Program-made: the position numbers and the translations under genes
Shown: one piece after another, positions 1 through 64,000 of the stretch
How positions within the stretch are numbered: position 1 is the stretch's first letter
How the letters are laid out: each line of letters opens with the position of its first letter
Assembly: GCA_964653195.1 (NCBI GenBank)
Contig: CAZZCX010000003.1
Span: 11,688-75,687, forward strand
DNA length: 64,000 bases
DNA from: an uncultured Gammaproteobacteria bacterium
Lineage (GTDB): Bacteria; Patescibacteriota; Microgenomatia; Levybacterales; UBA12049
Direction: 5' to 3'
The notes under the pieces: model-generated
The model's input: only the letters and a program-made list of their open reading frames with translations
Database searches by the model: none
What the model was told of the DNA's origin: nothing

Positions 1-917
1 TTTTTTCGATAATTACACCAGAACAAAAAGAAATTTTATTGACAAATAAAGAGCTTGATTTCTCGCATGGATATGGTGGTGGTATATATGGAGATAAGGG
101 GAGATTTCGTATAAATGTCTATTACCAGAGAGGTTATTTAGCATCGGCTTTACGATTTCTTCCTCCGACTATCAAATCGATTGATGAGTTGGGTTTGCCT
201 AAGATTTGTCATGAGTTTTCGCTTTTAAAGCAGGGTTTTGTACTAATTACTGGGCCTACTGGGCATGGAAAGTCAACAACACTTGCAGCAATGTTGAATG
301 AAATCAATACTTCCCGACCTTGTCATATAATAACAATAGAAGATCCAATTGAGTATGTTTATCCCGTAGGTAGCAGCGTAATTTCACAACGCGAAATCGG
401 TTCAGACTCTCATTCATGGGCAATGGCTCTTAGGGCAGCTTTAAGGGAAGATCCGGATGTAGTTTTAGTTGGAGAAATGCGTGATCCAGAGACGATGAGC
501 GCTGCTATAACACTTGCAGAGACTGGACATTTGGTTTTTGCCACACTTCATACAAATTCTGCGTCCCAAAGTATTGATAGAATTGTTGATGCATTTCCTG
601 ATGATCAGCGTTCGCAGGTACGGATACAGCTAGCTGCAATTCTAAAAGGTGTTATTTCACAGCGTTTGATCCCAAAAATAGGCGGTGGGAGAATAGTAGC
701 AGCTGAAATTCTTATAGGCACGCCCGCGGTAACAAGTAATATAAGAGATGGTAAGACGCATCTTATAGACTCAGTAATACAGACTTCTAAAGATGTCGGC
801 ATGATGACACTGGAATCTTCACTTGCACAGTTAGTTCTTCAAGGAACAATAACCTTAGACGATGCAAAAGGGTATGCCACACATGAACAAGAACTTATCA
901 GAATGACATCTGGTTAA
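1..917 (+). CDS. pilT: Type IV pilus retraction ATPase PilT, 5' partial. The frame is open to the window edge, so the TTG at 39 is probably not the true start.
   Basis: Walker A GPTGHGKSTT, Asp box IEDPIEY, Walker B VVLVGEMRD and His box ATLHTNSA are present. The sequence aligns to PilT from roughly residue 55 onward. There is no in-frame stop between nt 3 and 39. Confidence 0.85.
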   Translation, partial: FSIITPEQKEILLTNKELDFSHGYGGGIYGDKGRFRINVYYQRGYLASALRFLPPTIKSIDELGLPKICHEFSLLKQGFVLITGPTGHGKSTTLAAMLNEINTSRPCHIITIEDPIEYVYPVGSSVISQREIGSDSHSWAMALRAALREDPDVVLVGEMRDPETMSAAITLAETGHLVFATLHTNSASQSIDRIVDAFPDDQRSQVRIQLAAILKGVISQRLIPKIGGGRIVAAEILIGTPAVTSNIRDGKTHLIDSVIQTSKDVGMMTLESSLAQLVLQGTITLDDAKGYATHEQELIRMTSG

Positions 918-994
918 ATTGTTTTGCGTAAACTAAAGTTAAATAATTATTTCAGAAAATCACAAGCTTAATCCTCTTAATAAAAACATAAATT

Positions 995-2200
995 ATGAAG
1001 TATTTTTATATAGCAGCAGGAATTAACGGAAAAAAAGTGAAAGGTTTTGTAGAGGCTACAGAAACTTCAAAAGCAGCTCAGTTTCTAAGAGAACGTCATC
1101 TTTTACCTATTCGCATTGAACAACAAAAAGAGCACGCCTATCTTCCCCGTCTTCAGATATTCAAGCGCATGGGGAATAGAGATATCGCATTATTCACAAG
1201 ACAAGTATCAACTATGCTCACATCTGGACTTACGCTTACTCAGTCTTTAGAAATAATCAAAAATCAAGTACGTAAGCAGTCCGTAGCTGTTGTAGTAGAT
1301 AGCTTAATAACGAGCATTGAAGAGGGTAAATCTTTTTCTGATTCATTGGCTCAGTTTCCAGATTTATTTTCCCCTATTTACATTTCGTTAGTGAAAGCCG
1401 GTGAGTCAGCAGGACTCTTAGATAAAGTTTTGATTCGTCTTGCAGATTCACTTGAAAAAAGGGATAAAATTAATGCAAAAGTAAGAGGAGCATTGTTGTA
1501 TCCTGCAATTGTTTTAACACTTATGGTCATCGTTACCATAATTATGTTAATCTTTGTGATACCACAATTAAGTAGCTTATACGATTCAATGGAGCTACAA
1601 ATGCCTTTGCCCACCCAAATTATAGTGGGCATATCTGAGATTATTACACAATATATTTTACTTATCATTATTACTATATTCGCAATCGTTTTTTATTTTA
1701 ATAAATGGCGCAAGTCAGAATCAGGAAAAAGAATTATAGATAATTTGATATTGAATATTCCTTTCTTTGGTAAGATGTTTCATTATTCGATTCTAACCGA
1801 ATTTGCCCGTACTTTCGGTCTTTTAATAAGTACTGGAACTTTGGTCATTGACGGATTGCTGAAAAGCGCTGATGTATTAGGTAATACTGTGTACAAACAG
1901 GCTGTTTTGAAACTAGCGGAAAATGTAGAGAAAGGTGTTTCAATTGGTGACGCAATGAATGCCAATCCATTGTTTCCGGCAATTTTAATTGAAATGGTAA
2001 AAGTCGGTGAACAGACCGGCAAACTTGACGAATCGTTAATGCGAGTATCGGAATATTTTGAGCAGGAAGATGAGCAAATTGTTCACACACTAACGACTTC
2101 ACTTGAGCCCTTTATTATGATAATACTAGCAATAGGTGTAGGAATTCTTATTATTTCGGTTGTCACGCCAATTTATAATCTGCTTTCATCATTTCAATAA
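995..2200 (+). CDS. pilC: Type IV pilus platform protein PilC (GspF family)
   Basis: Two GspF-type repeats are present (LTSGLTLTQSLEI and LISTGTLVIDGL). There are three TM segments. It sits directly after pilT. Confidence 0.85.
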   Translation: MKYFYIAAGINGKKVKGFVEATETSKAAQFLRERHLLPIRIEQQKEHAYLPRLQIFKRMGNRDIALFTRQVSTMLTSGLTLTQSLEIIKNQVRKQSVAVVVDSLITSIEEGKSFSDSLAQFPDLFSPIYISLVKAGESAGLLDKVLIRLADSLEKRDKINAKVRGALLYPAIVLTLMVIVTIIMLIFVIPQLSSLYDSMELQMPLPTQIIVGISEIITQYILLIIITIFAIVFYFNKWRKSESGKRIIDNLILNIPFFGKMFHYSILTEFARTFGLLISTGTLVIDGLLKSADVLGNTVYKQAVLKLAENVEKGVSIGDAMNANPLFPAILIEMVKVGEQTGKLDESLMRVSEYFEQEDEQIVHTLTTSLEPFIMIILAIGVGILIISVVTPIYNLLSSFQ

Positions 2201-2285
2201 TGTATATTTCACTTAAAAAATAAATCAATAATTACTAGATTTCTTGACAATGTTTTGAGGATGTGTTGTACTAGAGTTAAGTTTT

Positions 2286-2747
2286 ATGAAAAAGTATTAT
2301 AAGCAACTGAAAATTCAAATTACTGGTGGATTTACATTAATTGAGCTATTAATCGTTATCTCAATACTAGGAATATTAGCAGCAGCTACACTTGCTATTC
2401 TTGATCCTATTGATAAGATAAGAGCTGGAAATGATTCAAAAGTACAACAAGATGTAACTACAGTTGCAAAAGCAGCTGAAGCATATGCAGCCATAAATAA
2501 TGGAGATTATCCAACTGGTACCAGTTTTACAGATATCGTGAACATTCTGATAGCTTCGGGTGATCTAAGGGGGACACCTATCGCGCCAGGAGGTTACAGT
2601 GAATATGTTTGGTCAGGGGATTCTTCATATTTTACAGTTTCCGGTCAACTGCGTTCCAAAAGATATAAAGATACTACTGTTTTTAAATATACTTCAGGTA
2701 GTGGTAAGTCATGTGCTTCAGTTGATGTTGATGAAAATTGCCCATAA
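2286..2747 (+). CDS. Type IV pilin (prepilin), candidate major pilin
   Basis: Class III signal GGFTLIELLIVISILGILAAA (G-F-T-L-x-E). A C-terminal Cys pair (CASVDVDENC) suggests a disulfide loop. A -35/-10-like TTGACA...TGTACTAGAGT motif lies upstream at about 2244-2275. Confidence 0.8.
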   Translation: MKKYYKQLKIQITGGFTLIELLIVISILGILAAATLAILDPIDKIRAGNDSKVQQDVTTVAKAAEAYAAINNGDYPTGTSFTDIVNILIASGDLRGTPIAPGGYSEYVWSGDSSYFTVSGQLRSKRYKDTTVFKYTSGSGKSCASVDVDENCP

Positions 2748-2791
2748 TCTCCTGTTTATTTCTCGGGTTTAGATTGTGATATTATGAGTAT

Positions 2792-3556
2792 ATGCTTATA
2801 TTGTTTTTTTTAATTCTAGGTGCAGTAGTGGGAAGTTTTTTAGGTGTAATCGCGTATAGAGTACCTAAAAAAGAATCGATCGTATTTCCTGCGTCACATT
2901 GTCCTCATTGTAGACATAAACTCCTTTGGTATGATCTTATACCCATAGTTTCGTATCTATCTTTATTGGGGAAATGCAGATATTGTAGAAAACCCATTTC
3001 TTTTGTTACGCTAGCAGTTGAAATTTGGACATCCTTACTTTTTGTACTGATTTATATTTTTTTCCCAGGAGTGCATTTAATTCAGCTTATATATTATTTA
3101 GCTATAGGTTCAATTTTTACTGTGATATTTTTTACAGATTATATGTATGGGATTATCCCCTTTCAGATATCAATTATAGGGTTTTTTATAACTTTTTTCT
3201 ATTTACTTTTTAGCTTTTCTCCATCAGTCGTTATTGTTCATTTTTTTTCTGCTATAGGTGCTTTTTTGTCTTTCCTATTTCTATTTCTTATAACCCGTGG
3301 TAAAGGGATGGGTTTTGGAGATGTCATACTTGTTGCACTTATGGGCATTTTACTTGGTTTTCCGGATATTATATTTGCATTATATATCGCTTTCTTGACA
3401 GGAGCAATTATGTCTGGCTTTTTGATTTTAATAGGAAGAAAGAAGTTAAAAAATGATTCTATACCTTTTGGTCCTTTTCTTGTTATCGGTACATTAGCTA
3501 GTTTTTTTTATGGTACTCAGATTTTAAATCTAGTTAGATACTATCTGCCCTTATGA
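2792..3556 (+). CDS. pilD: Prepilin peptidase / N-methyltransferase PilD (A24 family)
   Basis: An N-terminal CPHC...CRYC zinc-binding tetracysteine is followed by a polytopic membrane region. The catalytic Asp-containing motif GMGFGDV is present. Confidence 0.85.
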   Translation: MLILFFLILGAVVGSFLGVIAYRVPKKESIVFPASHCPHCRHKLLWYDLIPIVSYLSLLGKCRYCRKPISFVTLAVEIWTSLLFVLIYIFFPGVHLIQLIYYLAIGSIFTVIFFTDYMYGIIPFQISIIGFFITFFYLLFSFSPSVVIVHFFSAIGAFLSFLFLFLITRGKGMGFGDVILVALMGILLGFPDIIFALYIAFLTGAIMSGFLILIGRKKLKNDSIPFGPFLVIGTLASFFYGTQILNLVRYYLPL

Positions 3557-4035
3557 TTAAAAGGTTATCTCAGATTTGCAATAAACAGAAAACTAGTGGT
3601 TTTACTTTAGTTGAATTAGTTATAACTATAGCAGTACTTTCTATTTTGATGGTTGGGGTCTTGACATTAATAAATCCTGTCAGTGAAGTTAAGAAGGGTC
3701 TGGATGCAAAGCGGAAATCGGATTTAGCTCAAATACAAAGACTTTTAGAATTGTATTACCATGATAATGGTGAGTATCCATCAAGCATTCCATTCGGAGA
3801 GAGTTGGGATACCTACTCAAATAAATTGCCGAATGACCCAAGTCCGCCGAAGAAATATGCGTACCGCGGAACCGGTCAATCTTATTATCTTTATGCCAGT
3901 TTAGATCAGGGTATTTTAGATAAAAGTATATGTAAAAGTGATGGTTCTGCTTGCGATAATGCGTCAGGATTAACTTGTGGAGAAACTAATGATATATGTA
4001 ATTATGGAGTGGGAAGTACAGATATATTACCATGA
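3553..4035 (+). CDS. Pilin-like protein (prepilin-type N-terminal cleavage/methylation domain)
   Basis: SGFTLVELVITIAVLSILMV prepilin signal. A Cys-rich C-terminus is present. Confidence 0.7.
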   Translation: MIKRLSQICNKQKTSGFTLVELVITIAVLSILMVGVLTLINPVSEVKKGLDAKRKSDLAQIQRLLELYYHDNGEYPSSIPFGESWDTYSNKLPNDPSPPKKYAYRGTGQSYYLYASLDQGILDKSICKSDGSACDNASGLTCGETNDICNYGVGSTDILP

Positions 4036-4466
4036 ATAAATTATCAGAAAAAGGATTTACACTTATAGAGCTATTAGTAACTATTGCTATCATAGGTATT
4101 CTCTCGTCTGTTTTATTAGTGAACCTATCGGGTTTTAGAGAAAGAACTCGGGATGTACAGCGTAAACGTGATTTGAGAACGCTACAGACAGCCTTGGAGC
4201 TTTACAGAGCAGATTCAACCTCTTACCCTGAAACTCTACCTGAATGTGGTTTAGATTTTGTAAGCGTTGATAGTACAATTATATATTTAAAGAAAATTCC
4301 ATGTGATCCTTTGAGCAAACCTTTGAGCAAAGTAAAATATAACTACAATAAGTCATTAAATACTTATGAATTATTTGCCTGTCTCGAAAACGAGACAGAT
4401 TCTGAGCAAGATACATCTAAGAAATCGGAGTGTAGTAAAGCTTCATTTACAGTAGAAAGTCCTTAA
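4032..4466 (+). CDS. Pilin-like protein (GspG/PilE-like)
   Basis: KGFTLIELLVTIAIIGILSSV prepilin signal, with RDLRTLQTALELY typical of the pseudopilin N-terminal helix. Confidence 0.7.
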   Translation: MNKLSEKGFTLIELLVTIAIIGILSSVLLVNLSGFRERTRDVQRKRDLRTLQTALELYRADSTSYPETLPECGLDFVSVDSTIIYLKKIPCDPLSKPLSKVKYNYNKSLNTYELFACLENETDSEQDTSKKSECSKASFTVESP

Positions 4467-4484
4467 CTGACAAATTAAGATTTT

Positions 4485-5003
4485 ATGGCAATAAATTTAC
4501 CTATCAAACGTCAGAGGATTTTCAAAGGATTTACTCTCATTGAAATCGTTGTCGCGTCAGCATTATTAATGACAGTAAGTGTTGTGAGCGTTGCAAACTT
4601 CACGCGCTATTCAGAATCTCAGAAAATAAAAAATGTCGCTATGGATTTGTCACTTATTCTTCAAAAAGCTAGATCTCGGGCTCAAGCTCAGATCAAACCT
4701 TCTGATATAAGCATATGCGAAGGTTATCCTTTGAAGGGATACGAAGTAAGAATATGTAGTTCAATGGTAGAAACCTGCATTGATGGTGATTCATATGGTC
4801 TATATGTACATTGTGGGACTGATTTTCAGCTGATAGAAATGAAGTATCTACCTCAGAAAGTACGATTTGGAGTCGGAAGCGACAGGTCATTTTATTTTGA
4901 ATTAATGAAAGGAACTGTAAATGAAGGACTTATTGTTCTTGATTCAGATAATATTCAAAAAACAATTGAAATAAATAATTTAGGCAGCATAAATATTTTA
5001 TAG
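4485..5003 (+). CDS. Minor pilin-like protein (GspH/FimT-like)
   Basis: KGFTLIEIVVASALLMTVSV prepilin signal. Confidence 0.6.
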   Translation: MAINLPIKRQRIFKGFTLIEIVVASALLMTVSVVSVANFTRYSESQKIKNVAMDLSLILQKARSRAQAQIKPSDISICEGYPLKGYEVRICSSMVETCIDGDSYGLYVHCGTDFQLIEMKYLPQKVRFGVGSDRSFYFELMKGTVNEGLIVLDSDNIQKTIEINNLGSINIL

Positions 5004-5013
5004 CAATATTTAT

Positions 5014-5541
5014 ATGAAAATAATATTAGAAGCAAAAAATAATTTTCGTCACTATGTAAATCGCGGTTCTTCGCTTCTAGAAATTGTTGTCGCTTTGGGA
5101 GCATTAGCAGTATTATTTACTATCACCTCTACAGCGATTATAAGTGCTTTAAATAATGCAACGGAATCTAAATTTCAAAACCAGGCTAGTATTTTTGCTT
5201 CAGAAGGAATCGAAATACTAAGGCAAATGAAAGAATCCAGTTGGAATACTTTCGATAGTTATTCAGGTAATTATTGCCTTGCATATAACTGTAAAAGTTT
5301 AACATCATTTGATGAATGCGGTCCTACGGTTTCGACTTGTGGTAAAAATATTTATGAATACAGTAGAAGTGTCACTCTATTAAGAAATGATCCGGATTGT
5401 ACTGGAGATGGTAATAATTCAACAAAAGCAATTGTAAAGGTGTCATGGCATGATAGTAAATGTGCTCCAGGTATTAAGTTTTGTAGAAATGTAAGTATGG
5501 AAACGTGTTTTTCTAATATTTATTACAATTCTGGGCTTTAA
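5014..5541 (+). CDS. Minor pilin-like protein (degenerate prepilin signal)
   Basis: RGSSLLEIVVALGALAVLFT. The Glu is at the expected +5 position but the F-T of the canonical motif is replaced. The C-terminal domain is Cys-rich. Confidence 0.45.
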   Translation: MKIILEAKNNFRHYVNRGSSLLEIVVALGALAVLFTITSTAIISALNNATESKFQNQASIFASEGIEILRQMKESSWNTFDSYSGNYCLAYNCKSLTSFDECGPTVSTCGKNIYEYSRSVTLLRNDPDCTGDGNNSTKAIVKVSWHDSKCAPGIKFCRNVSMETCFSNIYYNSGL

Positions 5542-5549
5542 CAAATAGT

Positions 5550-6113
5550 ATGACGAAGTATTTAAAAGAAGAAAACGGATTTACTTTAATAGAGTTATTA
5601 ATAGGCCTTTTTATAATAAGTACTATTGGTACATTAGTAGTAGGAATTTTATGGGTTTCTTTGAAAAGTACTGTAAAGATAAACAATATGAACATTATAA
5701 GGCATCATAGTAACTATGCTGTTTTGCAGATAACCAAAATGCTTCAATTTGCCAAAGAGTTTCAAGGTGTGAGTCAAGATGGTATAACTTTCACAACGAA
5801 TTGCGAGTCGCCTAGTATACCAGTAGGTTCAATTTATTCCTCTGTCCGGATTTCTAATCATGATGGTGGAATAACTACCTTGTCTTGTTTAGGTAATGAT
5901 AATACAATCGCATCAAATAGTGCTTCACTTTTTAGCATAGAAACGTTTGAAGTTACTGATTGTAATTTTACATGCACACAAATAAGTGAAGGTTCTTCAT
6001 ACTCGGTAGGCTTCCATTTTAAAGTTCAAAAAAAGACTGACGGGAATATCCTAGATGATCCGGCTGCTTTAAACTTTCAAAATACAGTAACCATCAGGAA
6101 TTCGTATCTATGA
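5550..6113 (+). CDS. Minor pilin-like protein
   Basis: NGFTLIELLIGLFIISTIGTLVVG prepilin signal. Confidence 0.6.
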   Translation: MTKYLKEENGFTLIELLIGLFIISTIGTLVVGILWVSLKSTVKINNMNIIRHHSNYAVLQITKMLQFAKEFQGVSQDGITFTTNCESPSIPVGSIYSSVRISNHDGGITTLSCLGNDNTIASNSASLFSIETFEVTDCNFTCTQISEGSSYSVGFHFKVQKKTDGNILDDPAALNFQNTVTIRNSYL

Positions 6114-6143
6114 GTTTATTGACATCATTTATGAGGGGTTGGT

Positions 6144-7019
6144 ATGCTTAATTTAGCTTACATCATTTATCCTATGTTTATTAAATTACAAAAACATAAT
6201 TTAAATCAGTCATCAATAATTGAAAGAGGTCAGGTATTACTGTATGTAGTGCTGCTTGTAACAGTGCTTCTTACAGTAGTTATGTCTACTCTTTCTCGTA
6301 GCATAGTGAACGTACGTTTAAGTGTACAAGAGGACCAGTCTTTAAAAGCTCTTGCAGCAGCTGAGGCAGGTATTGAAAAATCATTTTCAGGTGATAGTGC
6401 GCTTACTGGTGTTTTATCGAATGATAGTAGTTATACGACACAAGTTAGGCAAGTAAGCGGTTCGACATTTTTATTAAATAACGGTAGATTAGTATTGAAA
6501 GATGAAGGTGCTGATATTTGGGTTTCTGATTATTCAGATGATCCAAGCTTAATTTATAAAAATCCTTGGAATGGGACACTCTATATTTATTGGGGTAATT
6601 CATCTGATAGTTGTATTGGATCAGAGGTTGATAACACAATGGCTGCATTAGAAGTTGTGGTTTTACAAGGCCCAAAATTAACTCCTACTGTTAAAAGGCT
6701 GGCATTTGATCCCTGCGGCTCGCGTAATATTATAAATAATTTTTCTTCACCTTCAATAGGGAGTTTTTCGATCGATGGTAAAACTTTTGTATATAGAGCC
6801 ACTTTGCATATTAGTACATCGGCTCTTTATGTCAGAGTTATTCCATTATATGCAAATACATACATGGCTATAACGGCAAATCCTGCTTTACCAGCTCAGG
6901 GAACAATAATAAGCTCAACCGGTACATCTGGAGATGCTAAGCGTACAATATCAGTATTGAAAGAAAATCCTTCCCTTCCGTCTGAGTTTATATTGTATTC
7001 TTTTATGTGGCCAAAATAA
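6144..7019 (+). CDS. PilX-like minor pilin / pilus assembly protein (PilX N-terminal domain). The true start is uncertain.
   Basis: A hydrophobic segment LLYVVLLVTVLLTVVMS is followed by SLKALAAAEAGIE, matching the PilX_N pattern (AExGl). It lies in the pilin block. Confidence 0.5.
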   Translation: MLNLAYIIYPMFIKLQKHNLNQSSIIERGQVLLYVVLLVTVLLTVVMSTLSRSIVNVRLSVQEDQSLKALAAAEAGIEKSFSGDSALTGVLSNDSSYTTQVRQVSGSTFLLNNGRLVLKDEGADIWVSDYSDDPSLIYKNPWNGTLYIYWGNSSDSCIGSEVDNTMAALEVVVLQGPKLTPTVKRLAFDPCGSRNIINNFSSPSIGSFSIDGKTFVYRATLHISTSALYVRVIPLYANTYMAITANPALPAQGTIISSTGTSGDAKRTISVLKENPSLPSEFILYSFMWPK

Positions 7020-7059
7020 AAATGCTATTAGCATTATTATATTTATCAGTATTTAATAT

Positions 7060-8076
7060 ATGAATAATTCATTCGGTCTGGATATAGGGTTGACTACAAT
7101 TAAAGCGGTTTTTTTACAAAATGAGAAAGACGGAATTCATTTTAAATCTTCGATTATTGCTAAAACACCTATTAAGGGTATACTCTCTGATACCACACTT
7201 GATCAAGAAGAAATCGCACAAACAATCCGTCAAATTGTAAATGATGGAAAAATTCCTGTAAGGAGCGTGAATCTGGCATTGTCGGATAACCATATTTTTG
7301 CAAAAGTTATTGATATGCCACAGTTGTCAGATAAAGAATTAGCTAGTGCTATTTATTGGGAAGCAGAGCAGCATATACCCGTACCTCTTTCAACTATAAA
7401 TCTGGATTGGGTTGTTTTACGTCGGGATTTTGGAAGTCAAAAATATATGCAGGTTTTGCTAATCGGAGCACCAATCAGTGTACTTAGAAAATACGAAAAG
7501 GTTTTTGAGTACGCTGGTCTAAACGTCGAAAGTTTAGAAACTGAAACTCTCTCAGCTATTAGAGCTATAGTAACTGCTGATGATTTCCCAAATTCACTTA
7601 TTGTGAATATCGGTAGCCTTGGAACCACTTTAGCCATAATACAGAAAAATACACTCGTTTTTATATATACCATTCCTTTGGGTGGTATGGCTATGAATCG
7701 AAGTATAGCTTCAGAGTTTGGTTTTAATAGTATTCAGGCGGAAGAATATAAAAAGACATATGGTATGAATGAATCTGACTTTGGAGGGAAAATTAAAGCT
7801 TCTATGCAGCCTATTTTATTGTCTATGACGTCAGAAATAAAAAAAGCACTTTCTTTTTATAATGATAAATATAAAGAAGATCAACCTGTTAAACAGATCA
7901 TACTGACTGGTGGAACTGCGCGAATACCTGGAATTGTTTCAGTGTTTGTTGAACAGACGGGATTTGAAACTGTTATAGCGAATCCCTGGAAAGCATTGTC
8001 TATACGTAATGTACCCTCTGACTTAATTGAATCTGGTCCTGAGTATACGATAGCTGTAGGATTGGCTTTAAAATAA
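7060..8076 (+). CDS. pilM: Type IV pilus assembly protein PilM (actin-like ATPase fold)
   Basis: An N-terminal GLDIGLTTIKAV phosphate-1-like motif and actin/FtsA-like domain order. It is followed by pilN and pilO. Confidence 0.8.
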   Translation: MNNSFGLDIGLTTIKAVFLQNEKDGIHFKSSIIAKTPIKGILSDTTLDQEEIAQTIRQIVNDGKIPVRSVNLALSDNHIFAKVIDMPQLSDKELASAIYWEAEQHIPVPLSTINLDWVVLRRDFGSQKYMQVLLIGAPISVLRKYEKVFEYAGLNVESLETETLSAIRAIVTADDFPNSLIVNIGSLGTTLAIIQKNTLVFIYTIPLGGMAMNRSIASEFGFNSIQAEEYKKTYGMNESDFGGKIKASMQPILLSMTSEIKKALSFYNDKYKEDQPVKQIILTGGTARIPGIVSVFVEQTGFETVIANPWKALSIRNVPSDLIESGPEYTIAVGLALK

Positions 8077-8079
8077 TTC

Positions 8080-8610
8080 ATGAATAATCAAATTAATTTA
8101 CAATTAGGAAAGACACAGAGTTCTCCGTCACTTGCTAAGAAACGCGCATTTTTTCATACTATCTCAATCAGTTTGCTTTTTGGATTCGCTTTTTTTTCTA
8201 TAGTTCTATTTATATTAATTTCTCTTTCTCCCCTTCCGAGCCTTCAAGAGCGTGAAAAAGTAGAAACAAAAAGATTAAGTTTTTTTAAGGATACTATCGT
8301 AAAGATAAATTTAACAAAAGAAAGGATAGATAATGTAGATAAGATTCTTCGAGATAGACCTACTTACTCACAGTCATTACTCACCATAAAAAATTTATTG
8401 CCTACTGAAGCAGCAATTAACGAAATACATCTAAATGATAAAAATTTAACATTTACAATAACGAGCAAATCGTTATTGCCATTGGATACTTTCTTAAATT
8501 CGCTAAAGATGGAAAGTGAAAAGGGAGAAAAGTTTAAAAAGATTACTATAGTGACACTAGAGAAAAATCTTGATAAAGAAGTATATATTTTAGTATTAAA
8601 ATTAGTATGA
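8080..8610 (+). CDS. pilN: PilN-like bitopic membrane protein
   Basis: A single N-terminal TM (ISLLFGFAFFSIVLFILISL) is followed by a periplasmic/coiled region. Its position between pilM and pilO supports the call. Confidence 0.55.
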   Translation: MNNQINLQLGKTQSSPSLAKKRAFFHTISISLLFGFAFFSIVLFILISLSPLPSLQEREKVETKRLSFFKDTIVKINLTKERIDNVDKILRDRPTYSQSLLTIKNLLPTEAAINEIHLNDKNLTFTITSKSLLPLDTFLNSLKMESEKGEKFKKITIVTLEKNLDKEVYILVLKLV

Positions 8611-9287
8611 ATAATGAACTTCGCTATTATTTAAGACGTTTAGTATTGGCTTACTTTAATTTTCGATATTCACAATATTATCATTTAGCGATACCTGTTG
8701 TTTTAGTGTCATTGGGAATTATTCTGCTTGTATCTTTTATTATCCCTCAAATGAATAATTGGTTTTCCGTACAGAATGAAGTGAAATCCACACAAGCAAG
8801 GATAAATACGATAAGACGAAATACAATAGTTCTTGAAAATATCAACAAAGAAAAGATTGAATCTGAATTTATAGTTGCTAATTTAGCATTACCTTCAAGT
8901 AAAGATTTCAGTGGAATTTTAGATTTAATCAATGACACAACTACTAAAAGTGGTATTTCCTTGGATGATTATGAATTTAGCCTGGGGCCAGTTGAAAATA
9001 AAGATAACATAAATAAATCAAAGTCAGAAATCTCAACTATATTATTGAGCTTAAGTATTGAAGGAGATTCAAATGCATTGGGTATTTTTTTATCGGAAAT
9101 AGAAAGCCAGATACCACTAGCACAAATACATTCTGTTAATTACAGTGAAAATAAAGGCCAAATTCAACTATCATTTATAGTTAAATCTTTTGATGATATT
9201 AATTTTCGCTATGATACACCTTTAACAGTTATGAATAATAAACAAAGGAGCCTAATGCAGAAATTGATTACTTGGAATGCTGATTAA
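8607..9287 (+). CDS. pilO: PilO-like bitopic membrane protein
   Basis: A single TM (AIPVVLVSLGIILLVSFII), translationally coupled to pilN by an ATGA overlap. Synteny supports the call. Confidence 0.5.
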   Translation: MNNELRYYLRRLVLAYFNFRYSQYYHLAIPVVLVSLGIILLVSFIIPQMNNWFSVQNEVKSTQARINTIRRNTIVLENINKEKIESEFIVANLALPSSKDFSGILDLINDTTTKSGISLDDYEFSLGPVENKDNINKSKSEISTILLSLSIEGDSNALGIFLSEIESQIPLAQIHSVNYSENKGQIQLSFIVKSFDDINFRYDTPLTVMNNKQRSLMQKLITWNAD

Positions 9288-9991
9288 GTGTTTGAGTTAT
9301 CTCTTTTCTCAGTTTTTTTAAGTGATTCGCTGATTCGCCATTTTTCAACCTCTTTATGATTACCTGAAAGTAGTATCTCCGGTACTGGATAATTTTCATA
9401 TACAGACGGTTTGGTAAAATGTGGATATTCTAGAATATGTCTATCTTTATGACTTAAGGAGAATGATTCATTTTGCGTAGCACCATCTTTCAAAACCCCC
9501 TTAAGCAGTCGTGTTACTGCATCGGTGATAAGCATAGCAGGAATTTCTCCTCCTGTAACTACAAAATCGCCAATTGAAATCTCTTCATCTATGTAATTAA
9601 TAATCCTCTCATCAACCCCTTCATAATGTCCACAAATTATAATAAGATGATCTAGAGTAGAATATGTTTCAGCTGTAACTTGAGAAAACTTTTTTCCAGA
9701 AGCGGAAAGTAAAATTACTTTATCTCTTATCGAAGACTTACTTTTATATATTTTTGAAAATGACATTTTAGTATTTGTGATGGCTTTATGTATAACGTCT
9801 ACTCTCAAAACCATACCTATACCTCCTCCATATGGGGTATCGTCTACTGACTTATGTTTTCCGATACCATAATCACGTAAGTTTATATATTCAATCTCAA
9901 TTAATCCTTTCTTTTTTGCATTTTTAATAATTGAATGATCAAAGGGACCTTGGAACATCTCCGGAAAGAGAGTAAGTATGGAAATTTTCAT
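9284..9991 (-). CDS. trmD: tRNA (guanine37-N1)-methyltransferase TrmD
   Basis: MKISILTLFPEMF N-terminus and a SPOUT knot region typical of TrmD. Confidence 0.9.
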   Translation of the reverse strand: MKISILTLFPEMFQGPFDHSIIKNAKKKGLIEIEYINLRDYGIGKHKSVDDTPYGGGIGMVLRVDVIHKAITNTKMSFSKIYKSKSSIRDKVILLSASGKKFSQVTAETYSTLDHLIIICGHYEGVDERIINYIDEEISIGDFVVTGGEIPAMLITDAVTRLLKGVLKDGATQNESFSLSHKDRHILEYPHFTKPSVYENYPVPEILLSGNHKEVEKWRISESLKKTEKRDNSNT

Positions 9992-10081
9992 AGAATTATA
10001 TCTAAATAGACCTAATGAATTGATGCTTATTCGTAAACAAAAATTGAGTTACATTACTCAATTGATTTGAGACATAAGTAG

Positions 10082-10330
10082 TTATTTTGCAGGAGGTGTA
10101 TTATCTGCAAGAGATATATTGATTCTAATACCCTTTTTTATTGCTGGAATTTTCATTGCGTTACGAATAGATCGTATTATTTTTCCTTCTTTTCCGATAA
10201 TTTTACCGTAATCTGAAGAGTCTGCAGAAATTATAAATTGAGTTATACCGTCTTGCTCTGTCTCTTCTATACTTACCGATTCTGGCTTATCAACGATTGA
10301 TGTAATTATATACTTAAGTGTGTTTTGCAT
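10082..10330 (-). CDS. khpA: KH-domain RNA-binding protein (KhpA/YlqC-like)
   Basis: An 82-aa protein with the KH GxxG-like motif IIGKEGKIIRSIR. It holds the conserved position between rpsP and trmD. Confidence 0.75.
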   Translation of the reverse strand: MQNTLKYIITSIVDKPESVSIEETEQDGITQFIISADSSDYGKIIGKEGKIIRSIRNAMKIPAIKKGIRINISLADNTPPAK

Positions 10331-10339
10331 GAGTGAAAC

Positions 10340-10570
10340 TTATTCAGCGACTAGTGACCTTATGGTGTCCGATGGTTGTGCGCCTTTAGAAACCCAGTAA
10401 TTGTATCTGTCCATTTTTAAAACTTTGATATTCTTTGGTTTATTTTTTTCGTACCAGCCTAATAACTCCAAAAAATCACCGTCTCTGCGGCTTCTTTTTT
10501 CTTTTACTATGATACGAAATTTACGTTCTCCTTTTTTGCCAATTCTTGTTGAGCGTATTACTAGCGACAT
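10340..10570 (-). CDS. rpsP: 30S ribosomal protein S16
   Basis: MSLVIRSTRIGKKGERKFRIIV... is a typical S16 N-terminus. It is 76 aa. Confidence 0.9.
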   Translation of the reverse strand: MSLVIRSTRIGKKGERKFRIIVKEKRSRRDGDFLELLGWYEKNKPKNIKVLKMDRYNYWVSKGAQPSDTIRSLVAE

Positions 10571-10627
10571 ATGGTTAATATTTTAACAGATTGAAGTTTG
10601 ATTCTCAAGGCTTTTTTGAGTTTGATC

Positions 10628-11296
10628 CTAAGACGGTTTCTGGAGTTTCTTAAGTGCTTCTTTGGCTGCTGCTTCTTCTGCTTCCTGCTTGGACTTGCCT
10701 ACTCCTTGGCCCATGATTTCATCCTGAATCAGGACTCCTATAGTAAAAATCTTAGCATGAGGTGGTCCTTCTTCTTCTAAGACTTTATATATTGGAGAAT
10801 TCTGTTTTTGGGATTGGACAAACTCCTGTAGTAAGCTTTTTGGATCTTTAAATGCTTTTTTTGACACTATAACGTCAATTTTTGGTGCCAGAATGGATAG
10901 TATGAATTCTTTAACTGCTTCTATCCCCTGATCTATAAATAGTGCGCCTATAACAGCCTCAACTACATTTGCAAGGAGTGATTCGTTTTCTCTCCCATTG
11001 GACTCTTCTTCTCCTCTGGAAAGCATTAAGAATTGACCTAGCTTAAACTCTATAGCAATTTTAGCCAGGCTTTTAGTGTTTACGACTAGAGATCGGATAT
11101 TTGTAAGAATTCCTTCGTCGTAGTCGGGAAACGTGTCATAAAGGTACTTAGATACCACAAACGAGAGTATACTATCACCTAAAAACTCCAGTCTTTCATT
11201 AGAAGAGAGTTTTTCTTTAGTTTCGTTTAGATAGGATCTATGTATAAAGGCTTGCTTAAGAAGCGTTTTATCTTTAAATTCAGGTAGTCTATTCAT
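10628..11296 (-). CDS. rnc: Ribonuclease III
   Basis: RNase III signature ERLEFLGDSIL and a C-terminal dsRBD (KSKQEAEEAAAKEAL). Confidence 0.9.
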   Translation of the reverse strand: MNRLPEFKDKTLLKQAFIHRSYLNETKEKLSSNERLEFLGDSILSFVVSKYLYDTFPDYDEGILTNIRSLVVNTKSLAKIAIEFKLGQFLMLSRGEEESNGRENESLLANVVEAVIGALFIDQGIEAVKEFILSILAPKIDVIVSKKAFKDPKSLLQEFVQSQKQNSPIYKVLEEEGPPHAKIFTIGVLIQDEIMGQGVGKSKQEAEEAAAKEALKKLQKPS

Positions 11297-11639
11297 TTTT
11301 CAATATATTTCCTAGTGCGCCGTTAATAAATGCAGGGCTAGTATCGTTTGCGAATTCTTTTGCAAGCTCAATAGCTTCATCTATAATAACATTTGCAGGT
11401 TCAGTTTTCTCTATAAGCAATTCGTACACAGCTAGCCTAAGAATAGCCAAATCGATCTTATTTATTTTATCAATTGGGAATTCAGGTGCAGCTTTTTGTA
11501 TTTGTAGATCAAGCTGCTCTTTATTTTGTAATATTATCTTAATTTCTGGTTTGGTAGATTGATCGTGAAAGTCTACCTTAAATAGTTCTTGAATTAAATT
11601 TTGCCTGTGTTTATGCCTCGGATCTGTAGATGTTTTCAT
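11289..11639 (-). CDS. nusB: Transcription antitermination factor NusB
   Basis: DLAILRLAVYELL...VIIDEAIELAKEFANDTSPAFINGALG aligns well to E. coli NusB (AVLRIALYEL...VAINEAIELAKSFG...FVNGVLD). Confidence 0.8.
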   Translation of the reverse strand: MKTSTDPRHKHRQNLIQELFKVDFHDQSTKPEIKIILQNKEQLDLQIQKAAPEFPIDKINKIDLAILRLAVYELLIEKTEPANVIIDEAIELAKEFANDTSPAFINGALGNILKNE

Positions 11640-11768
11640 TGTTATTTAGCCAATATAGACTTAGCTTGGGGTTTTGAGTAGCTTTGCGGAATAAATGTTC
11701 CCGAAACTACCTGTCCGCAATGCTACGCAAAACGTTGCAGGCGGGAGCTAAACTCTATGCTAAGACAA

Positions 11769-11960
11769 TTATTTCTGATTTGTTTTAACCTGTATTACTT
11801 TATTGCCTTTATAATAACCGCATGATGGGCAAACAATGTGAAATAGAATACTTTCTTTACAATTACTGCATTTAGTCAGTTTTTGTAGAGTTAAGTGGAT
11901 ACTTGCTCTTCTTTTGCCCTGTCGGGCTCTGGAATGTCTTTTTTTAGGCTCTTGGGACAT
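11769..11960 (-). CDS. rpmF: 50S ribosomal protein L32
   Basis: A 63-aa protein with PKKRHSRARQGKRRA and a CxxC...CxxC zinc ribbon. Confidence 0.85.
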   Translation of the reverse strand: MSQEPKKRHSRARQGKRRASIHLTLQKLTKCSNCKESILFHIVCPSCGYYKGNKVIQVKTNQK

Positions 11961-12105
11961 AAATTAATAGTTATGAATTATAAGTGATAAATTATGAGTT
12001 GTTTAAACTTAAAACTTAGGACTCGCGACTCATAGCTTATTATTGTATTGTACCCTATCCCAGCCTCGCTTGCAACGGGTAAATAGTCTAAAATTTAAAT
12101 ATAAT

Positions 12106-13191
12106 TTAATTTGATAGATATAATAAGTGATTTAAGAGCATTGCAAAGTCTGTTTTTTGATGAGCAGGAAAATTCGCTATTCTTATTTGCTTTTCCTTCA
12201 TTGATCCGTATCCTGAGCCTAATATAAACCCTTTTGTTTTTATTGATTCAATAATTGACTTAGAGCCATTTGGCGTAGATATGACTATAGTAGTTTTGGA
12301 TCGTAATTTTGCGTTTTTTACAAAAAGAAATAAATTTTCTTGTTTTTCAAAGAAATCATATAGTAGATTACTTTTTTCCTCTGTATCTTTTCTAATTTGC
12401 TGTATACCGGTATTTAGCATATCTTTTGAAATTTTATCTAGAAGATAAATACTTAATACATTCGGTGTTTCTGGAGTCTGGAATATCTTATTTTGCTTAC
12501 TAAGCGAGGCAAATGAATGGTAACTTCCTGTAGACAGCCCTTTCTTATTAAGAAACACAGATTTTTCGTAAGCTCTAGGACTAATAATTAATACCCCCAA
12601 CCCGGAAGGCATTCCGAACCCTTTCTGTACGGAGAAGAAAACGCAGTCAAGTAATTTAAAGGGTAAATTTACGTAAGGTACTGATGATACTATGTCTACA
12701 GCAATTAGCACCTTAGGGTAACGTTTAGCTAAATATTCAATTTCATTAATTGGAATTGAGACACCCGTACTCGTTTCATTTTGAGTTAGCGCGATAAGTT
12801 CAGTTTTAGGCGAAATTTGTATTTTTTTTATATCACACCATTCGCCTAGCTCTATATTGTTAGAAGATGCGTTTTTTTTAAGATTAAGTCCAATGTCACA
12901 AAATTTTTTAGAAAAACTGCCATTAACAAAATGAAAACTTTTTATTTCTACTGTATTTTGGATTATCCTTTCCATGGCTTCAGTTGCTGAAGAAAGAAAG
13001 AATATACTGAAATCTTGCGGAACTCCTAATAAGTGACGTATATTATCAATTGCGGATTTATAAATTTCATGAAATCTCTCACTTCTATGAGAAATTGATA
13101 ATATATCTTCTGCAAATGCATTATTGATATGTTGTTCAACCGTTGGATAAAGTTGTGAAGGTCCAGGCGTGAAGAAAATTAGCTTTTGCAT
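12106..13191 (-). CDS. serC: Phosphoserine aminotransferase-like class V aminotransferase
   Basis: The PLP-lysine context SVQKGFGMPSGLGVLII resembles SerC (SAQKNLGPAGLT). It is adjacent to the serB-serA fusion. Confidence 0.7.
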   Translation of the reverse strand: MQKLIFFTPGPSQLYPTVEQHINNAFAEDILSISHRSERFHEIYKSAIDNIRHLLGVPQDFSIFFLSSATEAMERIIQNTVEIKSFHFVNGSFSKKFCDIGLNLKKNASSNNIELGEWCDIKKIQISPKTELIALTQNETSTGVSIPINEIEYLAKRYPKVLIAVDIVSSVPYVNLPFKLLDCVFFSVQKGFGMPSGLGVLIISPRAYEKSVFLNKKGLSTGSYHSFASLSKQNKIFQTPETPNVLSIYLLDKISKDMLNTGIQQIRKDTEEKSNLLYDFFEKQENLFLFVKNAKLRSKTTIVISTPNGSKSIIESIKTKGFILGSGYGSMKEKQIRIANFPAHQKTDFAMLLNHLLYLSN

Positions 13192-13193
13192 GT

Positions 13194-15095
13194 CTAATAA
13201 AGTATTCTAAAGCGAATTGTATTGGTTATATTTTTTAATTCCTCTATAACTGACTGACTATAATTTTTATAAACGTCAGTTATCACATAGCCAATTTCCT
13301 CATTTGTTTTAAGATATTGACCTTCAATATTGATTTTATTTTGTGCGAATACTTTATTTAGATCGGAGAGTACACCAGGCTGATTTTTATGAATATGAAT
13401 AAACCGATGAGCTTTTTTAAGCTTAGGTAGCTGAATATTAGGGAAGTTTACACTATGTGCCGTATTCCCTGTATTTACAAAACTTATTAATTTTTCGGAC
13501 ATAAACTCTGCGATATTTTTTTGTCCTTCTTCTGTACCGGCACCAATATGTGGAGTAAGTATTACATTTGGAAGCCCTTGAAGAAATGACGTAAATTTTT
13601 CATTATTGCTTCTCGGTTCGTTTGGGAATACATCTATTGCAGCTCCGTGAATTTTGCCATTTTTAATGAAGCTTACAAGAGGTAAGACGTCAACCACTAA
13701 CCCTCTACTGCAATTAATGAAAATTACTCCATCTTTCATTTTCGAAAACTCGTTTGAACCTATAAGATTAATGTTTTCTTTTCTACCATCTACATGGATA
13801 GTTATAATGTCTGAGATTCTTAGCAGCTCTTCAAGCGTTTTGCAGCGTTTGGCATTACCGAGTGCTAATTTATCAGTGACATCGAAATAATAAACTTCCA
13901 TACCGAGATTTTCAGCTAGAACTGAAAGCTGAGATCCGATATTTCCATAACCTACAATTCCTAGTTTTTTTCCTCTTATCTCGTGACAGTTCAATGCTGA
14001 TTTATCCCATATACCTGCGTGCATTTTTTGTGATTTATCAAAAACACGGCGATTTAACATAATTATATTTCCGATTGTGAGCTCGACAACACTTCGCGTA
14101 TTACTAAACGGTGCATTAAAAACACTAATTCCTGAAGTTGAGCATGCTGATAAATCAACATTATTCGTACCTATTCCAAATACACCAATGGATAATAATT
14201 TATTAGCATGAAGTAGAATATCTTTTTGAATTTTTGTTTTCGATCTGATACCGAGTATTGATACACTTGGAATAACTCTCCTTAATTCCTCTGTACTTAA
14301 AGAACCGTTAAATGTTTCTACCTTATATCCTTCGCTGAAAAGTATATTTTCAGCTTTAGAGTGGATATTCTCTAGAAGTAACACTTTCATCATAGTTTTA
14401 GGGTATGAAAGTGCGCGTGGTAATTTTAGTTTAAAAAGTATTTCATCGAACGAAGCAGTTACGTAATCAGCTTTGTCCATGACTACCTGCCGTTTTATAT
14501 TTTCGGTAAATGCAAAAAATTTTTCAGCACTACCATTTTCTTTAATTTGATAATCGGTAAATCCATCCCCTATAATGTAAATTTTTCCTTGTAGATTTAA
14601 TTTTTCAATTGCTTTTATTTTACCTCTATCTTGACTTAACGGGTTTTTTTCATCAAATCCGATTACTAAACCCTTATTATCGAATTGGAAAGTATTTGCT
14701 AATACATGTTTTTCTGTTATGCCGTAAGATTTAACTACAGGAGTGATAAATTCTTTGAACCCACCTGAAATAACATAAATTTGCTCTGCATAATTTTTAA
14801 AGAAATCTCTATTATTCTTCACGGACTTTGTTATGTGATTCTTAATTAATCTTATTAACTTATGAATATCATTTTTATCTGTTTGGAACAAAAGTAGTCT
14901 TTTACGTAAAGATTCATTGAAGCTAATTTTTCCTTCCATGCCCAAATTTGTAATTCTTGAAACTTCTTTTAGTATTTCTTCCTTTCCTGATTTATCTTTC
15001 AAAGTGATTTTTGCCAATTCTTCTAATGATTCGACAGTTACAAATGTACTGTCAAAGTCGATAATAAAATAAGTGTTTTTGCTCAATGGTTTCAT
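13194..15095 (-). CDS. serA: Fusion of a phosphoserine phosphatase-like HAD domain with D-3-phosphoglycerate dehydrogenase (ACT domain at the C-terminus)
   Basis: HAD motif I DFDSTF at the N-terminus. A 2-hydroxyacid dehydrogenase NAD-binding site (GIVGYGNIGSQL) and catalytic region follow. A C-terminal ACT-like segment is present. Confidence 0.75.
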   Translation of the reverse strand: MKPLSKNTYFIIDFDSTFVTVESLEELAKITLKDKSGKEEILKEVSRITNLGMEGKISFNESLRKRLLLFQTDKNDIHKLIRLIKNHITKSVKNNRDFFKNYAEQIYVISGGFKEFITPVVKSYGITEKHVLANTFQFDNKGLVIGFDEKNPLSQDRGKIKAIEKLNLQGKIYIIGDGFTDYQIKENGSAEKFFAFTENIKRQVVMDKADYVTASFDEILFKLKLPRALSYPKTMMKVLLLENIHSKAENILFSEGYKVETFNGSLSTEELRRVIPSVSILGIRSKTKIQKDILLHANKLLSIGVFGIGTNNVDLSACSTSGISVFNAPFSNTRSVVELTIGNIIMLNRRVFDKSQKMHAGIWDKSALNCHEIRGKKLGIVGYGNIGSQLSVLAENLGMEVYYFDVTDKLALGNAKRCKTLEELLRISDIITIHVDGRKENINLIGSNEFSKMKDGVIFINCSRGLVVDVLPLVSFIKNGKIHGAAIDVFPNEPRSNNEKFTSFLQGLPNVILTPHIGAGTEEGQKNIAEFMSEKLISFVNTGNTAHSVNFPNIQLPKLKKAHRFIHIHKNQPGVLSDLNKVFAQNKINIEGQYLKTNEEIGYVITDVYKNYSQSVIEELKNITNTIRFRILY

Positions 15096-15250
15096 GATTA
15101 ATTAATAAATTTCTTTGTTGTTTATAATACTTTTTGTTTATATCTGCCTATATTTATGCTCAGCTTATGGTTGTCATCCATTTAAATGAAATATTTATTT
15201 TGGCAGACTATGTTTATTTAAGTAAAATATAAAAATTTAGTAAGTTACAC

Positions 15251-15279
15251 ATAAAAAAACTCCCTTTCGGGAGATGGTT
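15251..15279 (-). terminator. Intrinsic terminator downstream of recG. Read on the minus strand it is CTCCC-GAAA-GGGAG followed by a T-run.
   Basis: Plus-strand aaaaaaactccctttcgggagatgg. The GAAA tetraloop hairpin is followed by T7 on the minus strand. Confidence 0.6.
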
Positions 15280-15436
15280 TATAAAATACATTTTTCCACC
15301 TCCCTAGCTAAAGGTAGCGGATGATGGTGAAAAATTATTTGTTAATTGGACTCTAGTATTCATAGATAATATTTAATCAATTCAAATACTACAAGAGTTT
15401 CAATGGATAGTCAATAGTTATTTATTGTTAGATTTA

Positions 15437-17530
15437 TTAATCAGGTGAAATAATTGATGTAGTGATTTCATTTAATTTCTTTTCAAGCGATGGATAATCT
15501 GATAATGCTGAAAATATTTGTTCGGCTTCTAATTTACTATTTTTAATAATTGTAAAATCTGAAAAACTAGCTGCTTTTAACTTAGGTATACCTGATTGAG
15601 TAGTTCCAAAAATATCTCCAGGTCCTCGGAGTCGAAGATCAAGCTCCGACAACTCGGCACCTATATGCATCCTTTCCATAGCTTTTAGACGAGTTAATGT
15701 TTGTGTGGATTTAGTATCGCTGAAAAGTAAACAATACGATTGCTTGTCATCTCTGCCCACCCTCCCTCTTAGTTGATGAAGCTGACTTAAGCCAAATCTT
15801 TCCGCTGCCTCTATGAGTATGATTGTAGCGTTAGGTATATCAATACCTACTTCTACTACAGGTGTCGCTATAAGAATATCTGACTTTTTATCTTTAAAAC
15901 TGGTAAGTATTTGGTCTTTTTCCTTCGCTTTAAGTTTTCCATGGAGCATCTCAAGACGTAAGTCAGGAAACACATTAGTTTTTAAGCGCTCAAATTCTAC
16001 TTTCGCTGCTTTTACTGAAAGTAAATTTTCAGATTCCTCTATGAAAGGACAGATTATAAAAACCTGAGTTCCTAATTCGTTTATTTGTTTACGGATCCAG
16101 TCATATGCAGCTTCCCGTTTTTCCTCTGGTACAAGCCATGTCTTAATACGTTTTCGACCTTTAGGGAGCTCATTGAGATATGAGATATCCAGATCACCAT
16201 ATGCCGTAAGTGCGACAGTTCTTGGGATGGGTGTTGCAGTCATGGTAAGGAAATGTGGATTTCTACCTTTAAGCCTAATAATACTTCTCTGCTCTACCCC
16301 AAATCTTTGCTGTTCATCTACTATCACTAACCCAAGCTTATTAAACTGTATTTTTTCACTTAAAACAGCGTGTGTACCTATTAGAATATCAGTATCCTGT
16401 AACGATTTGTCAATTGAATGTTTTAATTTCTTGCTACCTGCTACTTGATTCTTAGTCCTTTTTTGTGATCTTGTTACTAAATCGATTTTAAGATTAAAGG
16501 GAGTTAGGAATTGACTAATAGTTTTATAGTGTTGCTCTGCTAGTATCTCAGTCGGTGCCATTAATACTGATTGAAATCCATTGAGGTAAGATATATATAA
16601 GGCATAAATTCCGACGATTGTTTTTCCGCTCCCTACATCTCCCTGAAGAAGTCTGTTCATGGGTTTTTCTTTTGACATATCTTTTAATATTTCCTTTATT
16701 GCTTTCTCTTGAGTTTCAGTTAGAGTAAAAGGTATAGATTTATTAAATATACTTACTTTTTCTTGATACTTATTTGAAGACATAGGATATCCTTTTACAT
16801 TTTTATCCCATTCAGTTCTGCGTTTCTTAGATTTCAATTGCAGTAAGAATAATTCATCAAATGCTAATCTTTCGCGAGCCTGTTTCACATCATCTAATTT
16901 TTTTGGAAAATGAACTTGTGTTAATGCATCATATAGACTGGGGTATGAGTATTTAGAGGTAATGGAATCTGGTAATATATCAATAATTTCGTTATTGAAT
17001 TCTTTTAATATTAAATTTATTTGTTTTCTTAGCCACTTTGAAGTAATACCCTTCGTTTCAGGATAAATTGGTACCAACCGTCCAGTATGAAGTTGATTTT
17101 CATTACGACTATTTTCAGTAGCTAATATTTCATAATCAGGGGACGTTATAACAAATTTATTCTTGAATATGTCAACTTTACCTGAAAGAGATATCTTGTC
17201 ATTTACGTGAATATATTTTGTCAAAAAGGGCTGGTTATACCAAACTACTTCAATTGAGCCTGTTTCATCAGCTATAATCGCTTTTTGTATTTTTCGAAAT
17301 TTTCTTGTGAACACGTTCTCAATTGATATGACTTGTCCATGAATAGTTACGACTTCACCTGCTTGAACCTGATTTATTTTTGAGATTAACGAAAAGTCAT
17401 CATAGCGGAAAGGTAAATGCCAGAGAAAATCATTTAATGTGAAAATATTAAGCTTTTCAAGTCTTCCTGAGAATAATTTATAAATTCTACCTGCGTTTTT
17501 TAGAGAAGTTTGCAGTGTAATTTTATCCAT
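15437..17530 (-). CDS. recG: ATP-dependent DNA helicase RecG
   Basis: An N-terminal wedge/OB domain, Walker A GDVGSGKT, DEQQRFG (DEAH-like) and helicase C motifs QLRGRVGR. Confidence 0.9.
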   Translation of the reverse strand: MDKITLQTSLKNAGRIYKLFSGRLEKLNIFTLNDFLWHLPFRYDDFSLISKINQVQAGEVVTIHGQVISIENVFTRKFRKIQKAIIADETGSIEVVWYNQPFLTKYIHVNDKISLSGKVDIFKNKFVITSPDYEILATENSRNENQLHTGRLVPIYPETKGITSKWLRKQINLILKEFNNEIIDILPDSITSKYSYPSLYDALTQVHFPKKLDDVKQARERLAFDELFLLQLKSKKRRTEWDKNVKGYPMSSNKYQEKVSIFNKSIPFTLTETQEKAIKEILKDMSKEKPMNRLLQGDVGSGKTIVGIYALYISYLNGFQSVLMAPTEILAEQHYKTISQFLTPFNLKIDLVTRSQKRTKNQVAGSKKLKHSIDKSLQDTDILIGTHAVLSEKIQFNKLGLVIVDEQQRFGVEQRSIIRLKGRNPHFLTMTATPIPRTVALTAYGDLDISYLNELPKGRKRIKTWLVPEEKREAAYDWIRKQINELGTQVFIICPFIEESENLLSVKAAKVEFERLKTNVFPDLRLEMLHGKLKAKEKDQILTSFKDKKSDILIATPVVEVGIDIPNATIILIEAAERFGLSQLHQLRGRVGRDDKQSYCLLFSDTKSTQTLTRLKAMERMHIGAELSELDLRLRGPGDIFGTTQSGIPKLKAASFSDFTIIKNSKLEAEQIFSALSDYPSLEKKLNEITTSIISPD

Positions 17531-17706
17531 TTACAAATATAAATTATATTTAATAGGAAACTAAATCCTAAAAATACATTAAATAAGGAAGAAAAGAGGT
17601 AGCTATCATCGCAATAACAGCGAATATCATTATTATTCTGAAAATTTTTTTATGTTTTCGTACGAAATTCATAGAATTTATGTATCTTATAACTTATAAC
17701 TTGTTA

Positions 17707-18897
17707 CTAGTTACCTGTAGCTATTCTAGCAAATCTTCTTTTTCCTACTCTTATTATCATATCATTTTTTATTAAAATTATTTTATTAGGATTCGTAATC
17801 CTTTCTTCGTCAATTTCTACCCCTCCTTGTTCTATTAGTCGTTTTGCTTCAGCTTTGCTCTTGCTGAATTTTATAAGCATTAATAAATCTGCAACTTCAA
17901 CTTGATTTTGTCCAGAATAGTGATGTAGTGGTAAATCTAAAGGAACTATCTTTTGCTGAATAGTTTTTTCAAAATGTTCTTTAGCATTTTCAGCAAGCGT
18001 TGCGTCATGTATGTCATTAATGACATTAAAAGCCAATAGTTTTTTTACCTCCATTGGATTTCTACCATTTTCTAATCCGTTTGCGATATTTTTAATTTCA
18101 CTTACGGAAAAGTTTGTGCAAAGTGTTAAATATTCGATAATAAGTTCATCTTTTATAGCCATAATTTTAGCAAAAATATTTTCCGGAGTATCATCAATCC
18201 AAATAGCATTGTTCCAGGTTTTGCTCATTTTTCTTCCATCTGTACCCGACAAGAATGTATTCGTCATAACAAATGATTCTTTTGAGCGCAAATTCTTTTG
18301 TAAAATTCTTCCTGCTTGCATATTGAAAGTTTGGTCAGTACCTCCAAGTTGTAAATCGGTATCCATTATATAACTGTCATATCCCTGCATAATTGGATAA
18401 AGCACTTCGTCAAGTCTAACTCTCTTCCCTTCAGTAAGACGTTTTTTAATAAGTTCACGGCTAATAAAGTCATTCATTGAGAAATTTTGAGTAAGTTTTA
18501 TTATTTCAGAAAAGGTTAATTTTCCAAGCCATTCACTGTTATGCACTATTTCAATCTTATTGAAGTCTATTATTTTCTCTGCTTGTTGTTTATATGTTTG
18601 AAAGTTAAATTTTATTTCTTCTGGAGTAAGTATAGGACGTTCTGATTCTTTATCTGATGTGTCACCAACTAGAGTAGTAAAATCACCAATAAGAAATGTT
18701 ACTTTATGACCTAATTCTGAAAATTGTTGGAGCTTTCTGAGTGGAACAGCATGACCTAAATGAATTCTTGTCATTGTGGGATCTATCCCGAGGTAAATAT
18801 TAAGAATTTTTCCTGCTTCGAGAACTTTTTTAAGTTCTTCTTTTCCTGGAATTATATTTGCTACCCCTCTTGTTAGTAGCTCTTCAATTTTATCCAT
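17707..18897 (-). CDS. tyrS: Tyrosine--tRNA ligase
   Basis: Class I motifs HLGH (HIGH) and KMSKT, plus a C-terminal S4 domain. Confidence 0.9.
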   Translation of the reverse strand: MDKIEELLTRGVANIIPGKEELKKVLEAGKILNIYLGIDPTMTRIHLGHAVPLRKLQQFSELGHKVTFLIGDFTTLVGDTSDKESERPILTPEEIKFNFQTYKQQAEKIIDFNKIEIVHNSEWLGKLTFSEIIKLTQNFSMNDFISRELIKKRLTEGKRVRLDEVLYPIMQGYDSYIMDTDLQLGGTDQTFNMQAGRILQKNLRSKESFVMTNTFLSGTDGRKMSKTWNNAIWIDDTPENIFAKIMAIKDELIIEYLTLCTNFSVSEIKNIANGLENGRNPMEVKKLLAFNVINDIHDATLAENAKEHFEKTIQQKIVPLDLPLHHYSGQNQVEVADLLMLIKFSKSKAEAKRLIEQGGVEIDEERITNPNKIILIKNDMIIRVGKRRFARIATGN

Positions 18898-18971
18898 ATT
18901 GGGAGTATAACATATTTTTTATTACAATTTTGGTTGCTATCAGCTTTTTTGGTATACTATAGTTTGCAGGT

Positions 18972-21320
18972 ATGGATTACCGCTCACACAGACGAAAAAA
19001 TAGACGCCAACGTCGACCTTATCTCAGTAAATCCCGTTTATTTAATATATTTACTATTAATAAGCTCACTCGTTATATTTTCTTTGGAATAATAGCTGGT
19101 ATTATTTTTATAGCTTCTCTCTTTATATACTACAGTTTCCAGCTTCCTCAACCCGGCAAAATCGCTGAATCTAAATATTCTGATGCGACTCGGATTTATG
19201 ATAGATCAGGTGAGTTATTATATTCAGTTTATGCTGATGAAAATAGAACATATATCAAGCTAGATAAAATTTCTAAAAAACTTCAGGATGCTACGATTGC
19301 GATTGAAGATGAGAATTTTTACAAAAATAAAGGTTTTGACCCTTTTGGACCAATGCGTATAATTAAAAATTTGATCTTACGTCAGCGTGCTATTGGTGCA
19401 TCAAGTATAACTCAACAACTCGTGAAAAACATTCTTCTCACAAACGAACGAAGTATTCCTAGAAAAGTTAAGGAATTGATATTGGCGATTCAGGTGGATA
19501 GTAAATTTTCAAAAGATCAAATCCTCGAGATGTATTTAAATAATATTCCATATGGAGGCACTGCGATAGGTGCTGAGGCTGCTTCTCAAACTTACTTCGG
19601 CAAAGCTGCAAATGAACTTGATTTGGCAGAGTCTGCTTTTTTAGCTGGACTTCCACAAAGTCCTAGTGTTTATTCTCCATTTACAGGTAACAAATATTAT
19701 GTGGACCGCACAAAAGCAGTACTAAAGCAAATGGTAAGCAATAGGTATATAAGTCAGAAAGAGTCTGATAATGCTTTAAAAAAGATAGATAATTATAAAT
19801 TTTCTAAGCAAGATACAGCAATGAAAGCTCCGCATTTCGTGCTTTATGTAAAAGAACTTCTTGCACGTCAATTTGGTGAACAAGTAGTAGAAAGAGGCGG
19901 TCTGCAAGTTACAACTACACTAGATTATAAACTTCAAAAAGATGCAGAAAAAATAATCCGTGAAGAAATTGATAATCTTGAAGATTATCACGTAGGTAAT
20001 GGCGCAGCGATGATAAATGATCCTAAGACTGGTGAGATATTGACTCTAATAGGAAGTAAAGATTATTTTGCTGATCCATTACCTGAAAATTGCACATCGG
20101 GTAAAGATTGTATTTTCGAACCAAACTATAATACTGCATTTGCGAAAAGACAGCCCGGCTCTTCTCTTAAACCAATTATTTATGCAGAAGCATTTGAAAA
20201 AGGTTTTACGCCGGCAACTTTACTTATGGATGTAAAAACTAATTTTCAGTCTGGATCAGCTGACAAACCTTATGCACCAGCAAATTACAGCGGTAAGTAT
20301 CAAGGACCAGTTCAAATTCGTTTTGCTTTAGGGAATTCTCTAAATATTCCTGCTGTAAAAACACTCGCTATGATAGGCATAAAAGATGCTATGCAAAAAG
20401 CATATGAAATGGGAATTGAAGATTGGGAACCAACAGAGGAAACTATGAAAAATGTCGGATTATCATTGGTGTTGGGCGGTCGAGAGACTAGCTTATATAA
20501 CGAGATGGTCGCTTATGGGACTTTTGCAAATAGCGGAATCAGAAAAGATCCTGTGACTATTTTGAAGGTATCTGATAATAAAGGAAAAAGTTTATTTGAA
20601 CATAAGGATAGAAGCGGAATTAGAGCATTATCTGAAGATGTATCATTTCTCATTTCGCATATACTCTTGGATAATGTGGCAAGATCCCAAGAGTTCGGTT
20701 CGCGGTCACTTTTAGTAATACCTGGGAAAACAGTGGCTGTTAAGACAGGAACTACAGATGAGAAACGCGATAACTGGACAATAGGATATACGCCTTCAAG
20801 AGTAGTCGGTGTTTGGGTCGGGAATAATGATAATAGTGCGATGAATCCCAAGATAGCATCAGGTGTTACTGGCGCTTCATCTATCTGGCATAAAATAATG
20901 GTTTTAGCCTTAAAAAATAAATCTAATGAAGAGTTTGCGAAACCTGAAAATGTTTTCGCAATGCAGGTGGATTCGTTTACCGGTATGCTTCCTGTGGAGG
21001 GCAAACCTACAAGATCAGAGTATTTTATCAAAGGAACTGAGCCTACTATTAAATCATTAATATACCAGAACAAGGATGGTCAGGATTATATGGTTTTTCG
21101 AGAAGATGATCCATTATCTTATGATAGTACAAATCGTTGGCAAGAGGGTATTAATTCATGGATTGAGGAATTTCATAAAGACGATCCTAAGTATCATCCT
21201 CCAGGTGATATTCTTGATGTGAATAAACCGAAAGAAAAAGAGGAAAAAACAGAGGATAATAATGAAAATAATAAACCAACGAATACTCCTTTTCCTTCAG
21301 ATACCCCGACCCCTACTTAA
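18972..21320 (+). CDS. Class A penicillin-binding protein (GT51 transglycosylase plus transpeptidase), with a Pro/Thr-rich C-terminal tail
   Basis: The GT51 motifs (EDENFYKNKGFD, RQRAIGASSITQQL) and the transpeptidase SxxK context (PGSSLKP), SLN and KTGT are present. An N-terminal TM anchor is present. Confidence 0.85.
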   Translation: MDYRSHRRKNRRQRRPYLSKSRLFNIFTINKLTRYIFFGIIAGIIFIASLFIYYSFQLPQPGKIAESKYSDATRIYDRSGELLYSVYADENRTYIKLDKISKKLQDATIAIEDENFYKNKGFDPFGPMRIIKNLILRQRAIGASSITQQLVKNILLTNERSIPRKVKELILAIQVDSKFSKDQILEMYLNNIPYGGTAIGAEAASQTYFGKAANELDLAESAFLAGLPQSPSVYSPFTGNKYYVDRTKAVLKQMVSNRYISQKESDNALKKIDNYKFSKQDTAMKAPHFVLYVKELLARQFGEQVVERGGLQVTTTLDYKLQKDAEKIIREEIDNLEDYHVGNGAAMINDPKTGEILTLIGSKDYFADPLPENCTSGKDCIFEPNYNTAFAKRQPGSSLKPIIYAEAFEKGFTPATLLMDVKTNFQSGSADKPYAPANYSGKYQGPVQIRFALGNSLNIPAVKTLAMIGIKDAMQKAYEMGIEDWEPTEETMKNVGLSLVLGGRETSLYNEMVAYGTFANSGIRKDPVTILKVSDNKGKSLFEHKDRSGIRALSEDVSFLISHILLDNVARSQEFGSRSLLVIPGKTVAVKTGTTDEKRDNWTIGYTPSRVVGVWVGNNDNSAMNPKIASGVTGASSIWHKIMVLALKNKSNEEFAKPENVFAMQVDSFTGMLPVEGKPTRSEYFIKGTEPTIKSLIYQNKDGQDYMVFREDDPLSYDSTNRWQEGINSWIEEFHKDDPKYHPPGDILDVNKPKEKEEKTEDNNENNKPTNTPFPSDTPTPT

Positions 21321-21322
21321 TA

Positions 21323-23194
21323 TTATTTCAGCATCACATTTTTTTTCTGAAGCGCTTTAGTAATTTTTTCTCTTACAGGTGCTACGTCGCTAGTGGTTAG
21401 GTTTCTGTCAAAATTTAGATAAGTTATTCTAAATGTTTTTGTGTTCTGAAATTTGTCATAGAGCTCGACATTAGCGATAGTTAGACTTTGTTTTTTTATA
21501 AGATCAATAATCTCACTTACTTTTGCTGATACAGGAATTATAAAAGCCATATCTTCGATTATTGGCGGATATTTGGGTATAGGAATATATTGCCTGTATT
21601 GTATTTTGTCTGTCATAAGTAAATTAAAAGGAAATGAGAAATATATAAAGTTCTCATTCCATTCTATATATTTGTCAATAGATTCCGTTATATGAAAATC
21701 AGAGAATATACGTTCAATCAAACCTTTTACTTCAAAATAATTTTTGTTATTACTTATTCCCGCTACCTCGTAAAGTTCTTTAGCATTTTTTAAATTTTTT
21801 CCTAAATACACTTTTCCAATTTCAAAAATATTTATATTTTCAAAGTTTGGATTATTGAGCTTCATTGCTTTCATAAGATTGATTTTTAGGTTTGGCCTGA
21901 GATATTCAAACTCGCGGCTTACAGGATTATCCACTCTTAAAACCTCGCTTATATTGTAATTTATAGTATTTAAGTCATCTTCACTTATCAAACTATATGT
22001 CTGAATTTCACAATAAGATGAAGCAGTAAGTAAATTTTTAATTTTTAAATCTAGTCTATAATCTTTGAAATATGGTATTGATATTGTTGGGATATCACCT
22101 GTAGGAAGCGATTTTGGAAAGTTATTGTAGCCAAATATTCTTGCTACTTCTTCAATTAGATCCTCTTCAATTGTTAGATCTCCTCTATAGGTAGGTATTG
22201 TACATTCGACTAATTCCGATTTTAATACTGGATTAAGTAGGAGCCTTTTTAGTATTGAATGAACTTCCTTTGCAGGTATATTTATTCCCAATATATTATC
22301 AAGTCTTTTTAAGCTCAAATTTAACTTCCGGGGTTCAAAAGATTCCTTTTTCGCGTCAATTAATTTACTTGCTACTTCTCCTCCAGCTATTTCTTGGATA
22401 AGATTACTAGTTCTTTTTAATGTATCTAATGTGCCGCCAGGGTTTGCGCCTCTTTCAAATATTCTAGAAGCTTCGGACCATAAACTCAAACGTTGTGAAG
22501 TCCTCCTTATTAATTTACCGTTATATACTGCTACCAAAATAAGTATTGTAGTAGTGTCTTGAGTTATTCCGGAATTTAGACCGCCTTTAATACCACATAG
22601 ATCTATCACTTTATCACCATTTTTGAAGATAATCGCATTTTCAGGAAGTGAATAAGTTTTTCTATCAACACTTTCAAAGTTCTCACCACCTACAGACTTC
22701 ATTAAAGTCATTTCAGCATTATGGAGTTTGTCGTAATCGAATACATGTATTGGGTTTCCGGTTTCAAACATAACATAATTCGTGATGTCTACGAGATTAT
22801 TTATCGGGCGAAGACCCACGCTTTTTAGTCTCAATTGCATCCATTCAGGTGATGGTTCTTGTCTGACATTTTTAATAATAAGAGCGGAGTAACGTGAGCA
22901 AAGTTGAAAATCGTTATTTATTATTAAAGGGAGTTTCTTTGTAGGTTCATTGAGGTCATTTAGTTTTGGAAGTGTAAGTGGGGTATTTTGAATTGCTGCT
23001 ATTTCACGTGCCACTCCTATTATTGACATCCAATCAGGCCTATTCGGTGTTACCTCACAATCAAGCACTATTTCACCTTCTATTTTTTCATAGCTTTCAG
23101 TAGTCAGCCCTACCTCAGTCATCTTCCACATCAATTGACTTAATGGCAAATTTATTTTTACAAAATCTTCTAGCCAAGATAAAGGTGTTTTCAT
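21323..23194 (-). CDS. pheT: Phenylalanine--tRNA ligase beta subunit (short form)
   Basis: B3/B4 and B5 domain order and a C-terminal FDX-ACB-like segment. It lies directly downstream of pheS. Confidence 0.8.
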   Translation of the reverse strand: MKTPLSWLEDFVKINLPLSQLMWKMTEVGLTTESYEKIEGEIVLDCEVTPNRPDWMSIIGVAREIAAIQNTPLTLPKLNDLNEPTKKLPLIINNDFQLCSRYSALIIKNVRQEPSPEWMQLRLKSVGLRPINNLVDITNYVMFETGNPIHVFDYDKLHNAEMTLMKSVGGENFESVDRKTYSLPENAIIFKNGDKVIDLCGIKGGLNSGITQDTTTILILVAVYNGKLIRRTSQRLSLWSEASRIFERGANPGGTLDTLKRTSNLIQEIAGGEVASKLIDAKKESFEPRKLNLSLKRLDNILGINIPAKEVHSILKRLLLNPVLKSELVECTIPTYRGDLTIEEDLIEEVARIFGYNNFPKSLPTGDIPTISIPYFKDYRLDLKIKNLLTASSYCEIQTYSLISEDDLNTINYNISEVLRVDNPVSREFEYLRPNLKINLMKAMKLNNPNFENINIFEIGKVYLGKNLKNAKELYEVAGISNNKNYFEVKGLIERIFSDFHITESIDKYIEWNENFIYFSFPFNLLMTDKIQYRQYIPIPKYPPIIEDMAFIIPVSAKVSEIIDLIKKQSLTIANVELYDKFQNTKTFRITYLNFDRNLTTSDVAPVREKITKALQKKNVMLK

Positions 23195-23195
23195 A

Positions 23196-24233
23196 TCAAA
23201 ATTGATTTATTATTCTCAGATCAGGGTTTGTGAGTATTCTTAAATCATCCATTTGATAACGTAGTGTTGCTATTCTAGATAGTCCTATTGCAAACGCAAA
23301 ACCATTAACTTTTTTCGGATCGTGTCCAGCTGCTTTTAATACATTTGGATGTATCATTCCAGCCGGCATAATTTCACTCCAGCCACTTTTTTTACAAAAA
23401 CTACAACCTTTACCAATACATATTGTACATTCCATATATGTATCCACTCCCGGTTCTACAAATGGAAAATTAGTTGTAGCAAATCGCAGTTTTATATTCT
23501 TTCCCATTAATTTTCTTAAAACATAATCAATTGTTCCGAAAAGATCAGTAAGGCGTACATTAGTGTCAATTAGAAAGCCTTCAACCTGCCAGAATTCAAA
23601 CCCATGGGAAGCGTCAACTTGTTCATATCGATAATTCTTACCTGGAACGATACACCTTATAGGAGGTTTAATTTTTTCCATAACGCGTCCTTGCATTGCT
23701 GAGGTTTGTGTACGAAGTATAATTTCGCCGGGATTTATTTTTTCATTACGTGTATCTAGGAATAAGGTTTGCTGCATGTCTCTTGCTGGATGATCCTTTG
23801 GTATATTTAAAGCTTCAAAATTATAATAATCTGATTCTATCTCTGGTCCATCAGCAGCCTGAAATCCTAGAGTCTTAAAAACATCTATGACATCAAATAG
23901 AACATGCGTTAAAGGATGCAAGTGACCGATTTGTGGTTTAAGTCCTGGTTCAGTTGTATCAAATTCAATCTTTTTAGTTTTTGTTTGTTTATTCTCTAAT
24001 TCATCTCGCTTTTGTCTGATAGTTGTTTCAAGTATCTCTTTGACTTCATTTAATAATTTTCCAACTGAAGGCTTTTCTTCAATTGGGACGTTTTTTATCT
24101 CTTTCATTAATATGGCCAAGGAACCATTTTTACCTAAGAACTGCATACGAAATTCTTCAATTTCACTCACATCTTGCGCATCAAGTATCATAGGAAGTGC
24201 TGCGTTTTTTATATTTATCAGTTTTCTTTCCAT
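23196..24233 (-). CDS. pheS: Phenylalanine--tRNA ligase alpha subunit
   Basis: Class II motifs (FRMQFLGKNG-like N-terminus, GFEFWQVEGF motif 2 region, GLSRIATLRY motif 3). Confidence 0.9.
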   Translation of the reverse strand: MERKLINIKNAALPMILDAQDVSEIEEFRMQFLGKNGSLAILMKEIKNVPIEEKPSVGKLLNEVKEILETTIRQKRDELENKQTKTKKIEFDTTEPGLKPQIGHLHPLTHVLFDVIDVFKTLGFQAADGPEIESDYYNFEALNIPKDHPARDMQQTLFLDTRNEKINPGEIILRTQTSAMQGRVMEKIKPPIRCIVPGKNYRYEQVDASHGFEFWQVEGFLIDTNVRLTDLFGTIDYVLRKLMGKNIKLRFATTNFPFVEPGVDTYMECTICIGKGCSFCKKSGWSEIMPAGMIHPNVLKAAGHDPKKVNGFAFAIGLSRIATLRYQMDDLRILTNPDLRIINQF

Positions 24234-24274
24234 ATAAACATTTTAACAGAATATAATGATTTCTTGAATATGTC

Positions 24275-25627
24275 TTAGCCCCTTTTTACTAAGAGAAATC
24301 TTGTAAGATTATCTTTTTGATCTTGAAGATTTTCAGCAATAATATCTAAATTGTATTTAAGAGCTAAGCCAGAGGGACCTAATATTGCAGTAGATTTTGG
24401 AATTTTCATTTTTGCTAAGTAATTTGCAGCCTTCGCTGTATCTATTAAATCTCCTTTTCCGCTTATTTGTTTATACTTATTAAATTTATTTTTCAAAGTA
24501 TTTTTACATTGTGCAAAAACTTGTGGGTGTGCGATTATGGTAGTAATTTCAGAAATATCTACGTCACTTCTTTTCATTAAAAAGTGTCTAATTAGAATAT
24601 TAAAATCAGAAACAATAACTGATGAATATTTAGCTAGAGCATTCATTGACTCTTCTACTATTCCTCCCGTAGAGTTTGTAATAGCGAAAAGACCGTAATC
24701 AATATATCCAAGTTGTAAGCTCTTAAGTACTTTCTCAGATGTATAAAGATATTTTATTTTATAAGGAAGACTTTTTTTTAGATTATTAGAATAAAGATTA
24801 TTTATAAAGTACATCAAAGCTTCTTCATTGAAGCTTACCTTGCCGCCTTGAATTCCATATGTTATGTATTTACTGTTTACGTAATTTGGTAGTAATTGGT
24901 TGTAGAGACGATTATAAGCCTTGCCTAGTTTTAAGCGCATTCTTTTTGTAAAGGGATTATATATTTGTAAATCAGTAAACAATTGCCAAGTGTCATTTAC
25001 TGTTTGTTCAGTTACTTCATGTAGCTTTTTTGAACCTAATGAATCAATAGGTGTAGGCGTAAAATGCACTTTTTCCAATAATCTGCCTATAAAATGAGTT
25101 AATCCTTGGGAATCTGCTGCAAGTCTGTCGTGTTTTTCGGCAGACATCTCAACTACATTTAGTTTTTTGCTTATGAAGTATTCTTTCCAAAATTGCATCG
25201 TTTCATCAGTGCACCTGAATTTGTCTATTATCATTGTTAAATTCGTAAATCCCTCCTTACTGCTATCAGGACCAAACATAGGGTGAGTCAGCATTGCCTG
25301 AATACTCGTATTTTTTAAATATCTAGTAAATACTTTTTTCGGATGTATTTTTACGGATAAAACATCAATTAAAATATTCCTTGTATTAAAAAACTTTTTA
25401 TGTTTTTTAATCACATTTTCAAAAACTGAGATAGGTACAGCGAAAAATGTGTAATCTGCTTTATAGATTTCTTCTAAAGATTTGGTAAATTTTGAATTTT
25501 TATTTAGTTCTATATTTTTTGAATTTAAACTACCTTTATCATATATTTGAACTAAAAAGTCATCCTTAATAAGTCTATATAAGGTTTTTCCGAACCTGCC
25601 AAAACCAATAATACTAATTGTTTTCAT
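24275..25627 (-). CDS. Bifunctional prephenate dehydrogenase (N-terminus) / prephenate dehydratase-like (C-terminus) protein
   Basis: An N-terminal Rossmann ISIIGFGRFGKT and the TyrA catalytic region. The C-terminal half has PDT-like segments (AITNSTGGIVEESMNAL, LTRFLLV). No clear ACT domain is present. Confidence 0.55.
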   Translation of the reverse strand: MKTISIIGFGRFGKTLYRLIKDDFLVQIYDKGSLNSKNIELNKNSKFTKSLEEIYKADYTFFAVPISVFENVIKKHKKFFNTRNILIDVLSVKIHPKKVFTRYLKNTSIQAMLTHPMFGPDSSKEGFTNLTMIIDKFRCTDETMQFWKEYFISKKLNVVEMSAEKHDRLAADSQGLTHFIGRLLEKVHFTPTPIDSLGSKKLHEVTEQTVNDTWQLFTDLQIYNPFTKRMRLKLGKAYNRLYNQLLPNYVNSKYITYGIQGGKVSFNEEALMYFINNLYSNNLKKSLPYKIKYLYTSEKVLKSLQLGYIDYGLFAITNSTGGIVEESMNALAKYSSVIVSDFNILIRHFLMKRSDVDISEITTIIAHPQVFAQCKNTLKNKFNKYKQISGKGDLIDTAKAANYLAKMKIPKSTAILGPSGLALKYNLDIIAENLQDQKDNLTRFLLVKRG

Positions 25628-25911
25628 TTTGCGTTTTTATTTATAAAGCTAGATTCTATTTTTAACGCAGCTTTGTGTATGAGTTCGTAAATATTTTTTA
25701 CCATATCGGCGTCAAGATTATGAGCTTTTGCCAGTGTTATTTTAGTTTTTAATACTTCTGTCCATCTGTTCTTATCTAACGGCGGTAAACCTTCTCTTTT
25801 CTTAAGTGCGCCTACTTGTTTAACTAACTTCATACGCATTGAGAGTAGTTCTATTATTTCTTCATCTACTATATCTATTTCATTTCTTAATAAAATTAAT
25901 GGGTTTTTCAT
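25624..25911 (-). CDS. Chorismate mutase (AroQ class). The ORF track start at 25971 overlaps the upstream gene; the internal Met at 25911 is more likely.
   Basis: LRNEIDIVDEEIIELLSMRMKLVKQVGALKK matches the AroQ helix-1 pattern (R..ID.iD..l..Ll..R). Confidence 0.7.
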   Translation of the reverse strand: MKNPLILLRNEIDIVDEEIIELLSMRMKLVKQVGALKKREGLPPLDKNRWTEVLKTKITLAKAHNLDADMVKNIYELIHKAALKIESSFINKNAK

Positions 25912-25918
25912 ACTTTTA

Positions 25919-27448
25919 TTATAACCTATACCGTAAAGGTGAAAAATCTTCAGCAGGCATATTTCCTTCAATATTTTTTCCTATCTCATTATCGACTATA
26001 GCAATTGGTTCATTTTCTCCTCTAATTTTTCTATTCCAGCCTTTAATTAGGGCATGAGAGAGACTAACTAGTTCATTGCCTTGATCAAAAGTATTTAATT
26101 CATCATCCCACACGTCTAATGTGTCTTGTGCTTCATTCCTTCCAAAAGTTAATTCTAGTACATTTCTAGTATTTATGTCTCTTAATCCTTCTGGAGCTCT
26201 TTGCAGGGCTTGCGGGTCAGGATCTTTAGACATAATCTGCCATCTTTTAGTTAAAGTATTGTTGTCTTCGTCATCATTTAAACTGTCTATTGCTAAATCA
26301 CTTGCTAGACGAGCAGTTACTAAGCAATTAGCTAATGCAATTCCCGGAGACCTTTTACGATTATTTGTCCAATAAGATGGTCCGACAGCATCACCTACTG
26401 CCTTTAGATTTCTCATTCCCTTAACGCTGACACCATCAGTTGTCACGGTTCCTAACTGACTATAGTGAACTGATACACCGGCAATATGTTCTTCTCCTGT
26501 CATATTGTCTACGATCCTGACATTCCCGCCTTGATCAGAAAATCTTAATGCGATTTCTCTAAATTTATCATGAGCCATATGATTTCTCAGCAAATATGTT
26601 GTTTCTGTGTCTATTTGTCCATTAGGTAAATACACCGTACTATTAGCTAAATCATCTGTTTCATAGCAGCCAAATGCTGGTTGTCCATCTACTCTCTTTC
26701 TGCCAAAAGGGTGAAGCATGTTAATTGTTGTGCCTGTTATGGGTAATCCTGCTTTATAAAGTAGTTGAGTAGCTGAGTAATCTATAGGTATATTGGTCGA
26801 TTTATATAGTGAACCGCCAGCGTTTCCGTTTGCTAGAATTACCATCTCGGGACTTAACGAAAATCCTTCGTTCCTGTTTTGAGCTACATTTAGTTGAGTT
26901 ATTAAATTATGTTGTCGAGTTAGAGAATAAACTTCTCCTTGTAAAAATGCAATTCCCATATTTAAAGCTAGTCGTTTCAATTCTGATAAAATGCTGTAGC
27001 CCCGTCCTTTTCCGCCTTGATTAGGTACTCCCCATTGAGGACCAAACCATATCGGGTTATCGTGTACTAGTTCGGGATCAATATCTATAAGTCTTTTGTT
27101 CCATGTTTCTAATTCTTCAGCGAGTAATCCCGCAAAATGAATCATTTCTGGAGATTTATTGCCATCGTTTTGTTTTGATAAAAGTGAGACGACTTCAGCT
27201 TCTTGCTCAAATCTATCATCAGTTCTTGTTCCGGTTCCTCTTGCTCTGATTCGCATCCCGGCAATACGGGTATTGCTTTGGGGTCTTGGTTTTTCAATTA
27301 TTACGACTTGCATATCATCATTACATTTTTCGGCAAGTTGAATAGCTGTCAGTAGACCTGCAAAGCCTGCTCCAACTATACAGGTTAGAGGTTTATCACC
27401 TCTGAGTCTGCTTACTTCATTGAGACTATTTTTAGTAATAGATGGCAT
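25919..27448 (-). CDS. FAD-dependent oxidoreductase of the succinate dehydrogenase/fumarate reductase/L-aspartate oxidase flavoprotein superfamily
   Basis: An N-terminal dinucleotide fold CIVGAGFAGLLTA. VHYSQLGTVTTDG resembles the HY.MGG motif. AVGDAVGPSYW...RSPGIALANCLV resembles the C-terminal AvGD...G.NRL.sNsL motif. Confidence 0.5.
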   Translation of the reverse strand: MPSITKNSLNEVSRLRGDKPLTCIVGAGFAGLLTAIQLAEKCNDDMQVVIIEKPRPQSNTRIAGMRIRARGTGTRTDDRFEQEAEVVSLLSKQNDGNKSPEMIHFAGLLAEELETWNKRLIDIDPELVHDNPIWFGPQWGVPNQGGKGRGYSILSELKRLALNMGIAFLQGEVYSLTRQHNLITQLNVAQNRNEGFSLSPEMVILANGNAGGSLYKSTNIPIDYSATQLLYKAGLPITGTTINMLHPFGRKRVDGQPAFGCYETDDLANSTVYLPNGQIDTETTYLLRNHMAHDKFREIALRFSDQGGNVRIVDNMTGEEHIAGVSVHYSQLGTVTTDGVSVKGMRNLKAVGDAVGPSYWTNNRKRSPGIALANCLVTARLASDLAIDSLNDDEDNNTLTKRWQIMSKDPDPQALQRAPEGLRDINTRNVLELTFGRNEAQDTLDVWDDELNTFDQGNELVSLSHALIKGWNRKIRGENEPIAIVDNEIGKNIEGNMPAEDFSPLRYRL

Positions 27449-27450
27449 AT

Positions 27451-28233
27451 TTATTTAATTGACTCCATTAATTTATCAAATTCATTCCAAGTGAGTTGTT
27501 GTTTGGCATCGGTTTTGGCATTTTTGGGATCTGGGTGAACTTCTATAATCCATCCATCATAAGAGTGTTTCCGAGCTTGCTTTGCAATTTTATGTACATT
27601 CTCGACAGTCCCGCCGGTATGTGATGGATCGAAGATCATGGGTAGCTGAAATTCCCGTCTTATCTCCATAGCCATTTCATGATCTGGAATATTTCGAAAG
27701 CTGTGTGGATTTGGTGAGTGCGGGACATGTGGTACAAATCCTCTATGACAGATCATAAATCTGTTTTTGGGCATATTAGCAGCTAAGACATGCTCTACTA
27801 TGCCTTCCCAATGTTTCTTATGATGCCATGGCTGATTTTTCACCATAAGTGTAATTCTTTCATCTTTTGCGACAAATTGAGCAATTTCTCTTTGTATGAA
27901 ATGGTTTTGATTTCTGGCACCGATCCATAGTAGTAGATTAGCTTTCGGGTTTTCCTGAAATACTACATCAGCTACGTGCTCAGCATGGCCTGGAGTGAGC
28001 ACCTCAACACCTGGATTCACTCCCTTTGAGACTGCAATTTTCAGAAAGTGAGAGCCATCCATTCCCAATCCTTCATATCCGGGTTTTGTTCTGGGTTTCC
28101 AGAGGGTGAGACGCATGAAATCTATATATGGTCGTTTGTTTATTTCCTTAATTGATGCGCGCAATACTTCATCAGATTCAGTATTGCACGGTCCTATAAT
28201 TAGGATAGGTTTTTTCGATTCTTTATTTTTCAT
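27451..28233 (-). CDS. 3-deoxy-D-arabino-heptulosonate-7-phosphate synthase, short type I-beta (the DAHPS/KDO8PS family; KDO8P synthase is not excluded)
   Basis: IIGPCNTES (GPCxxES), KPRTKPGYEGLG (KPRTSP..FqGLG), IGARNQNHF and DPSH motifs are present. The 260-aa size matches unregulated archaeal-type DAHPS. Confidence 0.65.
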   Translation of the reverse strand: MKNKESKKPILIIGPCNTESDEVLRASIKEINKRPYIDFMRLTLWKPRTKPGYEGLGMDGSHFLKIAVSKGVNPGVEVLTPGHAEHVADVVFQENPKANLLLWIGARNQNHFIQREIAQFVAKDERITLMVKNQPWHHKKHWEGIVEHVLAANMPKNRFMICHRGFVPHVPHSPNPHSFRNIPDHEMAMEIRREFQLPMIFDPSHTGGTVENVHKIAKQARKHSYDGWIIEVHPDPKNAKTDAKQQLTWNEFDKLMESIK

Positions 28234-28235
28234 AT

Positions 28236-29150
28236 TTATAAAACTATCTTAGAAAAGTATGAACGTATTCCTTCTAGGTCTGTACTTTTTTTCAAGTACA
28301 TCATATCGAAAATTTCCATTTCTGATCTAGTTGGAATTGCAGCAGCATTTCCTAGTTTTGTGCATTGTAGACCACCAACAAAATTACCAAAAGTTGCGCA
28401 TTTTATATGATCCCAACCTTTTATAATCCCGTATGCAAATGCACCCCTGTATACATCGCCTGCGCCAACTGTGTCAATTACAGATACATCATACGCCTGG
28501 ATATGGCGCAATGTTTTGCCATCGTATATTAAACTTCCTAATTTACCCGCAGTTATTATAAGCTCTTTACCGTTATATAATTTTTGAATTGATTTCAACA
28601 AATCGTTTGAATCAATTTTTACCAGCGATTCTATAGGGAGTATAGGAAAATCAGCGTTTCGGATCATATCTAATGTAAATTCAGATATTTCAATAGATGG
28701 GTCAATTATTATCTTGGCTTCCAATTTTTTCTTGTCCATAATTTCATAAAACGCTGTTTTTTCATGTCTATCAATAATTATTAAATCGAATTGACGTAAA
28801 AATTTTCTATCAAGGTTTTTGATATCTAAATGAATAGTATTGCCTCGAATTTTCTCTCTCTGCCCTGTATCAATAGGTACTAGTATAGTATTTATCTTCG
28901 TCCTTTTTTGAATTTTATGATGTAATTTTATATTTTCGTGTTTTATAGTTTTTTTTATTATTTTAGCTTCTGAATCTCTCCCAAGAGATGTCACCAGAGT
29001 ACAATCTATATTCAATCTTGAGAGCACAATAAGAGCTGACAGTACGGGACCACCAACATGAGTCTTGGTTTTTATCACTTTTTTCTCCTTTAAATTGTTT
29101 ACCACAATTACTCTATCAATTATTGATTCACCTATGCCTAGTACTTTCAT
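28236..29150 (-). CDS. PfkB-family carbohydrate/nucleoside kinase (ribokinase fold)
   Basis: The PfkB signature DTVGAGDVYRGAF lies near the C-terminus. An N-terminal GG dipeptide region is present. Confidence 0.75.
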   Translation of the reverse strand: MKVLGIGESIIDRVIVVNNLKEKKVIKTKTHVGGPVLSALIVLSRLNIDCTLVTSLGRDSEAKIIKKTIKHENIKLHHKIQKRTKINTILVPIDTGQREKIRGNTIHLDIKNLDRKFLRQFDLIIIDRHEKTAFYEIMDKKKLEAKIIIDPSIEISEFTLDMIRNADFPILPIESLVKIDSNDLLKSIQKLYNGKELIITAGKLGSLIYDGKTLRHIQAYDVSVIDTVGAGDVYRGAFAYGIIKGWDHIKCATFGNFVGGLQCTKLGNAAAIPTRSEMEIFDMMYLKKSTDLEGIRSYFSKIVL

Positions 29151-29165
29151 ATTTATTTTTTAACC

Positions 29166-29192
29166 ACAAAAAAACCTCCCTTTCGGGAGGTC
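29166..29192 (-). terminator. Intrinsic terminator of the thrS-infC-rpmI-rplT operon
   Basis: Plus-strand aaaaaaacctccctttcgggaggtcc. On the minus strand this reads a 7-bp GC stem, a GAAA loop and T7. Confidence 0.7.
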
Positions 29193-29297
29193 CAGTAATC
29201 TGGTTTTCACTAGTGTTTAAGCACTAGCTTTCCTCCCGGGTTGGGAAGTAAAATAAAACCAAAAATATGCAAAAGAGTTAGTCATGTAATTATTATA

Positions 29298-29645
29298 TTA
29301 GTTTGTTTTAATAGAGTCAACTATGTGCTTAAATGTTTTTGCATCGTTGACTAAAATATCATTTAGAATTTTTCGATCAAGTTGTACATTTGCTTTTTTA
29401 AGTGAATCTATAAAGACACTATAAGACATGCCTTCATTTTTTACGGCTTCGCTTAACCGTGTAATCCACAGAGTGCGAAAATTTCTTTTTCTTAATTTTC
29501 TACCATGATAAGAATAAGCATCAGCATGTAAGACAGCTTCCTTAGCTGCTCTTATAAGCTTACTCTTAGTACCCCTATAACCTTTTGTAAGGTCTGCAAG
29601 TTTATTGTGTCTTCGTCTTGATACTATTCCTCTTTTTACTCTCAT
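29298..29645 (-). CDS. rplT: 50S ribosomal protein L20
   Basis: MRVKRGIVSRRRHNKLADLTKGYRG... is a canonical L20 sequence. Confidence 0.9.
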   Translation of the reverse strand: MRVKRGIVSRRRHNKLADLTKGYRGTKSKLIRAAKEAVLHADAYSYHGRKLRKRNFRTLWITRLSEAVKNEGMSYSVFIDSLKKANVQLDRKILNDILVNDAKTFKHIVDSIKTN

Positions 29646-29723
29646 ATGATGATTTACACGGATTGTAAACTGATTTTCGCGGATAATCCGTGTGTATCCG
29701 CTTAATTTCTGTGAAAATCTTCT

Positions 29724-29921
29724 CTAGGCTACACCTAACATTCTTTTCACTTTTTTTGCAAATGCTCCTTGTAATACTCCTGGTTCTTTTTGTCTCCTTA
29801 ATCTTCTTTTTGATTTATTCAATTTTAAGTGAGATCCGAATTGATGGCCGAACATTACTTTTCCGGTTTTTGTTACTTTAAATCTTCTATTTGCTGATTG
29901 TCTTACTTTCACTTTGGACAT
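29724..29921 (-). CDS. rpmI: 50S ribosomal protein L35
   Basis: A 65-aa basic protein, MSKVKVRQSANRRFKVTKTGKV. Confidence 0.85.
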   Translation of the reverse strand: MSKVKVRQSANRRFKVTKTGKVMFGHQFGSHLKLNKSKRRLRRQKEPGVLQGAFAKKVKRMLGVA

Positions 29922-30462
29922 GTTTTTTCCTTTCCGGAGAAACGACAGCTACCATCTGTCTCCCTTCCATTTTTGCTTCTCTATCAACTTTTGATATATC
30001 CTGAACTGCCGCAATTACTTTATCCATTACAATTCTTCCAAATTCAGATCTAGTCACTTCTCGTCCTCTGAATTTTACAACTAATTTGATTTTATTGCCT
30101 TCAGTCAGAAATTCTCGGCATCTTTTGATCATATTACCGAGATCATTGTCAGACATAAATGGTCCTAGTCTGACTTCTTTTGTATCGGAACTTTTAGTTT
30201 TCCGCTTCTCTTCCCTTTTCCGTTTCTCTTCTTGGTAAAGAAATTTTTTAAAATCGATAATTTTTGCTACAGGTGGCTTAGCTAATGGCGCAATTTCAAC
30301 AAGGTCCAGTCCTGCATTTCTTGCTTTTTCTAAAGCCTCAAATTTGGACAGTACCCCGATTTGTTTACCTGTGTCATCTATGACCCTGAGCGTTGTTGCA
30401 TAAATTCGCTCATTTATTCGGTAAAATTTTTTCGTTTGTTGAGTTTTATGCTTTCTTATCAA
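29887..30462 (-). CDS. infC: Translation initiation factor IF-3. The start codon is uncertain; IF-3 often uses an unusual start.
   Basis: INERIYATTLRVIDDTGKQIGV (N-domain), EVRLGPFMSDNDL...KIKLVVKFRGRE (C-domain). Confidence 0.85.
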   Translation of the reverse strand: MIRKHKTQQTKKFYRINERIYATTLRVIDDTGKQIGVLSKFEALEKARNAGLDLVEIAPLAKPPVAKIIDFKKFLYQEEKRKREEKRKTKSSDTKEVRLGPFMSDNDLGNMIKRCREFLTEGNKIKLVVKFRGREVTRSEFGRIVMDKVIAAVQDISKVDREAKMEGRQMVAVVSPERKKHVQSESKTISK

Positions 30463-32188
30463 TTTTCTCCTGTAACTCCATTATAAACTGATCAATTTTT
30501 TGTATTCCCAAATCCTTCCCTTCTCGAGTCCGGATAGAAATTCCTTCTTGATCAATTTCTTTGTCCCCTATTATACCCATAAATGGTGTTTTTTGTAAAG
30601 TCGCAGCTCGAATCTTTGCTTGTAGTGTTTCTTTATCGTTGTTTACATCAGTGCGGATTCCTTTCTCAATAAATTGTGTGGCTAATTTTTGAGCGTATTC
30701 GGTATGCCTGTCAGCTATGGGAAGTATGGAAAGCTGTAAAGGTGAAAGCCAAAGAGGGAAAGCGCCGGCTGTATGTTCTATATAGACAGAAAGAAACCGT
30801 TCTAGCGCTCCAGCCAAGGCGAAATGAATCATGACAGGGGTTTGTTCTTTTCCCTCACTATCAATATACTTTAACTTGAAACGTTTTGGTTGTACAAAAT
30901 CAAGCTGAGGTGTACCTAATTGCCATTCCCTGTTTAGTGCATCCTGAACCATAAAATCAATTTTCGGACCATAAAATGCTGCTTCTCCCTCTGCTATAAA
31001 ATATTCGAGATTATTCTTTTCGGCTATAGATAAAAGTATCTGTTGTGCTTTCTCCCATAAATCTGTATCCCCTAAATATTTTTCAGGTGTTTCATTACTT
31101 CTGAAAGATAATCGTGCCCTAAATTTCATATTGAGTGCCGAATAGAACTCTTTGACTATTTCGATCATTTCTCCGTATACCGATTCAATTTGGTCGATGC
31201 GACAAAAAGAATGACTGTCATCCTGTGTAACAGCTCTTACGCGTGATAAACCAAGTAATTCACCAGCTTTTTCATCCCGGTAAATAGTAGTAGTTTCAAG
31301 ATACTTTATAGGTAGGTCTCTATAGCTTCTAGTTTTAGATGCGTAAATTTGCTGATGATGAGGACAATTCATCGGTTTCATAACAAGTTGGTCAGTTGTC
31401 TCCTGGCTTTTTACGAGAAATAATTCATCGCCGAATTTATCCCAGTGTCCTGAAGTTTTATATAGATCATTTTTAGTAATATGAGGAACCCATACTTTTT
31501 GATAACCTCTTTTGAGCCTTAATTCTTGAGAAAAATCATTGATCAACTCGCGTAGAATTGTACCCTTCGGTGTAAAAAGAGGTAGTCCTTTACCGACTAG
31601 GTCTGAGAAAACAAATAAATCAAGTTCTTTGCCAAGTTTACGGTGATCTCTTTTTTGGGCTTCTTGAAGAAGATGTATATAGTCTTCAAGTTCTTTTTTG
31701 GTAGCAAATGCTGCACCATAGATACGTGTCAGCATTTTATTTTTTTCATCTCCTCTCCAGTAAGCGCCTGCTATAGATAAAAGTTTGAAAGCACCTATTT
31801 CATTTTTAGGATTATTTACGTGTCCGCCTTTGCATAAATCCCAGTAATTTCCAGATTTGTAAAAAGTTACGGTTTGTCCCTCTTTCGTAAATTCCTCTAT
31901 TAGTTCAAGTTTAAATTCATTACCTGGATATTCTTTTTTGGCCTCTATAGGCGTAAGTGTGTGTGCTTCAAATGAATCCCAAGAGGATAATATTTCCTGC
32001 ATTTTAGCTTCAATTTTTGGAAAATCGTCTTCTGATATTGGTTTCTTGAAGTCGAAATCAAAGTAAAATCCATTTTCAATAGCAGGACCAATAGTTCGTT
32101 TTGTGTCTGGCCAAAGCTCCATAACAGCAGCTGCTAGTAAATGCGCTGTCGAATGCCTTAGGTTACTGAGATATTGTTGATCCTGCAT
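30446..32188 (-). CDS. thrS: Threonine--tRNA ligase (lacks the N-terminal TGS extension)
   Basis: The N-terminal second additional domain with HSTAHLL is followed by a class II core and an anticodon-binding domain. It begins the operon. Confidence 0.9.
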   Translation of the reverse strand: MQDQQYLSNLRHSTAHLLAAAVMELWPDTKRTIGPAIENGFYFDFDFKKPISEDDFPKIEAKMQEILSSWDSFEAHTLTPIEAKKEYPGNEFKLELIEEFTKEGQTVTFYKSGNYWDLCKGGHVNNPKNEIGAFKLLSIAGAYWRGDEKNKMLTRIYGAAFATKKELEDYIHLLQEAQKRDHRKLGKELDLFVFSDLVGKGLPLFTPKGTILRELINDFSQELRLKRGYQKVWVPHITKNDLYKTSGHWDKFGDELFLVKSQETTDQLVMKPMNCPHHQQIYASKTRSYRDLPIKYLETTTIYRDEKAGELLGLSRVRAVTQDDSHSFCRIDQIESVYGEMIEIVKEFYSALNMKFRARLSFRSNETPEKYLGDTDLWEKAQQILLSIAEKNNLEYFIAEGEAAFYGPKIDFMVQDALNREWQLGTPQLDFVQPKRFKLKYIDSEGKEQTPVMIHFALAGALERFLSVYIEHTAGAFPLWLSPLQLSILPIADRHTEYAQKLATQFIEKGIRTDVNNDKETLQAKIRAATLQKTPFMGIIGDKEIDQEGISIRTREGKDLGIQKIDQFIMELQEKIDKKA

Positions 32189-32256
32189 ATTTTTATTAAC
32201 TATTAACTATTCGCAATCTAACTACAATGGCTTTACTATAGCAAATTCAGTATTAC

Positions 32257-32284
32257 TTGACAATTGATGAGATAAATTTATAAT
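32257..32284 (+). promoter_or_regulatory. Sigma-70-like promoter (TTGACA, 16 bp, TATAAT) for the ATP-grasp/M20 operon
   Basis: Exact consensus hexamers with a 16-bp spacer, about 65 bp upstream of the GTG start at 32351. Confidence 0.55.
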
Positions 32285-32350
32285 TACATAATGATTGTGA
32301 AATATGCCGTAAATAATTCAAAGAAACACCTCTCGTAAGGAGGGGTTTTC

Positions 32351-33691
32351 GTGTTATTTAATTACGACCCCTCTGAAGAGGGGTTTTTTAGTGGAATAAA
32401 TATGAAAGAAAAATATAACAGAATAATTGCACATTCATCTGTCGAAGCTTATCGAAATGATGGTGATGATGAAGATAGGTACTATATACCTTGGCGTGTT
32501 GCTGCAGAAGCTGCAGGAAGAATCAAAAACGGCGAAAGAGTACTTACAGTGCTACCTAGAAAGGATAGGTTTAATGAATACCTTACGTTATTAAGTGAGG
32601 TATTACTAAAAGGTACCCCAATACCCATATTGTTTACTCCAGATAATGATTATTTGATGGACGTTGATATAAGACACCATTTATTGCCACAATTGTCGGG
32701 CATGGTAGATAGAGATACCACAGTCATTCCCTATCAAGCAACAAATGAATTTTATGACTGGGCTCAGGTTTTAGAGCAGGAAAAGGGTATAAAAATCTAT
32801 GCAGATCGTAAAAGAGAAGATTTAAGATTCTGGTGGGGTCATAAAGGAGCTTATCATAGATGGATAGATGATATTGAAACTCCATCTCCGTATGAAAATA
32901 TAGGTATTTCTATCCCTAGAGGTTATATAGCTCAGAATTATGAAGAACTTGAAGGTGCCAGAAGTTTATTGGGGTCAGGAATAGTCGTTAAGCCAATTTT
33001 TGGTGCTGGAGGTTTTCAGATTGAGAAATTTGGCGAAACTGAAAATTTATCAGGATATGACTGGCCAATTGATCCACATACTAAAAGAAATATGCCAGTT
33101 GCAGTGCAGGAGTGTTTGCCGATCTCAAATGATATATTTGGCGAGAGAGTCTATTCACACCAGTTTGCAGGACAAAAATTACAAGGACGACTGACAAGGC
33201 AAATTATGGATTCTGATACAGGTAGGCAATGGATAGGCAATAGAATTCCTGCAGGTGTTTCAGTTGATTTCGAACGAAAAGCTGACAGAATGTGTGAGAT
33301 GTTAATAGATCGAATTAATCCTCTTGGTGATGGCGGAATAGATTTAGCTGAAGTATTAGGTGAACCTGTATTGATAGAAGTAAATGGTGGCAGGCCGACA
33401 GGGGCGACAGGTCCTAAGATATTTCAAGCATCTTTTGCTCCTGATGCTCCGCATTTTATTTTTACTAAAGTAGCACCAAATGGCTATTCAGCTCATGATG
33501 CGTGGGACAGTTTGCATAGAGTTACTGGACCTAGATCAAAACGGAAAATAGTTTTTCAAGAAAGAACTAGACGAGGTGTATTCCCAATGGTTTGGTTGAA
33601 TGATTCGTGGGGTATGCTTGCAAGCTTTGGTGATTCATATGAGGAAGCTGACTCGCAGCTAAAACAAGCGCGTGATAAATTAGGAGTATGA
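32351..33691 (+). CDS. ATP-grasp family ligase of unknown specificity. The GTG start at 32351 has an AAGGAGG 7 nt upstream; the alternative ATG is at 32402.
   Basis: ATP-grasp hallmarks are present: IVVKPIFGAGGFQI (the K and glycine-rich loop) and VLIEVNGGRPTG (the C-terminal Mg/ATP site). The roughly 180-aa N-terminal region is unassigned. GC is higher than the neighbours. Confidence 0.6.
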   Translation: MLFNYDPSEEGFFSGINMKEKYNRIIAHSSVEAYRNDGDDEDRYYIPWRVAAEAAGRIKNGERVLTVLPRKDRFNEYLTLLSEVLLKGTPIPILFTPDNDYLMDVDIRHHLLPQLSGMVDRDTTVIPYQATNEFYDWAQVLEQEKGIKIYADRKREDLRFWWGHKGAYHRWIDDIETPSPYENIGISIPRGYIAQNYEELEGARSLLGSGIVVKPIFGAGGFQIEKFGETENLSGYDWPIDPHTKRNMPVAVQECLPISNDIFGERVYSHQFAGQKLQGRLTRQIMDSDTGRQWIGNRIPAGVSVDFERKADRMCEMLIDRINPLGDGGIDLAEVLGEPVLIEVNGGRPTGATGPKIFQASFAPDAPHFIFTKVAPNGYSAHDAWDSLHRVTGPRSKRKIVFQERTRRGVFPMVWLNDSWGMLASFGDSYEEADSQLKQARDKLGV

Positions 33692-34752
33692 ATACAGCAA
33701 TGATTAATTTATTTTTGGACTTAGTTAAAATTGATAGTCCCACTGGAGAGGAAGCAAATGTATTGAAATACGTAAATACATTTCTTAAGAAATTTGGAAT
33801 AAATTCACACTTTGACGATTTCGGTAATTTATATGCAAAGATCGATGGATTTTTAAATCCAATTCTACTTTCTGCACATGCTGATACTGTTGAGCCGGGA
33901 AGAAATATAAAACCGAAGATAATAGACGGAATTATAAAAAGCGATGGGAAAACGATACTTGGTGCGGACAATAAAGTAGGCCTTGCAGTGATTCTTGACA
34001 CAATTCGCGAGCTAATTGAAAAAAAAATACCTCATAGAAATTTAGAATTTGTGGTTACGAGATCTGAAGAATCAGGTAATTATGGAGCTATAAATTTGAA
34101 CTATTCACAAATATCTGCAAAAATCGGTTATATATTTGATAATAGTAACCCAATCGGAACTATAATTTCCGCATCACCCTTTTATTACCGATTTGACATG
34201 AAATTTATTGGTAAAGCTGCGCATGCATCTAGTCCTCAAAAGGCAATTAATATACTACCTGCGTTTTCTGATTTTATAAATTCTATAAAACTTGGAAGAA
34301 TTAATGAACAATTGATAGCCAATATTGGAGTAATAAATTCGGGTCATGTGCGAAATTCAATTCCAGGGGAATTATATATTGAAGGAGAGGTACGGGGGTT
34401 CAAAAACGATGAAGTCCAAGAGTTTTTAAATATACTGATCTTGAATGCAAAAAAATCAGCCTACAAATATGGTTGTAAAATAAAATATGAAACAGTTTGT
34501 GAGAATAGCGGATATATGTATTATAGAAATGATCAGTTTATAAAAGAGACTATAGTAAAAATGAGATTAATAAAGCGTCAATTTAGACTCAAAAAATCCT
34601 TAGGATGTTCAGACGCAAATATTTTTCAGGAACACGGGATAAAGGTGCTAGATTTGGGAGATGGCTCGAAGAATTCACACACAGTAAATGAATCTATAGA
34701 AATTAAAAACTTATTAAATTTGAAAAGTTTACTTATTTCTTTGGTGACCTAA
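33688..34752 (+). CDS. M20-family metallopeptidase (PepT/tripeptidase-like)
   Basis: HADTVEPG and DGKTILGADNKVGLAVIL (metal-binding Asp) and the RSEESGNYGA (Glu-Glu) motif. A 4-nt ATGA overlap with the upstream gene indicates coupling. Confidence 0.7.
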   Translation: MNTAMINLFLDLVKIDSPTGEEANVLKYVNTFLKKFGINSHFDDFGNLYAKIDGFLNPILLSAHADTVEPGRNIKPKIIDGIIKSDGKTILGADNKVGLAVILDTIRELIEKKIPHRNLEFVVTRSEESGNYGAINLNYSQISAKIGYIFDNSNPIGTIISASPFYYRFDMKFIGKAAHASSPQKAINILPAFSDFINSIKLGRINEQLIANIGVINSGHVRNSIPGELYIEGEVRGFKNDEVQEFLNILILNAKKSAYKYGCKIKYETVCENSGYMYYRNDQFIKETIVKMRLIKRQFRLKKSLGCSDANIFQEHGIKVLDLGDGSKNSHTVNESIEIKNLLNLKSLLISLVT

Positions 34753-34762
34753 AATTTCAGAA

Positions 34763-35008
34763 TCACTGGATGCGTATGCTTTGATTATGTTGTAGTACAA
34801 AATCAATAATTTCAGATACAAAAGAACCTACGACCGGCACCAGATTTGCTTGAGTTGCGATAAAGCCAAGAATTGCTACAATTAATGATACGCCGAATGT
34901 AGCACCAAGTCCCCATGCGATTCCACCTATAAAGTTATTAAAAAATATCTCACCTCTGCTTTTATAAATATGATTTGATTTCTCATCTACCATAAAGTAA
35001 TTATTCAA
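34763..35008 (-). CDS. Small membrane protein (two TM segments), function unknown
   Basis: An 81-aa protein with a hydrophobic GGIAWGLGATFGVSLIVAILGFIATQANLVPVVG segment. Confidence 0.4.
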   Translation of the reverse strand: MNNYFMVDEKSNHIYKSRGEIFFNNFIGGIAWGLGATFGVSLIVAILGFIATQANLVPVVGSFVSEIIDFVLQHNQSIRIQ

Positions 35009-35111
35009 TAAAATAAATCATATTACAAGGATTCTTAACTTAAATTGTGAATAATGAAATTGGAAAAATTTAATTTACTAAATACTAAATACTAAATACT
35101 AGATACTAAAT

Positions 35112-35699
35112 CTATAATCCTAGTTCTTTATGAATCCCCTGCATTGCTTTTAGTACGATTGAAATAAATTCCTTTAGTGGGATTTTCAGTTTATCTTCAC
35201 AAAGCAATATTGATTCTCTTTTTGCTCCTTTTGCAAATGCTTTTTCTCCGAAACGTTTCAATATATACTCTGGTGTGAGTGATTCAAGTTTTTTATCTGG
35301 GTGTACAAGTGCGCCAGCGACAATAAGGCCAGTAAGCTGATCTGCGCAGAATATTGCCCAATCAAGTGTTGAATTTGGCATCACACCTGTCATTTCGAAA
35401 TTGTGTGATTTGATAGCATGAGCAATTGGTTCAGGAATTGCATCGGGTTCGTATTCTTTTTCAAAAATTAGTTTTCCATGCAAATCCAATCTATTTGTAT
35501 TTTGTGCGACTTCATAATCTATATCATGAAGTAAGCCTGTTATTCCCCAAATTATTTCATCGTTTTCTTTTTGTTTATCATTTGGTGTCAAATATTTATA
35601 TATCCCTTTCATTGCTGCTTCTGCAGCTAAGGAATGCTTGATAAGATTTTTATTTTGAAGATATTTGGTGAGTAATTTGTACCCTTGATTTCTATCCAT
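35112..35699 (-). CDS. HD-domain phosphohydrolase
   Basis: HSLAAEAAMKGI ... GLLHDIDYE (the H...HD metal-binding pattern). Confidence 0.65.
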   Translation of the reverse strand: MDRNQGYKLLTKYLQNKNLIKHSLAAEAAMKGIYKYLTPNDKQKENDEIIWGITGLLHDIDYEVAQNTNRLDLHGKLIFEKEYEPDAIPEPIAHAIKSHNFEMTGVMPNSTLDWAIFCADQLTGLIVAGALVHPDKKLESLTPEYILKRFGEKAFAKGAKRESILLCEDKLKIPLKEFISIVLKAMQGIHKELGL

Positions 35700-35703
35700 A
35701 AAG

Positions 35704-35777
35704 TGGGCCCGAGAAGATTCGAACTTCTGACCTTTGCAATGTCAATGCAACGCTCTAACCAACTGAGCTACGAGCCC
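35704..35777 (-). tRNA. tRNA-Val (anticodon GAC)
   Basis: Manual fold of the reverse complement: acceptor GGGCUCG/CGGGCCC, D-loop AGUUGGUUA, anticodon stem UUGCA/UGCAA with loop UUGACAU, and T-arm AGAAG-UUCGAAU-CUUCU. No encoded CCA. Confidence 0.8.
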
Positions 35778-35895
35778 AAAAAACTAGGTTCAATTGTAAC
35801 AAAATGAATATGCGAAAACAACGTACATACAATTTTATACCAATCATTCATGTTATAGAAATACTTTCTTAATTATATAAAAAACTAATATATAC

Positions 35896-36714
35896 TTAAG
35901 AAGATTTATATCTTTGAAGATAAGTACCTAATTCAGGAACATTATTTATGTAATGGTATGGGGCTGTCAGTAAACCAGATAGATTTGGACCAACTAATAT
36001 ATTACTTCCAGTCGCATTATTTACAAACGCGGGAATATCATTATGGTCGTTGCCAGCAAATAATACATCTGTTGGGTCAAAACCTAATAACTCCCTAATA
36101 TCACTCAGTCCAGTACCTTTATCAATACCGCGCCTATTAACATTTACTAGTCCTTCGTTTGTACTAGCGTTAATACCATTTGGTAATGCTGTAATCCATT
36201 CGTCATTTAGGGGTTTAATTGCAAGCATACTGGGATTATCGATTTTTGCCTTATGTTCGAACGAACTTGGAGGTAGGTGAGAAACTACTGCAAAATGTCC
36301 ATATTTTTTTTGTAATTGTTCTGCGTTGCTAGCGTTAGGAGTCCAGACAACAGCTTTTCTACGTGTCTTCTCAGGAAAATAAGCAACGAAATTGACGTCT
36401 CCCATAAGTGTGGCGTCTACAACTGCGGTTATTTCACTTGAATGCAATGGATGGTATATGATGTTTTGCCTGCCTCCCCATTTTGTAATCCTTGAACCAT
36501 TTTCTAAACCAACGAGAATTCCTCTTCTGACTAATGATGGGTAATTTAAGCCTAGTGCTTCTCGAGCCCGCTTATAGCCTCTTCCTGTAAGTATTGTGGT
36601 AATTACTCCTTCTGAATAAAGATTGCGAAATCCTTCTATAACTTCAGGCGGTATCCCCTCACTATTTCGTATTGTGCCATCAATATCAAAAATACCCAAT
36701 CGTATGTTTTCCAT
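35896..36714 (-). CDS. HAD-superfamily hydrolase (Cof/HAD-IIB-like phosphatase)
   Basis: Motif I FDIDGTI near the N-terminus and motif III/IV AGNDHNDIPAF near the C-terminus. Confidence 0.7.
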   Translation of the reverse strand: MENIRLGIFDIDGTIRNSEGIPPEVIEGFRNLYSEGVITTILTGRGYKRAREALGLNYPSLVRRGILVGLENGSRITKWGGRQNIIYHPLHSSEITAVVDATLMGDVNFVAYFPEKTRRKAVVWTPNASNAEQLQKKYGHFAVVSHLPPSSFEHKAKIDNPSMLAIKPLNDEWITALPNGINASTNEGLVNVNRRGIDKGTGLSDIRELLGFDPTDVLFAGNDHNDIPAFVNNATGSNILVGPNLSGLLTAPYHYINNVPELGTYLQRYKSS

Positions 36715-36747
36715 AAATATAAATTATACTATAGGATTATTAAAAGA

Positions 36748-37596
36748 TCAAATTAAAGCTCCGATTGAGGCAGGATGATTTATTGTGGTTATTTTAAACT
36801 CTCGTGCTTGCATAAATTTAGGTAGTTTTTTTGAATAATTCTTTGTAACTTGCGGTAACCATGATTCCGCAGATTTAGTTACAGAACCTCCAAATACAAA
36901 CAATTCCGGGTTATAGAAATAAGATAAGTTCACGATAAAGTTACTTAGATAGTTCACATACATAATTACAATATCATTATGTTTTCCATCAAATATTTCT
37001 TCAGGCGGGAGGATTTTACCTGTTTTATAAATACTTAACGACTTTAGACCCTTACCTGCTAAAAGATTATCTGCGGTTTCAAATTGTTTTTTTTCATAAC
37101 TCCAAATATCCATGGGAGATATTTCTCCAGCCATATTACTAGAACCCCTTAAAATAATGCCATTCTCTATAGCAACTACGCGAATACCTGTGCCTAAGTT
37201 TATGTAGACTAAAGAATTATGTTTTTTACCGTACCCATATAATTTTTCTGCTTTTGCCATGCATATAACATCGTTATCTGAATCAAAAGATTTGTAGTTT
37301 AGATACTTGTTTGCAATAGAACTAATATCAACCCCATTTCCTCCGTTTATTAAACTGGAATATATAATTCTGTTATTCATAATCGCACAATTTATACTTA
37401 CACCAAGTTTTTCATATCTTGAACCTCCAAATTCATTAGCTATAAGCACAAAAAGATTTTTAAGATCATTTAAATTTTTATGTTTAAATAAAATCGTAGT
37501 ATCTAGGCGTATTTCTTTTATTATTTCTAGGCTTTTAGTAAATTCTACACAAAGTATTTTTGTACCGCCTATGTCGATGGAGAGAAATTTTTTCAT
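36748..37596 (-). CDS. ROK/BadF-type sugar kinase (ASKHA fold)
   Basis: N-terminal LSIDIGGTKI phosphate-1 motif. GGSVTKS lies near the C-terminus. Confidence 0.6.
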   Translation of the reverse strand: MKKFLSIDIGGTKILCVEFTKSLEIIKEIRLDTTILFKHKNLNDLKNLFVLIANEFGGSRYEKLGVSINCAIMNNRIIYSSLINGGNGVDISSIANKYLNYKSFDSDNDVICMAKAEKLYGYGKKHNSLVYINLGTGIRVVAIENGIILRGSSNMAGEISPMDIWSYEKKQFETADNLLAGKGLKSLSIYKTGKILPPEEIFDGKHNDIVIMYVNYLSNFIVNLSYFYNPELFVFGGSVTKSAESWLPQVTKNYSKKLPKFMQAREFKITTINHPASIGALI

Positions 37597-38741
37597 TTTT
37601 TTATATAATAAAATGGCTTGTTTTCTTTATCTTCTTTCCAGTAGACCCTAATAAATGTTTCCTTCATTCTCAATACATCGATTAGATATTCAATAGTAAA
37701 TATATTTTTTTTCACATGAAAAACAGGGACACCATGATACGGAAGTCGAATACAATTTTTATTTACTGGAATTATACCTAATCGATTTGGTTTAGGAGAA
37801 ACTGAAAGTGTAATTGCGTTAGGTACAGTTTTCTCAATAAAATTTAAGTCATCTCTTACCATTAAGTATGCATGATAGTTTAACAAAGTTTCATGGGTCA
37901 TAGCTTTTATATATTTTCGTATTTTCACTACTTCTGCTGTCGCTATTTTATTTCTGAGTTTTATATTATATACATCCATAAGTACCGAATTAGATACACC
38001 TAGATCTCGTGTATTAATTATTCTAGAAATGGAAAGCTTAGCTCCTTTATATTTTTTTAAAAAGTTTTTATCGGCATTTAGATAAAGGTTTTTAAGTTTA
38101 TTTACTTTTTCACCAAACACATCATTGAAATTATTTATCAGTTGTTCCATACTTTCCAATTCAACTATAAATAGTGAATTATCCCAGTTGAATTTTTTTA
38201 TAATTTCTATTAACAAGTCTTTATATGAATCATACTCAGATTTATCCATCTTGTTATACCTTCCAAATACACCTTCAGTCACAATTGTTATCTTTGCCCC
38301 AGGTTTATAGACCTTGCGAATTAACTCAGTTAGAAAATGTAATCTTTTTAAAGATAAAACTTCTCCCATATCAGGGAGCGATCGATTAGTTTTTATTGGA
38401 ACAGGCATTTTAAACGGAAAACCAAGAATTGTCAGCTGTATTGGTTTATTTTGATTTATAAAATATTGAAATGATTCTAGCCAGAAATCAGTGTTGTCAA
38501 TAACAAATTTTTTAGGCCCAAAAATAATTTCATCATCTACGAAAATATTTAGAATTTTTTCAGCGATAGAATTACCACTTAGAATTAATTCTGGATAAGA
38601 TAAAGAAGATAGTAGATCTTTCAAGTTTTCTGTAGAAGCTAATCGGTTCGGTTTAAATACCGCTTTAATTTGCTTCTTAGATAAATCCATGAAGTTCGTA
38701 CTTGGATAAACATATGGATTTGATTTCATTTTCATATTCAT
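37593..38741 (-). CDS. Uncharacterized enzyme-like protein, distant paralog of the upstream 435-aa ORF
   Basis: It shares a conserved block with 38741-40048: LSLKRLHFLTELIRKVYKPGAKITIVTEG versus AEFEMLRYQAVMGRVAKEIGLNINFTIVDET. It is coupled to both neighbours by overlapping stop/start codons. Confidence 0.35.
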   Translation of the reverse strand: MNMKMKSNPYVYPSTNFMDLSKKQIKAVFKPNRLASTENLKDLLSSLSYPELILSGNSIAEKILNIFVDDEIIFGPKKFVIDNTDFWLESFQYFINQNKPIQLTILGFPFKMPVPIKTNRSLPDMGEVLSLKRLHFLTELIRKVYKPGAKITIVTEGVFGRYNKMDKSEYDSYKDLLIEIIKKFNWDNSLFIVELESMEQLINNFNDVFGEKVNKLKNLYLNADKNFLKKYKGAKLSISRIINTRDLGVSNSVLMDVYNIKLRNKIATAEVVKIRKYIKAMTHETLLNYHAYLMVRDDLNFIEKTVPNAITLSVSPKPNRLGIIPVNKNCIRLPYHGVPVFHVKKNIFTIEYLIDVLRMKETFIRVYWKEDKENKPFYYIKK

Positions 38742-40048
38742 TATTTATTATTTCTTATTCTTCCAAGCATAGGTTTGTTATCTAGATAAACCAATTGCGC
38801 TTCGCAGACATTTTGCATTTCCTGAAGCACATTAAATGGGATATTTCCGACATAATCATTATTGGAACCGTACCCAGCTATTCCATGCATAGGATTGACA
38901 GTTCTTCCCATAAATTTAGTTGGATGAGGTAGAAAGCTCCACCTATGTGTACTTCTCGTTACGCCTCCATAAACTCTACTCTCGTCTTGATATTCGGGAT
39001 ATTCTGCGGTTAAGCCTTTTTCTTGTACAGCTTGCTTTGCTTTACCCCTCAAAGCCATCATAGCATCTATATGCGTAGTTAAACCAGTTAAATATTGAAG
39101 TGTTTCTTGAGGTAAACTGCCGAAATCGCCACTCATTGCAGATTTTCTAATATAATCTATTGCATCAGGATCTACTCCTTGTGCAATTAAGCCACTGTCG
39201 GGGATGCAATCTAAGAGGGTGTATATCCTTCTCATAAGAGCATTGTTTTGTCTGGGTTCTTTTAATAGTCCAGCAGTTTTATCTTTAGATAAAATTAACT
39301 GGTCTTCATATGCAGCGTGGAATTCATCTCCAATAGGAAGAGCTATTGAATCCCTTAGAGACCTAATACGAATTCGGTCTGAAACTCCTTGTTCTTCTAA
39401 GTATCTAGTTGCAATTAAACGGTTTACTTTAGAATCACTATTATTAAAACCTAAATACGGATCTTCGGGTAATATATCTGTTTCGTCAACGATTGTAAAA
39501 TTTATATTTAAGCCAATTTCCTTTGCTACTCTTCCCATCACTGCTTGATATCTTAACATTTCAAATTCTGCATAATCTATCTTAGTATCTGGAGAGCCTG
39601 TTCTACTAGGCGATTGTGTTTTGCTCAAAGCATAATATTGAACCAGATTTACTCCTATTCCGTTGGCCGCTCGTTCACAAAAATGAGTTATATCTTCTTC
39701 TGTCGGTTTATATGCATCATTCCCGGTGGCGACCCAAGGTTTTATAAATTCAGAATAAAAAGCTCCTGCGACTTTAACTGTGGAATTTGCTGATTCTCTA
39801 ACTCTTACAGGCAATCCTTTTCTCATTTCCTTAATATTTAATCTTTTTTCAATTACCTCAAGCCGTTTGCTTACTTCATCGTCAATATCAAAGGTATTTA
39901 AACCTTCTTTTTTAGCGACTCGTTGTAAATCAAAGTAATATAAATCAGCAGTTCTCTCTTCTTCCGAACGTTTTAAATCTGGACCGAATAATAAATCGCC
40001 TCGCCTAGAATGTGTTATTGGTTTATTTCTTTCAATCGACATAACCAT
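38741..40048 (-). CDS. Uncharacterized enzyme-like protein (435 aa), with non-K/N-rich composition and higher GC than the background
   Basis: A long ORF with no family recognised by eye. Its start is immediately preceded by a hairpin and T7. Confidence 0.35.
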   Translation of the reverse strand: MVMSIERNKPITHSRRGDLLFGPDLKRSEEERTADLYYFDLQRVAKKEGLNTFDIDDEVSKRLEVIEKRLNIKEMRKGLPVRVRESANSTVKVAGAFYSEFIKPWVATGNDAYKPTEEDITHFCERAANGIGVNLVQYYALSKTQSPSRTGSPDTKIDYAEFEMLRYQAVMGRVAKEIGLNINFTIVDETDILPEDPYLGFNNSDSKVNRLIATRYLEEQGVSDRIRIRSLRDSIALPIGDEFHAAYEDQLILSKDKTAGLLKEPRQNNALMRRIYTLLDCIPDSGLIAQGVDPDAIDYIRKSAMSGDFGSLPQETLQYLTGLTTHIDAMMALRGKAKQAVQEKGLTAEYPEYQDESRVYGGVTRSTHRWSFLPHPTKFMGRTVNPMHGIAGYGSNNDYVGNIPFNVLQEMQNVCEAQLVYLDNKPMLGRIRNNK

Positions 40049-40226
40049 AAAAAAACCCGCCTATTGGCGGGGATCCTTTCTTTTGGTTGATACCAAAAAT
40101 CCTCCCGCCCTTAGGGGGTAATAAGGAGGACAAAAATCATGTTTAATGCGTGTTTCATAAAACCAGAAATTTATTCTAGCACATCATTAATTGCATGACA
40201 AGTATTTATTTGAATATGAAAAATCT

Positions 40227-41063
40227 TTATGTAAAAATTACTTGTGAGCTAGGCGTTAGTCCAAATTCCTTCGCAGCACTTTCTCCTTGAATCACAAGCT
40301 CAATAAATCGTTTATCTTTATACCCAGAGCTTCCGAGAATTAGCGCTTTATTACCATTAGGTACGTCTCTGAGCCTGGTAAAGCATTTAAATACACCTAA
40401 ATTGGTGTTTATATCTTTTCCATTTTCAAATTCGATTTCTTTCGGAAGAATAGTTGTTTTACAGTTTCCGAAATTATCGACGTACCAAATGGCACTCTTT
40501 ACTTGAGGTACATGGCTAAGGGTGTAGGATGCAGCAGGTACGGTTATCCCGTCCACCAGCCATTTTGCTACTCTTGGCTGGAATTCAAAGCTTCGGAACT
40601 GAGTATTTATTATTTGCATAGCTAGGACGACTGAGATGATTTTATCCTCTGCCATTTTATTTGCGACTTCGGGTATATCTAGCAGTTGAATAGAATTTAT
40701 AAGTCTAAGTTTTTTCACCATTGATAATGTTAACCCATCAATTGTTGAAATAACGAGCGTATCATTGATGTAGAAATATCCAAAAGGAGTGCCGTTAGGC
40801 CATTTTTTCCCCTTGCCATGGCGATTGGCTACGTTTACAAGTATTATTCCTTTTTCGCCATTTGCTGCATCCAGTGTGTCTATAAGGCATCCGGCTGCTT
40901 GGTATTCTGCGGGGTCATGAGAATTATTAGATACAAGATTTCCTCCTACTCCAATTATCGTTGGAGATATTCCGAAAAGTGAACTCACTCTCGTCCCAAG
41001 TCTGGCTTTTACGTTCTCATCGAAGCAATCGTTAATTATAGTAATAAATCTCGTTTTTTCCAT
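40227..41063 (-). CDS. DUF62 / S-adenosyl-L-methionine hydroxide adenosyltransferase-like protein (the fluorinase/chlorinase SalL fold family)
   Basis: The C-terminal IWYVDNFGNCKTTI resembles the D.FGN..TNi motif of the SAM-hydrolase C-domain. The N-terminal ITIINDCFD and the central YFYINDTLVISTIDGLTLS resemble the TDFG and PDNGLLS blocks. The match is by eye only. Confidence 0.45.
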   Translation of the reverse strand: MEKTRFITIINDCFDENVKARLGTRVSSLFGISPTIIGVGGNLVSNNSHDPAEYQAAGCLIDTLDAANGEKGIILVNVANRHGKGKKWPNGTPFGYFYINDTLVISTIDGLTLSMVKKLRLINSIQLLDIPEVANKMAEDKIISVVLAMQIINTQFRSFEFQPRVAKWLVDGITVPAASYTLSHVPQVKSAIWYVDNFGNCKTTILPKEIEFENGKDINTNLGVFKCFTRLRDVPNGNKALILGSSGYKDKRFIELVIQGESAAKEFGLTPSSQVIFT

Positions 41064-41248
41064 AAAAAAACCTCCTTTCGGAGGCTGTTCGTAATAGATA
41101 CTATAACGAAACCTCCGTTAGGAAGTCATCATTTCCATCATATTTACTGAATAAATTTTCATATAGATTACTCTACTTTATATACGATTTTAATATCAAA
41201 TTCAATAAGCAAATTGAGTTAATTTTGAATTCTGAATTCTAAATTCTA

Positions 41249-41944
41249 TTATCCTGTTTGCGTTGCTGGAGTGCGTTCGTTATTTAGAGTAAAGCTGGTA
41301 CCATGTTTTTTAGCCATTGCGCCATATTTCTTTAGTGATTTTTTACTTTTCATCACAGAAAGCCACGCGCCAGCATCTTCAACTTTCATTCTTATTTTTC
41401 TGACCTCCAATAGCAACCATTCAAAAAAATTAGTGTAATACTTACCGGATTTGATGGGCTTATCTTCAACAGTAAGGACAGCAAATTCAGCTTTTAAAAT
41501 GCCAGACGAACCAATTAATCGTTTAAGTTCATTCATGATATCTTCTATTCTATTCTCAAGCTGTACAGCCTCACTTCTTGATAATCGTTCTGAGCCCTGA
41601 ATTACCTCAGCTCTATAATTAATTCCTCCCAGAATATCCATTCGCTTTTCGGGTCTTCGACTTTCAGTTTGATTCTTTTTTGTTCTAATATCATGATTTC
41701 TTTTGCTTTTTAAATCTATTGCCTGGCCTTCAATCATTACGCCACTGAAATAATTATCTGATCTTTCAGTACTATCATAGCCTAATAGCTGAGAAATAAA
41801 GTCTGAACCTGTGCCTGATAGCTGATCTTTTATTGCACTTGTAGTTTTTTTTAATTCTGATGCAGCAGTAGAATTATCCAGTTGAGGATCTTTTTCTATA
41901 GGATTAACTTTGCTTATGGCAGGCTGACTGGCTTTTTTGATCAT
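41249..41944 (-). CDS. Hypothetical protein
   Basis: A 231-aa ORF with a hydrophilic N-terminus and no recognised motif. Confidence 0.3.
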   Translation of the reverse strand: MIKKASQPAISKVNPIEKDPQLDNSTAASELKKTTSAIKDQLSGTGSDFISQLLGYDSTERSDNYFSGVMIEGQAIDLKSKRNHDIRTKKNQTESRRPEKRMDILGGINYRAEVIQGSERLSRSEAVQLENRIEDIMNELKRLIGSSGILKAEFAVLTVEDKPIKSGKYYTNFFEWLLLEVRKIRMKVEDAGAWLSVMKSKKSLKKYGAMAKKHGTSFTLNNERTPATQTG

Positions 41945-41959
41945 ATTGCCCGCACTCTA

Positions 41960-42805
41960 TCACAAGTTTTTCAAAAAATCAAGGGTCTTTTGCTGTCTAA
42001 GTATACTTGCTAGCATATAACTGTTTTTTTGTAAGTTTTCCATCTCTATAGGATCTTTTGCTTTTTGAATTGCTTCTTTAAGCTCTTTATCCTCAATTGT
42101 TATCTTTTCTTCTTCAGCAATTTTTTGAAGGATAAACTCTAGTTTTATGTCACCTTCTGCTTTGACTGCATATTCATTACGTAGTTCTTCTGGCTTTTTT
42201 TGTGTAGACGCAAGATACTGATCAAGCGTAAGTCCTAAACGTTTAATTTCATCTAATGTTTGAGCAAGTAGCCTATCCACTTCCTGTTCAATCATTATTG
42301 TAGGGACTGAAACTGTTGAGGCACCCAAAAGTTCTTTTACGATTTCATCAAGACTTACTTCTTGCTTCTTTTCTTCTTTACCTGGCAAGATTATTTTAGA
42401 TTTGGCAGTAACTTTTTTTATTGCATCTTTATATTTGCCTAGCTTTACTTCAGGCATTTCACAAGTTATAGCAATTATATTCCAGTCTTTATCATCTGGG
42501 AGTGTATCGACATGAATTTTTGGATTCATGATTGGTTTTATTTTATGTTCTTCAACAGCTTTGACATAAGCATTTGGTAGTAGTTTTCTTAGTACTTCTT
42601 CTTTGATCTTAGCTTTATTTATAGTAGGTTCTACTATATGACGGGGTGCTTTTCCTTTTCTGAATCCGGTTATTTCGGCATTAGATACGTAAGTTGTGAT
42701 TATTTCATCTGTAGTTTTTTTTATCTCAGGCTGAGTAATGCTGATCGTTAGATGGATCGTACCATCTTCTTTGCGTTCAAATTTGGAGTTAGATATATTT
42801 GTCAT
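41960..42805 (-). CDS. tig: Trigger factor (ribosome-binding N-domain plus C-domain; no PPIase domain)
   Basis: The ribosome-docking signature GFRKGKAP is at the expected position. The 281-aa length means the FKBP domain is absent. Confidence 0.75.
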   Translation of the reverse strand: MTNISNSKFERKEDGTIHLTISITQPEIKKTTDEIITTYVSNAEITGFRKGKAPRHIVEPTINKAKIKEEVLRKLLPNAYVKAVEEHKIKPIMNPKIHVDTLPDDKDWNIIAITCEMPEVKLGKYKDAIKKVTAKSKIILPGKEEKKQEVSLDEIVKELLGASTVSVPTIMIEQEVDRLLAQTLDEIKRLGLTLDQYLASTQKKPEELRNEYAVKAEGDIKLEFILQKIAEEEKITIEDKELKEAIQKAKDPIEMENLQKNSYMLASILRQQKTLDFLKNL

Positions 42806-42916
42806 AGTTTAATATGTGCGGGCGAGAGGATCCTTCGACTATGCTCAGGATCTAACTTACCAGCTTTTTTTCAGTTTCCTCAAATTTAAAACTTCGACTC
42901 TGAGTTTATCGAAGAG

Positions 42917-42997
42917 TGCGGGCGAGAGGACTCGGACCTCCACGGATTTCTCCACAAGGTCCTAAACCTTGCGTGTATACCATTTCACCACGCCCGC
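42917..42997 (-). tRNA. tRNA-Leu (anticodon UAG)
   Basis: Reverse complement: acceptor GCGGGCG/CGCCCGC, anticodon stem CAAGG/CCUUG with loop UUUAGGA, and a long variable arm. Confidence 0.7.
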
Positions 42998-43243
42998 AGG
43001 TATATGTCCTCGTCTTCCCTAGGCAAGCTTATTTATTATAAAACATTTTAGACTAAATGAAAATAGATGTATATTTAAATGTATCTAGGTTTACAAAATT
43101 GATTTGAGGATACAATATGGAGTTTTTCCACAAAAAATAGGATCGCCTCAGGTTTGGGCTGAGGCCATCCTATCTAGGCGTGAGTATAGCATTTAACTAT
43201 AGGTTTGTCAAGTAGCAATTTATGATGTTTTTAATACGATTCT

Positions 43244-43822
43244 TTACTGCATTTTTTCCATGAAGTGGTTTACGGAGCGAGCCCAGCTACCATTACTGGA
43301 TGGAGTGTACATGCTCATAATCTGTTCTGGTGTTATAAGTCCCCGATCTCGGTATTTTGTCGCCAACGTTTTTGTTACAGTTTCTATAGCTTGAGGATAA
43401 TTCTCAAATCTGGTTACTTTACCGCCATAAATTCCAAATCCCCAGCAATTATGAGAATCTATAGGAATTTTTTTACATAGATTTGATTCCTGCATTGCTA
43501 TTGCCGGTATTAAGCGAAAATCCATTTCATAATTATCAGCTGTTTGGACTATGAATTCAGCATGAGGCTCAAGCGGTGAATTGTATTTTGAGAGGAATTG
43601 TCTGACCGTTTCTATCCTTCCTTCCTTCAAAATTATGTTACCTGAAAAATTACTTGAAGATGAAGGAAGCGCAGCATATGTAAATGCATTTACTTTTTTG
43701 TCATTTGCATAAACCAATCGATCAGTATCTCTTGGGATTGTGGTTAAGAGGAAAATAAGAGTGAAAAGAAATAAAAATGGCGCTATAAAAGAAAACGTTA
43801 CAAGCAGAATAACTTTTCTCAT
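43244..43822 (-). CDS. Membrane-anchored peptidoglycan hydrolase-like protein (lysozyme/glucosaminidase-type domain)
   Basis: An N-terminal TM. AIAMQESNLCKKIP...CWGFGIYGG resembles the catalytic-Glu region of lytic transglycosylase or glucosaminidase folds. Confidence 0.45.
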   Translation of the reverse strand: MRKVILLVTFSFIAPFLFLFTLIFLLTTIPRDTDRLVYANDKKVNAFTYAALPSSSSNFSGNIILKEGRIETVRQFLSKYNSPLEPHAEFIVQTADNYEMDFRLIPAIAMQESNLCKKIPIDSHNCWGFGIYGGKVTRFENYPQAIETVTKTLATKYRDRGLITPEQIMSMYTPSSNGSWARSVNHFMEKMQ

Positions 43823-43936
43823 CCACTTTATACTTACAAATATTTATCTAGTTGTCAAGTTTTGCGATCAATTTATGAAAAAGATGATATATTTAATTGT
43901 GTGACATAAGATCGTTTGTTACAATACAAATTGCTC

Positions 43937-44022
43937 GCCCTGGTGGTGGAATGGTAGACGCGCTGGCTTCAGGTGCCAGTGTCCGCAAGGACATGGGAGT
44001 TCAAGTCTCCCTCAGGGCACCA
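43937..44022 (+). tRNA. tRNA-Leu (anticodon CAG), CCA encoded
   Basis: Acceptor GCCCUGG/UCAGGGC, anticodon stem CUGGC/GCCAG with loop UUCAGGU, a long variable arm, and T-arm GGGAG-UUCAAGU-CUCCC. Confidence 0.8.
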
Positions 44023-44136
44023 GTTTTGCAACGCAAAATACTTTAAACTTATGACTTAAAACTATATTAAAAATAAGTTATAATGCATTAAGTTCTAAGT
44101 TTATAGTTCATTGTTATTTTTACCTTTTAAAAATAC

Positions 44137-44219
44137 GCGGATGTGGTGAAATGGTATACACGCAGCCTTGAGGTGGCTGTGCCGTAAAAAGCGTGGAGGT
44201 TCAAGTCCTCTCATCCGCA
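44137..44219 (+). tRNA. tRNA-Leu (anticodon GAG)
   Basis: Acceptor GCGGAUG/CAUCCGC, anticodon stem CAGCC/GGCUG with loop UUGAGGU, and a long variable arm. Confidence 0.75.
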
Positions 44220-44223
44220 CAAA

Positions 44224-44297
44224 GGACGATTAGCTCAGCTGGCTAGAGCGCTTCATTTACACTGAAGAAGTCGGGGGTTCAAATCCCTCATCGTCCA
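44224..44297 (+). tRNA. tRNA-Val (anticodon UAC)
   Basis: Acceptor GGACGAU/AUCGUCC, anticodon stem CUUCA/UGAAG with loop UUUACAC, and T-arm GGGGG-UUCAAAU-CCCUC. Confidence 0.8.
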
Positions 44298-44302
44298 CTA
44301 TA

Positions 44303-44569
44303 ATGCCTTACGTTTATATTTTATTAAGCGAAAAGTACAATACATATTATATTGGGAGTACTAAAGATCTTATTCGTAGGTTAAAAGAACATACCTCAGG
44401 TGCATCAAGATTTACAAAGTATAGACTCCCACTTCGCCTGGTTTTTAGTCAAAAGTATCCAGATATAAAAAATGCCAGATCTGTCGAGAATTGGATTAAA
44501 AAACAAAAAGATAGGAAATTATTAATTAATATAATTAAAGAAGGTAAGATAAATAAAGAATTTGTATAG
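44303..44569 (+). CDS. GIY-YIG nuclease domain protein (88 aa)
   Basis: YVYILLS...YYIGSTKDLIRRLKEH...ENW matches the GIY-YIG core (GIY, YIG, Arg, Glu, Asn). Confidence 0.75.
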   Translation: MPYVYILLSEKYNTYYIGSTKDLIRRLKEHTSGASRFTKYRLPLRLVFSQKYPDIKNARSVENWIKKQKDRKLLINIIKEGKINKEFV

Positions 44570-44591
44570 AGCGGTCCGGTGTACACCGGAC

Positions 44592-44624
44592 AAGTCGGGG
44601 GTTCAAATCCCTCATCGTCCACTA
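44592..44624 (+). repeat. 33-bp perfect direct repeat of the tRNA-Val(UAC) 3' end (copy 2; copy 1 is 44268-44300)
   Basis: aagtcgggggttcaaatccctcatcgtccacta is identical at both sites, bracketing the GIY-YIG ORF. Confidence 0.9.
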
Positions 44625-44660
44625 TTTGTAAACTTATTTGTAAATACAATAGTAAATAGA

Positions 44661-45566
44661 TCAAGTGGGTTGAACGCAGACTCTATTCGTAATAAGACTT
44701 ATTATATTCGTTAGCTGATTATTGACAGGTGCATGAAAGTAATCGTTTGGACCTGAAGCCACATTTCTCATCATATTTTGAAGTTTGTCATTTAATTTTG
44801 CATCTGCATGATCATCAGTAAAGGCGATTGTAAATATTCTAGTCCCATTGGCTTTTATTCTCGCTGCTACATCGGTTGGATCTTGATTGGTATCAAAACA
44901 CCGACATGCACTTGCAGCCAGTGGATGTCTCATACAGTATTCACCATTCTGACCCCCGGGGCACAGATTATTCATTTGGCGTGATTCGGGTATTCCATCA
45001 GATATAAATACTAATGAGAATTGGAAATCAGGAAATAAACCTTTTCCTAGGTTGATATTTCTTTCAGCGACAAGGAAAGCATCCCTGCTGTGAGTAGCTG
45101 TCTGTGGGCCCATAGCGCTAACTTCTTCGAGAAAAAGCGTTTTAGATTCATTAAAAATAGAAAAAGGTACCCTTTCTCGTACTTGTTCGCTATATGTCTG
45201 CATGGCGATTGCTCCTGTTGGCGGAAAATATTCCGCAAAAGTACGCAGTGCTGTCTTTAATTGGTCAATTTTCGAATCAGGTTCACCGAATTGCATAGAT
45301 CCTGAATTATCTATAAGAAAGTTTATAGCAGTTTTGTTTTTGCATTGAAGCACTCCAAAGGTACCTAATTGCAACCCTTCCTGCGTAGTGCTTCCTGTTC
45401 CGAAAAGTTCTGTCTCGTATGTGCCTTGATTTGTAAATGGTGACAGTCGTGTGAATACTCCTCCTGCCAGAGCAAATGCCAATATTAAGATCAAAATAAC
45501 AATAAAGTCTCCGCTTATTAGATTGCGTCTTTTTTTACCTTGATTTATATTTATACTTCCTGACAT
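44661..45566 (-). CDS. von Willebrand factor A (VWA) domain protein with an N-terminal TM anchor
   Basis: MIDAS motif DNSGSM. A later TIAFTDDHAD segment fits the VWA fold. Confidence 0.65.
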   Translation of the reverse strand: MSGSININQGKKRRNLISGDFIVILILILAFALAGGVFTRLSPFTNQGTYETELFGTGSTTQEGLQLGTFGVLQCKNKTAINFLIDNSGSMQFGEPDSKIDQLKTALRTFAEYFPPTGAIAMQTYSEQVRERVPFSIFNESKTLFLEEVSAMGPQTATHSRDAFLVAERNINLGKGLFPDFQFSLVFISDGIPESRQMNNLCPGGQNGEYCMRHPLAASACRCFDTNQDPTDVAARIKANGTRIFTIAFTDDHADAKLNDKLQNMMRNVASGPNDYFHAPVNNQLTNIISLITNRVCVQPT

Positions 45567-45572
45567 AGCTTA

Positions 45573-45938
45573 TTATAAAGGTTGTGGTCCAGGTGGTTTA
45601 GGTTTCTTGGTCGGCTTACTACCGCCGTTGTTATTTCCATTATTATTTTCGTCGTCATCATCCGGGGTTCTGGTAGGTCTTGGTGTAGGGGTGACAGTGA
45701 CTACGATAAACGTACACGCATGTAGATTGTCTCCCTTACAGCTTGGATCAGGAATAGTTATGTATTCGGTGGTGATTCGAGTCCGGGGAGTGTTAGGTAT
45801 GAACAAAAAACCACCAATAACAAGGCTACCTGCTGCTATTGCGAGTATTATACTTATCCACCCTATTCCTTTTGCTTTTAGAATTTTCTTATTTTTTATG
45901 TGTTTAGTTTTATTTTTTAAACTTATTTTTTTTCTCAT
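45573..45938 (-). CDS. Small membrane-anchored protein with a Pro/Thr/Asn-rich low-complexity tail
   Basis: A TM segment WISIILAIAAGSLVIGGFLF is followed by TVTPTPRPTRTPDDDDENNNGNNNGGSKPTKKPKPPGPQPL. Confidence 0.4.
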   Translation of the reverse strand: MRKKISLKNKTKHIKNKKILKAKGIGWISIILAIAAGSLVIGGFLFIPNTPRTRITTEYITIPDPSCKGDNLHACTFIVVTVTPTPRPTRTPDDDDENNNGNNNGGSKPTKKPKPPGPQPL

Positions 45939-46036
45939 CTAATTAAAGAGTAGATGAGCATTTTATTAAAGTCAAGTAAACTCTAAGCATATTGTCATAC
46001 GTCAGTAAAATTGCTATTATAAGTTGGTTCAGAAAT

Positions 46037-46109
46037 GCCGAGGTAGCCAAGGTGGTCACGGCGGGTGTCTGAAGAACATCAGATATGTGTTCAACTCACA
46101 TCCTCGGCA
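46037..46109 (+). tRNA. tRNA-Phe (anticodon GAA)
   Basis: Acceptor GCCGAGG/CCUCGGC, anticodon stem GGUGU/ACAUC with loop CUGAAGA, and T-arm AUGUG-UUCAACU-CACAU. Confidence 0.65.
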
Positions 46110-46229
46110 CTTAAAATATAATTGATTTCTGTATATTATTTGTTTGAAAATTAAAAGAATCTGATTACTTTTTATCAAAGTGGAGAGATTTTTGCATCAA
46201 AAATATAGTATTCCTGCTAAATTTTTTTA

Positions 46230-46967
46230 CTACTGAGGTGTTGTACCGTATATAGTTATTAGAGTTCCTGGTGTTTCCTTAGTCGCATATGTGACATTTT
46301 TTGTACTGGGAGGATTTGCCCAATTATAAAGTTTCGCGACGTCTTCTTCTCGCATATTCACACATCCATGACTCATAGGATTTCCGAAATTATTATGCCA
46401 GTAAGCGCCATGTATCCCATATCCTTTACTTTTTGGTACTTTGTCATTATAGAAAAACATTGTGTAGGGTACATTGGGTAAGTTATAATAATTTGCGCCT
46501 GTTCCTCCCTGCATGCGGGTATAGCGGAGCTTTATCCAAATACGAAAATCACCAGTTGGAGTTGGCCACCAGGGTTTTCCTGAAGAAATCGTGAATTCAT
46601 GGATTAGTGTATTATTTTCGAAGGCGTACAATTTTTGTTTACTTAAGTCGACATAGATCCGCTTACTGTCTTCCGCCGTATCTCCAAGGACATTATTATT
46701 CACAGCAATTTTATATGGTTTGTCAGCTAACGCTGGACCAGCGATTTTTTTGCCTTCAAATTGCCCAGTGTTGTCATCTGAATAGTGGCCTGATAAATCA
46801 GAGATACAGCTTATGCTATTTGCACAATCGAGGTCATTTGTTGGTTTAGATGGGAGAAGTAGAATTGAGAAAATGCTTATGAAAAGTAGAGAAAATATAA
46901 GAATCAACTTTCTTTTATGATATAACAGTCCTTTCACCTTTTTATTTTTATTGTTTTTTCGAGGCAT
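46230..46967 (-). CDS. L,D-transpeptidase (YkuD domain), N-terminally anchored
   Basis: Catalytic motif SHGCVNM (His, Gly, Cys) near the C-terminus. Confidence 0.75.
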   Translation of the reverse strand: MPRKNNKNKKVKGLLYHKRKLILIFSLLFISIFSILLLPSKPTNDLDCANSISCISDLSGHYSDDNTGQFEGKKIAGPALADKPYKIAVNNNVLGDTAEDSKRIYVDLSKQKLYAFENNTLIHEFTISSGKPWWPTPTGDFRIWIKLRYTRMQGGTGANYYNLPNVPYTMFFYNDKVPKSKGYGIHGAYWHNNFGNPMSHGCVNMREEDVAKLYNWANPPSTKNVTYATKETPGTLITIYGTTPQ

Positions 46968-47067
46968 ACATATAGCGTAGGAAAAAAATAATTGTTTGTA
47001 AAGAAGGAAATTTATCTAATAAAATAAATCTATTAATTTAGAATAAAAATATAATTATGAGTTTGTG

Positions 47068-47139
47068 AGCGGTGGACCGGATTTGAACCGGCGACCTCGT
47101 CCTTGGCAAGGACGCATTCTACCACTGAACTACCACCGC
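47068..47139 (-). tRNA. tRNA-Gly (anticodon GCC)
   Basis: Reverse complement: acceptor GCGGUGG/CCACCGC, anticodon stem CGUCC/GGACG with loop UUGCCAA, and T-arm GCCGG-UUCAAAU-CCGGU. Confidence 0.75.
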
Positions 47140-47229
47140 AGGCTTTGATTATAGCAAATTCTATATTATTTGACACTTTTAATAACCCCCGTTATTTACT
47201 AAGATAGAATAAGTCAGGCAGATTTATAT

Positions 47230-48396
47230 ATGTTATCTTCTTATAATTATAAATTAATGCCTGAGAAAGAAAGCGAATCTACTTACTTATCTGCATTAGC
47301 TAAATTAGCATACCCAGTGAATAATATCCTTTTGTATTATGCAGGTCTTCCCTACTATTCTTATAATTTTTCAAGAGATAGTATTCTCTCGGCTATTCTA
47401 ATGCGTGACCCCTTAATGCTGCGTGATCAATTAGTTTTTTCTGCATTATTACAAGGCACAAGAAAAGATCCATTATCCGGTGAAGAGCCAGGAAAAATAT
47501 TTCACCAGATACCCAGTGTCCGTCAAAATAGATTATCAACAGAATATAACGCTTGTGATACAACCGCACTTTTTATTATTGGACATGAGGCATATCTAGA
47601 TATGACCAATGATTATCAATTTATAAAAAAACAAAGAGTGTATCTAGAGAAAGCAGTTGATTACATTTTAAAGCATCTTATGAATAATCTTTTTGTAGAA
47701 GATCCTAAGTTTTCAGATTCAAAACGATTTGCATTGAAAGTTACTTATTGGAAAGATTCTCAGGCACCAAACAGAAAGCATGGGCTACCAATTTATCCAG
47801 CAGTTTTTACTCTTGCTCATGTGCAGAATATGAAGGCTTTGAGAAGCGCTGCGAAATTGCTGGGTTTTAATGATTTGGAGACCAAAGCGTTAGAAATGAA
47901 AAGACATCTGACTATTCTTTTTGATGAAAAGCAAGGTATATTTGCTAGTGGCGTAGATCAACGAGGCTTTTTTCAAGGAACGAGCTCTGATAATCTTCAT
48001 ATGCTTTATTATCTTGATGAATCAGATATTACGAAAGAGAAAGTAAAAAGAATTTTGGAGAATTCTGTGAATTTAGAAACGCCATTAGGATATATGACCT
48101 TTAATACTGATAACGCTTCAACTGACCAGGATATCACCCATCATACCAATTATCACACTAATACAGTTTGGCCTTTCGAACAAGCATTTATACATCAGGC
48201 TGCTTTAAGATTCGGACTTGATACAGTTGCTAGTATTAGTGAAAGAATTTATCCCTATATTAAAGTTGATTTTCCAGAGCTTTTTCATTTAGAAAACGGA
48301 AGACATTATAAAAAAGGTTGTGATATACAGTTGTGGACTATTGCTGCAAGTATTTATTTTGCAAAATATTTTCAAAGCACAAATTCTTCAAAATGA
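47230..48396 (+). CDS. (alpha/alpha)6-barrel glycoside hydrolase, glycogen-debranching (amylo-alpha-1,6-glucosidase)-like
   Basis: Segments resemble the GDE_C/GH15-like toroid (NACDTTALFIIGHEAYL, TYWKDSQAPN, WPFEQAFIHQAALRFG). Confidence 0.45.
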   Translation: MLSSYNYKLMPEKESESTYLSALAKLAYPVNNILLYYAGLPYYSYNFSRDSILSAILMRDPLMLRDQLVFSALLQGTRKDPLSGEEPGKIFHQIPSVRQNRLSTEYNACDTTALFIIGHEAYLDMTNDYQFIKKQRVYLEKAVDYILKHLMNNLFVEDPKFSDSKRFALKVTYWKDSQAPNRKHGLPIYPAVFTLAHVQNMKALRSAAKLLGFNDLETKALEMKRHLTILFDEKQGIFASGVDQRGFFQGTSSDNLHMLYYLDESDITKEKVKRILENSVNLETPLGYMTFNTDNASTDQDITHHTNYHTNTVWPFEQAFIHQAALRFGLDTVASISERIYPYIKVDFPELFHLENGRHYKKGCDIQLWTIAASIYFAKYFQSTNSSK

Positions 48397-49694
48397 ATTT
48401 GGGATGGATGGACCCCGGAAGATTTTAATTCATTAGTTATGTTTTTTGCCATAGCTTTGGGTCCGCAAATATAAATATCAAATTCCATAAGATTACTTAC
48501 GTATTGTTTGATTAAATTTAGATCAATCCTGCCCTTTATTCCTTTGTACGTTTCCTCCCTGCTGATAACATAATAAATAGGAAATTTATATTTTTGTGAA
48601 AGGCTATCGAGTTCTTTTTCGAAAATAATATCAGATGAAGTTCTATTAGAATAAAAAAGTATTTGTTGTTTGTTGTTGCCAATACTTTCAATTATTGAGC
48701 GTATAGGAGTGATGCCAACTCCAGCTGCTATAAAAAGTATTTTATCTTTCTTCATGAATCTTTCCGTGAATGCACCATGTGGTCCATCGATAAGCAGTTT
48801 TGTGCCAGATTTAATTCTCATTAGTTTTTCTGTGAAATCTCCTTCTTTCTTTATTGTAATTCTGATAAATTCCCCATTTGGTATACTTGAAAACGAGAAA
48901 GGATGCGATTCCTTGCCAAGTTCTTTACTCAGAAAACGGACGAATAAAAATTGTCCTGGCTCAAAGTGAAAGCTATTCAAATCTATACCTTTTATAAAAA
49001 GAGAAATGGTATCATCCGTTTCTTTGCTAACTTTGTCTATATAAAAGCGATGTTTCTTAAATCTTAAAATTAATACTATAAAGCGTGTATAAATGGTAAT
49101 TGCGAAAACTATGAAATACATTAAATACCAATAATAAGAAAACCATTTGTTAACTAGAAAATCAGTTCCTACTGAAAATTGGTGGAAAAATGATAAAAGC
49201 ACAGCTATATAAACTGCTAAGTGGACGATATACCAGAATTCATAACGGAGTCTATTTCGCACGATATAAATCGATGAAAAGATGATTAGTAAAAAAGTTA
49301 TATAACCTATAAACGCAAGCCAGACATTTTCATATATAGTTATAAATTGAATGTATTGAGATATTGGATTTATTTTCCCTTGTATAGAATATCCAAGTGT
49401 AAGAAGCATTGGATGTGAGATTAAAAATACAGCAAGATACAAACCAATTTTTTTATGAATTTTATTCAATAATTCGTATCCGAATATTTTTTCAAGTGGC
49501 ATAATTCTTCCTCGAAGCACGAATTGAATTAAAATAAGATAAACAGTAATGAGGCCCATAAGTCGGCCTAAAGATATAAGTATTGATGCAGAAGACGTAA
49601 GATCTAATCCCGTTGTAGTTAGCCAAAAATATACAGTAATTATTAAAGGAGTCGCAAAAATGACATAAGTGATCCGTCTATTGATCATATTCAA
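48372..49694 (-). CDS. Ferric reductase / NADPH oxidase-like membrane flavoprotein (FRD transmembrane domain plus FAD plus NAD(P) domains)
   Basis: N-terminal polytopic region with His residues. FAD motif HPFSFSS (HPFT-like). NAD(P) motif AAGVGITPIRS. A C-terminal CGP. Confidence 0.7.
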   Translation of the reverse strand: MNMINRRITYVIFATPLIITVYFWLTTTGLDLTSSASILISLGRLMGLITVYLILIQFVLRGRIMPLEKIFGYELLNKIHKKIGLYLAVFLISHPMLLTLGYSIQGKINPISQYIQFITIYENVWLAFIGYITFLLIIFSSIYIVRNRLRYEFWYIVHLAVYIAVLLSFFHQFSVGTDFLVNKWFSYYWYLMYFIVFAITIYTRFIVLILRFKKHRFYIDKVSKETDDTISLFIKGIDLNSFHFEPGQFLFVRFLSKELGKESHPFSFSSIPNGEFIRITIKKEGDFTEKLMRIKSGTKLLIDGPHGAFTERFMKKDKILFIAAGVGITPIRSIIESIGNNKQQILFYSNRTSSDIIFEKELDSLSQKYKFPIYYVISREETYKGIKGRIDLNLIKQYVSNLMEFDIYICGPKAMAKNITNELKSSGVHPSQIHFEEFVL

Positions 49695-49721
49695 AAATTA
49701 TAAATTTTGTATTTGACTATA

Positions 49722-50159
49722 TTAATTAGAACAATATTTTTCAATCGCTTGGAAATCTAAACCAAAACTATTTTTGCTGAATTCGACGACACCTAAGCTT
49801 TGAGGGACTTTGCATACAACAGATAAAACACCGTCCCAGTTTGGATTTTCTATTTCTCCTCCATATCTTATGAGGCATAAATTTCCCGATTTTCCCAAAA
49901 CTGCAATTGTTACTGATCCAAATTCAAATCCTTTACTTTTTTTATCTTGGGAACAAGTCGTAAAATTAATCGATATATTATCATTTATTTCTTTTATGGT
50001 CTGCTTTTCAGAAAAGTCAGGCTCGATAAAGATAGCACGATCAGCACTATATTTATAAAAATATAATATGCTCGTAAATAACAGAATTCCGATTAATATA
50101 ATAATTATTTTCTTATTAAATATTTTTGAAGATATTTGTTTATTTACTTCCCATTTCAT
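49722..50159 (-). CDS. Hypothetical membrane-anchored protein
   Basis: An N-terminal TM (IIIILIGILLFTSILYF). No recognised domain. Confidence 0.3.
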   Translation of the reverse strand: MKWEVNKQISSKIFNKKIIIILIGILLFTSILYFYKYSADRAIFIEPDFSEKQTIKEINDNISINFTTCSQDKKSKGFEFGSVTIAVLGKSGNLCLIRYGGEIENPNWDGVLSVVCKVPQSLGVVEFSKNSFGLDFQAIEKYCSN

Positions 50160-50323
50160 GACATCAGTATATCAAATATAGTTAGTTATACTTAAAAGTT
50201 TTTTAAGTGGAGGTGAAAGCTTTAGAGTTTTTAGTTCATTTACAGCAAACCATTTTATTTCGGCAAACATGTCAGCAAATAATGTAGACTCTTCTATTGC
50301 TTGATAGTATTTTTTTAACTACG

Positions 50324-50815
50324 CTAAATTTTTAGAAAGTATCCTACGACTAATCCAATTGCTGTAGCCATTGCTCCTATGATAAAAAGCTCAATGGCAC
50401 TTCTTATTGGTTTATCTTCGACAATTTTTCCTTTTATATATCCAGTTATAAATAGGCCGATAAATGCAAATAGGATACTAATTACTCTTGTATCTGTAAA
50501 GTTGAATAAAAACAATGGACTTATCGGTATAAGGCCTGCCAGAAGATAACTTATAAACATTATGATAGCACCAAGTATTAGACTATCGTTGTGCTTGCCC
50601 GTTTTATCCATTTGGTGAACCGCTTTTTCTGAAGAATATTGGCCTGCAGCCATAGATGATGCTTCGACCATTACTGCAACCAAAGCAGCTAAAATTATTA
50701 TGTCCTTGTTTTGTACTCCGGTGCTAATTCCTACTACGACTCCAGTAGTGGAAACTAAACCATCCTGTAGACCAAATAAACCACTTCTTAGATAGTCTTC
50801 ATGTATCTTACCCAT
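50324..50815 (-). CDS. VIT1/CCC1-family iron/manganese transporter (membrane domain)
   Basis: GLFGLQDGLVSTTGVVVGIS matches the VIT-family DGLVS motif. Multiple TM segments are present. Confidence 0.55.
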   Translation of the reverse strand: MGKIHEDYLRSGLFGLQDGLVSTTGVVVGISTGVQNKDIIILAALVAVMVEASSMAAGQYSSEKAVHQMDKTGKHNDSLILGAIIMFISYLLAGLIPISPLFLFNFTDTRVISILFAFIGLFITGYIKGKIVEDKPIRSAIELFIIGAMATAIGLVVGYFLKI

Positions 50816-51455
50816 ATATATTTTACTATCATTTACAATTTTGATTTTACTATATCCAAACTATATCTGTCTAGTTTGGTTACTTTACATATTGGTAATT
50901 TATTCAGTTTGGGAGCTATACAAGTATATACCGATTTTTTTATCTGTAGTGGGAAAATATATCTATCTCGATGAGATTCAAATGTAAACTATAAAGATGA
51001 AAGATAAAAGTAGTTTTAACTATTTTTGCTTCTTTGGCTTTTTCTTCTCCTTCTTTCTTTTTTGATTATTTCTTTCGGCCATATATTCAGTATATAATTT
51101 CAAAACAAAATTGCAAGTACTATAACGATTTGATGCAGAATCTTGTCCCCGAATAAATAAAAGCTTATTATATTAGCTTCAATATCGTGCATGCGGTAGA
51201 ATTTGTCACAAATATCTTTTTAAGTGCCTAGGTTTTCAGTTCGCCTTATTTATATAGTTAAACAATGAGCGATCGTAGTGTGTCGAATTGCTGAGGCTAC
51301 CGGTCTGGACCCTTTCAGTCCTTATAACTCGCTCAGAAATTGTATCATCTCCAGGCTAAATGAGACAAATAAGACACCTAAAAAGGGGTGTCTCAAAAAA
51401 TCAGTCCGATTTATCCATTCAGTATCTGTTATACTGTTGGATAAGAGGTAATTTT

Positions 51456-51857
51456 ATGCTAAAAGGATTTAAGGATTTTATATTGAAGGGAAACGTTGTT
51501 GATCTTGCGGTAGCTGTCGTCATTGGTGTGGCTTTTGGTAATGTGGTGACAGCCATGGTCAAAGATTTAGTAACCCCATTAATTGGGGCTTTTGGCGGGA
51601 CACCTGATTTTTCTAATATATCTTTCACTATCAATAATAGTAAATTTATGGTTGGAGATTTTATTAACTCACTCATCTCCTTCCTAATGATTGCTGGGGT
51701 AATTTATTTTGCCGTGGTAATTCCGATGAATAAGCTGATGGAAAAGATGAAAAGCGGTAAAAGTGTCGATCCGACGGAAAAAGCTTGTCCCGAATGCCTA
51801 AGTCTCATACCCATTAAGGCTAAAAAATGTAAGTTCTGTGCTTCTGTTGTACGGTAA
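51456..51857 (+). CDS. mscL: Large-conductance mechanosensitive channel MscL with a C-terminal CxxC...CxxC extension
   Basis: MLKGFKDFILKGNVVDLAVAVVIGVAFG is canonical MscL. AAGAGG lies 8 nt upstream of this ATG. The track ORF start at 51360 is probably an upstream extension. Confidence 0.8.
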   Translation: MLKGFKDFILKGNVVDLAVAVVIGVAFGNVVTAMVKDLVTPLIGAFGGTPDFSNISFTINNSKFMVGDFINSLISFLMIAGVIYFAVVIPMNKLMEKMKSGKSVDPTEKACPECLSLIPIKAKKCKFCASVVR

Positions 51858-52111
51858 CTAACTCAGGTTAAACTATTATATCTTCCGGATATCATATGCC
51901 CAGTGTAGTAATGTTTGGCGCTGTTTCTTCCGGCAAGTTTCATCAAATGGTAGACTGTTATTTTTAATTTGAGCTATGTAACGCACCATAGCTTTCCACC
52001 GCTTGATTTGCCGTAGAAGTTCTTGGCTACCAATACCAGTCAGACAATATCGACAGCAAGAAAGGTAATAAACGAAATTAAGTAGAGTTTTAAAAACATA
52101 TCATTTCTGGT

Positions 52112-52891
52112 TTAATTTTTAGACTTATTAAAAAAAACTAATTTCCCTTCCGCTAGGATAAATAATCCGATACAAATCAAGACGGTAGTAATGACCGGAG
52201 TGAATTGGCTGGCAAAAGTGGAAGTGTGTTTAATCCAGATCCCAAAATATGCCCAAATCAATACTAACCCATAGGCTTTACTACTATCTTTAAGCATTCT
52301 TACGAGACCTATAGCAGCGCCAACCAAGAGAATAATCACCATCCACAGCTGATTGGTCAACCCGAAGCCGTTCCAATTAATACTCACTAAAAACGTCGTA
52401 ATGTTGGCAATGGTAGCTACCGTAATCCACCCAAAATAGACGCTAAACGGCACCCTAATAAGAAAGTTTTCCTTTGTTGATAAGTGCAGTTGTTTGGTAA
52501 TATCAGCAATTTTAATCAGACAATAAAGAATCACCAGCATGAAGATCACTGAAATACCAATCTGGTGATAATGCCAGGAGAAAATCCACAGTATATTTGC
52601 AAGCGAACTGGTAATGTAATAGGTATTAATATCTGTAAATACCCTGCTCGTCGAAGTTAAGATCTTCTTTGGAAATATCCCTGTCTGATAAATCGTATAG
52701 GCCGCCAGCAGTGCATAGATCACTCCCCAGATTGAAAAGGTTAAGGCAGCGGGAGCAAACAGGTTTGGATACGAGTTAGACACATCGCCGGTAGTCGTGT
52801 TATTGATTGGCAAAATATTAGCCAAGGCATTAACAACGACCATACCGATGAATGTTATGACTGCCAATATTGTTTTAGTCTTATTATTCAT
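52112..52891 (-). CDS. TspO/MBR-related polytopic membrane protein (long form)
   Basis: LFAPAALTFSIWGVIYALLAAY resembles the TspO first-helix motif (PxW.F..vWt.LY). Confidence 0.4.
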   Translation of the reverse strand: MNNKTKTILAVITFIGMVVVNALANILPINNTTTGDVSNSYPNLFAPAALTFSIWGVIYALLAAYTIYQTGIFPKKILTSTSRVFTDINTYYITSSLANILWIFSWHYHQIGISVIFMLVILYCLIKIADITKQLHLSTKENFLIRVPFSVYFGWITVATIANITTFLVSINWNGFGLTNQLWMVIILLVGAAIGLVRMLKDSSKAYGLVLIWAYFGIWIKHTSTFASQFTPVITTVLICIGLFILAEGKLVFFNKSKN

Positions 52892-52994
52892 AAATTTCTC
52901 CTCTGAAATTCAGGAAGAAATAGAATTCTTCTCTTTAATAATACCACAAACAACACCTTCCCCATGATGGACTTAAGTCTGAATTATCCTTAAA

Positions 52995-53402
52995 TTATTC
53001 AGTCGTCACTCCGTCAAACTCTTCCTCGTTTGCAATTGCATCAGCTTTCGTTGCACGTACTATTCCATCTTTGTGATGAGCTGGACTATAGATGGTATAC
53101 ATCTTTAATTCTTCAGTTGCTGAGACATTGATAATGTTATGCTTTGCCCCTGCTGGAATAACGATAGCATCTCCATCAGTAACAGCGTATTCGTTGCCAT
53201 CAATGAAGCATTTTCCCTGTCCCATCTCAAAACGGAAGAACTGGTCATTGTCGGGATGCGTTTCCATACCGATTTCTTCATTGGGTTTAAGGGACATGAG
53301 CACTAACTGACTGTGTTTTCCGGTGTAGAGTACTTTACGAAAATTGGTATTTTCGCGAGTCGCTTTTTCAATATTTATGTTAAATCCTTTCATACATATC
53401 AC
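52995..53402 (-). CDS. Cupin-domain protein
   Basis: The conserved-barrel pattern GMETHPDNDQFFRFEMGQG...GDAIVIPAGAKHN (cupin motifs 1 and 2 with His ligands). Confidence 0.65.
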   Translation of the reverse strand: MICMKGFNINIEKATRENTNFRKVLYTGKHSQLVLMSLKPNEEIGMETHPDNDQFFRFEMGQGKCFIDGNEYAVTDGDAIVIPAGAKHNIINVSATEELKMYTIYSPAHHKDGIVRATKADAIANEEEFDGVTTE

Positions 53403-53407
53403 CTCCT

Positions 53408-53854
53408 TTATTTATTTAAATACGTAATAGTAACTTGTAAAACAGTTGCAAATAATACCCACAAAAGATATGGAACTTGAATGTAGGCAATCCACCGCGC
53501 ATGAGGAAAGATTGCCAACATGGCCCAGATCAGAGTTATTAAAACAAGTAAGATATCTACTGAAGCAAGAAGATTATTCTTCAACCCAAATTGCAGTGGG
53601 GTAAATAAAGCATTAAATATAAGGTTTAGGATAAATGGCAGGGCTACAATGAAGGCGACTTCCTTTTTCCAGGTCATCCAGAATACTTTGCCAAAAGAAA
53701 TAGCGATCAGAATATAGAGAAATGTCCACACCGGACCAAAAAGCCACGAGGGAGGTGACCAGGAGGGTTTAATAAGTTTTTGATACCAAGAATATGTGTC
53801 TATATGCTTATATTGTACTCTGTTTACGATTATTTTATCTGTAAGAATCATCAA
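53408..53854 (-). CDS. tspO: TspO/MBR family tryptophan-rich sensory protein
   Basis: KPSWSPPSWLFGPVWTFLYILIA is the canonical TspO motif. It is 148 aa with five TM helices. Confidence 0.75.
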   Translation of the reverse strand: MMILTDKIIVNRVQYKHIDTYSWYQKLIKPSWSPPSWLFGPVWTFLYILIAISFGKVFWMTWKKEVAFIVALPFILNLIFNALFTPLQFGLKNNLLASVDILLVLITLIWAMLAIFPHARWIAYIQVPYLLWVLFATVLQVTITYLNK

Positions 53855-53902
53855 TCAACTCTCACTCAACTCTAGACCTATAATACTCATTGACAACGAC
53901 AG

Positions 53903-53931
53903 TCCGTTTCTGTAATATTAAATTGTTCCTA
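53903..53931 (+). promoter_or_regulatory. Candidate sigma-70 promoter (TTGACA, 17 bp, TAATAT) for the ParB-MTase gene
   Basis: cattgacaacgacagtccgtttctgtaatattaa. Confidence 0.4.
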
Positions 53932-54045
53932 CAAAAAGGAACCGGTGTCGACGAGCACCGTTATAAATGACGCCTTAGGAAAGAACTTAGGAATTGTAAG
54001 TTTTTTCTCGAGGCGTTTTTTTATGGTTATAAGTTACAAAACATT

Positions 54046-55389
54046 ATGAATAACAAGATCCAAATCCAGTATGTTCCGATCAATAGCTTAAAATTTGCCG
54101 AATACAACCCTCGCAAAATCAGTGAGATAGATCTGGATGGCTTAGTTGCTAGCCTCACGGAATTCGGTACAGTTGATCCATTACTGGTAAATAACGCCCC
54201 GGGAAGAGAAGGGACCGTTATAGGAGGCAACCAGCGTCTTACTGCTCTGAGGAAGATGGGACATACGGAAGTTCCCGTAGTCTTTTTGACTATTCCAGAT
54301 CTTGAACGGGAGAAAGAATTAAACGTGCGGTTGAATCGGAATCAGGGAGAATGGGACTTTGACCTGCTGGCGAAGTTCGATGAGTCTCTCCTGAAGAACA
54401 TTGGCTTCTCCAGCGAAGAACTGGATAATATTTTTGATATTGATCCCACTCCTGAAATATTTGACCTTGAAAAGGAATTAAAGAAGCTAAAAATTGATAG
54501 TATCCAGACACAAAAAGGAGATGTCTACAAGCTGGGTGAGTCTCGACTCATGTGCGGCGACTCCACGATTGAGGCAGATATGTTAAAGCTTATGAACGGA
54601 GAGAAAGCTTATGCCTGCATCACTGACCCACCCTATATTTTGGACTATCTAAACGGCAAACAACGACATGGGAATCCCACCGTAGGATTTGGAGCCAAAA
54701 AGAATCGCAGATACCTAGAAACCGATGTGCTTCCTCCTGACTTTACAGAAAAATGGATGGCGAATGTTAATAAAGTTCAGGAAGAACACTTCAGCATCAT
54801 CGTATATGAAAACTGGAAAAACATTCGGATTATCTGGGGAGAGATGGAAAAATACTGGAAGGTTAAGAATATGATTGTTTGGCATTTGCCCAATCGTAAT
54901 CAAGGGTATGCGGCCAGCCACAAGTTTTTCTCAAAGCACGATATTGCTATGGTTGGAGCCTCTGCAGGTGTTGATGTCGAGTTCAATGATGAACCTGAAG
55001 AAGATGGGTTGCAGAACGAATATGAAACTGCCCTGTACGCAATATCGGGAAACCCTCAGTGGGAGGGATACAAGAAAGGAAAAAAGATCCAACCCACAGA
55101 CTTCATCGACTACAAAGCATCTGATGAGAAAAGTTCTGGACAAGGGATCATCTTTGGCACTAAGCCAATCGAAATCCTGATTCCCTATATCAAGGTACTG
55201 ACCAAACGAAACGATATTGTACTGGAACCGTTTTCAGGAAGCGGAAGCACTCTTATCGCTTGTACCAAGATGAAAAGACGTTGCTATGGAATGGAAAAGT
55301 CACCAGTGTATACAGAAGTGATCAAAAAACGATGGGAAAATCTCACCGAGAGGAAGGCTGTAAAAATTGACCAAACCGAAAAACTATGA
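54046..55389 (+). CDS. ParB-like nuclease domain fused to an N6-adenine/N4-cytosine DNA methyltransferase (beta class)
   Basis: The N-terminal ParB/Srx fold (GGNQRLTAL). MTase motif IV ITDPPY precedes motif I FSGSGST, which is the beta-class order. This is a phage-type orphan MTase architecture. GC is elevated. Confidence 0.75.
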   Translation: MNNKIQIQYVPINSLKFAEYNPRKISEIDLDGLVASLTEFGTVDPLLVNNAPGREGTVIGGNQRLTALRKMGHTEVPVVFLTIPDLEREKELNVRLNRNQGEWDFDLLAKFDESLLKNIGFSSEELDNIFDIDPTPEIFDLEKELKKLKIDSIQTQKGDVYKLGESRLMCGDSTIEADMLKLMNGEKAYACITDPPYILDYLNGKQRHGNPTVGFGAKKNRRYLETDVLPPDFTEKWMANVNKVQEEHFSIIVYENWKNIRIIWGEMEKYWKVKNMIVWHLPNRNQGYAASHKFFSKHDIAMVGASAGVDVEFNDEPEEDGLQNEYETALYAISGNPQWEGYKKGKKIQPTDFIDYKASDEKSSGQGIIFGTKPIEILIPYIKVLTKRNDIVLEPFSGSGSTLIACTKMKRRCYGMEKSPVYTEVIKKRWENLTERKAVKIDQTEKL

Positions 55390-55805
55390 AAAGCAAAACG
55401 ATTGTAAAACGACAACAAAAAGATAAGGAGGCAGTGATAGAAAACCTTAAGCGGATGCCGATTATCGAGATTGCCTGCAATAAAAGTGGCGTATCTCGTG
55501 CAACCTATTATCGGTGGAAGGAACAAAATCCGGCTTTTTCCCAAGCGGTTGATAAAGCACAGGAGGAGGGTGAAGCATTAATTAGGGATGTGGCGGTCAG
55601 TAAAATCATCAAGGGAATCAATGATGACAATTTAACGGCAGCCATGTATTGGCTGAACCATCGAGATCCCCGGTTTAGCAACAAAGTTGAGATATCGACA
55701 ACCACAAAACCTCAGGAAGCGTTATCTAAAGAACAGGAAGAGGTGGTCAAGAAAGCACTGGCATTAACTGGTATTAGCGAGAGTGACCAGAAAAATAAAA
55801 GTTGA
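55386..55805 (+). CDS. Phage-type HTH protein, probable terminase small subunit
   Basis: HTH segment CNKSGVSRATYYRWKE. Its position immediately upstream of the terminase large subunit and its overlap with the flanking genes support the call. Confidence 0.45.
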   Translation: MKSKTIVKRQQKDKEAVIENLKRMPIIEIACNKSGVSRATYYRWKEQNPAFSQAVDKAQEEGEALIRDVAVSKIIKGINDDNLTAAMYWLNHRDPRFSNKVEISTTTKPQEALSKEQEEVVKKALALTGISESDQKNKS

Positions 55806-57013
55806 AAATAAATATGGCTATATTACCTAATCTTATAAAACTACTTATGAGTGATCGCCGGATTCGGATCGAAGCGACCCGCCGTGATCTCTCACTATTC
55901 TTCAGTTTTTACTTCACCAAATATATTAAATATGAAATTGCCCCATTTCAAAACGAGATATTAAGACTCCTTCAAGATGTGCAAAACAGACAAATTGTGA
56001 TAACAGCGTTCCGTAACTCTGCAAAGTCTACCTTTTGCAGTCTCGTACTTCCGATTTGGTCTGTGGTTGGGATACACAACAAGAAGAATATTTTACTGGT
56101 CAGCCAAACTGACCCGAAAGCGGAGCAACTGCTCATAGATATCCGCAGAATGCTGGTTTCCCAGAGTTTACTACTTGATGATCACGGCACTTTTTACAGT
56201 AGTAATGACGAATGGAACAAGCGGACTTTAGTGATACCAAAATACGGAGCAAGAATTACGGCAGTATCTATTGGCGAAAGTATTCGTGGAATGAGACATG
56301 AAGAGAGTCGTCCGGATCTAATTATTTACGACGATATTGAAGATGTTCAGTCGGCCAAAACCCAAGAAGGTCGAGATAAACTGTGGGAAATCGTCACCCG
56401 TGAATTTATGCCACTCGGGACCAAAGACACACGACACATTTTTATAGGAAATTTAGTCCATCCGGATTCTACTATGGTTCGTTTGCGAGAACTAATCTAA
56501 AGCGGAAGAATGTCAGGGATCTATCGAGAATATCCACTTATTAAAGATGATGTAATTTTATGGCCGGGACAATTTCCTGATATGGATGCTATTGAGGAAT
56601 TCAAAAAAAGCTTACCAAGCGAGATTGATTTTTTACGGGAATACATGCTTCAAATTATTCCGGAAGGCAGTCGGCTTGTGTTTGCGAAAGATATCCAAAG
56701 ATATGAAGAAAATGATCTGCGTTCTCGATCCGACTTTCAAATGTATCTAATTTTGATTGATCCAGCGGTATCGGGAGAGAGAACATCAAAACATGATAAA
56801 ACCAGCATTATTGTTGTGAGAGTTTACGGATCAGGTGAAACAATGAAAATGTATATCAGCCCCAATCCAATTAATGACTGGCTTGAGTGGCCGCAAATCA
56901 TTGAAAAGGTTCAGAACATAGTTGCTTCATTTGGAGAATCCGCTACATTGAAATTGCAATACAATGCAAGTTTCTATAGCAATAAAAACATTCTAGTCGA
57001 TCTTGGAATGTAA
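55802..57013 (+). pseudogene. Terminase large subunit remnant. The ATPase domain is intact to 56497, an in-frame TAA lies at 56498-56500, the frame continues to 57013, and the nuclease domain is truncated.
   Basis: A Walker A-like AFRNSAKST and a Walker B LIIYDDIED. After the stop, the same frame encodes LILIDPAVSGERTSKHDKTSIIVV (start of the RNaseH-like nuclease domain) and then ends early. Confidence 0.6.
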
Positions 57014-57031
57014 TAACAGATCTGTTATTTC

Positions 57032-57057
57032 AAAAACCCCTTTTAAAAGGGGTTTTT
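57032..57057. terminator. Perfectly palindromic hairpin flanked by A-run and T-run (bidirectional terminator)
   Basis: aaaaaccccttttaaaaggggttttt. Confidence 0.6.
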
Positions 57058-57093
57058 GATTGGTTTTGATACCCTATCCTGTATAATACACTT

Positions 57094-57768
57094 ATGAGAA
57101 TTTTGGTAGTTGAAGATGAGTCAAAGCTTTCTAACAACATTAAGCAAGGATTAACAGAAAGTGGATTTGCTGTTGATCAGGCATTTGATGGTGAAGAGGG
57201 GCAATATTTGGCAGAATCAGAAGAGTATGATGCAATCGTGCTTGATGTCATGCTACCAAAGATTGACGGTGTGACCTTATGCAAAGAGCTACGTAGAAAA
57301 CAGAAAAAAACTCCGATACTTATGCTCACTGCAAAGTCCAGGTTAGATGACAAGATAGAAGGACTTGATGCAGGAGCGGATGATTATCTAACAAAACCGT
57401 TTGAATTTGCTGAACTGAAATCCCGTATCAATGCACTTTTGCGCAGAAGTCATAACCAAGCAGAGACAATCATTGCCATAGGAGATCTTGTGGTTGATCC
57501 AAAATCACATAAGGTGGAACGAAATAGTAAAACCATTTCTTTAACTGCAAAAGAATTTGCCATTTTAGAATTTCTAGCACGACATAAAGATGAGGTCGTA
57601 ACACGAACACAAATACTTGAACATACATGGGATTATAATTTCGACAGTATGTCCAACATAGTTGATGTTTTTGTAGCAACCTTAAGAAAAAAAATTGATG
57701 GAGAGTCCAAAAAGAAATTATTGCATACAGTTAGAGGTGTAGGCTTTAAATTAAGCGAACAGGGATAA
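57094..57768 (+). CDS. OmpR-family two-component response regulator
   Basis: A receiver domain (VVEDE, D at LDVMLP, the K of LTAK) and a winged-helix output (VRGVGFKL). Confidence 0.9.
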   Translation: MRILVVEDESKLSNNIKQGLTESGFAVDQAFDGEEGQYLAESEEYDAIVLDVMLPKIDGVTLCKELRRKQKKTPILMLTAKSRLDDKIEGLDAGADDYLTKPFEFAELKSRINALLRRSHNQAETIIAIGDLVVDPKSHKVERNSKTISLTAKEFAILEFLARHKDEVVTRTQILEHTWDYNFDSMSNIVDVFVATLRKKIDGESKKKLLHTVRGVGFKLSEQG

Positions 57769-57769
57769 T

Positions 57770-58771
57770 ATGAATACTTTACTTAAGACTCTTCGTGCCC
57801 GCCTAATTCTTGGATATGTTGGTAGTATCGCTTTTTTTACCCTCTTTTTCTATATAGTAGTACATAATTTTGCGCTACCACATAGTGATCATATTTATAT
57901 AGTTCTATTTGTGATTTTTACTGTTTTAGGAATATTTCTTATTTATCGCATAACGAAATCAATAACCTATGTATCCTCCAGAATACGTCATATATCACGA
58001 AAAAACCTTGATGAGAGAATCACAGATATTAATTCAGAGGATGAAATTGGTGAACTTGCAGCATCATTCAATAGCTTACTTGATAACATGAATGATGCAT
58101 TTAAAAGAGAACAACAATTTATTGGAGATGTTGCACACGAATTAAAAACCCCGCTTGCTACACAAAGAAGTTCTCTTGAGGTAACTCTCTCCAAAGACAG
58201 GACGAAAGAAGATTATAAGAAGGCGTTGGAATCAGCACTCGAAGAAAATAACCATATATCATCAACACTGAAAAATGTACTTGATCTTGCCTGGTCTGAA
58301 ACACATGAAGAAAAGAAAAACAGTGCAGTTTTTGATCTATCGGAATTAATGGAAGAATTACGTGATATTACAGAAAAGTTGGCTCAATCCAAAAAAATAA
58401 CAGTTGAAGCGTCAATTCACGAGGATATACATGTAGAAGGATTTAAAGATAAGCTAGCAAGAGCCTTACTTAATATAATTGATAATGCAGTGAAATATAC
58501 GCATAAAGGAAAGATATCAATAAAACTCAGAAAGTCACACAACAGGGCATTTTTGACAATTTCTGATACAGGTCAAGGAATAGAATCTGAAGAATTAACC
58601 AAAATTTTTACTAGATTTTATAGAGGTTCAAAAACAGATAAAATTTTAGGTTCAGGATTAGGTTTGGCAATAACAAAATCTGTAATTACACTTCACAATG
58701 GACATATTAATGTTGAAAGTAAATTGAATATAGGTACAACGTTTACTATTATCCTTCCTCTGGCTCAATAG
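57770..58771 (+). CDS. Sensor histidine kinase (two TM segments, HAMP, HisKA, HATPase_c)
   Basis: The H-box VAHELKTPL, the N-box IIDNAVKYT and the G-boxes DTGQGI and GSGLGL. Confidence 0.9.
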   Translation: MNTLLKTLRARLILGYVGSIAFFTLFFYIVVHNFALPHSDHIYIVLFVIFTVLGIFLIYRITKSITYVSSRIRHISRKNLDERITDINSEDEIGELAASFNSLLDNMNDAFKREQQFIGDVAHELKTPLATQRSSLEVTLSKDRTKEDYKKALESALEENNHISSTLKNVLDLAWSETHEEKKNSAVFDLSELMEELRDITEKLAQSKKITVEASIHEDIHVEGFKDKLARALLNIIDNAVKYTHKGKISIKLRKSHNRAFLTISDTGQGIESEELTKIFTRFYRGSKTDKILGSGLGLAITKSVITLHNGHINVESKLNIGTTFTIILPLAQ

Positions 58772-58826
58772 CTCTTCATAATTTCTTAATATTTCATTTA
58801 GTATCCTCTGCATAGGTATAAAAACT

Positions 58827-59354
58827 ATGCATCATAATAAACAAAACTACAGCTCGGGGATTAGCGAAAAAAAGATTGGTATTCTTTTGATTCTTACAAC
58901 AGTAGCGATTTTATTTGGTGGCATTCTTTTTCTTAACAATACATCTGCATCATCCCAGGTAGTCGCATCAGCTAACGCCGAAGCTGTTGTAGAGAGTGAT
59001 ACCTACGACTGGGGGAATATTCCGATCAACGGTGGAAATGTTACCAAAAAATTTAGTATCAGAAATACTGGTTCTGATCCATTGCAACTTACCAATATTA
59101 GAACATCATGTCACTGCACAACAGCCAGTGTCACAATTTACGGCAATGAAAGTCCATCATTTGGAATGAGTGGAACTTCTCAATGGGTTGGAGAAGTGAA
59201 GCCAGGACAAGAAGCAACATTAAATGTTGTCTTTGATCCTCTATTTCATGGTCCGCAGGGAACTGGTCCAGTAAACAGATATATCTCAGTCGAAACAAAT
59301 GACAAATCAAATAGTAAATTAACATTTTCATTAACAGGAGTCGTTATTAAATAA
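58827..59354 (+). CDS. DUF1573-domain protein, membrane-anchored
   Basis: YDWGNIPINGGNVTKKFSIRNTGSDPLQLTNIRTSCHCT matches the DUF1573 pattern (YDFG...NtG...L.I..v.tSCGCT). Confidence 0.65.
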   Translation: MHHNKQNYSSGISEKKIGILLILTTVAILFGGILFLNNTSASSQVVASANAEAVVESDTYDWGNIPINGGNVTKKFSIRNTGSDPLQLTNIRTSCHCTTASVTIYGNESPSFGMSGTSQWVGEVKPGQEATLNVVFDPLFHGPQGTGPVNRYISVETNDKSNSKLTFSLTGVVIK

Positions 59355-59355
59355 T

Positions 59356-60198
59356 ATGGGAGGAATGGAAGGGGTATTATTACAAACATCACTTATAGCA
59401 GCGTTCGTTGCAGGTATTGTTGCACTCTTTGCGCCATGCTGTATTTCATTTTTGCTTCCAGCATATCTAGGTAATGTCTTCAAGGAGAAAGAAAAAGTTG
59501 TCCTCATGACTCTTATATTTGGAGCTGGCATTTTTACAGTTATGATGCCTGCAGTGTTAGGAGTAGCAGCATTATCACGATTTTTGTTTGACTATCATGA
59601 TGGGATTTATTATCTAGGAGGTGTTGTCATGCTTTTATCCGCAGCAATAACTTTTCTTGGTATAAAATTCCCAATGCCACAATTACCAGGGAGAGATACT
59701 ACTAAAACAGATCCATTGTCAGTATTTACCCTTGGTATATTTTCAGGAATTACTAGTGCATGCTGCGCTCCTGTTTTAATTGGTATATTAACCCTTACCT
59801 TCTTATCTCCTAACTTTTTTGGGGCAATGGCTATAGGTGGAATGTATGTATTAGGAATGGTGATGCCGCTTCTTTTCATTGCGGTCTTTTTATCAGGAAA
59901 GATGACAAGGTTTATGTTTTTACGAAAACCTGTTACAAGTTTTAACTTCTTAGGTAAAGAAAGAACAGTAATTATGAGTAATCTGATTGCAAGTATCATC
60001 TTTTTCCTGACAGGGATATTTATCATTTATTTGAAATCAATCGGAAGACTTGGCATGGAAGATACAGAAGGATTCACGAAGATGATTACTGATGCTAGTA
60101 GCTATGTCAATCAATTTGTCGGTGGAAGCATACTGCTCAATATCATTTTTGTCGTCCTGATCATATATGGACTATATAAGATTGCAAAGCGAGCATAA
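59356..60198 (+). CDS. CcdA/DsbD-family thiol-disulfide transporter-like membrane protein
   Basis: A polytopic protein with Cys pairs inside TM helices (LFAPCCISF, ITSACCAPVL). It is adjacent to DUF1573, a recurrent pairing. Confidence 0.55.
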   Translation: MGGMEGVLLQTSLIAAFVAGIVALFAPCCISFLLPAYLGNVFKEKEKVVLMTLIFGAGIFTVMMPAVLGVAALSRFLFDYHDGIYYLGGVVMLLSAAITFLGIKFPMPQLPGRDTTKTDPLSVFTLGIFSGITSACCAPVLIGILTLTFLSPNFFGAMAIGGMYVLGMVMPLLFIAVFLSGKMTRFMFLRKPVTSFNFLGKERTVIMSNLIASIIFFLTGIFIIYLKSIGRLGMEDTEGFTKMITDASSYVNQFVGGSILLNIIFVVLIIYGLYKIAKRA

Positions 60199-60242
60199 AA
60201 ATCTTAATGATTTCTTAATAATTTATTTAGTAACCTAAGATT

Positions 60243-61604
60243 ATGAATAAAACAACAATAGATATTACCGGAATGCACTGCAAGTCATGTGAAATCCTCA
60301 TTGGAGATGAATTATTAAAAATCCCAAATGTTAAGAATGCAAAAGTATCCCAAAAAAAAGGGTGTGCTGAAATAATCCATGAAGGTAGATTAAATCATAA
60401 TGATGTGGCTTATGCAGTGAAAGAGGCAGGATATTCACTCGGAAAAGAAAAACGACATTTCTTTTCAAGAAATCCTGAAGATTACACAGAACTAGGAATT
60501 GCTGTTACCGCACTTTTTATTATTTGGGCTGTAGCCTACTTAAATGGATGGTTTAATGTTGATGCCTCTGGTCTTAATAATTATGCAAGCCTTCCTATTG
60601 TTTTTCTTATAGGTATTACAGCAGGAATCTCAACATGTATGGCACTCATTGGAGGATTAGTATTGGGTGCGGCCGCTAGATTTTCAGAAAAGCATCCAGC
60701 TGCTACTGCATTACAGAAATTTAAACCTCATCTCTATTTTAATCTTGGTCGAATACTTTCATTTTTCTTCTTTGGTGCAGTAATCGGGTATCTCGGATCA
60801 TTCTTCAGACTAGCACCTTCAACACTTGGCTTTCTTATTATTCTTGTAGGTATCGTTATGCTTTTCCTGGGATTACAACTTGTCGACATATTCCCTAAAT
60901 TAAGCGGTATGACTTTTACTTTACCAAAACAATTAAGTAATCTACTTGGTATTAAAAGTCGTAACGACAAAGAATATAGCCATAAGAATTCGATGATTCT
61001 TGGTGCTATGACATTTTTCCTCCCTTGTGGTTTTACTCAGGCAATGCAGCTTTTCGCGATGAGTACAGGCAGTCCAGTTACCGGAGCATTAACAATGGGA
61101 GTATTCGCTATCGGAACAGCTCCAGGGCTTCTCTCAATTGGAGGACTGACATCAGTTGTTAAGGGAGCATTTGCAAGAGTATTCTTTCGATTCGCAGGAG
61201 CAGTCGTTATCGCTCTTGCTTTCTTTAATATAACAAGCGGATATACATTAACCGGAATAAAAGGTATTTCCCTGCCTAAATTCGATAATGTCCTTTCTTC
61301 ATCAACAAGCAATGCGGCTCCAAAAGGAGAAGTTCAAGTTATAAAAGCGACATATTCCGCATCAAACGGTTTTCAACCAAAAGAACTAAGCGTTAAAGCA
61401 GGTGTTCCCGCACGACTTGAAGTAGAGGCGTTTGATAATGGTGCTGGATGCATGGGAAGTATAGCCTTACCTGGTTTATCACAAAACATGGAGATCTTTA
61501 AGAAAGGTCAAAAAGCAGTGTTTGATTTCACAGCAGAAAGTACCGGATCATACACGATAGCTTGCGCGATGGGTATTCCTCACGGAACCCTCAAAGCTAT
61601 TTAA
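60243..61604 (+). CDS. Tripartite protein: N-terminal HMA metal-binding domain, a polytopic DsbD_2/TauE-like membrane region, and a C-terminal cupredoxin-like domain
   Basis: GMHCKSCE (the GMxCxxC HMA motif). The central TM region carries FFLPCGFTQAM. The C-terminal roughly 110 aa has His/Cys/His/Met-type spacing (GAGCMGS ... YTIACAMGIPHG). Confidence 0.55.
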   Translation: MNKTTIDITGMHCKSCEILIGDELLKIPNVKNAKVSQKKGCAEIIHEGRLNHNDVAYAVKEAGYSLGKEKRHFFSRNPEDYTELGIAVTALFIIWAVAYLNGWFNVDASGLNNYASLPIVFLIGITAGISTCMALIGGLVLGAAARFSEKHPAATALQKFKPHLYFNLGRILSFFFFGAVIGYLGSFFRLAPSTLGFLIILVGIVMLFLGLQLVDIFPKLSGMTFTLPKQLSNLLGIKSRNDKEYSHKNSMILGAMTFFLPCGFTQAMQLFAMSTGSPVTGALTMGVFAIGTAPGLLSIGGLTSVVKGAFARVFFRFAGAVVIALAFFNITSGYTLTGIKGISLPKFDNVLSSSTSNAAPKGEVQVIKATYSASNGFQPKELSVKAGVPARLEVEAFDNGAGCMGSIALPGLSQNMEIFKKGQKAVFDFTAESTGSYTIACAMGIPHGTLKAI

Positions 61605-61645
61605 TCTTAATAATTCCTTAATAATTTATTTAGTAAGCTAAACAT

Positions 61646-61855
61646 ATGAAAACAACTACATTAAAACTTTCAGGACTTACATGCACAGCATGTACAAAGT
61701 TAATTACAAAACGAATTAAAACGATTGTTGATGTTGCAGATGTAACTGTCGAACTTCCTGGTACAGCGACTATAAAAGCTGAAAGAGAAGTTACAGAAGA
61801 AGAAGTTAAAAAAGTATTAGAAGGGACACATTATAGTGTTGTTGGAAAAAAATAA
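61646..61855 (+). CDS. copZ: Copper chaperone CopZ (single HMA domain)
   Basis: A 69-aa protein with [13 protein letters not shown]. Confidence 0.85.
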
Positions 61856-61856
61856 T

Positions 61857-64000
61857 ATGAATCAACCGTTATCATTTAATGTAAAAGGAATGACCTGCAC
61901 ATCATGCGAAATGCTTATCAAAGATGAGCTTGGTGATGTGAAAGGTGTTAGTGATGTAGCAATTAATCATAAAACAGGTAAAGGATCACTAACTTATGAT
62001 GCCGCTTTAGTTACCGGCGACATGATACGAAAAGCGGTAAAAAACGCAGGATATGATGCAGTTTTTGCGGAAGAACCAAAGACAAATGGTTTGGCAAATC
62101 AGAATGGAATAAGTAAAAATACACTTCTCTTTAAGCAAGCAGTCAAAGAGACTCCTCTTAAAGTAACGATTCAAACAAAAATAGAGGCGAAAGGAAAAGT
62201 ATTGCAGGATGAGAATAATAATTTAGTTTTTGAAGGTGAATTTGATAGTAATAGTGCTACAAAAGTTACATTACCAAAAGGAATTGAAGAAAAGTCAAAA
62301 GAACATTTAGAAAATGTTTTTCGTTCAATTAACTTCTCAACCTTGCTTGATAGAACCTCTCAAAAAAATCCACAGTCTTTAACTAATGGGAAGACTAATT
62401 CTATTAGCGTACAGGAACAGACTAAGGATGAGGAGTATGAAGAAGCTGATGAAAATAAAAGAGTACAGCTTATCCTCTCCGGTATGCACTGCACATCCTG
62501 CTCACATATTATTGAGCGAGGTCTAATGAAAGTTGAAGGTGTAAAAGAGGCACATGTTAATTTTTCTGCTGAAAAGGCGACAGTTACATTTGATGAAAGT
62601 CTGGCAGATGAGGAGGACTTAATTAAAGCTGTTAATAAGTCAGGCTACAAAGCTGTAATACTTGATGCTGCAGATACAGAGTATGAAGCGAAAAAAAGAA
62701 AGGAGGAAATCAAACTACAAACATTTAAGTTTGTCGTAAGTTTCCTGTTAAGTGCGCCAATGCTTTACTTCATGTTGTTTGATTTCTTCACTTGGATTCC
62801 AGGTAGAGCTTTCTTATTCCCATATATCGGTTTAGTCTCATTCCTGCTTGCTGCACCAGTTCAGTTTATTATAGGCGCATCATTTTATAAAGGAATGTGG
62901 TCAGCTCTCCGAATGAAGACTTTTAATATGGATAGTCTTATTGCCATTGGTACAACAGTTGCTTTCTTCTATAGCGTAGTCAGTTATTTTATCTATGTAA
63001 ATACAACAGGATCATTACTTGGCCTCAACGGAGAAAAGATTCCGGATCTATACTTTGAAACAGCAGCATTTCTTATTACCTTTGTAATTCTCGGCAAACT
63101 ACTTGAAGCGAAGGCAAAAGGACGTACCTCAGATGCAATTAAAAAGCTCATGGGACTTCAAGCAAAAACAGCACGTGTTATCCGAAATGGAGTAGCACAA
63201 GATATTTCTATAGATGAAGTAGTTGCAGGTGATGTTATCCTTGTTCGACCTGGGGAGAAAGTACCTGTCGATGGTGTTATTGTAAAAGGCTCATCCTCGG
63301 TTGATGAATCTATGATCACCGGAGAAAGTTTACCTGTAGAGAAAAATATTGAAGATACAGTAATAGGTGGAACAATTAATAAAACTGGCAGCTTTGAATT
63401 TAAAGCAACTAAAGTAGGTGCTGAGACAACTCTCTCACAAATTATTCGCCTTGTAGAAGATGCACAAGGTTCTAAAGCGCCAATTCAAGCATTTGCAGAT
63501 AGAATCTCAGCGTGGTTTGTTCCTGCAGTTATCTTGATAGCAATCCTTACGTTCGTCGTCTGGTACTTCTTCCTTGGTGCGACACTGGCGTTTGCGCTCA
63601 TGACGTTTACAGCTGTTATCGTTATCGCTTGCCCATGCGCATTAGGACTTGCAACACCTACAGCTATCATGGTGGGTACAGGAAAAGGTGCAGAGCATGG
63701 AATTTTAGTTAAAGGTGGAGAACCACTTGAAGCAGCAAATAAGATCAATACAATCGTTTTTGACAAGACAGGAACACTTACCAAAGGTAAGCCAGAAGTT
63801 ACCGATATAATTCCGCTTTCAGGAATGGATGAAGATGATTTTCTTGCTATCGCTGCAAGTCTTGAGAAGCAGTCAGAACATCCACTTGCAGAAGCAATCT
63901 ACTCTTATGCAAATGATGAAGATATAGAACTGGCTGAAGGACAAAACTTCTCCGCTATTCCAGGTCATGGGGTACAAGGCGATGTTGACGGAACAACGTA
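61857..64000 (+). CDS. copA: Copper-translocating P1B-type ATPase CopA, 3' partial. The frame is open to the window end.
   Basis: Two N-terminal HMA domains ([16 protein letters not shown]), the TGES actuator motif (ITGESLPV), the CPC motif ([12 protein letters not shown]) and the phosphorylation site DKTGTLT. No stop is found before position 64000. Confidence 0.9.

Follow-up and report, generated by a model that had tools for sequence, protein, structure and literature searches.

The genes for an ATP-grasp ligase and an M20 metallopeptidase in the DNA analysed here (a stretch of 64 kb, called the window in the following; all features lie on its + strand) probably constitute a two-gene operon under the control of a transcription attenuator of the trp/thr/phe type, in which a ribosome gauges the supply of lysine. 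This is based on the sequence anatomy of the leader, its conservation in relatives, its alternative folds and the lysine-linked neighbourhood of the genes. The genome that harbours the attenuator is best read as that of a member of the Microgenomates (CPR).

The ligase gene starts downstream of two hairpins

In an earlier note on this DNA the ligase was described as GTG-initiated, with a strong U-tailed hairpin either in its early codons or in the 5' leader and a weaker hairpin upstream. Both hairpins are present, at 32366–32389 and 32328–32346, respectively. The GTG (32351–32353) is the start chosen by ORF callers and yields a product of 446 aa with the N-terminal peptide MLFNYDPSEEGFFSGIN. 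Alignment of 15 homologues showed that it is not the conserved start. Fourteen orthologues, all of those outside the near-identical strain, have their start where the window has ATG 32402 (M18 of the GTG ORF), and residues 1–17 of this ORF align to nothing in them. The gene call was corrected accordingly to 32402–33691, a protein of 429 aa with the N-terminus MKEKYNR. Because the ligase starts at ATG 32402, its gene has a 5' leader that is about 110 nt long and contains the hairpins, as in the second of the two options that had been offered.

It is highly improbable that the strong hairpin is part of the coding region and modulates early elongation or initiation of a gene that starts at GTG 32351 with AAGGAGG as ribosome binding site. 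The automatic call of 446 aa in the near-identical strain (P0001) uses this GTG, which is in frame, and AAGGAGG (32337–32343) does precede it by 7 nt as had been noted, but the proposed role of this motif as Shine-Dalgarno sequence was not retained, since it forms part of a hairpin arm (R2, below). Besides the start-site alignment, the other orthologous leaders speak against such a gene start, for none of them has an equivalent in-frame GTG; moreover, a U6-tailed terminator in codons 6–13 would abort the transcription of the gene itself.

A consensus promoter is followed by a short ORF with tandem lysine codons

The -35 hexamer TTGACA (32257–32262) and, 16 nt 3' of it, the -10 hexamer TATAAT (32279–32284) match the consensus at 12 out of 12 positions. 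The promoter proposed earlier was thus confirmed, and it is the single instance of a perfect TTGACA-N16-18-TATAAT in the 64-kb window, where 0.09 would be expected from shuffled sequences. An ATG 6 nt downstream of the -10 box opens a leader ORF with 15 codons and a stop (32291–32338), which encodes MIVKYAVNNSKKHLS and ends with a TAA within the loop of the weaker hairpin (hairpin 1). Its codons 11 and 12 are the tandem Lys codons AAG AAA (32321–32326), the proposed sensing site, so that the sensor of the window leader would consist of two Lys codons only, just as trpL has two for Trp. With its ATG only 6 nt past the -10 box, the leader ORF probably has no 5' untranslated region, or hardly any. 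A spacing of 6–7 nt was also found in locus L012, in the Phe leader of L001 and in the pfkB leader of the window. In four of the seven orthologous leaders compared below the spacing is 9–14 nt, and the AUG may therefore not be exactly 5'-terminal. The leader ORFs have no Shine-Dalgarno sequence, which would make leaderless or short-leader initiation necessary.

Four segments can be distinguished in the leader. R1 (ACCTCTC, 32328–32334) lies within the final leader codons and is the 5' arm of hairpin 1 (ACCTCTC-GTAAG-GAGGGGT, 32328–32346). R2 (GGAGGGGT, 32339–32346), which overlaps AAGGAGG, serves either as the 3' arm of hairpin 1 or as the 5' arm of an antiterminator. R3 (GACCCCTC, 32366–32373) is the 5' arm of the terminator, and R4 (GAGGGGTT, 32378–32389) runs into the T6 tract. 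The terminator hairpin, GACCCCTC-TGAA-GAGGGGTT, occupies 32366–32385 and leads into the T6 at 32384–32389; the R3:R4 stem has 8 bp, five of them GC, a TGAA loop and a ΔG of about -13.5 to -13.9. Four terminator-like matches were found in a region of 4 kb, versus 1.7 ± 1.4 in shuffles. In the antiterminator (32339–32374), R2 pairs with R3 (GGAGGGG:CCCCUCU) and the helix is continued by an inner helix, UCGUG:UACGA. Neither this R2:R3 pairing nor the 15-codon ORF had been noticed in the earlier note.

The design of the leader is conserved in orthologous loci

Seven distinct leaders of clade A were compared: those of the window and of loci L001, L010, L013, L011, L012 and L005. Their sequences are divergent, whereas the design is common to all. 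In each of them a promoter is followed by an ATG 6–14 nt past the -10 box, this ATG opens a short promoter-proximal ORF, and a GC hairpin with a tail of 6–7 U lies downstream. The ORF comprises 15–16 codons in six of the seven (L001, L010, L013, L011 and L005 included) and 24 in L012. Two lysines (KK) occupy codons 11–12 in the same proportion of leaders (6/7), L012 having KK-S-KK instead, and with KK at these codons the distance from the ATG is constant at 30 nt, although that from promoter to ATG varies. The stop codon is situated inside the loop of hairpin 1 in 6/7 leaders, and in L012 the ORF extends past hairpin 1. A run of A5 in L012 that was one A shorter would restore KKTL-stop. Lysine accounts for 38 of 158 residues in nine Lys-type leaders, compared with 7.9% in the ORFs of the window (P = 4e-10). 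The sequence AAGAA is invariant (alignment A2). The purine tract to which AAGAAR belongs also base-pairs with the U-rich sequence flanking hairpin 1 on its 3' side, and part of the conservation of AAGAAR could thus stem from RNA structure alone.

It is very unlikely that the leader is instead an RNA switch that binds a metabolite or a protein (a riboswitch or a T-box-, TRAP- or PyrR-like element) and that the small ORF is incidental. Such systems, too, commonly form alternative terminators and antiterminators. However, a search of Rfam with the window and 19 loci gave no family at the gathering threshold, the lysine riboswitch and the T-box included; the matches in the leader were sub-threshold and at chance level, and RF00168 and RF00230 were absent among those with E ≤ 10. 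In addition, only about 45 nt precede R1, too short for a T-box or an L-box, and what is conserved is the reading frame and KK, not the RNA of this part. At the RNA level, lysC and lysS/lysK are usually controlled by the L-box riboswitch and the Lys T-box. The attenuator proposed here resembles them in that lysine or Lys-tRNA status would control aspartate kinase and LysRS with a leader terminator as output; it differs from them in lacking a family match and in its proposed sensor, a translating ribosome instead of ligand or tRNA binding.

The leader RNA is predicted to fold into a terminator or an antiterminator

The antiterminator of the window leader has a predicted ΔG of -15.4 kcal/mol and is more stable than expected from 200 shuffled sequences (z = -2.97). 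With a ribosome placed in silico on K11 or K12 it is the minimum free energy (MFE) structure of the full-length leader, and with the ribosome at the stop codon the leader adopts the terminator fold. When R1 was masked and R4 not yet made, R2:R3 formed in all seven leaders with ΔG values of -10 to -20, and the R2:R3 segments were more stable than shuffles in each case (z = -2.3 to -4.4). A ribosome on K11/K12 made the antiterminator the full-length MFE in 4/7 leaders, and a ribosome at the stop codon allowed the terminator to form in 7/7. In L001, L010 and L013 the terminator remained the thermodynamic MFE despite the stalled ribosome, which means that in these three the switch has to be kinetic. 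The spacer between the hairpins adds an inner helix to R2:R3, and this helix is lineage-specific. In L005 we read an A:U-to-U:A double change that would preserve R2:R3 and give R1:R2 a U.U mismatch.

Together with the tandem Lys codons of the leader ORF, the antiterminator pairing bears out the suggestion that the strong hairpin is an attenuator, for which the following mechanism is proposed. Transcription would start about 6 nt past the -10 box, at the AUG of the 15-codon ORF or beside it, and would produce an RNA in which R1 covers the last leader codons and is followed by R2, R3 and R4 into U6. Pairing of R1:R2 and R3:R4 would give hairpin 1 and the intrinsic terminator; pairing of R2:R3 would give the antiterminator, which excludes the terminator. 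We infer that the leader ORF is translated, that ribosomes stall at its Lys codons and that this results in read-through. If Lys-tRNA(Lys) is ample, the ribosome should advance to the stop codon within the hairpin 1 loop, thereby covering R2, whereupon R3:R4 would form and RNA polymerase would halt at 32389. If Lys-tRNA(Lys) is scarce, the ribosome should stall at codons 11–12 (AAG AAA) and cover R1 only. R2 would then pair with R3, the terminator would be blocked and the operon would be transcribed.

The hairpins could alternatively be two constitutive tandem terminators, or delimit an unregulated sRNA of about 60–100 nt, the ligase being expressed by leak-through or from another start. The presence of canonical terminator features no more than about 100 nt past a consensus promoter is compatible with this, and attenuator-derived sRNAs exist in other bacteria (rnTrpL; PMC6614838). 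Yet the complementarity of R2 and R3 with a contiguous spacer helix in seven divergent leaders would not be needed, nor would an in-frame ORF of fixed length, and the 12 nt between the terminator and ATG 32402 do not contain a promoter-like site. We consider this explanation quite unlikely.

Lysine-related genes accompany the ligase in orthologous loci

A LysRS scoring above the NCBIfam cut-off flanks or follows the ligase in L003, L013, L014, L016, L017, L018 and L020, and tblastn added a LysRS in L005 and L007. A KK leader precedes an operon with a class II LysRS in L013 and with a LysRS of the non-homologous class I in L012 and L011. Aspartate kinase adjoins in L013, L005 and L014; in L005 and L014 its gene has a leader of its own in which Lys and Thr codons are interleaved (MNLELKTKKTKTLQ and MDLILKNTKKATKTLPLG). 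Lys-rich leader ORFs with a terminator were also found in the distant ligase clade, in L007 (9 Lys in 25 codons) before lysS-ligase-M20 and in L020 before decarboxylase-ligase-M20-lysS. Since the stop codon of the latter two ORFs is beside or inside the terminator, their geometry differs. The window operon consists of the ligase and the M20 genes without a LysRS, and a lysine-pathway gene was not found within the 64-kb window; the relevance of lysine to this operon is suggested by the orthologous loci. LysRS and aspartate kinase make lysine the strongest genomic link, which the earlier note had not anticipated.

Leaders of the same design precede other genes

At least five leaders of this design are present in the 64-kb window, and five of its approximately seven credible intrinsic terminators belong to leaders of this design. 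A Met-rich leader, MKIYSVNMMEMMTS, with the run MMEMM, stands before the gene of a protein that Pfam assigns to the S-adenosylmethionine hydroxide adenosyltransferase family by its C-terminal domain alone (SAM_HAT_C, 30.9 bits). A Ser-rich leader with the core PSS is located before the SerB-SerA and SerC-like genes of a serine-synthesis operon. An aromatic-rich leader lies before a PfkB kinase and a hydrophobic one before an unannotated protein of 435 aa, in both cases with residues that have no obvious tie to the gene. In L001 a leader with FFFFF and a leader with TTTTTT each precede an unannotated protein. None of these leaders was matched by a known RNA family in Rfam.

These leaders bear on the question whether the attenuator, while coupled to translation, is unspecific for lysine and reports ribosome availability or transcription-translation coupling, the Lys codons being incidental. 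The two window leaders whose codon bias is not tied to the gene would agree with this, as would the small number of Lys codons (two) and the pairing of the AAGAAR tract with the U-rich flank of hairpin 1. On the other hand, the runs in leaders of the same design are distinct (KK, MMEMM, PSS, TTTTTT, FFFFF and a K/T mix), and several of them fit the gene that follows, i.e. LysRS, aspartate kinase, the protein of the SAM-cleaving family and SerA/B/C; furthermore, KK is in frame and always equally far from the ATG in 6/7 leaders. An attenuator that is unspecific for lysine is therefore unlikely. If leaders of this kind do read amino acids, a leader peptide names the amino acid of its operon and offers a functional handle on unannotated proteins. 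On a more speculative view, the codon runs could then assign Lys to the ligase and Met to the protein of the SAM-cleaving family; the unannotated proteins of 594, 566 and 435 aa could be assigned Thr, Phe and, less certainly, Ile/Leu/Val.

Comparison with known attenuators

In E. coli trpL, a leader of 14 codons, two Trp codons are followed by three more codons and the stop. The proposed sensing codons of the window leader are likewise a few codons ahead of the stop. Attenuators of this type are known in Proteobacteria from trpL, thrL, pheL/pheST, hisL, leuL and ilvL (reviewed in PMC3082878 and PMC6614838). The leader described here shares with the trpL/thrL/pheL class a short ORF with tandem codons of the controlled amino acid and the mutually exclusive pairings 1:2/3:4 (terminator with U-tract) and 2:3 (antiterminator), and as in pheST the downstream genes include an aminoacyl-tRNA synthetase of the same amino acid, in this case in the operons of relatives. 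It differs from the Proteobacterial attenuators in its host, a Microgenomates-like member of the Patescibacteria/CPR, in its leader ORF without Shine-Dalgarno sequence that starts 6–14 nt past the -10 box, in a stop codon that falls within the hairpin 1 loop and in the proposed sensing of lysine. Unlike the textbook biosynthetic operons, an uncharacterized ligase/peptidase pair would be controlled.

Leader-peptide attenuation of the lysine (alpha-aminoadipate) cluster of Thermus thermophilus was reportedly described in a 2005 study in J Biol Chem. There, too, a leader peptide with Lys codons is reported to attenuate lysine-related genes, and the cluster likewise pairs an ATP-grasp ligase with an M20 hydrolase, namely LysX with LysK. 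Thermus belongs to another phylum, however, and the present ligase is not RimK/LysX-like. CPR bacteria cannot be cultured alone and, to our knowledge, regulation in the CPR/Patescibacteria is almost unexplored; a literature search did not retrieve a paper that links CPR bacteria with leader-peptide attenuation. If the present reading is true, a textbook enterobacterial mechanism works in minimal CPR genomes, and does so repeatedly.

The ligase and the peptidase

The ligase has an ATP-grasp core, preceded by an N-terminal part that is pre-ATP-grasp-like. Its identity as an ATP-grasp protein was corroborated by Pfam (ATP-grasp_3, 23.2 bits, exactly at the cut-off), by an AlphaFold (AF2) model with an ATP-grasp ligase fold (pLDDT 88, pTM 0.86), which matched ATP-grasp enzymes in Foldseek with a probability of 1.00, and by the invariant residues K197 and E326-V-N328 (the E-x-N in LIEVNGGRPTG; alignment A3, numbering from ATG 32402). 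The best structural matches were BesA (8yi6) and PGM1-type enzymes (3wvq, 8ynd), with Foldseek E values of 2e-17 to 3e-15 and TM scores of 0.64–0.71 along the full chain, N-terminal domain included, at an identity of just 13–16%. A sequence search of the PDB returned nothing better than E 0.002, over 43 residues, so the resemblance to BesA/PGM1 is structural only and a relationship by sequence was not found. The earlier note had pointed to RimK and cyanophycin synthetase for comparison; kinship to neither was found. The best NCBIfam match on the RimK/LysX side was MptN, which we take to be RimK-like, with 19 bits against a cut-off of 350; cyanophycin synthase was at E 0.4 in a PDB profile search, and neither RimK-type nor CphA-type proteins were in the top 50 fold matches of the model. 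The predicted fold is best read as BesA/PGM1-like and thus comes nearest to ligases of amino acids or peptides. In the earlier note it was suggested that the ligase and the peptidase may make and trim a small peptide or poly-amino-acid. BesA, the gamma-glutamyl ligase of the beta-ethynylserine pathway, makes the dipeptide gamma-L-glutamyl-L-propargylglycine. The enzyme that comes next after it, BesE, acts on this dipeptide (bioRxiv 10.1101/2025.10.10.681649). The ligase family is very rare, with two clusters of close relatives at 50% identity among 1.84 billion representatives, and the leader would tie it to lysine. The relatives P0016, P0017, P0020 and P0022 are fused to amidohydrolase-superfamily domains.

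The second gene (33688–34752, 354 aa) begins in an ATGA overlap with the ligase gene, as had been observed; counted from the GTG, the two ORFs extend over 32351–33691 and 33688–34752. That it encodes an M20 metallopeptidase was verified by Pfam matches above the cut-offs (Peptidase_M20, 45.7 bits; M20_dimer, 34 bits), and the H-x-D and E-E metal/catalytic motifs (HAD, SEESG) are visible in its translation. The PepT-like model TIGR01883 matched with 226.8 bits, below its cut-off of 274.25, and the closest solved structures were 3gb0 (E 1.7e-51) and 3rza (E 1.9e-48). Of the 15 distinct loci whose sequence continues beyond the 3' end of the ligase gene, 13 have a PepT-like M20 gene in the same gene string. 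The pair is co-conserved and orthologues do not start at 32351; both of the findings that had been named as arguing against the earlier proposal were absent.

An ATP-grasp ligase and an M20 amidohydrolase in a lysine context call to mind the pairs LysX/LysK and ArgX/ArgE; DapD/DapE is another such pair that protects and deprotects. In contrast to LysX/LysK and ArgX/ArgE, the ligase is not RimK-like, and neither a carrier protein nor intermediate enzymes are conserved in the operon. Assignment of the peptidase to LysK ([LysW]-lysine hydrolase) was rejected at 51.5 bits versus a cut-off of 363, and to DapE at 94 of 289 bits at best. The LysW carrier pathway of lysine synthesis was not supported either: the AA_kinase neighbours are aspartate kinases, the hydrolase is not of the LysK type nor the ligase of the LysX type, and in the gene tables of the loci a LysW/LysZ/LysY/LysJ set does not accompany the ligase and a semialdehyde dehydrogenase was not seen. 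Judging solely from co-regulation, we infer a role of the two enzymes in the response to lysine starvation, in which a putative amide ligase and an amide hydrolase probably supply or salvage lysine. As a tentative and on balance doubtful extension, the ligase and M20 enzymes would be an unrecognized lysine-supplying route of the CPR and, jointly with this, leaderless leader-peptide attenuation would be the main amino-acid sensor of the lineage. Such a route could be an ATP-driven, CoA-independent branch that protects and deprotects and that either stands in for DapD/DapE-type steps or leads from diaminopimelate or peptide-bound precursors to lysine, and it could be switched on together with LysRS by the lysine-codon attenuator.

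The claim that both genes have a higher GC content than their flanks did not hold. The ligase gene has 0.37–0.40, as against 0.35–0.40 in the adjoining thrS, and the peptidase gene, with 0.30–0.33, is equal to or below its own flanks.

Promoter, hairpins and start codon of the ligase gene

The consensus promoter that the earlier note had placed before the ATP-grasp ligase gene was confirmed. Its TTGACA (32257-32262) and TATAAT (32279-32284) boxes, 16 nt apart, match at 12 of 12 positions, and a perfect TTGACA-N16-18-TATAAT occurs a single time in the 64-kb window against 0.09 times in shuffles. Both hairpins described behind it were found as well, each on the promoter's strand: the weaker one (ACCTCTC-GTAAG-GAGGGGT, 32328-32346) and the strong one (GACCCCTC-TGAA-GAGGGGTT, 32366-32385), which runs into T6 at 32384-32389. 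They cannot be the terminator of the upstream neighbour thrS, because this gene is divergent, with a separate promoter-like site on the minus strand. The two long open reading frames that follow (32351..33691 and 33688..34752, the latter encoding a PepT-like M20 peptidase) do overlap by ATGA. That both have a higher GC content than the flanks held only weakly: the ligase (0.37-0.40) is close to thrS and the peptidase (0.30-0.33) is like the flanks or below them.

The earlier note had proposed GTG 32351 as the start of the ligase, with ATG 32402 as the alternative that would leave the strong hairpin in the 5' leader. Among 5.8 billion proteins, a word-indexed search yielded 15 relatives, which were aligned. 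Their starts, all but that of a 98%-identical strain, match ATG 32402 (M18 of the GTG frame), and the 17 extra N-terminal residues of the GTG frame align to nothing among them; one relative (P0005) has a short, non-conserved N-terminal extension of its own. The GTG start is ruled out by this alignment. The ligase is therefore a protein of 429 aa (32402-33691), both hairpins lie inside a leader some 110 nt long, and the AAGGAGG, which is indeed positioned 7 nt upstream of the GTG, is not the ribosome-binding site of the ligase. In the public gene call of the near-identical strain (P0001) the protein starts at GTG and is 446 aa long instead of the conserved 429 aa, so that its 17 extra codons are leader RNA, including the terminator. 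What had been observed is real, except for the remark on GC content and the start at GTG.

A short reading frame with tandem lysine codons in the leader

The leader contains an open reading frame of 15 codons (MIVKYAVNNSKKHLS) that starts at ATG 32291, 6 nt past the -10 box, carries tandem Lys codons at positions 11 and 12 (K11 and K12, the KK motif), and ends at a TAA (32336-32338) in the loop of the first hairpin. Leaders were compared at all retrievable loci encoding relatives of the ligase (labelled L001 and so on), which gave seven distinct cases with upstream sequence in the clade of 49-61% identity. All seven have a sigma-70-like promoter, an ATG 6-14 nt past the -10 box lacking a Shine-Dalgarno sequence, the short reading frame, hairpin 1 and, past a spacer, a GC hairpin with U6-7, in this order. 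The exception in the clade is the relative P0007 (L014/L015), where lysS stands immediately 5' of the ligase, with no leader. The predicted peptides are MIVKYAVNNSKKHLS in the window, MNIMNNNGAVKKNLS in L001, MLNTNTNTTVKKNLS in L010, MKNLHLGNKSKKQTLY in L013, MKSFIVVNVNKKKLR in L011, MRHQKSIQKLKKQAS in L005 and MTMKLTVLVKKSKKNPLMRGFCLG in L012, and their N-terminal parts show no sequence kinship. Nevertheless AAGAA is invariant across the leader DNA alignment and the distance from ATG to KK is 30 nt in six of the seven, with a variable distance from promoter to ATG. This is the pattern expected of a translated reading frame and not of a non-coding spacer. Its start is SD-less and, as the sequence reads, probably leaderless in mode. 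In L012 the reading frame runs through hairpin 1; one A less in its A5 run would give KKTL-stop.

In the clade of 39% identity no leader was found immediately 5' of the ligase, because the ligase follows lysS or a decarboxylase gene there. Only L007 and L020 have, at the start of the operon, a Lys-rich leader reading frame (9 Lys in 25 codons and 5 in 27, respectively) with a terminator, in a geometry unlike that of the seven leaders above; such leaders were not found in L003, L014, L016, L017 or L018.

Alternative folds of the leader

Four segments of the leader RNA can pair in two ways. Segments R1 and R3 are rich in C, and R2 and R4 in G; R1:R2 and R3:R4 form hairpin 1 and the terminator, and R2:R3 forms an antiterminator that takes up the 5' arm of the terminator. 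As the helices fell out of register when the leaders were aligned with MAFFT, constrained folding per sequence and shuffles were used instead, with the nucleotides covered by the ribosome (A-site codon plus 12 nt) blocked in each leader. With the ribosome on K11/K12 and R4 untranscribed, R2:R3 formed in 7/7 leaders (dG -10.1 to -20.1), and its segments were more stable than dinucleotide shuffles (z -2.3 to -4.4). A ribosome at the stop codon covered R2, and the terminator formed in all seven. When the full leader was folded with a stalled ribosome, four leaders (the window, L011, L012 and L005) had the antiterminator as the minimum free energy structure; L001, L010 and L013 had the terminator, and the choice there would therefore be kinetic. 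In the window the antiterminator (32339-32374) has a dG of -15.4, and the terminator one of about -13.5 to -13.9.

The spacer between the hairpins is lineage-specific in sequence, yet it always provides an inner helix that stacks on R2:R3 (e.g. UCGUG:UACGA in the window and CUGUUGU:ACAAUAG in L001). In L005, as we read it, a double change from A:U to U:A keeps R2:R3 intact (9 bp), at the cost of a U.U mismatch in R1:R2. Two independent terminators would need neither the complementarity of R2 and R3, nor the stacking spacer helix, nor the double change in L005.

The suspected attenuator was borne out by the fold predictions and made specific as a stall-dependent choice between R2:R3 and the terminator. 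A ribosome stalled at the Lys codons would leave R2 free to form the antiterminator, which would prevent termination; a ribosome that reaches the stop codon would hide R2 and allow R3:R4 to form. We consider it likely that the leader is a lysine-responsive ribosome-mediated attenuator. The smaller remaining share of probability goes to a non-specific sensor of translation coupling, to constitutive terminators or a small RNA, and to an RNA switch that is independent of translation.

Linkage to lysine

Lysine makes up 38 of the 158 leader residues, compared with 7.9% in the proteins of the window (P = 4e-10). The genes around the ligase relatives point in the same direction. Class-II synthetases flanking the ligase score above the NCBIfam cut-off as lysine-tRNA ligase (LysRS) in L003, L013, L014, L016, L017, L018 and L020, two class II copies flanking the ligase/M20 pair in both L013 and L020, and tblastn found LysRS near the ligase also in L005 and L007. 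Three operons behind a KK leader include the synthetase: ligase-M20-LysRS of class II in L013 (LysRS at 8393..9886), ligase-M20-LysRS of class I in L012 (2655..3731; TIGR00467, 268 bits against a cut-off of 148) and ligase-LysRS of class I in L011 (7295..8104). Two non-homologous types of LysRS in one leader-controlled operon are hard to explain by a cause other than lysine.

Aspartate kinase adjoins the ligase cluster in L013, L005 and L014. In L005 (672..780) and L014 (7263..7433) it has its own consensus promoter, leader and terminator, and these leaders mix codons for Lys and Thr (MNLELKTKKTKTLQ and MDLILKNTKKATKTLPLG); such a multivalent logic would be expected of an enzyme common to lysine and threonine. 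The kinase of L005 is split in two reading frames (192 + 140 aa), probably by an assembly frameshift. Other occasional neighbours of the ligase are a Lys/Orn-decarboxylase-like enzyme, a DapF-like protein, a class-III aminotransferase and an HDAC-like hydrolase. In L018, a radical-SAM neighbour was rejected as lysine 2,3-aminomutase, its only matches being sub-cut-off ones to SPASM/AhbD-type radical SAM families. In the window itself no lysine genes (lysS of class I and II, aspartate kinase, DapF-like, decarboxylase and others) were detected by tblastn.

Comparison with known attenuators

Judged by the defining features that can be checked in silico, the leader probably belongs with the classical leader-peptide attenuators. 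It differs from them in its phylum, in the SD-less and probably leaderless reading frame, in a stop codon placed within the hairpin-1 loop, in the lysine signal and in the uncharacterised genes it would control. A lysine riboswitch, a T-box and the His and Phe leaders were rejected, as Rfam gave sub-threshold matches only, some on the wrong strand. A lysine-codon attenuator has reportedly been described in Thermus thermophilus; our literature search returned nothing usable on a lysine leader peptide or the Thermus attenuator, and no link between CPR bacteria and leader-peptide attenuation. The best named relatives of the ThrRS of the window (65-68% identity) are from Levybacteria, Roizmanbacteria, Woesebacteria, Microgenomates and 'Patescibacteria group', and related ligase loci were sampled in 0.1-um filtrates of an aquifer and in the Rifle data set (ACD); from these we infer a Microgenomates-type CPR bacterium. 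The mechanism is known; new, and directly testable, are its repeated use in a CPR genome and the use of such leaders for assigning an amino-acid specificity to enzymes without annotation.

Leaders of the same design

A scan of the window for perfect-stem hairpins with T5 or longer gave 11 matches at 10 distinct sites, five of which are leaders of this design, the Lys leader included. The other four lie, with their genes, on the minus strand. A Met-rich leader (41162..41064; MKIYSVNMMEMMTS) has Met at codons 8, 9, 11 and 12, and its stop falls within the loop of the first hairpin; its terminator is AGCCTCC-GAAA-GGAGGTT-T7 (41086..41069). The following gene (40227..41063) encodes 278 aa with a SAM_HAT_C match (Pfam 30.9 bits, C-terminal domain only) and no NCBIfam match; members of the SAM hydroxide adenosyltransferase family split S-adenosylmethionine into adenosine and methionine. 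In masked folding, stalls at M8-M12 gave the antiterminator and positions from codon 13 the terminator. We know of no methionine leader-peptide attenuator. The second leader (15363..15253; MNTRVQLTNNFSPSSATFS) consists of R1 CCATCATCC, which contains the Pro-Ser-Ser codons, R2 GGGAGGTGG, R3 CCATCTCCC and the terminator CTCCC-GAAA-GGGAG-T7. The genes behind it encode a SerB-SerA fusion (13194..15095; phosphoglycerate dehydrogenase, 608 bits) and a SerC-like class-V aminotransferase (12106..13191), and the leader looks, from sequence, like a serine attenuator of a serine-synthesis operon.

The third, aromatic-rich leader (29320..29151; MTNSFAYFWFYFTSQPGRKASA) lies between rplT and a gene for a ribokinase-like PfkB kinase (28236..29150) that has no obvious tie to aromatic amino acids. 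Its promoter reads TTGACT-17-TATAAT-6-ATG and its terminator GACCTCCC-GAAA-GGGAGGTT-T7; a ribosome on codons 6-12 gave the antiterminator in masked folding. The fourth (40158..40049; MKHALNMIFVLLITP) is hydrophobic, of the Ile/Leu/Val/Phe type, has the terminator CCCGCC-AATA-GGCGGG-T7 and precedes a gene (38741..40048) for a 435-aa protein without Pfam, NCBIfam or PDB sequence match. A PvcA/DIT1-like reading frame (37593..38741, minus strand), unusual in a CPR genome, lies 3' of it. The Met, Ser and hydrophobic leaders alike showed the stall-dependent switch in masked folding.

Two further leaders (664..820 and 8440..8710) were found on L001, the contig of the closest ligase orthologue: MIRQAVNFFFFFTPLAGR before a 566-aa protein, and MSKSVFGTTTTTTLS, with 15 codons and its stop in the hairpin-1 loop, before a 594-aa protein encoded just 3' of the ligase/M20 pair. 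Both proteins lack matches in Pfam and among PDB sequences, the 594-aa protein also in NCBIfam, and the 435-, 566- and 594-aa proteins have no homology to each other or to the ligase. The codon runs of these two leaders resemble those of pheL and thrL, which makes a generic reading as mere hairpins unlikely. Elsewhere in the window, a perfect palindromic hairpin with T-runs on both strands (AACCCCTTTTAAAAGGGGTT, 57035..57054), between a 167-aa reading frame and a response-regulator/histidine-kinase pair, resembles an ordinary terminator that acts in both directions. Six tRNA genes (Leu x3, Val, Phe, Gly) are clustered at 42916..47139, and a tRNA-Val (35703..35777) adjoins an HD-domain gene.

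The ligase and the M20 peptidase

The predicted model of the ligase (pLDDT 88, pTM 0.86) has its closest folds in ATP-grasp peptide ligases of the BesA and PGM1 type (E 2e-17 to 3e-15, TM 0.64-0.71) at a sequence identity of 13-16%; PurK and biotin carboxylase were weaker structural matches, and the PDB sequence search found no close sequence. The ligase is probably active, because it shares with all its aligned relatives an invariant ATP-binding Lys and E-x-N motif. Scores far below the cut-offs ruled out RimK/LysX, cyanophycin synthetase and MptN as its family; RimK and cyanophycin synthetase had been named in the earlier note. The peptidase is PepT-like, albeit under the cut-off of TIGR01883, with 3gb0 and 3rza as closest structures; equivalence to LysK, DapE or ArgE was rejected, since it scored under those cut-offs and best as PepT-like. 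Their pairing is co-conserved: a PepT-like M20 gene stands in the same gene string at 13 of the 15 distinct loci with sequence downstream of the ligase, and L003, L018 and L019 have a second, DapE-like M20 gene between the two.

Co-regulation with LysRS under a lysine-starvation switch argues that the pair raises the lysine supply. Our preferred guess, held with low confidence and by analogy with LysX/LysK, ArgX/ArgE and BesA, is that the ligase would install a protecting group and the peptidase remove it.

An exhaustive profile search gave 253 cluster representatives of the ligase family, two of them in the close group. Distant relatives (P0016, P0017, P0020, P0022 and P0042) occur in proteins of 1000-2000 aa, several of them (P0016, P0017, P0020 and P0022) fused to amidohydrolase-superfamily domains, an arrangement that parallels the pairing of ligase and M20 peptidase. 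A fusion with a RING finger in one distant relative hints that this protein is eukaryotic. In the three closest genomes a gene for a small DUF5665 membrane protein is present near the ligase operon (window 34763..35008, minus strand; L001 4310..4528; L010 141..368), which may reflect simple synteny or a functional link.

Follow-up and report, generated by a model that had tools for sequence, protein, structure and literature searches.

The minus-strand gene cluster at positions 35896 to 41063 of the window, a stretch of 64,000 nucleotides from a bacterium of the candidate phyla radiation (CPR), is composed of two separately switched units and not of one five-gene pathway. Unit 1 (41162-40227) comprises a Met-codon leader, a terminator and a divergent DUF62 gene. 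Unit 2 (40201-35896) comprises a promoter, an Ile/Phe/Val/Leu-codon leader, a four-segment terminator/antiterminator and four genes. Unit 1 is apparently switched on by methionine shortage and unit 2 by shortage of hydrophobic amino acids. We tentatively read them as independent amino-acid-supply units, each under a classical leader-peptide transcription attenuator. The five ORFs of the original prediction were all real. Their reported flanks were tRNA-Val, which indeed lies at 35703-35777, and trigger factor, but a co-oriented sixth gene, DUF5660 (41249-41944), intervenes between the latter and the DUF62 gene.

A DUF62 gene behind a methionine-codon leader

The ORF at 40227..41063 (minus strand, 278 aa) encodes a divergent DUF62-fold protein of the SAM hydrolase/halogenase superfamily, as had been suspected by eye, and forms its own transcription unit. 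It matched the Pfam SAM_HAT_C model (PF20257) with E=3.5e-7 (30.9 bits, cutoff 25.5) and gave no match to the Pfam model of the DUF62 N-terminal domain. When its AF2 model (pLDDT 90.3) was searched with Foldseek, the best 31 matches were all DUF62 proteins and spanned the full length (TM 0.6-0.68, top 4e-12). The family is CPR-wide, with at least 894 clusters.

Upstream of this gene, a short ORF at 41118..41162 (minus strand) encodes MKIYSVNMMEMMTS, with four Met codons in five positions. A terminator hairpin (GCCUCCGAAAGGAGG) with a U-run follows at 41064..41086 and ends at the DUF62 start codon; upstream of it, CUUCC and CGGAGG segments offer a possible alternative pairing. The leader of the closest relative, locus L028, reads MIYKNTNMMEMMTS, and a Met-rich leader plus terminator also preceded the DUF62 gene in three of four other CPR genomes (MTHITVSMMNMMQTP, MHYIKVENMMAMMMTS and MLVINNMMGMRSLPARRGA in L041, L042 and L043, respectively). 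Before DUF62 (SAM hydrolase) genes, the Met leader recurs in five CPR lineages. Judging from fold and leader, the enzyme most likely hydrolyses SAM to adenosine and L-methionine when Met-tRNA is short.

Two enzymes with the DIT1/PvcA fold, a ROK kinase and a HAD phosphatase

The original prediction could not place the two large ORFs in any family and proposed a check for a DIT1/PvcA fold, which proved positive for both. The 382-aa protein (37593..38741, minus strand) is clearly a canonical member of the DIT1_PvcA family, in a CPR subfamily, matching PF05141 with E=4.5e-24 (positions 2-260 of 273) and PvcA 3e59 with E=4.9e-12. This canonical subfamily has at least 124 clusters, mostly from Patescibacteria, and in NCBI the CPR proteins already carry the name 'L-tyrosine/L-tryptophan isonitrile synthase family'. 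Orthology to PvcA itself was rejected, the NCBIfam PvcA equivalog scoring 53 bits against a cutoff of 600.

The 435-aa protein (38741..40048, minus strand), which we call the type-A partner, is extremely divergent and had no sequence match in Pfam, NCBIfam or the PDB. Its AF2 model (pLDDT 88.7) retrieved PvcA 3e59 and PIsnA 9dh4/9dhm as the top eight Foldseek matches (E=8e-9 to 1.6e-7, the next at 4.6e-3). The predicted paralogy of the two large ORFs was settled because this fold search was decisive, and it is only remote: BLASTP between the two proteins found nothing and profile-profile alignment (hhalign) of their families gave E=6e-4. Fifteen identical residues were at least 90% conserved in both families, the conserved residues in common in the collinear profile alignment include K, T, D, E, E, R, R and H, and the 435-aa protein keeps the polar core residues of the fold. 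We regard it as virtually certain that this protein is a DIT1/PvcA-fold paralog. Its family is rare: searches of 5.8e9 and 1.84e9 proteins gave only 23 clusters and 55 representatives, respectively.

The sugar kinase and the phosphatase were correctly recognised. The kinase (36748..37596, minus strand) belongs to the ROK family (PF00480, E=4e-21) and is NanK/NagK-like; its nearest solved structure is the N-acetylmannosamine kinase of F. nucleatum (5nck, E=8.7e-13, full length). It carries DIGGT at 8, the catalytic NDVI at 108 and EISP in place of ExGH, with neither a DNA-binding domain nor the zinc motif CxCGxxGC. The phosphatase (35896..36714, minus strand) is of the HAD-IIB (Cof) type (PF08282, E=1.6e-16; TIGR01484 above its cutoff), with intact motifs DIDGT at 10, TGR at 43 and GNDHND at 221. 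All four genes had been described as overlapping or abutting. This held for the 435/382 pair (1 nt, TAATG) and the 382/ROK pair (4 nt, ATGA), but the ROK and HAD genes are 33 nt apart.

Promoter-like site and probable attenuator of the DIT1 operon

The 178-nt spacer between the DUF62 and 435-aa genes holds a promoter-like site, a leader ORF and a terminator. The promoter-like site (40173..40201, minus strand) consists of a -35 TTGTCA (40196-40201), a 17-nt spacer and a TG-extended -10 TAGAAT (40173-40178). Its hexamers match the consensus at 10 of 12 positions, and both are kept in L028 despite diverged surroundings. The leader ORF (40111..40158, minus strand) encodes MKHALNMIFVLLITP, with Ile, Phe, Val and Leu codons, and its 3′ half constitutes attenuator segment 1 (40114-40131). 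The remainder of the attenuator (40049..40110, minus strand) contains segment 2, GGGCGGGAGGA (40100-40110), a small hairpin, segment 3 (CCCGCC), segment 4 (GGCGGG) and U7; the terminator (40049-40071) ends at the start codon (ATG) of the 435-aa gene. There are two copies of the G-rich segment, and segment 2 is able to pair with segment 1 or segment 3. The leader folds with -50.6 kcal/mol (z=-4.4); when segment 1 was masked, the 2:3 antiterminator reached -18.0 against -11.6 kcal/mol for the terminator. About 95 nt of the leader are nearly identical between the window and L028, whose proteins are 72-75% identical, and the L028 peptide, MKLTKNMIFVLLITP, preserves the frame across a diverged 5′ part.

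Leaders of other type-A loci are of the MK..VLSIIFVLFILITA type. A short ORF and a terminator were present in all 12 evaluable type-A loci, nine leaders shared a consensus 1:2 stem and terminator, and in seven loci the 2:3 antiterminator (-14 to -21 kcal/mol) was stronger than the terminator (-8 to -13). An Rfam search of the attenuator found no family. The hydrophobic composition of the leader is partly forced by the pyrimidine-rich segment 1 and the AT-rich genome. Two controls within the window, the Met leader and an F/Y/W leader (MTNSFAYFWFYFTSQPGRKASA) before a Phe/Tyr biosynthesis operon, show that the codons of a leader match the amino acid that the genes behind it supply. The latter operon encodes a DAHP-synthase-family protein, chorismate mutase, prephenate dehydrogenase/dehydratase and pheS, with no aminotransferase gene.

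We have good confidence that the leaders are real attenuators. When hydrophobic aminoacyl-tRNAs are low, the ribosome would stall in the leader and cover segment 1; segment 2 would then pair with segment 3, so that no terminator forms and the operon is transcribed. Alternatively, the short ORFs could be chance ORFs or encode small hydrophobic membrane peptides and the hairpins could be ordinary terminators of upstream genes, and therefore no functional inference could be drawn from them. The peptides are hydrophobic and some reach 22-45 aa. Covariation gives weak support, at 3 of 21 pairs in a comparison of close relatives; the leaders of type-B loci are heterogeneous, and leaders are absent from some loci (L018 and the alphaproteobacteria). 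We consider this reading improbable: the terminator follows the promoter and extends to the downstream start codon, the pairing of the duplicated G-rich segment is switchable, the leader is better conserved than the proteins, four-in-five Met codons recur before the same gene across lineages, F/Y/W codons stand ahead of a Phe/Tyr operon, and peptides of 15 aa are too short to span a membrane.

It is highly likely that the DUF62 gene lies outside the DIT1 cassette. A Met-codon leader and a terminator belong to it alone, and the DIT1 operon is preceded by a separate promoter and attenuator. In spread, the DUF62 family exceeds the canonical DIT1 subfamily (about 124 clusters) about 7-fold and the 435-aa family about 40-fold. 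Among about 34 cassette loci and five DUF62 loci, the DUF62 gene and the cassette adjoined only in the lineage of the window and L028; the gene that follows DUF62 was not DIT1-like in any of four other CPR genomes. The original prediction had joined the DUF62 protein, both large enzymes, the kinase and the phosphatase in one pathway from SAM, 5′-deoxyadenosine or methionine to a nucleoside or sugar product. In its favour, all of these genes lie side by side on one strand in the window and in L028, and the DUF62 fold was confirmed, but with separate promoters, leaders and terminators, different regulatory codons and such restricted adjacency, this already disfavoured pathway now deserves hardly any credence.

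The cassette in other genomes

The cassette was found in about 34 loci, mostly CPR, as a partner DIT1-like gene, the canonical DIT1 gene, a ROK gene and sometimes a HAD or M20 peptidase gene, in surroundings that varied between loci. A second DIT1-fold gene was adjacent in 28 of 31 evaluable loci, and ROK lay directly downstream of DIT1 in 21 of 29, the other eight having no adjacent ROK. HAD homologs occurred in nine cassettes and M20 peptidases in seven to nine; the M20 peptidase of the window is on the other strand behind a different leader. With about 60 neighbours annotated, no locus contained a PvcB/IsnB-type Fe/2-oxoglutarate oxygenase or other tailoring gene, and CPR cassettes contained no dedicated transporter.

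Alphaproteobacterial cassettes sit in catabolic contexts. On an Agrobacterium plasmid, TRAP-DIT1-ROK is surrounded by a GntR regulator, a type II asparaginase, an FrlC-like epimerase, two GlmS-isomerase-type SIS proteins, a NagK-like kinase and an amino-acid ABC transporter. Microvirga has an AraC and SIS pair, then TRAP-DIT1-ROK-DIT1 and then zwf-pgl-edd, and Consotaella and Tropicimonas have TRAP-DIT1-ROK-DIT1. The four-gene cassette is conserved and, as originally proposed, we could not find it described: our literature search found no paper joining isonitrile with Patescibacteria or isocyanide synthase with ROK.

Possible function of the DIT1 operon

An operon that is apparently on at hydrophobic amino-acid shortage suggests amino-acid supply, and not isonitrile synthesis, as the task of its enzymes, and we lean slightly towards a role in the supply of hydrophobic amino acids. 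It may, a little short of evenly, free them from sugar-amine conjugates. ROK would phosphorylate the sugar of a scavenged conjugate (an N-substituted amino sugar of the Amadori or Heyns type). The two DIT1-fold proteins, probably a hetero-oligomer, would act on the amine-ketose-phosphate imine, which isonitrile synthases form as their first intermediate, and would work hydrolytically, releasing the free hydrophobic amino acid and sugar phosphate. The HAD phosphatase would remove the sugar phosphate or a toxic phospho-intermediate. Some cassettes in other genomes add an M20 peptidase. Such deglycase-like chemistry of the DIT1 pair is possible and more doubtful than the supply role, and the whole two-unit explanation with this working is tentative. 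The proposed order resembles the known kinase-then-deglycase logic for Amadori compounds, which also involves a toxic phospho-intermediate (PMC12359202, PMC4941530).

In favour of amino-acid release are the similarity of ROK to N-acyl-amino-sugar kinases, the lack of an oxygenase in the loci and the TRAP, SIS, epimerase and zwf-pgl-edd context in alphaproteobacteria, which is guilt by association. Two alphaproteobacterial loci already have SIS-type candidate deglycases, and therefore the DIT1 step is undefined there. We know of no DIT1/PvcA-family member that runs hydrolytically. CrmA and AmbI yield an isonitrile or N-formyl product from an amino acid and ribulose-5-phosphate. Against release also stand the ad hoc role of HAD, a kinase-condensation-phosphatase layout equally typical of biosynthesis, the CPR cassettes devoid of a transporter, the loci where ROK is not adjacent, the weak covariation and partly forced composition of the leader, and the position of the window's M20 peptidase. 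Above all, the characterised DIT1/PvcA members all combine Tyr, Trp or Val with ribulose-5-phosphate to make an isonitrile or N-formyl amino acid (PMC7949033, PMC7345447).

Canonical chemistry is accordingly a serious rival, which we judge rather unlikely. Hydrophobic amino acids would be the substrates of the DIT1 pair as a true isonitrile (or Dit1-like N-formyl) synthase, ROK would make the ketose-phosphate C1 donor, HAD would clear a phosphorylated by-product, and the small isonitrile or N-formyl amino acid would serve to bind metal, as a toxin directed at the host or as a precursor of the cell envelope. Homology to PvcA and PIsnA by sequence and fold, the retained PvcA-shared motifs, the NCBI family name and the bracketing by kinase and phosphatase fit this route, as do the two IsnA paralogs per cluster in cyanobacterial amb/wel clusters (PMC4236562). 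However, activation at amino-acid scarcity is the wrong logic for a consuming pathway, both in-window controls report a supplied amino acid, tailoring genes are lacking, the PvcA equivalog score is far too low, and the cassette is repeatedly found beside M20 peptidases, its alphaproteobacterial versions beside TRAP uptake systems, SIS proteins and Entner-Doudoroff genes. Another reading, PLP-independent transamination, would fit the attenuator logic. The NanK/NagK-like ROK would make an amino-sugar phosphate, and the pair, forming the amine-ketose imine in reverse, would transfer its amino group to 2-keto acids of the branched-chain or aromatic kind; Ile, Leu, Val or Phe and a ketose phosphate would result, and HAD would pull the reaction forward by hydrolysing the latter. 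This gives HAD a natural role and suits the amino-sugar kinases nearest to ROK, the missing aminotransferase of the Phe/Tyr operon, LeuA adjoining the cassette in L016, and the I/F/V/L leader set, which we take to be the product range of the branched-chain aminotransferase IlvE. Nevertheless, it is very unlikely: we know of no chemical precedent in the DIT1/PvcA family, a 1,3-prototropic shift is hard to achieve without PLP, some cassettes (L019, L031) have class I and class III aminotransferase genes as neighbours, and the alphaproteobacteria, whose TRAP transporter and catabolic context go unexplained, have ordinary aminotransferases. A guess that LeuCDB genes would be neighbours failed in the neighbourhood data.

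Composition and start of the 435-aa gene

The 435-aa protein is much less K/N/I-rich than its neighbours, as noted originally (fraction 0.17 versus about 0.30), but its gene, to which a higher GC had been ascribed, has 0.363, near the mean of the window (0.347). The GC contrast stems from the low values of the 382-aa gene (0.283) and ROK (0.305). The true start of the 435-aa gene may be the ATG at 40042 (MSIER...).

Organisation of the locus

The five minus-strand ORFs listed in the original prediction are present between a tRNA-Val (35703-35777) and a short trigger factor gene, with a sixth co-oriented gene, encoding a DUF5660 protein (41249-41944, minus strand), between the cluster and the trigger factor. 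Pfam and NCBIfam searches assigned the ORF at 40227-41063 to DUF62 through SAM_HAT_C (PF20257, E=3.5e-7), the 382-aa ORF at 37593-38741 to DIT1_PvcA (PF05141, E=4.5e-24, nearly end to end), the gene at 36748-37596 to the ROK kinases and that at 35896-36714 to the HAD-IIB/Cof phosphatases. Both large ORFs had been considered unplaceable in any known family. This held for the 435-aa ORF (38741-40048), which matched no Pfam or NCBIfam entry; the PF05141 match makes the 382-aa ORF a plain member of the isonitrile-synthase family. Coupling had been claimed throughout the last four genes and was found at the 435/382 (TAATG) and 382/ROK (ATGA) junctions, the ROK and HAD genes being separated by a 33-nt spacer. 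The higher GC stated for the 435-aa gene does not hold (0.363, close to the window mean of 0.347); rather, the 382-aa (0.283) and ROK (0.305) genes are GC-poor. A reduced share of K+N+I in the 435-aa protein was confirmed.

The trigger factor (41960-42805, minus strand; 281 aa) carries Trigger_N and Trigger_C without a PPIase domain between them. The DUF5660 gene comes after it both in the window and in L028, the closest relative of the window locus, and a DUF5660 gene also precedes DUF62 in another genome, L041. Together with homolog labels, DUF5660 and the short trigger factor suggest that the sequence comes from a candidate-phyla-radiation (CPR) bacterium. An Rfam search of 35600-43200 gave only tRNAs above threshold; an anti-hemB match (22 bits against 49.5) was sub-threshold and attributed to chance.

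Both large proteins are predicted to adopt the DIT1/PvcA fold

The 382-aa protein scored 85.8 bits against PF05141 (gathering cutoff 26.4; model positions 2-260 of 273) and 53.1 bits against the NCBIfam PvcA equivalog NF045653 (cutoff 600). By these profile scores, it is a member of the DIT1_PvcA family and not a PvcA ortholog. The family of the 435-aa protein is very small: it numbers 23 clusters out of 5.8 billion and, in a set of 1.84 billion proteins, 55 representatives. Pfam gave no match at E<=1 for this protein and 23 family members, BLASTP did not align it to the 382-aa protein and HMMER profiles provided no bridge between the two families. A 23-member alignment of the 435-aa family displayed motifs resembling those of PvcA, and when its profile was compared with that of 31 aligned members of the 382-aa family, a collinear match of 328 columns emerged (E=6e-4); the same family compared by hhalign with the single 382-aa sequence reached a probability of 1.4%. 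An AlphaFold model built from the 23-member alignment (pLDDT 88.7, pTM 0.87) was then searched with Foldseek. The eight best PDB matches were all PvcA (3e59) or PIsnA (9dh4, 9dhm), with E values of 8e-9 to 1.6e-7, a probability of 1.0 and TM scores (target) of 0.56-0.65, and the next match stood at 4.6e-3. Only family-against-family profile comparison together with the fold search settled the paralogy, and on this basis the 435-aa protein is best described as a very remote DIT1/PvcA-fold paralog of the 382-aa protein, the fold that had been proposed for checking. Matches of the 435-aa family profile to FIS among PDB sequences (E~0.07) were discarded as spurious.

Residues were mapped between the families with a global hhalign alignment (E=0.0086, with a worse score). 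At least 90% conservation in both families was observed at 31 aligned positions, 15 of them identical, including (435/382) K143/K111, T150/T118, D158/D124, E161/E127, E189/E156, R334/R296, R369/R320 and H388/H336. With this shared conserved core, the 435-aa partner looks catalytically competent rather than a decayed copy, and its family illustrates the extent of divergence open to the DIT1 fold with its polar core preserved. The 435-family domain also forms, in certain lineages, the C-terminal part of much longer proteins (L005:62-4294, 1410 aa; L008:2699-4930, 743 aa; representatives P0274-P0296, 576-952 aa), whose N-terminal 300-420 residues matched no Pfam family.

The ROK protein carries the nucleotide motif DIGGT at residue 8 and the catalytic-Asp motif NDVI at residue 108 (motifs as defined in PMC5458393), with EISP in place of the ExGH sugar-binding motif and without the CxCGxxGC zinc motif. 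Its nearest solved relative, the N-acetylmannosamine kinase FnNanK, also lacks the ROK zinc site and keeps the active-site architecture (PMC5458393). In the HAD protein, the motifs DIDGT, TGR and GNDHND are present, and it matched TIGR01484 (43.6 bits, cutoff 41.8) and PF08282 (E=1.6e-16).

The conserved unit comprises the DIT1 pair and the ROK kinase

In order to compare gene neighbourhoods, we gathered 23 loci from species-representative genomes carrying the 382-aa family, nine metagenome loci carrying the 435-aa family, contigs of individual homologs and two annotated plasmids, about 34 non-redundant loci in total, and annotated them with HMMs of both DIT1-fold families and with the window proteins. 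A second DIT1-fold gene adjoined the canonical one in 28 out of 31 evaluable loci, and ROK directly followed DIT1 in 21 out of 29. HAD homologs were less frequent (9 of the ~34 cassette loci), as were M20 peptidases (7-9). Partners of three types substitute for one another across lineages. The 435-aa family, together with its fusions of 743-1410 aa, makes up type A; type B has only a weak likeness to DIT1 (E values between 1e-4 and 1e-10 with the 382-aa family profile); and type C is near-canonical DIT1. The genes flanking the cassette vary among loci, and neither an IsnB/PvcB Fe(II)/2-oxoglutarate oxygenase nor any other tailoring enzyme was found among the annotated neighbours in the ~34 loci.

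Adjacency of DUF62 to the cassette is confined to the contigs of the window itself and to L028, which retains the full trigger factor-DUF5660-DUF62-435-382 synteny; four further CPR genomes have an unrelated gene following DUF62. Genes of 547-584 aa following DUF62 elsewhere were tested as type-B partners and are not. The conserved unit is thus the DIT1 pair plus ROK, without DUF62. The original prediction had suggested one SAM-linked pathway for all five genes; with DUF62 outside the conserved unit and under separate transcription signals, such a pathway is essentially excluded.

Some individual loci showed further features. Genes upstream of the L027 and L007 cassettes, at first taken for LeuC/D/B, proved to be PGM/HAD/PGI and AI-2E/RsmI/MetRS. 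In L027 a 333-aa P-loop protein (6971-7972) with weak AAA/ABC-type Walker A matches lies between the partner and the canonical DIT1. Cassettes with CPR-type partners occur on a contig labelled as a Promethearchaeota MAG (L026, WJKO01000785.1) and on four labelled as uncultured Gammaproteobacteria (L005, L019, L020 and L022); these are likely mis-binned or mislabelled CPR contigs, horizontal transfer being the other explanation.

The DIT1 operon is preceded by an attenuator-like leader

The 178-nt gap between the DUF62 and 435-aa genes contains, on the minus strand, a promoter-like site (-35 TTGTCA, TG-extended -10 TAGAAT), a 15-codon leader sORF rich in Ile, Phe, Val and Leu (MKHALNMIFVLLITP*), a G-rich segment (GGGCGGGAGGA) directly after its stop codon and a terminator hairpin (CCCGCC-AAUA-GGCGGG followed by U7) ending at the ATG of the 435-aa gene. 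The 435-aa ORF opens with ATG GTT ATG TCG (40042-40048, minus strand); since the L028 ortholog aligns from the later ATG (MS.ER...), the true start is probably 40042, in which case the distance between U-run and start codon would grow by 6 nt. The leader folds better than shuffled controls (z=-4.4), and it matches no Rfam family. The window and L028, whose proteins share 72-75% identity, have almost the same sequence over ~95 nt between the inner Met codon and the U-run; the 5' part of the L028 leader has diverged, yet its reading frame (MKLTKNMIFVLLITP*) and promoter hexamers are kept. The same layout was found in all 12 evaluable type-A loci (e.g., MKTRVLSIIFVLFILITA*). At type-B and type-C loci the leaders are often longer and rich in Tyr, Phe and Trp, and the alphaproteobacterial cassette loci have none.

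In folds of the full leader, segments 1 (corresponding to the 3' half of the sORF) and 2 were paired and the 3:4 terminator was present. When segment 1 was masked, mimicking a stalled ribosome, 2:3 pairing reached -14 to -21 kcal/mol versus -8 to -13 kcal/mol for the terminator. The 2:3 pairing exceeded the terminator in stability in seven loci, among those in which the sORF stop codon abuts segment 2. RNAalifold recovered both the 1:2 stem and the terminator from nine leaders, with sparse covariation. Altogether, the window leader combines an sORF whose regulatory codons overlap segment 1, mutually exclusive 1:2, 2:3 and 3:4 pairings and conservation in L028, as is characteristic of an attenuator.

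Leader-peptide transcription attenuators control the enterobacterial trp, pheA (pheL), ilvGMEDA, leu and his operons. The DIT1 leader shares with them a short ORF in which codons for the regulated amino acids overlap segment 1, the alternating 1:2, 2:3 and 3:4 pairing and an intrinsic terminator before the first structural gene. In contrast, the DIT1 and DUF62 leaders are found in CPR/Patescibacteria, the genes under their control are of salvage type (the putative DUF62 SAM hydrolase and the DIT1 pair) rather than classical biosynthetic operons, and the Ile/Leu/Val/Phe leader of the window is multivalent. A literature search found no report joining leader-peptide attenuation and Patescibacteria.

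A second, very hydrophobic sORF (e.g., MEQVAKLLIVIFFLIIIFAFD*) lies between the terminator and the 435-family gene in L030, L033, L034 and L037, and is broken by an early stop in L035 and L036. L033 seemingly carries two tandem leader/terminator units (positions ~1-110). A further perfect match to the attenuator segment GGCGGGAGGA lies in the window at 37004-37013 (plus strand), within the ROK gene but antisense to it. When one mismatch was permitted, the segment had five matches in the window against 0.8 expected, and those at 42821 and 42921 flank or overlap a tRNA-Leu.

Other leaders in the window suggest a codon rule

As a control, the whole window was scanned for strong hairpins with a U-run directly before long ORFs. 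Four solid terminator-before-gene sites were obtained, and all four had an sORF; one of them is the Ile/Phe/Val/Leu leader of the DIT1 operon. Three weaker sites, at 54283 (before a DNA methylase gene), 57053 (before a response regulator gene) and 59887 (before the gene of an unknown protein), were taken as ordinary terminators. At 29217-29285 (minus strand), an sORF rich in Phe, Tyr and Trp (MTNSFAYFWFYFTSQPGRKASA*) and a terminator (29168-29190) precede the operon at 23196-29150 (minus strand), whose six genes encode a PfkB kinase, a DAHP-synthase-I-family protein, an FAD oxidoreductase, chorismate mutase, a fused prephenate dehydrogenase/dehydratase and PheS (PheRS alpha). Judged by this gene content, it is a putative Phe/Tyr biosynthesis operon behind an F/Y/W leader; no aminotransferase gene lies within it. 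An attenuator-controlled operon of this kind was unexpected in a CPR genome. Another solid site of the scan, on the minus strand, is the Met sORF MKIYSVNMMEMMTS* preceding DUF62. Met-rich leaders also precede the DUF62 genes of L028, L041, L042 and L043, not that of L044, so that the combination is found in five lineages in all.

On the plus strand, the sORF MIVKYAVNNSKKHLS* (32291-32338), with a TTGACA/TATAAT promoter, a terminator at 32368-32389 and a fold z-score of -3.9, precedes genes for an ATP-grasp ligase (32402-33691) and a PepT-like M20 peptidase (33688-34752) that overlap by 4 nt. The ligase probably starts at ATG 32402 (429 aa) and not at GTG 32351, and the Asn-Asn and Lys-Lys codons of the sORF may be regulatory. 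The ATP-grasp/M20 pairing recalls ligase and hydrolase pairs of the LysX/LysK type. M20 peptidases sit inside DIT1 cassettes of other genomes, and the ATP-grasp gene did not recur near other cassettes at E<1e-6.

A SAM hydrolase yields methionine. An F/Y/W leader on the Phe/Tyr operon and a Met leader on the putative SAM hydrolase gene thus suggest that, in this genome, leader codons report the amino acid supplied. Attenuation by leader peptides of the classical kind seems to be common among CPR bacteria, and leader codon content could serve as a built-in functional label for unknown genes in uncultivated organisms; in the window, all four of the strong sites bear a label of this type.

The DUF62 protein may recover methionine from SAM

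The expected assignment of the 278-aa protein (40227-41063, minus strand) to DUF62 was borne out by the C-terminal domain model PF20257 (30.9 bits, cutoff 25.5, E=3.5e-7), the N-terminal domain PF01887 giving no match at E<=0.01. The best match of its family profile among PDB sequences (E=0.057) covered the C-terminal domain only. A structural model (pLDDT 90.3) matched 31 DUF62 structures over ~300 columns (E=4e-12 to 8e-7), with no non-DUF62 structure below E=0.08, and so confirmed, at the level of predicted structure, a full two-domain DUF62 fold. The clade to which the protein belongs extends across CPR and comprises at least 894 clusters, labelled in databases as SAM hydroxide adenosyltransferase or chlorinase/fluorinase, in which D12 and the D196-x-FGN motif are invariant. 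With DUF62 SAM hydroxide adenosyltransferases/(R)-SAM hydrolases, the chlorinase SalL and the fluorinase FlA (compared structures: PDB 2zbv, 2f4n/22uy, 6ryz and 2v7t), it shares the two-domain fold over its full length and the C-terminal D-x-FGN motif; it differs from them by an identity of 12-16%, by the unmatched N-terminal Pfam model and by its CPR-specific clade.

DUF62 hydrolases have so far been proposed to clear (R)-SAM, the inactive epimer (bioRxiv 10.1101/2025.08.29.672840). Control by a Met leader goes beyond this role and points to recovery of methionine from SAM by the CPR clade on Met starvation, which provides the clade with a testable physiological role beyond (R)-SAM repair. 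Two minor observations concern other CPR genomes: L044 carries tandem DUF62-like genes (1501-2301 and 2391-3212) with tRNA genes upstream and no Met leader, and L041 has a tandem heptamer, (GCGAATA)n, of ~8 copies between DUF5660 and the DUF62 leader (~1255-1310).

Alphaproteobacterial cassettes lie in catabolic-type contexts

Among cultured alphaproteobacteria, Consotaella and Tropicimonas share the order DctPQM (TRAP uptake), DIT1, ROK and second DIT1. On a conjugative Agrobacterium plasmid, TRAP-DIT1-ROK lies among genes for a GntR regulator, a type II asparaginase, an AraC regulator and a ROK regulator, in a region that also encodes an FrlC-like fructoselysine 3-epimerase (E=6.6e-39), two SIS proteins resembling GlmS-isomerase/NagB-II, an amino-acid ABC transporter and a NagK-like BadF kinase. 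A Microvirga plasmid carries a divergent AraC and SIS pair, as in Agrobacterium, followed by TRAP-DIT1-ROK-DIT1 and then co-directional zwf-pgl-edd. By analogy, these settings are catabolic, of the kind known for Amadori compounds. In Amadori pathways a kinase makes a phospho-conjugate, which is toxic, and a deglycase splits it to a sugar phosphate and an amino acid (PMC12359202, PMC4941530). The logic proposed here for the cassette resembles that of the fra (FraR/B/D/A/E) and frl (FrlA-D) loci in joining uptake, sugar phosphorylation and splitting, and the Agrobacterium island contains the same types of component (GntR, asparaginase, SIS, FrlC-like epimerase and kinase). However, the deglycases of fra and frl are SIS-domain proteins (GlmS-isomerase-like) and their kinases are of PfkB type, whereas the cassette candidates are DIT1-fold proteins and ROK; the likeness is a functional analogy only.

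Possible function of the DIT1 cassette

By the leader-codon rule, the DIT1 operon should raise hydrophobic amino-acid supply, and we infer that it is induced by shortage of Ile, Leu, Val or Phe and supplies those amino acids. In isonitrile-synthase chemistry, the amino-acid amine first attacks the C2 keto group of a ketose phosphate. In the mechanism proposed here, ROK would phosphorylate a sugar-amino-acid conjugate, the DIT1 pair would resolve the amine-ketose-phosphate imine hydrolytically and HAD would clear the phosphorylated product or intermediate. More generally, we tentatively propose, giving it somewhat less than an even chance, that the DIT1/PvcA fold has a second, probably older role, in which a heteromeric pair with a dedicated ROK would provide hydrophobic or aromatic amino acids in free form. 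The pair would act either as a non-SIS deglycase that cleaves phosphorylated conjugates of sugars and amino acids, or by transferring amino groups from amino-sugar phosphates without a cofactor. Among CPR bacteria, it would be one of several attenuator-wired salvage enzymes, together with the Met-releasing DUF62 SAM hydrolase. Transamination from amino-sugar phosphates is the more exotic possibility.

The main rival is that the DIT1 pair carries out the canonical chemistry, synthesis of isonitriles or N-formyl amino acids. Homology favours it, as does the isonitrile or N-formyl chemistry of all characterised members (PMC7949033, PMC7345447), and the cassette shares with PvcA, IsnA and PIsnA the fold of both large proteins, their polar core residues and, in the 382-aa protein, the PF05141 match. 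However, this chemistry fits poorly with the regulatory logic of the operon and with the peptidase, transporter and catabolic associations, and the cassette has no IsnB/PvcB-type partner. Unlike the PvcA, IsnA and PIsnA systems, the cassette has a second, divergent DIT1-fold gene (28/31 loci), usually a ROK, and a putative amino-acid-starvation attenuator, while its 382-aa protein falls far below the PvcA equivalog cutoff and its 435-aa partner is unseen by the Pfam model. The cyanobacterial pairs AmbI1/AmbI2 and WelI1/WelI2 likewise place two DIT1/PvcA-family genes side by side, but those paralogs are close relatives accompanied by an IsnB homolog inside a large natural-product cluster (PMC4236562), whereas the cassette has a partner at the limit of detectable homology, of three interchangeable types, and no tailoring genes. 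Yeast Dit1 supplies the spore wall with N-formyl-tyrosine (PMC7345447). As its product is not a free isonitrile, this family member shows that the fold is compatible with different outcomes; it is eukaryotic and, unlike the cassette, is partnered by the P450 Dit2 without kinase, phosphatase or attenuator.

The enzyme folds are known and the attenuator is of a classical type; what is undescribed is the cassette itself, along with its regulation and implied function. The NCBI pipeline already assigns the CPR proteins to the isonitrile-synthase family. Literature searches found no paper joining isonitrile synthases and Patescibacteria, nor any joining isocyanide synthases and ROK kinases. If true, the delivery of free amino acids by the DIT1 pair would provide a primary-metabolic role for a fold known only from isonitrile natural products, a new route to hydrophobic amino acids for ultra-small, auxotrophic CPR bacteria and an amino-acid-starvation regulon in organisms thought to be without amino-acid metabolism. 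The drift of the 435-aa family matters for genome mining of isocyanide synthase clusters, in which cassette loci would otherwise be mis-scored as natural-product clusters.

Genes related to amino-acid metabolism adjoin the cassette in three loci: a LeuA-type 2-isopropylmalate/citramalate synthase in L016 (4195-5769), a PEP-mutase/ICL-family protein with a class I/II aminotransferase in L019 (1223-3186) and a class III aminotransferase in L031 (7547-9238).

Follow-up and report, generated by a model that had tools for sequence, protein, structure and literature searches.

Introduction

SegB-type enzymes combine a catalytic domain with a DNA-binding domain. SegB of phage T4 is a free-standing GIY-YIG homing endonuclease encoded in a tRNA cluster, and its target site includes the conserved T-stem-loop of a tRNA (PMC2330249). 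It is preferentially inherited with co-conversion of the flanking sequences (PMC2330249, PMC13096335) and drives tandem amplification of the tRNA-segB unit (PMC13096335). The Slx1-like/UPF0213 family has been predicted to act in DNA repair and to be inherited mostly vertically; its members are stand-alone domains with neither an auxiliary domain nor a conserved C-terminal Asn (PMC1564403). Restriction-modification units can be bounded by direct repeats of more than 30 bp, which are single-copy in the empty allele, and they carry no transposase or integrase (PMC2853133). Group I introns, some of them with homing endonuclease genes, reside in tRNA genes of Patescibacteria, with no GIY-YIG cases reported among them (PMC13011429).

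In this study, a GIY-YIG ORF next to a tRNA-Val(UAC) gene was analyzed in the window, that is, the whole 64,000-nt stretch of DNA. Sequence comparisons indicate that this ORF and its surroundings form a nuclease cassette nested at a tRNA, one of a large family of such elements in the ultra-small CPR bacteria; a published description of this family was not found in the literature. The region is probably, though by no means securely, a selfish element of homing type, nested at a tRNA gene, using tRNA-derived arms as portable homology and leaving a working tRNA behind. As in the Seg family, a GIY-YIG gene lies among tRNA genes and no intron is present. Unlike the phage-borne SegB, the cassette is chromosomal in CPR bacteria, and its 88-aa protein is a catalytic domain alone, of the Slx1/UPF0213 type. 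It also differs from SegB in carrying a partial tRNA copy in which a palindrome replaces the anticodon arm.

Results and Discussion

Organization of the tRNA-Val locus

The sequence-only reading had described an exact 33-bp direct repeat of the tRNA-Val 3' end around a GIY-YIG ORF. This repeat was confirmed, and the window contains two exact copies of the 33-mer and no more, starting at 44268 and 44592. Its length required revision: the full exact match is 34 nt (44268-44301 = 44592-44625; start-to-start spacing, 324), and comparison with empty sites reduces the duplication proper to 31 nt (44268-44298). The extra TAT of the window repeat derives from a later deletion junction. A 34-nt repeat is far beyond chance, and its 12- to 20-nt sub-words occur nowhere else in the window than at these two places. 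The 3' boundary of the tRNA was placed at about 44297/8, and the multiple alignment gave the same tRNA-Val sequence in occupied and empty relatives. The features of the locus are listed in Table 1, where the phase of the insertion is ambiguous within the 31-nt repeat.

Table 1. Features of the tRNA-Val(UAC) locus in window coordinates
Feature	Position	Strand	Basis or remark
tRNA-Leu(CAG)-tRNA-Leu(GAG) spacer, empty site for a second, different GIY-YIG cassette	44023..44136	+	
Promoter-like site upstream of tRNA-Leu(GAG)	44056..44084	+	consensus match only
tRNA-Val(UAC), intact; resident gene adjoined by the cassette	44224..44298	+	ARAGORN; Rfam RF00005, 70 bits; alignment
Left repeat copy: variable loop, T arm, acceptor 3' strand, discriminator and CTAT	44268..44301	+	
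Insertion of 324 bp relative to empty sites L093, L094 and L105	44299..44622	+	multiple alignment; L093 and L001 sequences
GIY-YIG nuclease ORF, 88 aa	44303..44569	+	Pfam; conserved residues; PDB; AF2; Foldseek
TAGAGCG, D-stem 3' strand remnant and position 26; start of the partial copy	44567..44573	+	local alignment
Perfect 18-bp palindrome/hairpin, GTCCGGTGTACACCGGAC	44574..44591	+	replaces 17-nt anticodon arm
Right repeat copy: partial tRNA 3' arm (variable loop, T arm, acceptor 3' strand)	44592..44625	+	
Junction of a ~620-nt deletion relative to L093, L094, L105 and L001	44623..44640	.	alignment

The repeats enclose 290 bp with the GIY-YIG ORF as the sole gene, in agreement with the 88-aa ORF that had been read from the sequence. 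Its ATG lies 5 nt after the tRNA discriminator, and its TAG stop codon falls inside the D-loop/D-stem remnant of the partial tRNA copy. No promoter-like site was found before the ATG in a promoter/terminator scan; the site upstream of tRNA-Leu(GAG) is likely to be the source of transcription for tRNA-Leu(GAG), tRNA-Val, and the ORF. The cassette lacks the acceptor 5' strand (GGACGAT) that could pair with the right repeat copy. Rfam returned tRNA only, with no intron, tmRNA, or other family; intron families were absent at E values up to 10 in the region of the window and at the gathering score in eight loci. The cassette shares the host phylum and a putative target in the tRNA anticodon loop (position 35/36 in the Leu cassette of L093) with the group I introns of Patescibacteria, but differs from them in that it has no ribozyme (no Rfam match) and leaves the tRNA uninterrupted.

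The ~620-nt deletion begins exactly where the partial tRNA copy ends, and the lost region carries a 138-aa ORF in L093, L094, L105, and L001. This deletion adjoins the second repeat, and direct repeats of tRNA 3' ends are the classical att signature; both would fit an att scar of an integrase island or prophage that used the 3' end of tRNA-Val as attB. The cassette does resemble such elements in its insertion at a tRNA, its exact 31- to 34-nt repeat of the 3' part, and the restored tRNA. However, the att reading is rejected because no recombinase was found among the ORFs of the 41-48.5 kb region. In addition, the GIY-YIG ORF stands alone in the 290 bp, the arrangement of ORF, hairpin, and arm is found again at numerous tRNAs of numerous genomes, and a palindrome in place of an anticodon arm is not an att feature. 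Elements of the attB kind span several kilobases, whereas the cassette is 0.3 kb long, has no integrase, exists also in a mirror-image 5' form, and has a hairpin replacing the anticodon arm. We consider an att origin very improbable, and the suggestion in the sequence-only reading that the structure might be the scar of a larger integrative element is not supported.

Occupied and empty alleles in close relatives

Relatives were located by means of homologs of the ORF and of a flanking 192-aa protein, which is 97% identical in L093 and L094 and 85% identical in L105. In these three relatives, the tRNA-Val gene ends in ...TCGTCCAC and is followed directly by the flank, and the repeat is single-copy. 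Such an empty site had been anticipated from the sequence. L001 has a 324-bp insert within the flank that is empty in L093, L094, and L105, and the site is occupied in the window, L099, and L001. These results demonstrate a presence/absence polymorphism at tRNA-Val among close relatives. The empty sites could in principle be precise losses through recombination between the 31-nt repeats, which would count against homing; parsimony with L105 as the outgroup favours, but does not prove, gain over loss at tRNA-Val.

A second, different GIY-YIG cassette was found at tRNA-Leu(GAG) in L093 and L094, and it is absent from the window, L099, L001, and L105. In both carriers, the entire spacer between tRNA-Leu(CAG) and tRNA-Leu(GAG) is replaced, which looks like co-conversion of the flanks. 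The left junction in L093 lies at the neighboring tRNA-Leu(CAG) and not in a partial copy. As an argument against homing, this event could have been moved by nuclease-free homologous recombination between conserved tRNA genes.

Collapse of repeats is possible in metagenome assemblies, and the arrangement might be thought to result from an assembly artefact, a chance duplication, or a tandem tRNA remnant. Against this, the two 34-nt copies match exactly, the design is common to more than 80 related loci, and a 31-nt repeat is not collapsible in contigs assembled with k=141. The occupied structures come from separate ENA records of different samples (L099 and L001), and the empty ones from three independent sources (ENA, JGI, and Logan). 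An explanation of this kind is scarcely credible.

The 88-aa GIY-YIG protein

The ORF product matched the Pfam GIY-YIG domain (PF01541) over residues 1-71 with 55.2 bits against a cut-off of 22.6 (E value, 8.9e-15). In an alignment of 35 sequences (38-57% identity, one 97%), there is no variation at Y16-I17-G18, R26, H30, and E62, and hardly any at Y5. The conserved residues correspond to Y6, Y17, R27, H31, and E75 of I-TevI, and the catalytic residues are intact. The AF2 model (pLDDT 87) has the elements E-E-H-H-E-H-H, which agree with the beta-beta-alpha-alpha-beta-alpha fold of the GIY-YIG superfamily.

In a phmmer search, the only PDB matches were the UPF0213 proteins 1zg2 (E value, 2.5e-7) and 1ywl (E value, 1.3e-3). 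Foldseek ranked 1zg2 first, followed by Slx1 (probability 1.00), ahead of the catalytic domain of I-TevI (0.66-0.82). No auxiliary domain was found in the 88-aa protein, which is a stand-alone catalytic domain, and no invariant Asn follows E62 in alignment A1. With 88 aa, of which Pfam covers 1-71, a linker-joined C-terminal DNA-binding domain as in Seg and I-TevI enzymes is absent. The sequence and the predicted fold indicate a minimal GIY-YIG protein of the Slx1/UPF0213 type, and not of the Seg or I-TevI type. The protein resembles BH0048 (1zg2) and EF2693 (1ywl), its best matches in sequence and fold, in its equal size, in having no auxiliary domain, and in lacking the conserved C-terminal Asn; unlike in UPF0213, the nuclease gene here behaves as the only gene of a mobile cassette. 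A free-standing homing-endonuclease-like element had been considered from the sequence; the product is a minimal Slx1-like enzyme and no classical homing endonuclease. The lack of a DNA-binding extension like that of SegB or I-TevI, and the clustering with Slx1/UPF0213 proteins, which are considered structure-specific repair enzymes, are points against homing.

TIGR01453 gave only 21 bits (cut-off, 56), PHROG families gave no match, and PADLOC returned only motif-level matches to larger proteins. No exact copy of the window ORF was present in the contig collection. The window ORF differs from that of L099 by four non-synonymous and two synonymous codon changes, tiny numbers that give no sign of strong recent constraint.

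Partial tRNA copy and palindromic hairpin

The second tRNA copy had been taken to start at 44592. The repeat does begin there, but local alignment showed that homology to the tRNA begins already at TAGAGCG and resumes past the hairpin. This heptamer is identical to 44243-44249 of the true tRNA, includes the TAG stop codon of the ORF, and has counterparts in related loci. The second copy thus corresponds to tRNA positions ~21-76, running from the 3' strand of the D-stem to the 3' terminus with the hairpin instead of the anticodon arm, and this arm is the only tRNA segment missing from the partial copies. In the Leu cassette of L093, the partial copy ends at anticodon position 35/36. The GC-rich hairpin noticed in the sequence is present; its last base had been given as c but should be a, with which the repeat begins. 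That the hairpin is conserved and replaces the anticodon arm, and that a mirror-image architecture exists, went beyond the sequence-only reading.

The 19-mer GGTCCGGTGTACACCGGAC (44573-44591), which contains the palindrome, has an expected number of zero by chance in the window. Since the exact palindrome of the window was also found at tRNA-Ala(GGC) cassettes, it is carried by the element; a mutated local anticodon arm was rejected as its origin for this clade on the same grounds. The hairpin type tracks the protein clade and not the tRNA isotype, and in four of the eight pairs both bases have changed in compensation. Perfect pairing in alignment A3 involves some circularity, as its hairpins were chosen by complementarity; a covariance-model search recovered the same hairpin pattern with few mismatches. 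To distinguish an RNA hairpin from a DNA palindrome, wobble asymmetry was examined: on the + strand, G-T wobbles outnumbered C-A mismatches by 6 to 2, which is not significant. Depending on the polarity, the hairpin sits either within the 5' leader of the mRNA or at its 3' end.

Other functions of this region were considered. An intrinsic terminator was rejected, as the hairpin has no T-run and no terminator-like sites were detected (0); this reading also fails in the mirror form, where the hairpin lies upstream of the ORF. The partial tRNA is unlikely to be a substrate of RNase P or RNase Z, because the acceptor 5' strand is missing from the cassette. The z-score of the partial tRNA fold was only −1.6.

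In the genome collection, the exact 19-mer was found in eight DNA stretches. CPR contigs account for three of them; these come from one assembly of Shapirobacteria (the contig of L002) and one of Woesebacteria. The other five belong to unrelated genomes with no tRNA nearby and were judged to be chance matches, one of them (L007) after inspection of the sequence. The palindrome had no matches in viral contigs. Because of this and of the lack of PHROG matches to the protein, a phage origin of the cassette was rejected.

A family of tRNA-nested cassettes in CPR bacteria

Loci were searched with an 11-sequence alignment; the 84 fetched loci and the window make 85 homologous loci. A tRNA on the same strand overlaps the ORF or lies within 20 nt of it in 69 of the 85; the tRNA is upstream in 16 of these, and the stop codon of the ORF falls within tRNA positions 8-10 in the remaining 53. 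Two polarities of tRNA and ORF hence exist, and this adjoining or overlapping of ORF and tRNA is a further difference from SegB. In most of the other loci, a complete or partial tRNA lies no more than ~120 nt away, and more distant homologs (Paceibacterota and Howlettbacteria) show tRNA linkage likewise. In the related loci that were read, the GIY-YIG ORF is the sole gene between the repeats and no recombinase is present; a covarying hairpin in the partial tRNA copy was found in most of the homologous loci. The sequence-only reading of a small mobile cassette that had targeted a tRNA 3' end and regenerated it, with relatives to be sought at other tRNAs, is supported by the empty sites and these tRNA-linked homologs.

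Several loci depart from the simple arrangement. Partial-copy arms are sometimes nearer to the tRNA of another genome than to the neighboring tRNA; the second arm of L004 is identical at 30 of 30 positions to the tRNA-Ala of L002. In L013 and L080, outer half-tRNAs with mutually complementary acceptor strands surround a different intact tRNA and the ORF. L021 has a tandem array of two cassettes (90% identity) before one tRNA. ORF-less scars occur in L008, L011, and L019, and frameshifted and start-less ORF copies were also found among the loci.

Like the present cassette, integron cassettes consist of a single promoterless ORF and a hairpin-forming palindromic site. The arrays beside a fixed site (L021) and the ORF-less remnants recall them by analogy only, and unlike in integrons, IntI and attI are absent from the cassette.

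A transposon- or cassette-like insertion without homing, which we regard as rather improbable, could take two routes. In the first, staggered cuts ~31 nt apart at tRNA landmarks, namely the junction of anticodon stem and variable loop and the tRNA end, would be filled in to give a long target duplication. The exact 31-nt duplication flanking the insert and single-copy in the empty site fits this route, as do nuclease units of the restriction-modification kind, which have target duplications of more than 30 bp and no other mobility gene (PMC2853133). The cassette is like them a nuclease unit, with a 31-nt repeat that is single-copy in L093, L094, and L105; it is unlike them in that they use arbitrary unique targets, whereas its target is always a tRNA gene and its repeat can come from another genome. 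A pure target-site duplication is contradicted by the partial-copy arms of foreign origin, and GIY-YIG enzymes cut and do not ligate. In the second route, a circle of ~324 bp (ORF, hairpin, and tRNA arm) would integrate through one Campbell-type crossover, located in either the arm or the palindrome, and excise by the reverse reaction, resembling integron cassettes. One crossover of a small circle would give both polarities, two-hairpin structures, and arrays, and the D-stem remnants and arms of L004 look exchanged across the palindrome, which would fit a crossover in the hairpin. However, the L004 argument rests on matches of 7-8 nt, and neither circular forms nor junction reads were seen.

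The nuclease may otherwise be a host-useful or neutral passenger, for instance a structure-specific repair enzyme at heavily transcribed tRNA loci or a defence gene, the cassette being spread passively by homologous recombination of conserved tRNA genes; it would ride on tRNA promoters, with the partial tRNA and hairpin serving RNA expression or stability. The Slx1/UPF0213 affinity of the protein, a promoterless ORF 5 nt behind the tRNA, the location of the hairpin at the mRNA 3' end or in the 5' leader according to polarity, and the left junction of L093 in a neighboring tRNA are in line with this. So would be the wobble count on the + strand, were it significant. On the other hand, presence is patchy between near-identical strains and includes frameshifted and start-less copies, and the ORF-less scars, arrays, and split resident tRNAs are marks of a selfish life cycle rather than of housekeeping. 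We judge a passenger role to be unlikely.

Proposed movement of the cassette

For the homing-type cassette that we favour, the mobile unit would comprise the GIY-YIG ORF, the D-stem remnant, and the GC-rich palindrome, followed by copied tRNA sequence that begins at the variable loop and runs through the 3' end. The 88-aa nuclease, probably as a multimer, would cut a tRNA gene that lacks the cassette, within its anticodon arm or close beside it. On the 5' side of the break, the tRNA would pair with the full tRNA of the donor; on the 3' side, positions 44-76 (about 31 nt) would pair with the partial copy of the donor. Repair synthesis would then copy all DNA between the two paired ends. The tRNA of the recipient would end up intact and be followed by the ORF and the hairpin, with the recipient's original 3' arm shifted beyond them. 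Such a structure is what L001 and the window show when set against L093. Since the arms are tRNA sequence, no homology of the surrounding genome would be needed, and movement between strains and tRNA isotypes would be possible. The mirror-image form has a 5' partial copy and the ORF ahead of the tRNA; in a third form, the resident tRNA is split and a replacement tRNA is carried inside. Lacking its own promoter, the ORF is probably expressed as part of the tRNA transcript. The hairpin may serve the nuclease as a docking or recombination site, stand in for the target in a form that cannot be cleaved, or stabilise the RNA. We infer that the nuclease drives the movement, and infer likewise its cut site and the role of the hairpin.

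Homing is backed by occupied and empty alleles in near-identical backgrounds and by the polymorphism of the second, Leu cassette. As judged from the alignments, the tRNA linkage, the anticodon-arm gap in the copies, the clade-linked hairpins, and the foreign arms also point to it, and the split tRNAs (L013 and L080), the array (L021), the ORF-less scars, and the conserved catalytic residues are consistent with it; T4 SegB is a precedent. Two marks of homing genes were found, namely presence or absence at the same locus and co-converted or foreign flanks (the Leu spacer and the L004 arm). Protection of the occupied allele by a disrupted or variant target was not found, as the intact tRNA is identical in both alleles. 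A target confined to the tRNA therefore persists, and the classical logic by which insertion destroys the site is inapplicable. To be unique to the empty allele, a site would have to reach from the anticodon arm into the downstream flank and measure 35 bp or more. The L021 array suggests continued susceptibility, with re-invasion possible.

It is also conceivable, though we hold this tentatively, that the cassettes represent a distinct mobile class, in which an Slx1-like nuclease with its own hairpin and tRNA arms inserts at, splits, and replaces essential tRNAs, the hairpin being the site of recombination or cleavage. This would be a natural "cleave-and-rescue" or integron-like system, to which the arrays and the hairpin-bearing pseudo-tRNAs across CPR genomes would belong. 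Forms with a split resident tRNA would then be a natural analogue of synthetic cleave-and-rescue gene drives.

The homing-type cassette offers a concrete, testable role for the minimal bacterial Slx1-like/UPF0213 GIY-YIG proteins; UPF0213 structures have been solved since 2005, and the proteins have no established function. With a design of 0.3 kb, a selfish gene would invade essential, highly conserved tRNA genes without killing them, and the use of tRNA as portable homology across genomes would bear on DNA exchange in CPR bacteria with their reduced genomes. Should the 88-aa enzyme recognise the 14- to 18-bp palindrome or the structure of a tRNA gene, few known nucleases with specificity would be as small.

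Such cassettes also account for many of the incomplete or unusual "tRNA" calls made in assemblies of CPR genomes. ARAGORN called hairpin-bearing pseudo-tRNAs as tRNA-Val in L018 and as tRNA-Ser in L083.

Anatomy of the tRNA-Val cassette

The sequence-only reading had described a 33-bp direct repeat of the tRNA-Val(UAC) 3′ end around a GIY-YIG ORF and a hairpin. The 33-mer occurred exactly twice in the window, and the exact match was longer (34 nt; spacing of the copies, 324). Local alignment showed that the tRNA homology of the second, partial copy runs from TAGAGCG, the D-stem 3′ strand including the TAG stop of the ORF, to the 3′ end. In this copy, a perfect 18-bp palindrome, GTCCGGTGTACACCGGAC, takes the place of the 17-nt anticodon arm. 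A 19-mer containing the palindrome occurred once in the window (chance expectation, 0). The repeat, the ORF, and the palindrome-bearing partial tRNA were thus verified and the original observation was confirmed, with small corrections to the last base of the hairpin and the extent of the homology.

Of the seven tRNA genes in an 11.5-kb stretch (window 35703-47139), only tRNA-Val(UAC) carries a cassette; neither the hairpin covariance model R1 nor a GIY-YIG profile detected a further cassette in the 64-kb window. The G+C content of the window is 34.7%, and the cassette has cellular genes as neighbours (trigger factor, L,D-transpeptidase, and VWA protein). Homologs of the nuclease and of a flanking protein bear group names such as Candidatus Levybacteria, Microgenomates, Paceibacterota, Shapirobacteria, and Woesebacteria. 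The window is a CPR/Patescibacteria chromosome.

Coordinates of the tRNA-Val cassette locus and of features at related loci (L numbers, other contigs)
Locus	Feature	Coordinates	Strand	Remarks
Window	Flanking protein, 192 aa	43244-43822	-	Used to find relatives
Window	tRNA-Leu(CAG)	43937-44022	+	tRNA cluster (Rfam, 47-70 bits)
Window	Empty site of Leu cassette	44023-44136		
Window	tRNA-Leu(GAG)	44137-44220	+	tRNA cluster (Rfam, 47-70 bits)
Window	tRNA-Val(UAC)	44224-44298	+	tRNA cluster (Rfam, 47-70 bits)
Window	Repeat, two copies	44268-44301; 44592-44625		
Window	GIY-YIG ORF, 88 aa	44303-44569	+	Between repeat copies; Pfam GIY-YIG E 8.9e-15
Window	TAGAGCG	44567-44573		
Window	Palindrome	44574-44591		
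L093	Leu cassette	2100-2526	-	
L013	Split tRNA	2939-3410		
L080	Split tRNA	2821-3305		
L021	Tandem cassettes	2946-3572		
L008	ORF-less copy	6072-6130		Adjoins tRNA-Ala
L011	ORF-less copy	2330-2480	-	Adjoins tRNA-Pro
L019	ORF-less copies	560-700		Two in tandem; adjoin tRNA-Val
L026	Multi-hairpin partial copy	1020-1170		
L040	Multi-hairpin partial copy	1983-2049		
L115	Multi-hairpin partial copy	1380-1470		
L045, L047, L048, L054-L056, L067, L070, L081, L084	Multi-hairpin partial copies	Upstream regions		
L018	ARAGORN tRNA-Val(GAC) call	2927-3001		
L083	ARAGORN tRNA-Ser(UGA) call	1113-1189		

Empty and occupied alleles in close relatives

Homologs of the flanking protein on longer contigs were 100%, 97%, and 85% identical. 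The locus with the identical protein (L099) was arranged as in the window. In L093 and L094 (97%; ENA and JGI) and L105 (85%; Logan), the flank directly followed tRNA-Val (...ATCGTCCAC/CGAAATAGTAGCG), an empty site without the ORF. In L001, whose ORF is 97% identical to that of the window, the cassette lay within exactly this flank (...ATCGTCCAC/TATAATG...ORF...TAGAGCG-palindrome-AAGTC...ATCGTCCAC/CGAAATAGTAGCG). Measured against the empty sites, 324 bp have been inserted and 31 nt duplicated. The cassette is mobile, and an artefact is the least credible reading, essentially excluded. Because the 85% outgroup is empty, the alleles are most parsimoniously read as a gain in the lineage of the window and L001; precise loss through recombination between the repeats is less parsimonious.

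A different cassette, of the type B polarity described below, lay ahead of tRNA-Leu(GAG) in L093 and L094. Its 5′ partial tRNA-Leu copy stops at anticodon position 35/36 and has a different palindrome, CTGCCTGCCGGCAGGCAG, inserted in its D arm. A GIY-YIG ORF comes next, frameshifted in both independent assemblies, and the frame ends within the true tRNA. This cassette was absent from the window, L099, L001, and L105. In L093, the spacer back to tRNA-Leu(CAG) was wholly replaced, as expected from co-conversion of flanks off a foreign donor. The two polymorphisms indicate that different cassettes were gained or lost at adjacent tRNA genes, in strains diverging by a few percent.

Downstream of tRNA-Val, about 620 nt with an opposite-strand 138-aa ORF were present in L093, L094, L105, and L001, and missing from the window and L099 (window 44623-44640 versus L093 1950-1340). 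The deletion begins precisely where the partial tRNA copy ends and may reflect a break at the cassette border. Compared with L099, the window was identical over 43823-44302 (480 nt, ending just ahead of the ORF), differed at 7 of 267 positions in the ORF (4 codons non-synonymous, 2 synonymous), and differed by 2-8% downstream. From this pattern, tRNA-Val may mark the boundary of a recombination event, and the ORF seems not to have been under strong constraint recently.

A family of cassettes at tRNA genes

A tRNA or partial tRNA preceded each of the four homologs examined first. Further tRNA-linked copies of the ORF thus exist; in L002, for example, the ORF follows tRNA-Ala(GGC) at a distance of 1 nt, and after it come GCGCG, a palindrome identical to that of the window, and 31 nt that exactly repeat the tRNA-Ala 3′ end. 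Metagenome contigs were also scanned by protein, without bias as to tRNAs, which gave 80 loci, or 85 with these four and the window. At 69 of the 85, a same-strand tRNA overlapped the ORF or lay at most 20 nt away, and most of the other 16 were at contig ends or had a tRNA or partial tRNA within about 120 nt. By a rough estimate from tRNA density, the chance of such proximity for a gene is well under 1%. The finding is real, and the cassette belongs to a family of nuclease cassettes, nested at tRNA genes, that is widespread. With the empty sites and the L001 insert, the main claim of the sequence-only reading, a small mobile cassette at a tRNA 3′ end, holds.

Two polarities were found. Type A, with 16 loci counting the window, has an intact tRNA, the ORF after 1-16 nt, and then a partial tRNA that extends from the D loop as far as the 3′ end; the D-loop TAG serves as stop codon, and tRNA and ORF overlap by 1 nt in four loci (L018, L040, L041, and L077's neighbours aside). 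Type B, with 53 loci, has the opposite order: a partial tRNA covering position 1 to about 50, the ORF, and an intact tRNA, whose own U8-A9-G10 forms the stop (offset usually -10). In both types, a GC-rich perfect hairpin (consensus N-Y-CCG-R-Y-G, 2-3 nt, C-R-Y-CGG-R-N) usually substitutes for the anticodon arm of the partial copy. More distant homologs showed a like tRNA association with other hairpins: a tRNA-Lys(CUU) partial copy in Howlettbacteria (L115) has TCCCGCCGTTGGCGGGA in the place of the anticodon arm, and in Paceibacterota (L111) tRNA-Val(GAC) lies 3 nt downstream of the ORF.

Several loci bear further marks. The second arm of L004 is identical to the tRNA-Ala of L002 (30/30) and reaches a score of only 22 of 30 with the local tRNA-Ala (about 26/30 identical), and the L080 arm is nearer to the window's tRNA-Val(GAC) than to the adjoining tRNA; arms of partial copies can be foreign in origin. 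In L013 and L080, hairpin-bearing half-tRNAs surround the ORF and a different intact tRNA, and the acceptor strands of the outer 5′ and 3′ partial copies are mutually complementary (GGTCGCG/CGCGACC; GGGCACT/AGTGCCC). The resident tRNA appears to be split with a functional one inside, a cleave-and-rescue-like layout. L021 has two tandem cassettes (period 306, 90% identical) ahead of one tRNA-Gly(GCC), with ATA replacing ATG in the second ORF. ORF-less, palindrome-bearing partial tRNAs beside intact tRNAs (L008, L011, and L019) look like scars of lost cassettes.

The hairpin belongs to the element

A covariance model trained on 36 hairpins with flanks gave about 80 full-length matches in 77 sources, one of them in the window. 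All matches but one lay on the ORF strand; the exception, in ORF-less L011, was on the strand of the adjoining tRNA-Pro. Compensatory double changes occurred in four of the eight stem pairs (G-C/U-A/C-G; C-G/U-A; A-U/G-C; U-A/C-G), and CCG...CGG was invariant. The 100% pairing in the training set is partly circular because hairpins were picked by complementarity; mismatches were very few among the model matches.

Hairpin type tracks the protein clade rather than tRNA isotype. The exact palindrome of the window also occurs in the tRNA-Ala(GGC) cassettes of L002 and L004 and beside a tRNA-His locus (L022), and a Woesebacteria genome has ORF-less copies of it. Its presence at different isotypes rules out derivation from the local anticodon arm and identifies it, on comparative grounds, as part of the element. 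Candidate modes are an RNA hairpin, a single-strand DNA hairpin or cruciform, and a dimer-bound duplex palindrome; plus-strand G-T wobbles versus C-A mismatches (6 versus 2) did not differ significantly. A terminator scan rejected an intrinsic terminator, and the acceptor strand of the partial tRNA lacks a 5′ partner.

The nuclease

Across 35 aligned sequences, most of them 38-57% identical to the protein of the window, Y16-I17-G18, R26, H30, and E62 were invariant and Y5 nearly so. The active site is thus conserved, these residues being the catalytic ones of GIY-YIG enzymes. In the PDB, only the UPF0213 proteins BH0048 (1zg2, E 2.5e-7) and EF2693 (1ywl) matched by sequence. An AlphaFold model (pLDDT 87) matched 1zg2 best, followed by yeast Slx1 structures and, ranked below these, the I-TevI catalytic domain. 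The 88-aa protein matched no PHROG family and scored under the cut-off of a group I intron endonuclease model. From these results, the nuclease is a bare catalytic domain, different from Seg or I-TevI enzymes. Dunin-Horkawicz et al. assigned 1zg2 and 1ywl to the bacterial Slx1-like group, a minimal GIY-YIG form without auxiliary domains and with a predicted repair role (PMC1564403). A host-useful gene spreading passively is quite unlikely, and the cassette was rated a selfish gene of the homing-endonuclease type.

Mode of movement and known systems

The ORF starts 5 nt past the tRNA discriminator. No promoter-like site was found in the tRNA-ORF interval, and one was found upstream of tRNA-Leu(GAG); the position implies that the ORF depends on tRNA transcription.

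We infer homing by double-strand-break repair as the most likely, and a probable, route of movement. The anticodon arm is the sole tRNA segment never duplicated in partial copies, and the partial copy of the Leu cassette breaks off within the anticodon. The nuclease would break the tRNA gene there; the left end would pair with the 5′ part of the donor's tRNA and the right end (positions 44-76, about 31 nt) with the donor's partial copy. Such a length is close to the minimum for efficient RecA recombination. Copying between the ends would yield the arrangement found in L001 and the window, or the mirror image of it, or, where both arms flank the cargo, the split form, and tRNA-derived arms would free the element from the need for homology in the surrounding genome.

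Since the intact tRNA is the same before and after insertion, the target is not destroyed, which argues against textbook homing; the L021 array suggests that occupied sites are re-invaded. The unchanged tRNA and an enzyme without a DNA-binding domain make a structure-specific mode, in which the palindrome would serve for docking, cleavage, or crossover, a serious alternative, if an unlikely one. A small circle inserted through a single crossover is also a serious alternative. Foreign arms, split tRNAs, the array, scars, and nested hairpins fit a cycle of invasion, decay, and re-invasion by a selfish nuclease.

The nearest precedent of a tRNA-nested cassette is T4 SegB, a free-standing GIY-YIG homing endonuclease within a tRNA cluster that recognises the T-stem-loop (PMC2330249) and promotes tandem amplification of tRNA-segB (PMC13096335). 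A second parallel is provided by restriction-modification units, inserted with target duplications of >30 bp and no other mobility gene (PMC2853133). Group I introns in Patescibacteria tRNAs, which occur in the same host phylum and likewise target the anticodon loop, differ in structure, and that study reported no GIY-YIG cases (PMC13011429). Integrases at tRNA sites have only the repeat in common with the cassette, and the scar of a larger integrative element, also considered in the sequence-only reading, is essentially excluded. No account of tRNA-nested Slx1-like GIY-YIG cassettes with hairpin-bearing partial tRNAs was found in the full text of open-access papers and preprints, an absence of evidence given that coverage. 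The combination of hairpin and minimal nuclease is possibly, if doubtfully, a mechanistically new class of mobile element.

Hairpin-bearing tRNA-like genes

Nested or tandem GC-rich hairpins (CCGAYG...CRTCGG) were piled up in the D loop, T arm, and anticodon arm of many partial copies, which look like proliferating mini-palindromes. The tRNA-Val(GAC) called in L018 has a 17-nt near-palindrome, GTCCGATGACATCGGAC, as its anticodon arm and may be functional; it hints that the hairpin could have originated by the addition of one base to a tRNA-Val anticodon arm. Hairpin-bearing tRNA-like genes are an annotation hazard in CPR genomes; the hairpin-bearing gene called as tRNA-Ser(UGA) in L083 is a pseudo-tRNA.
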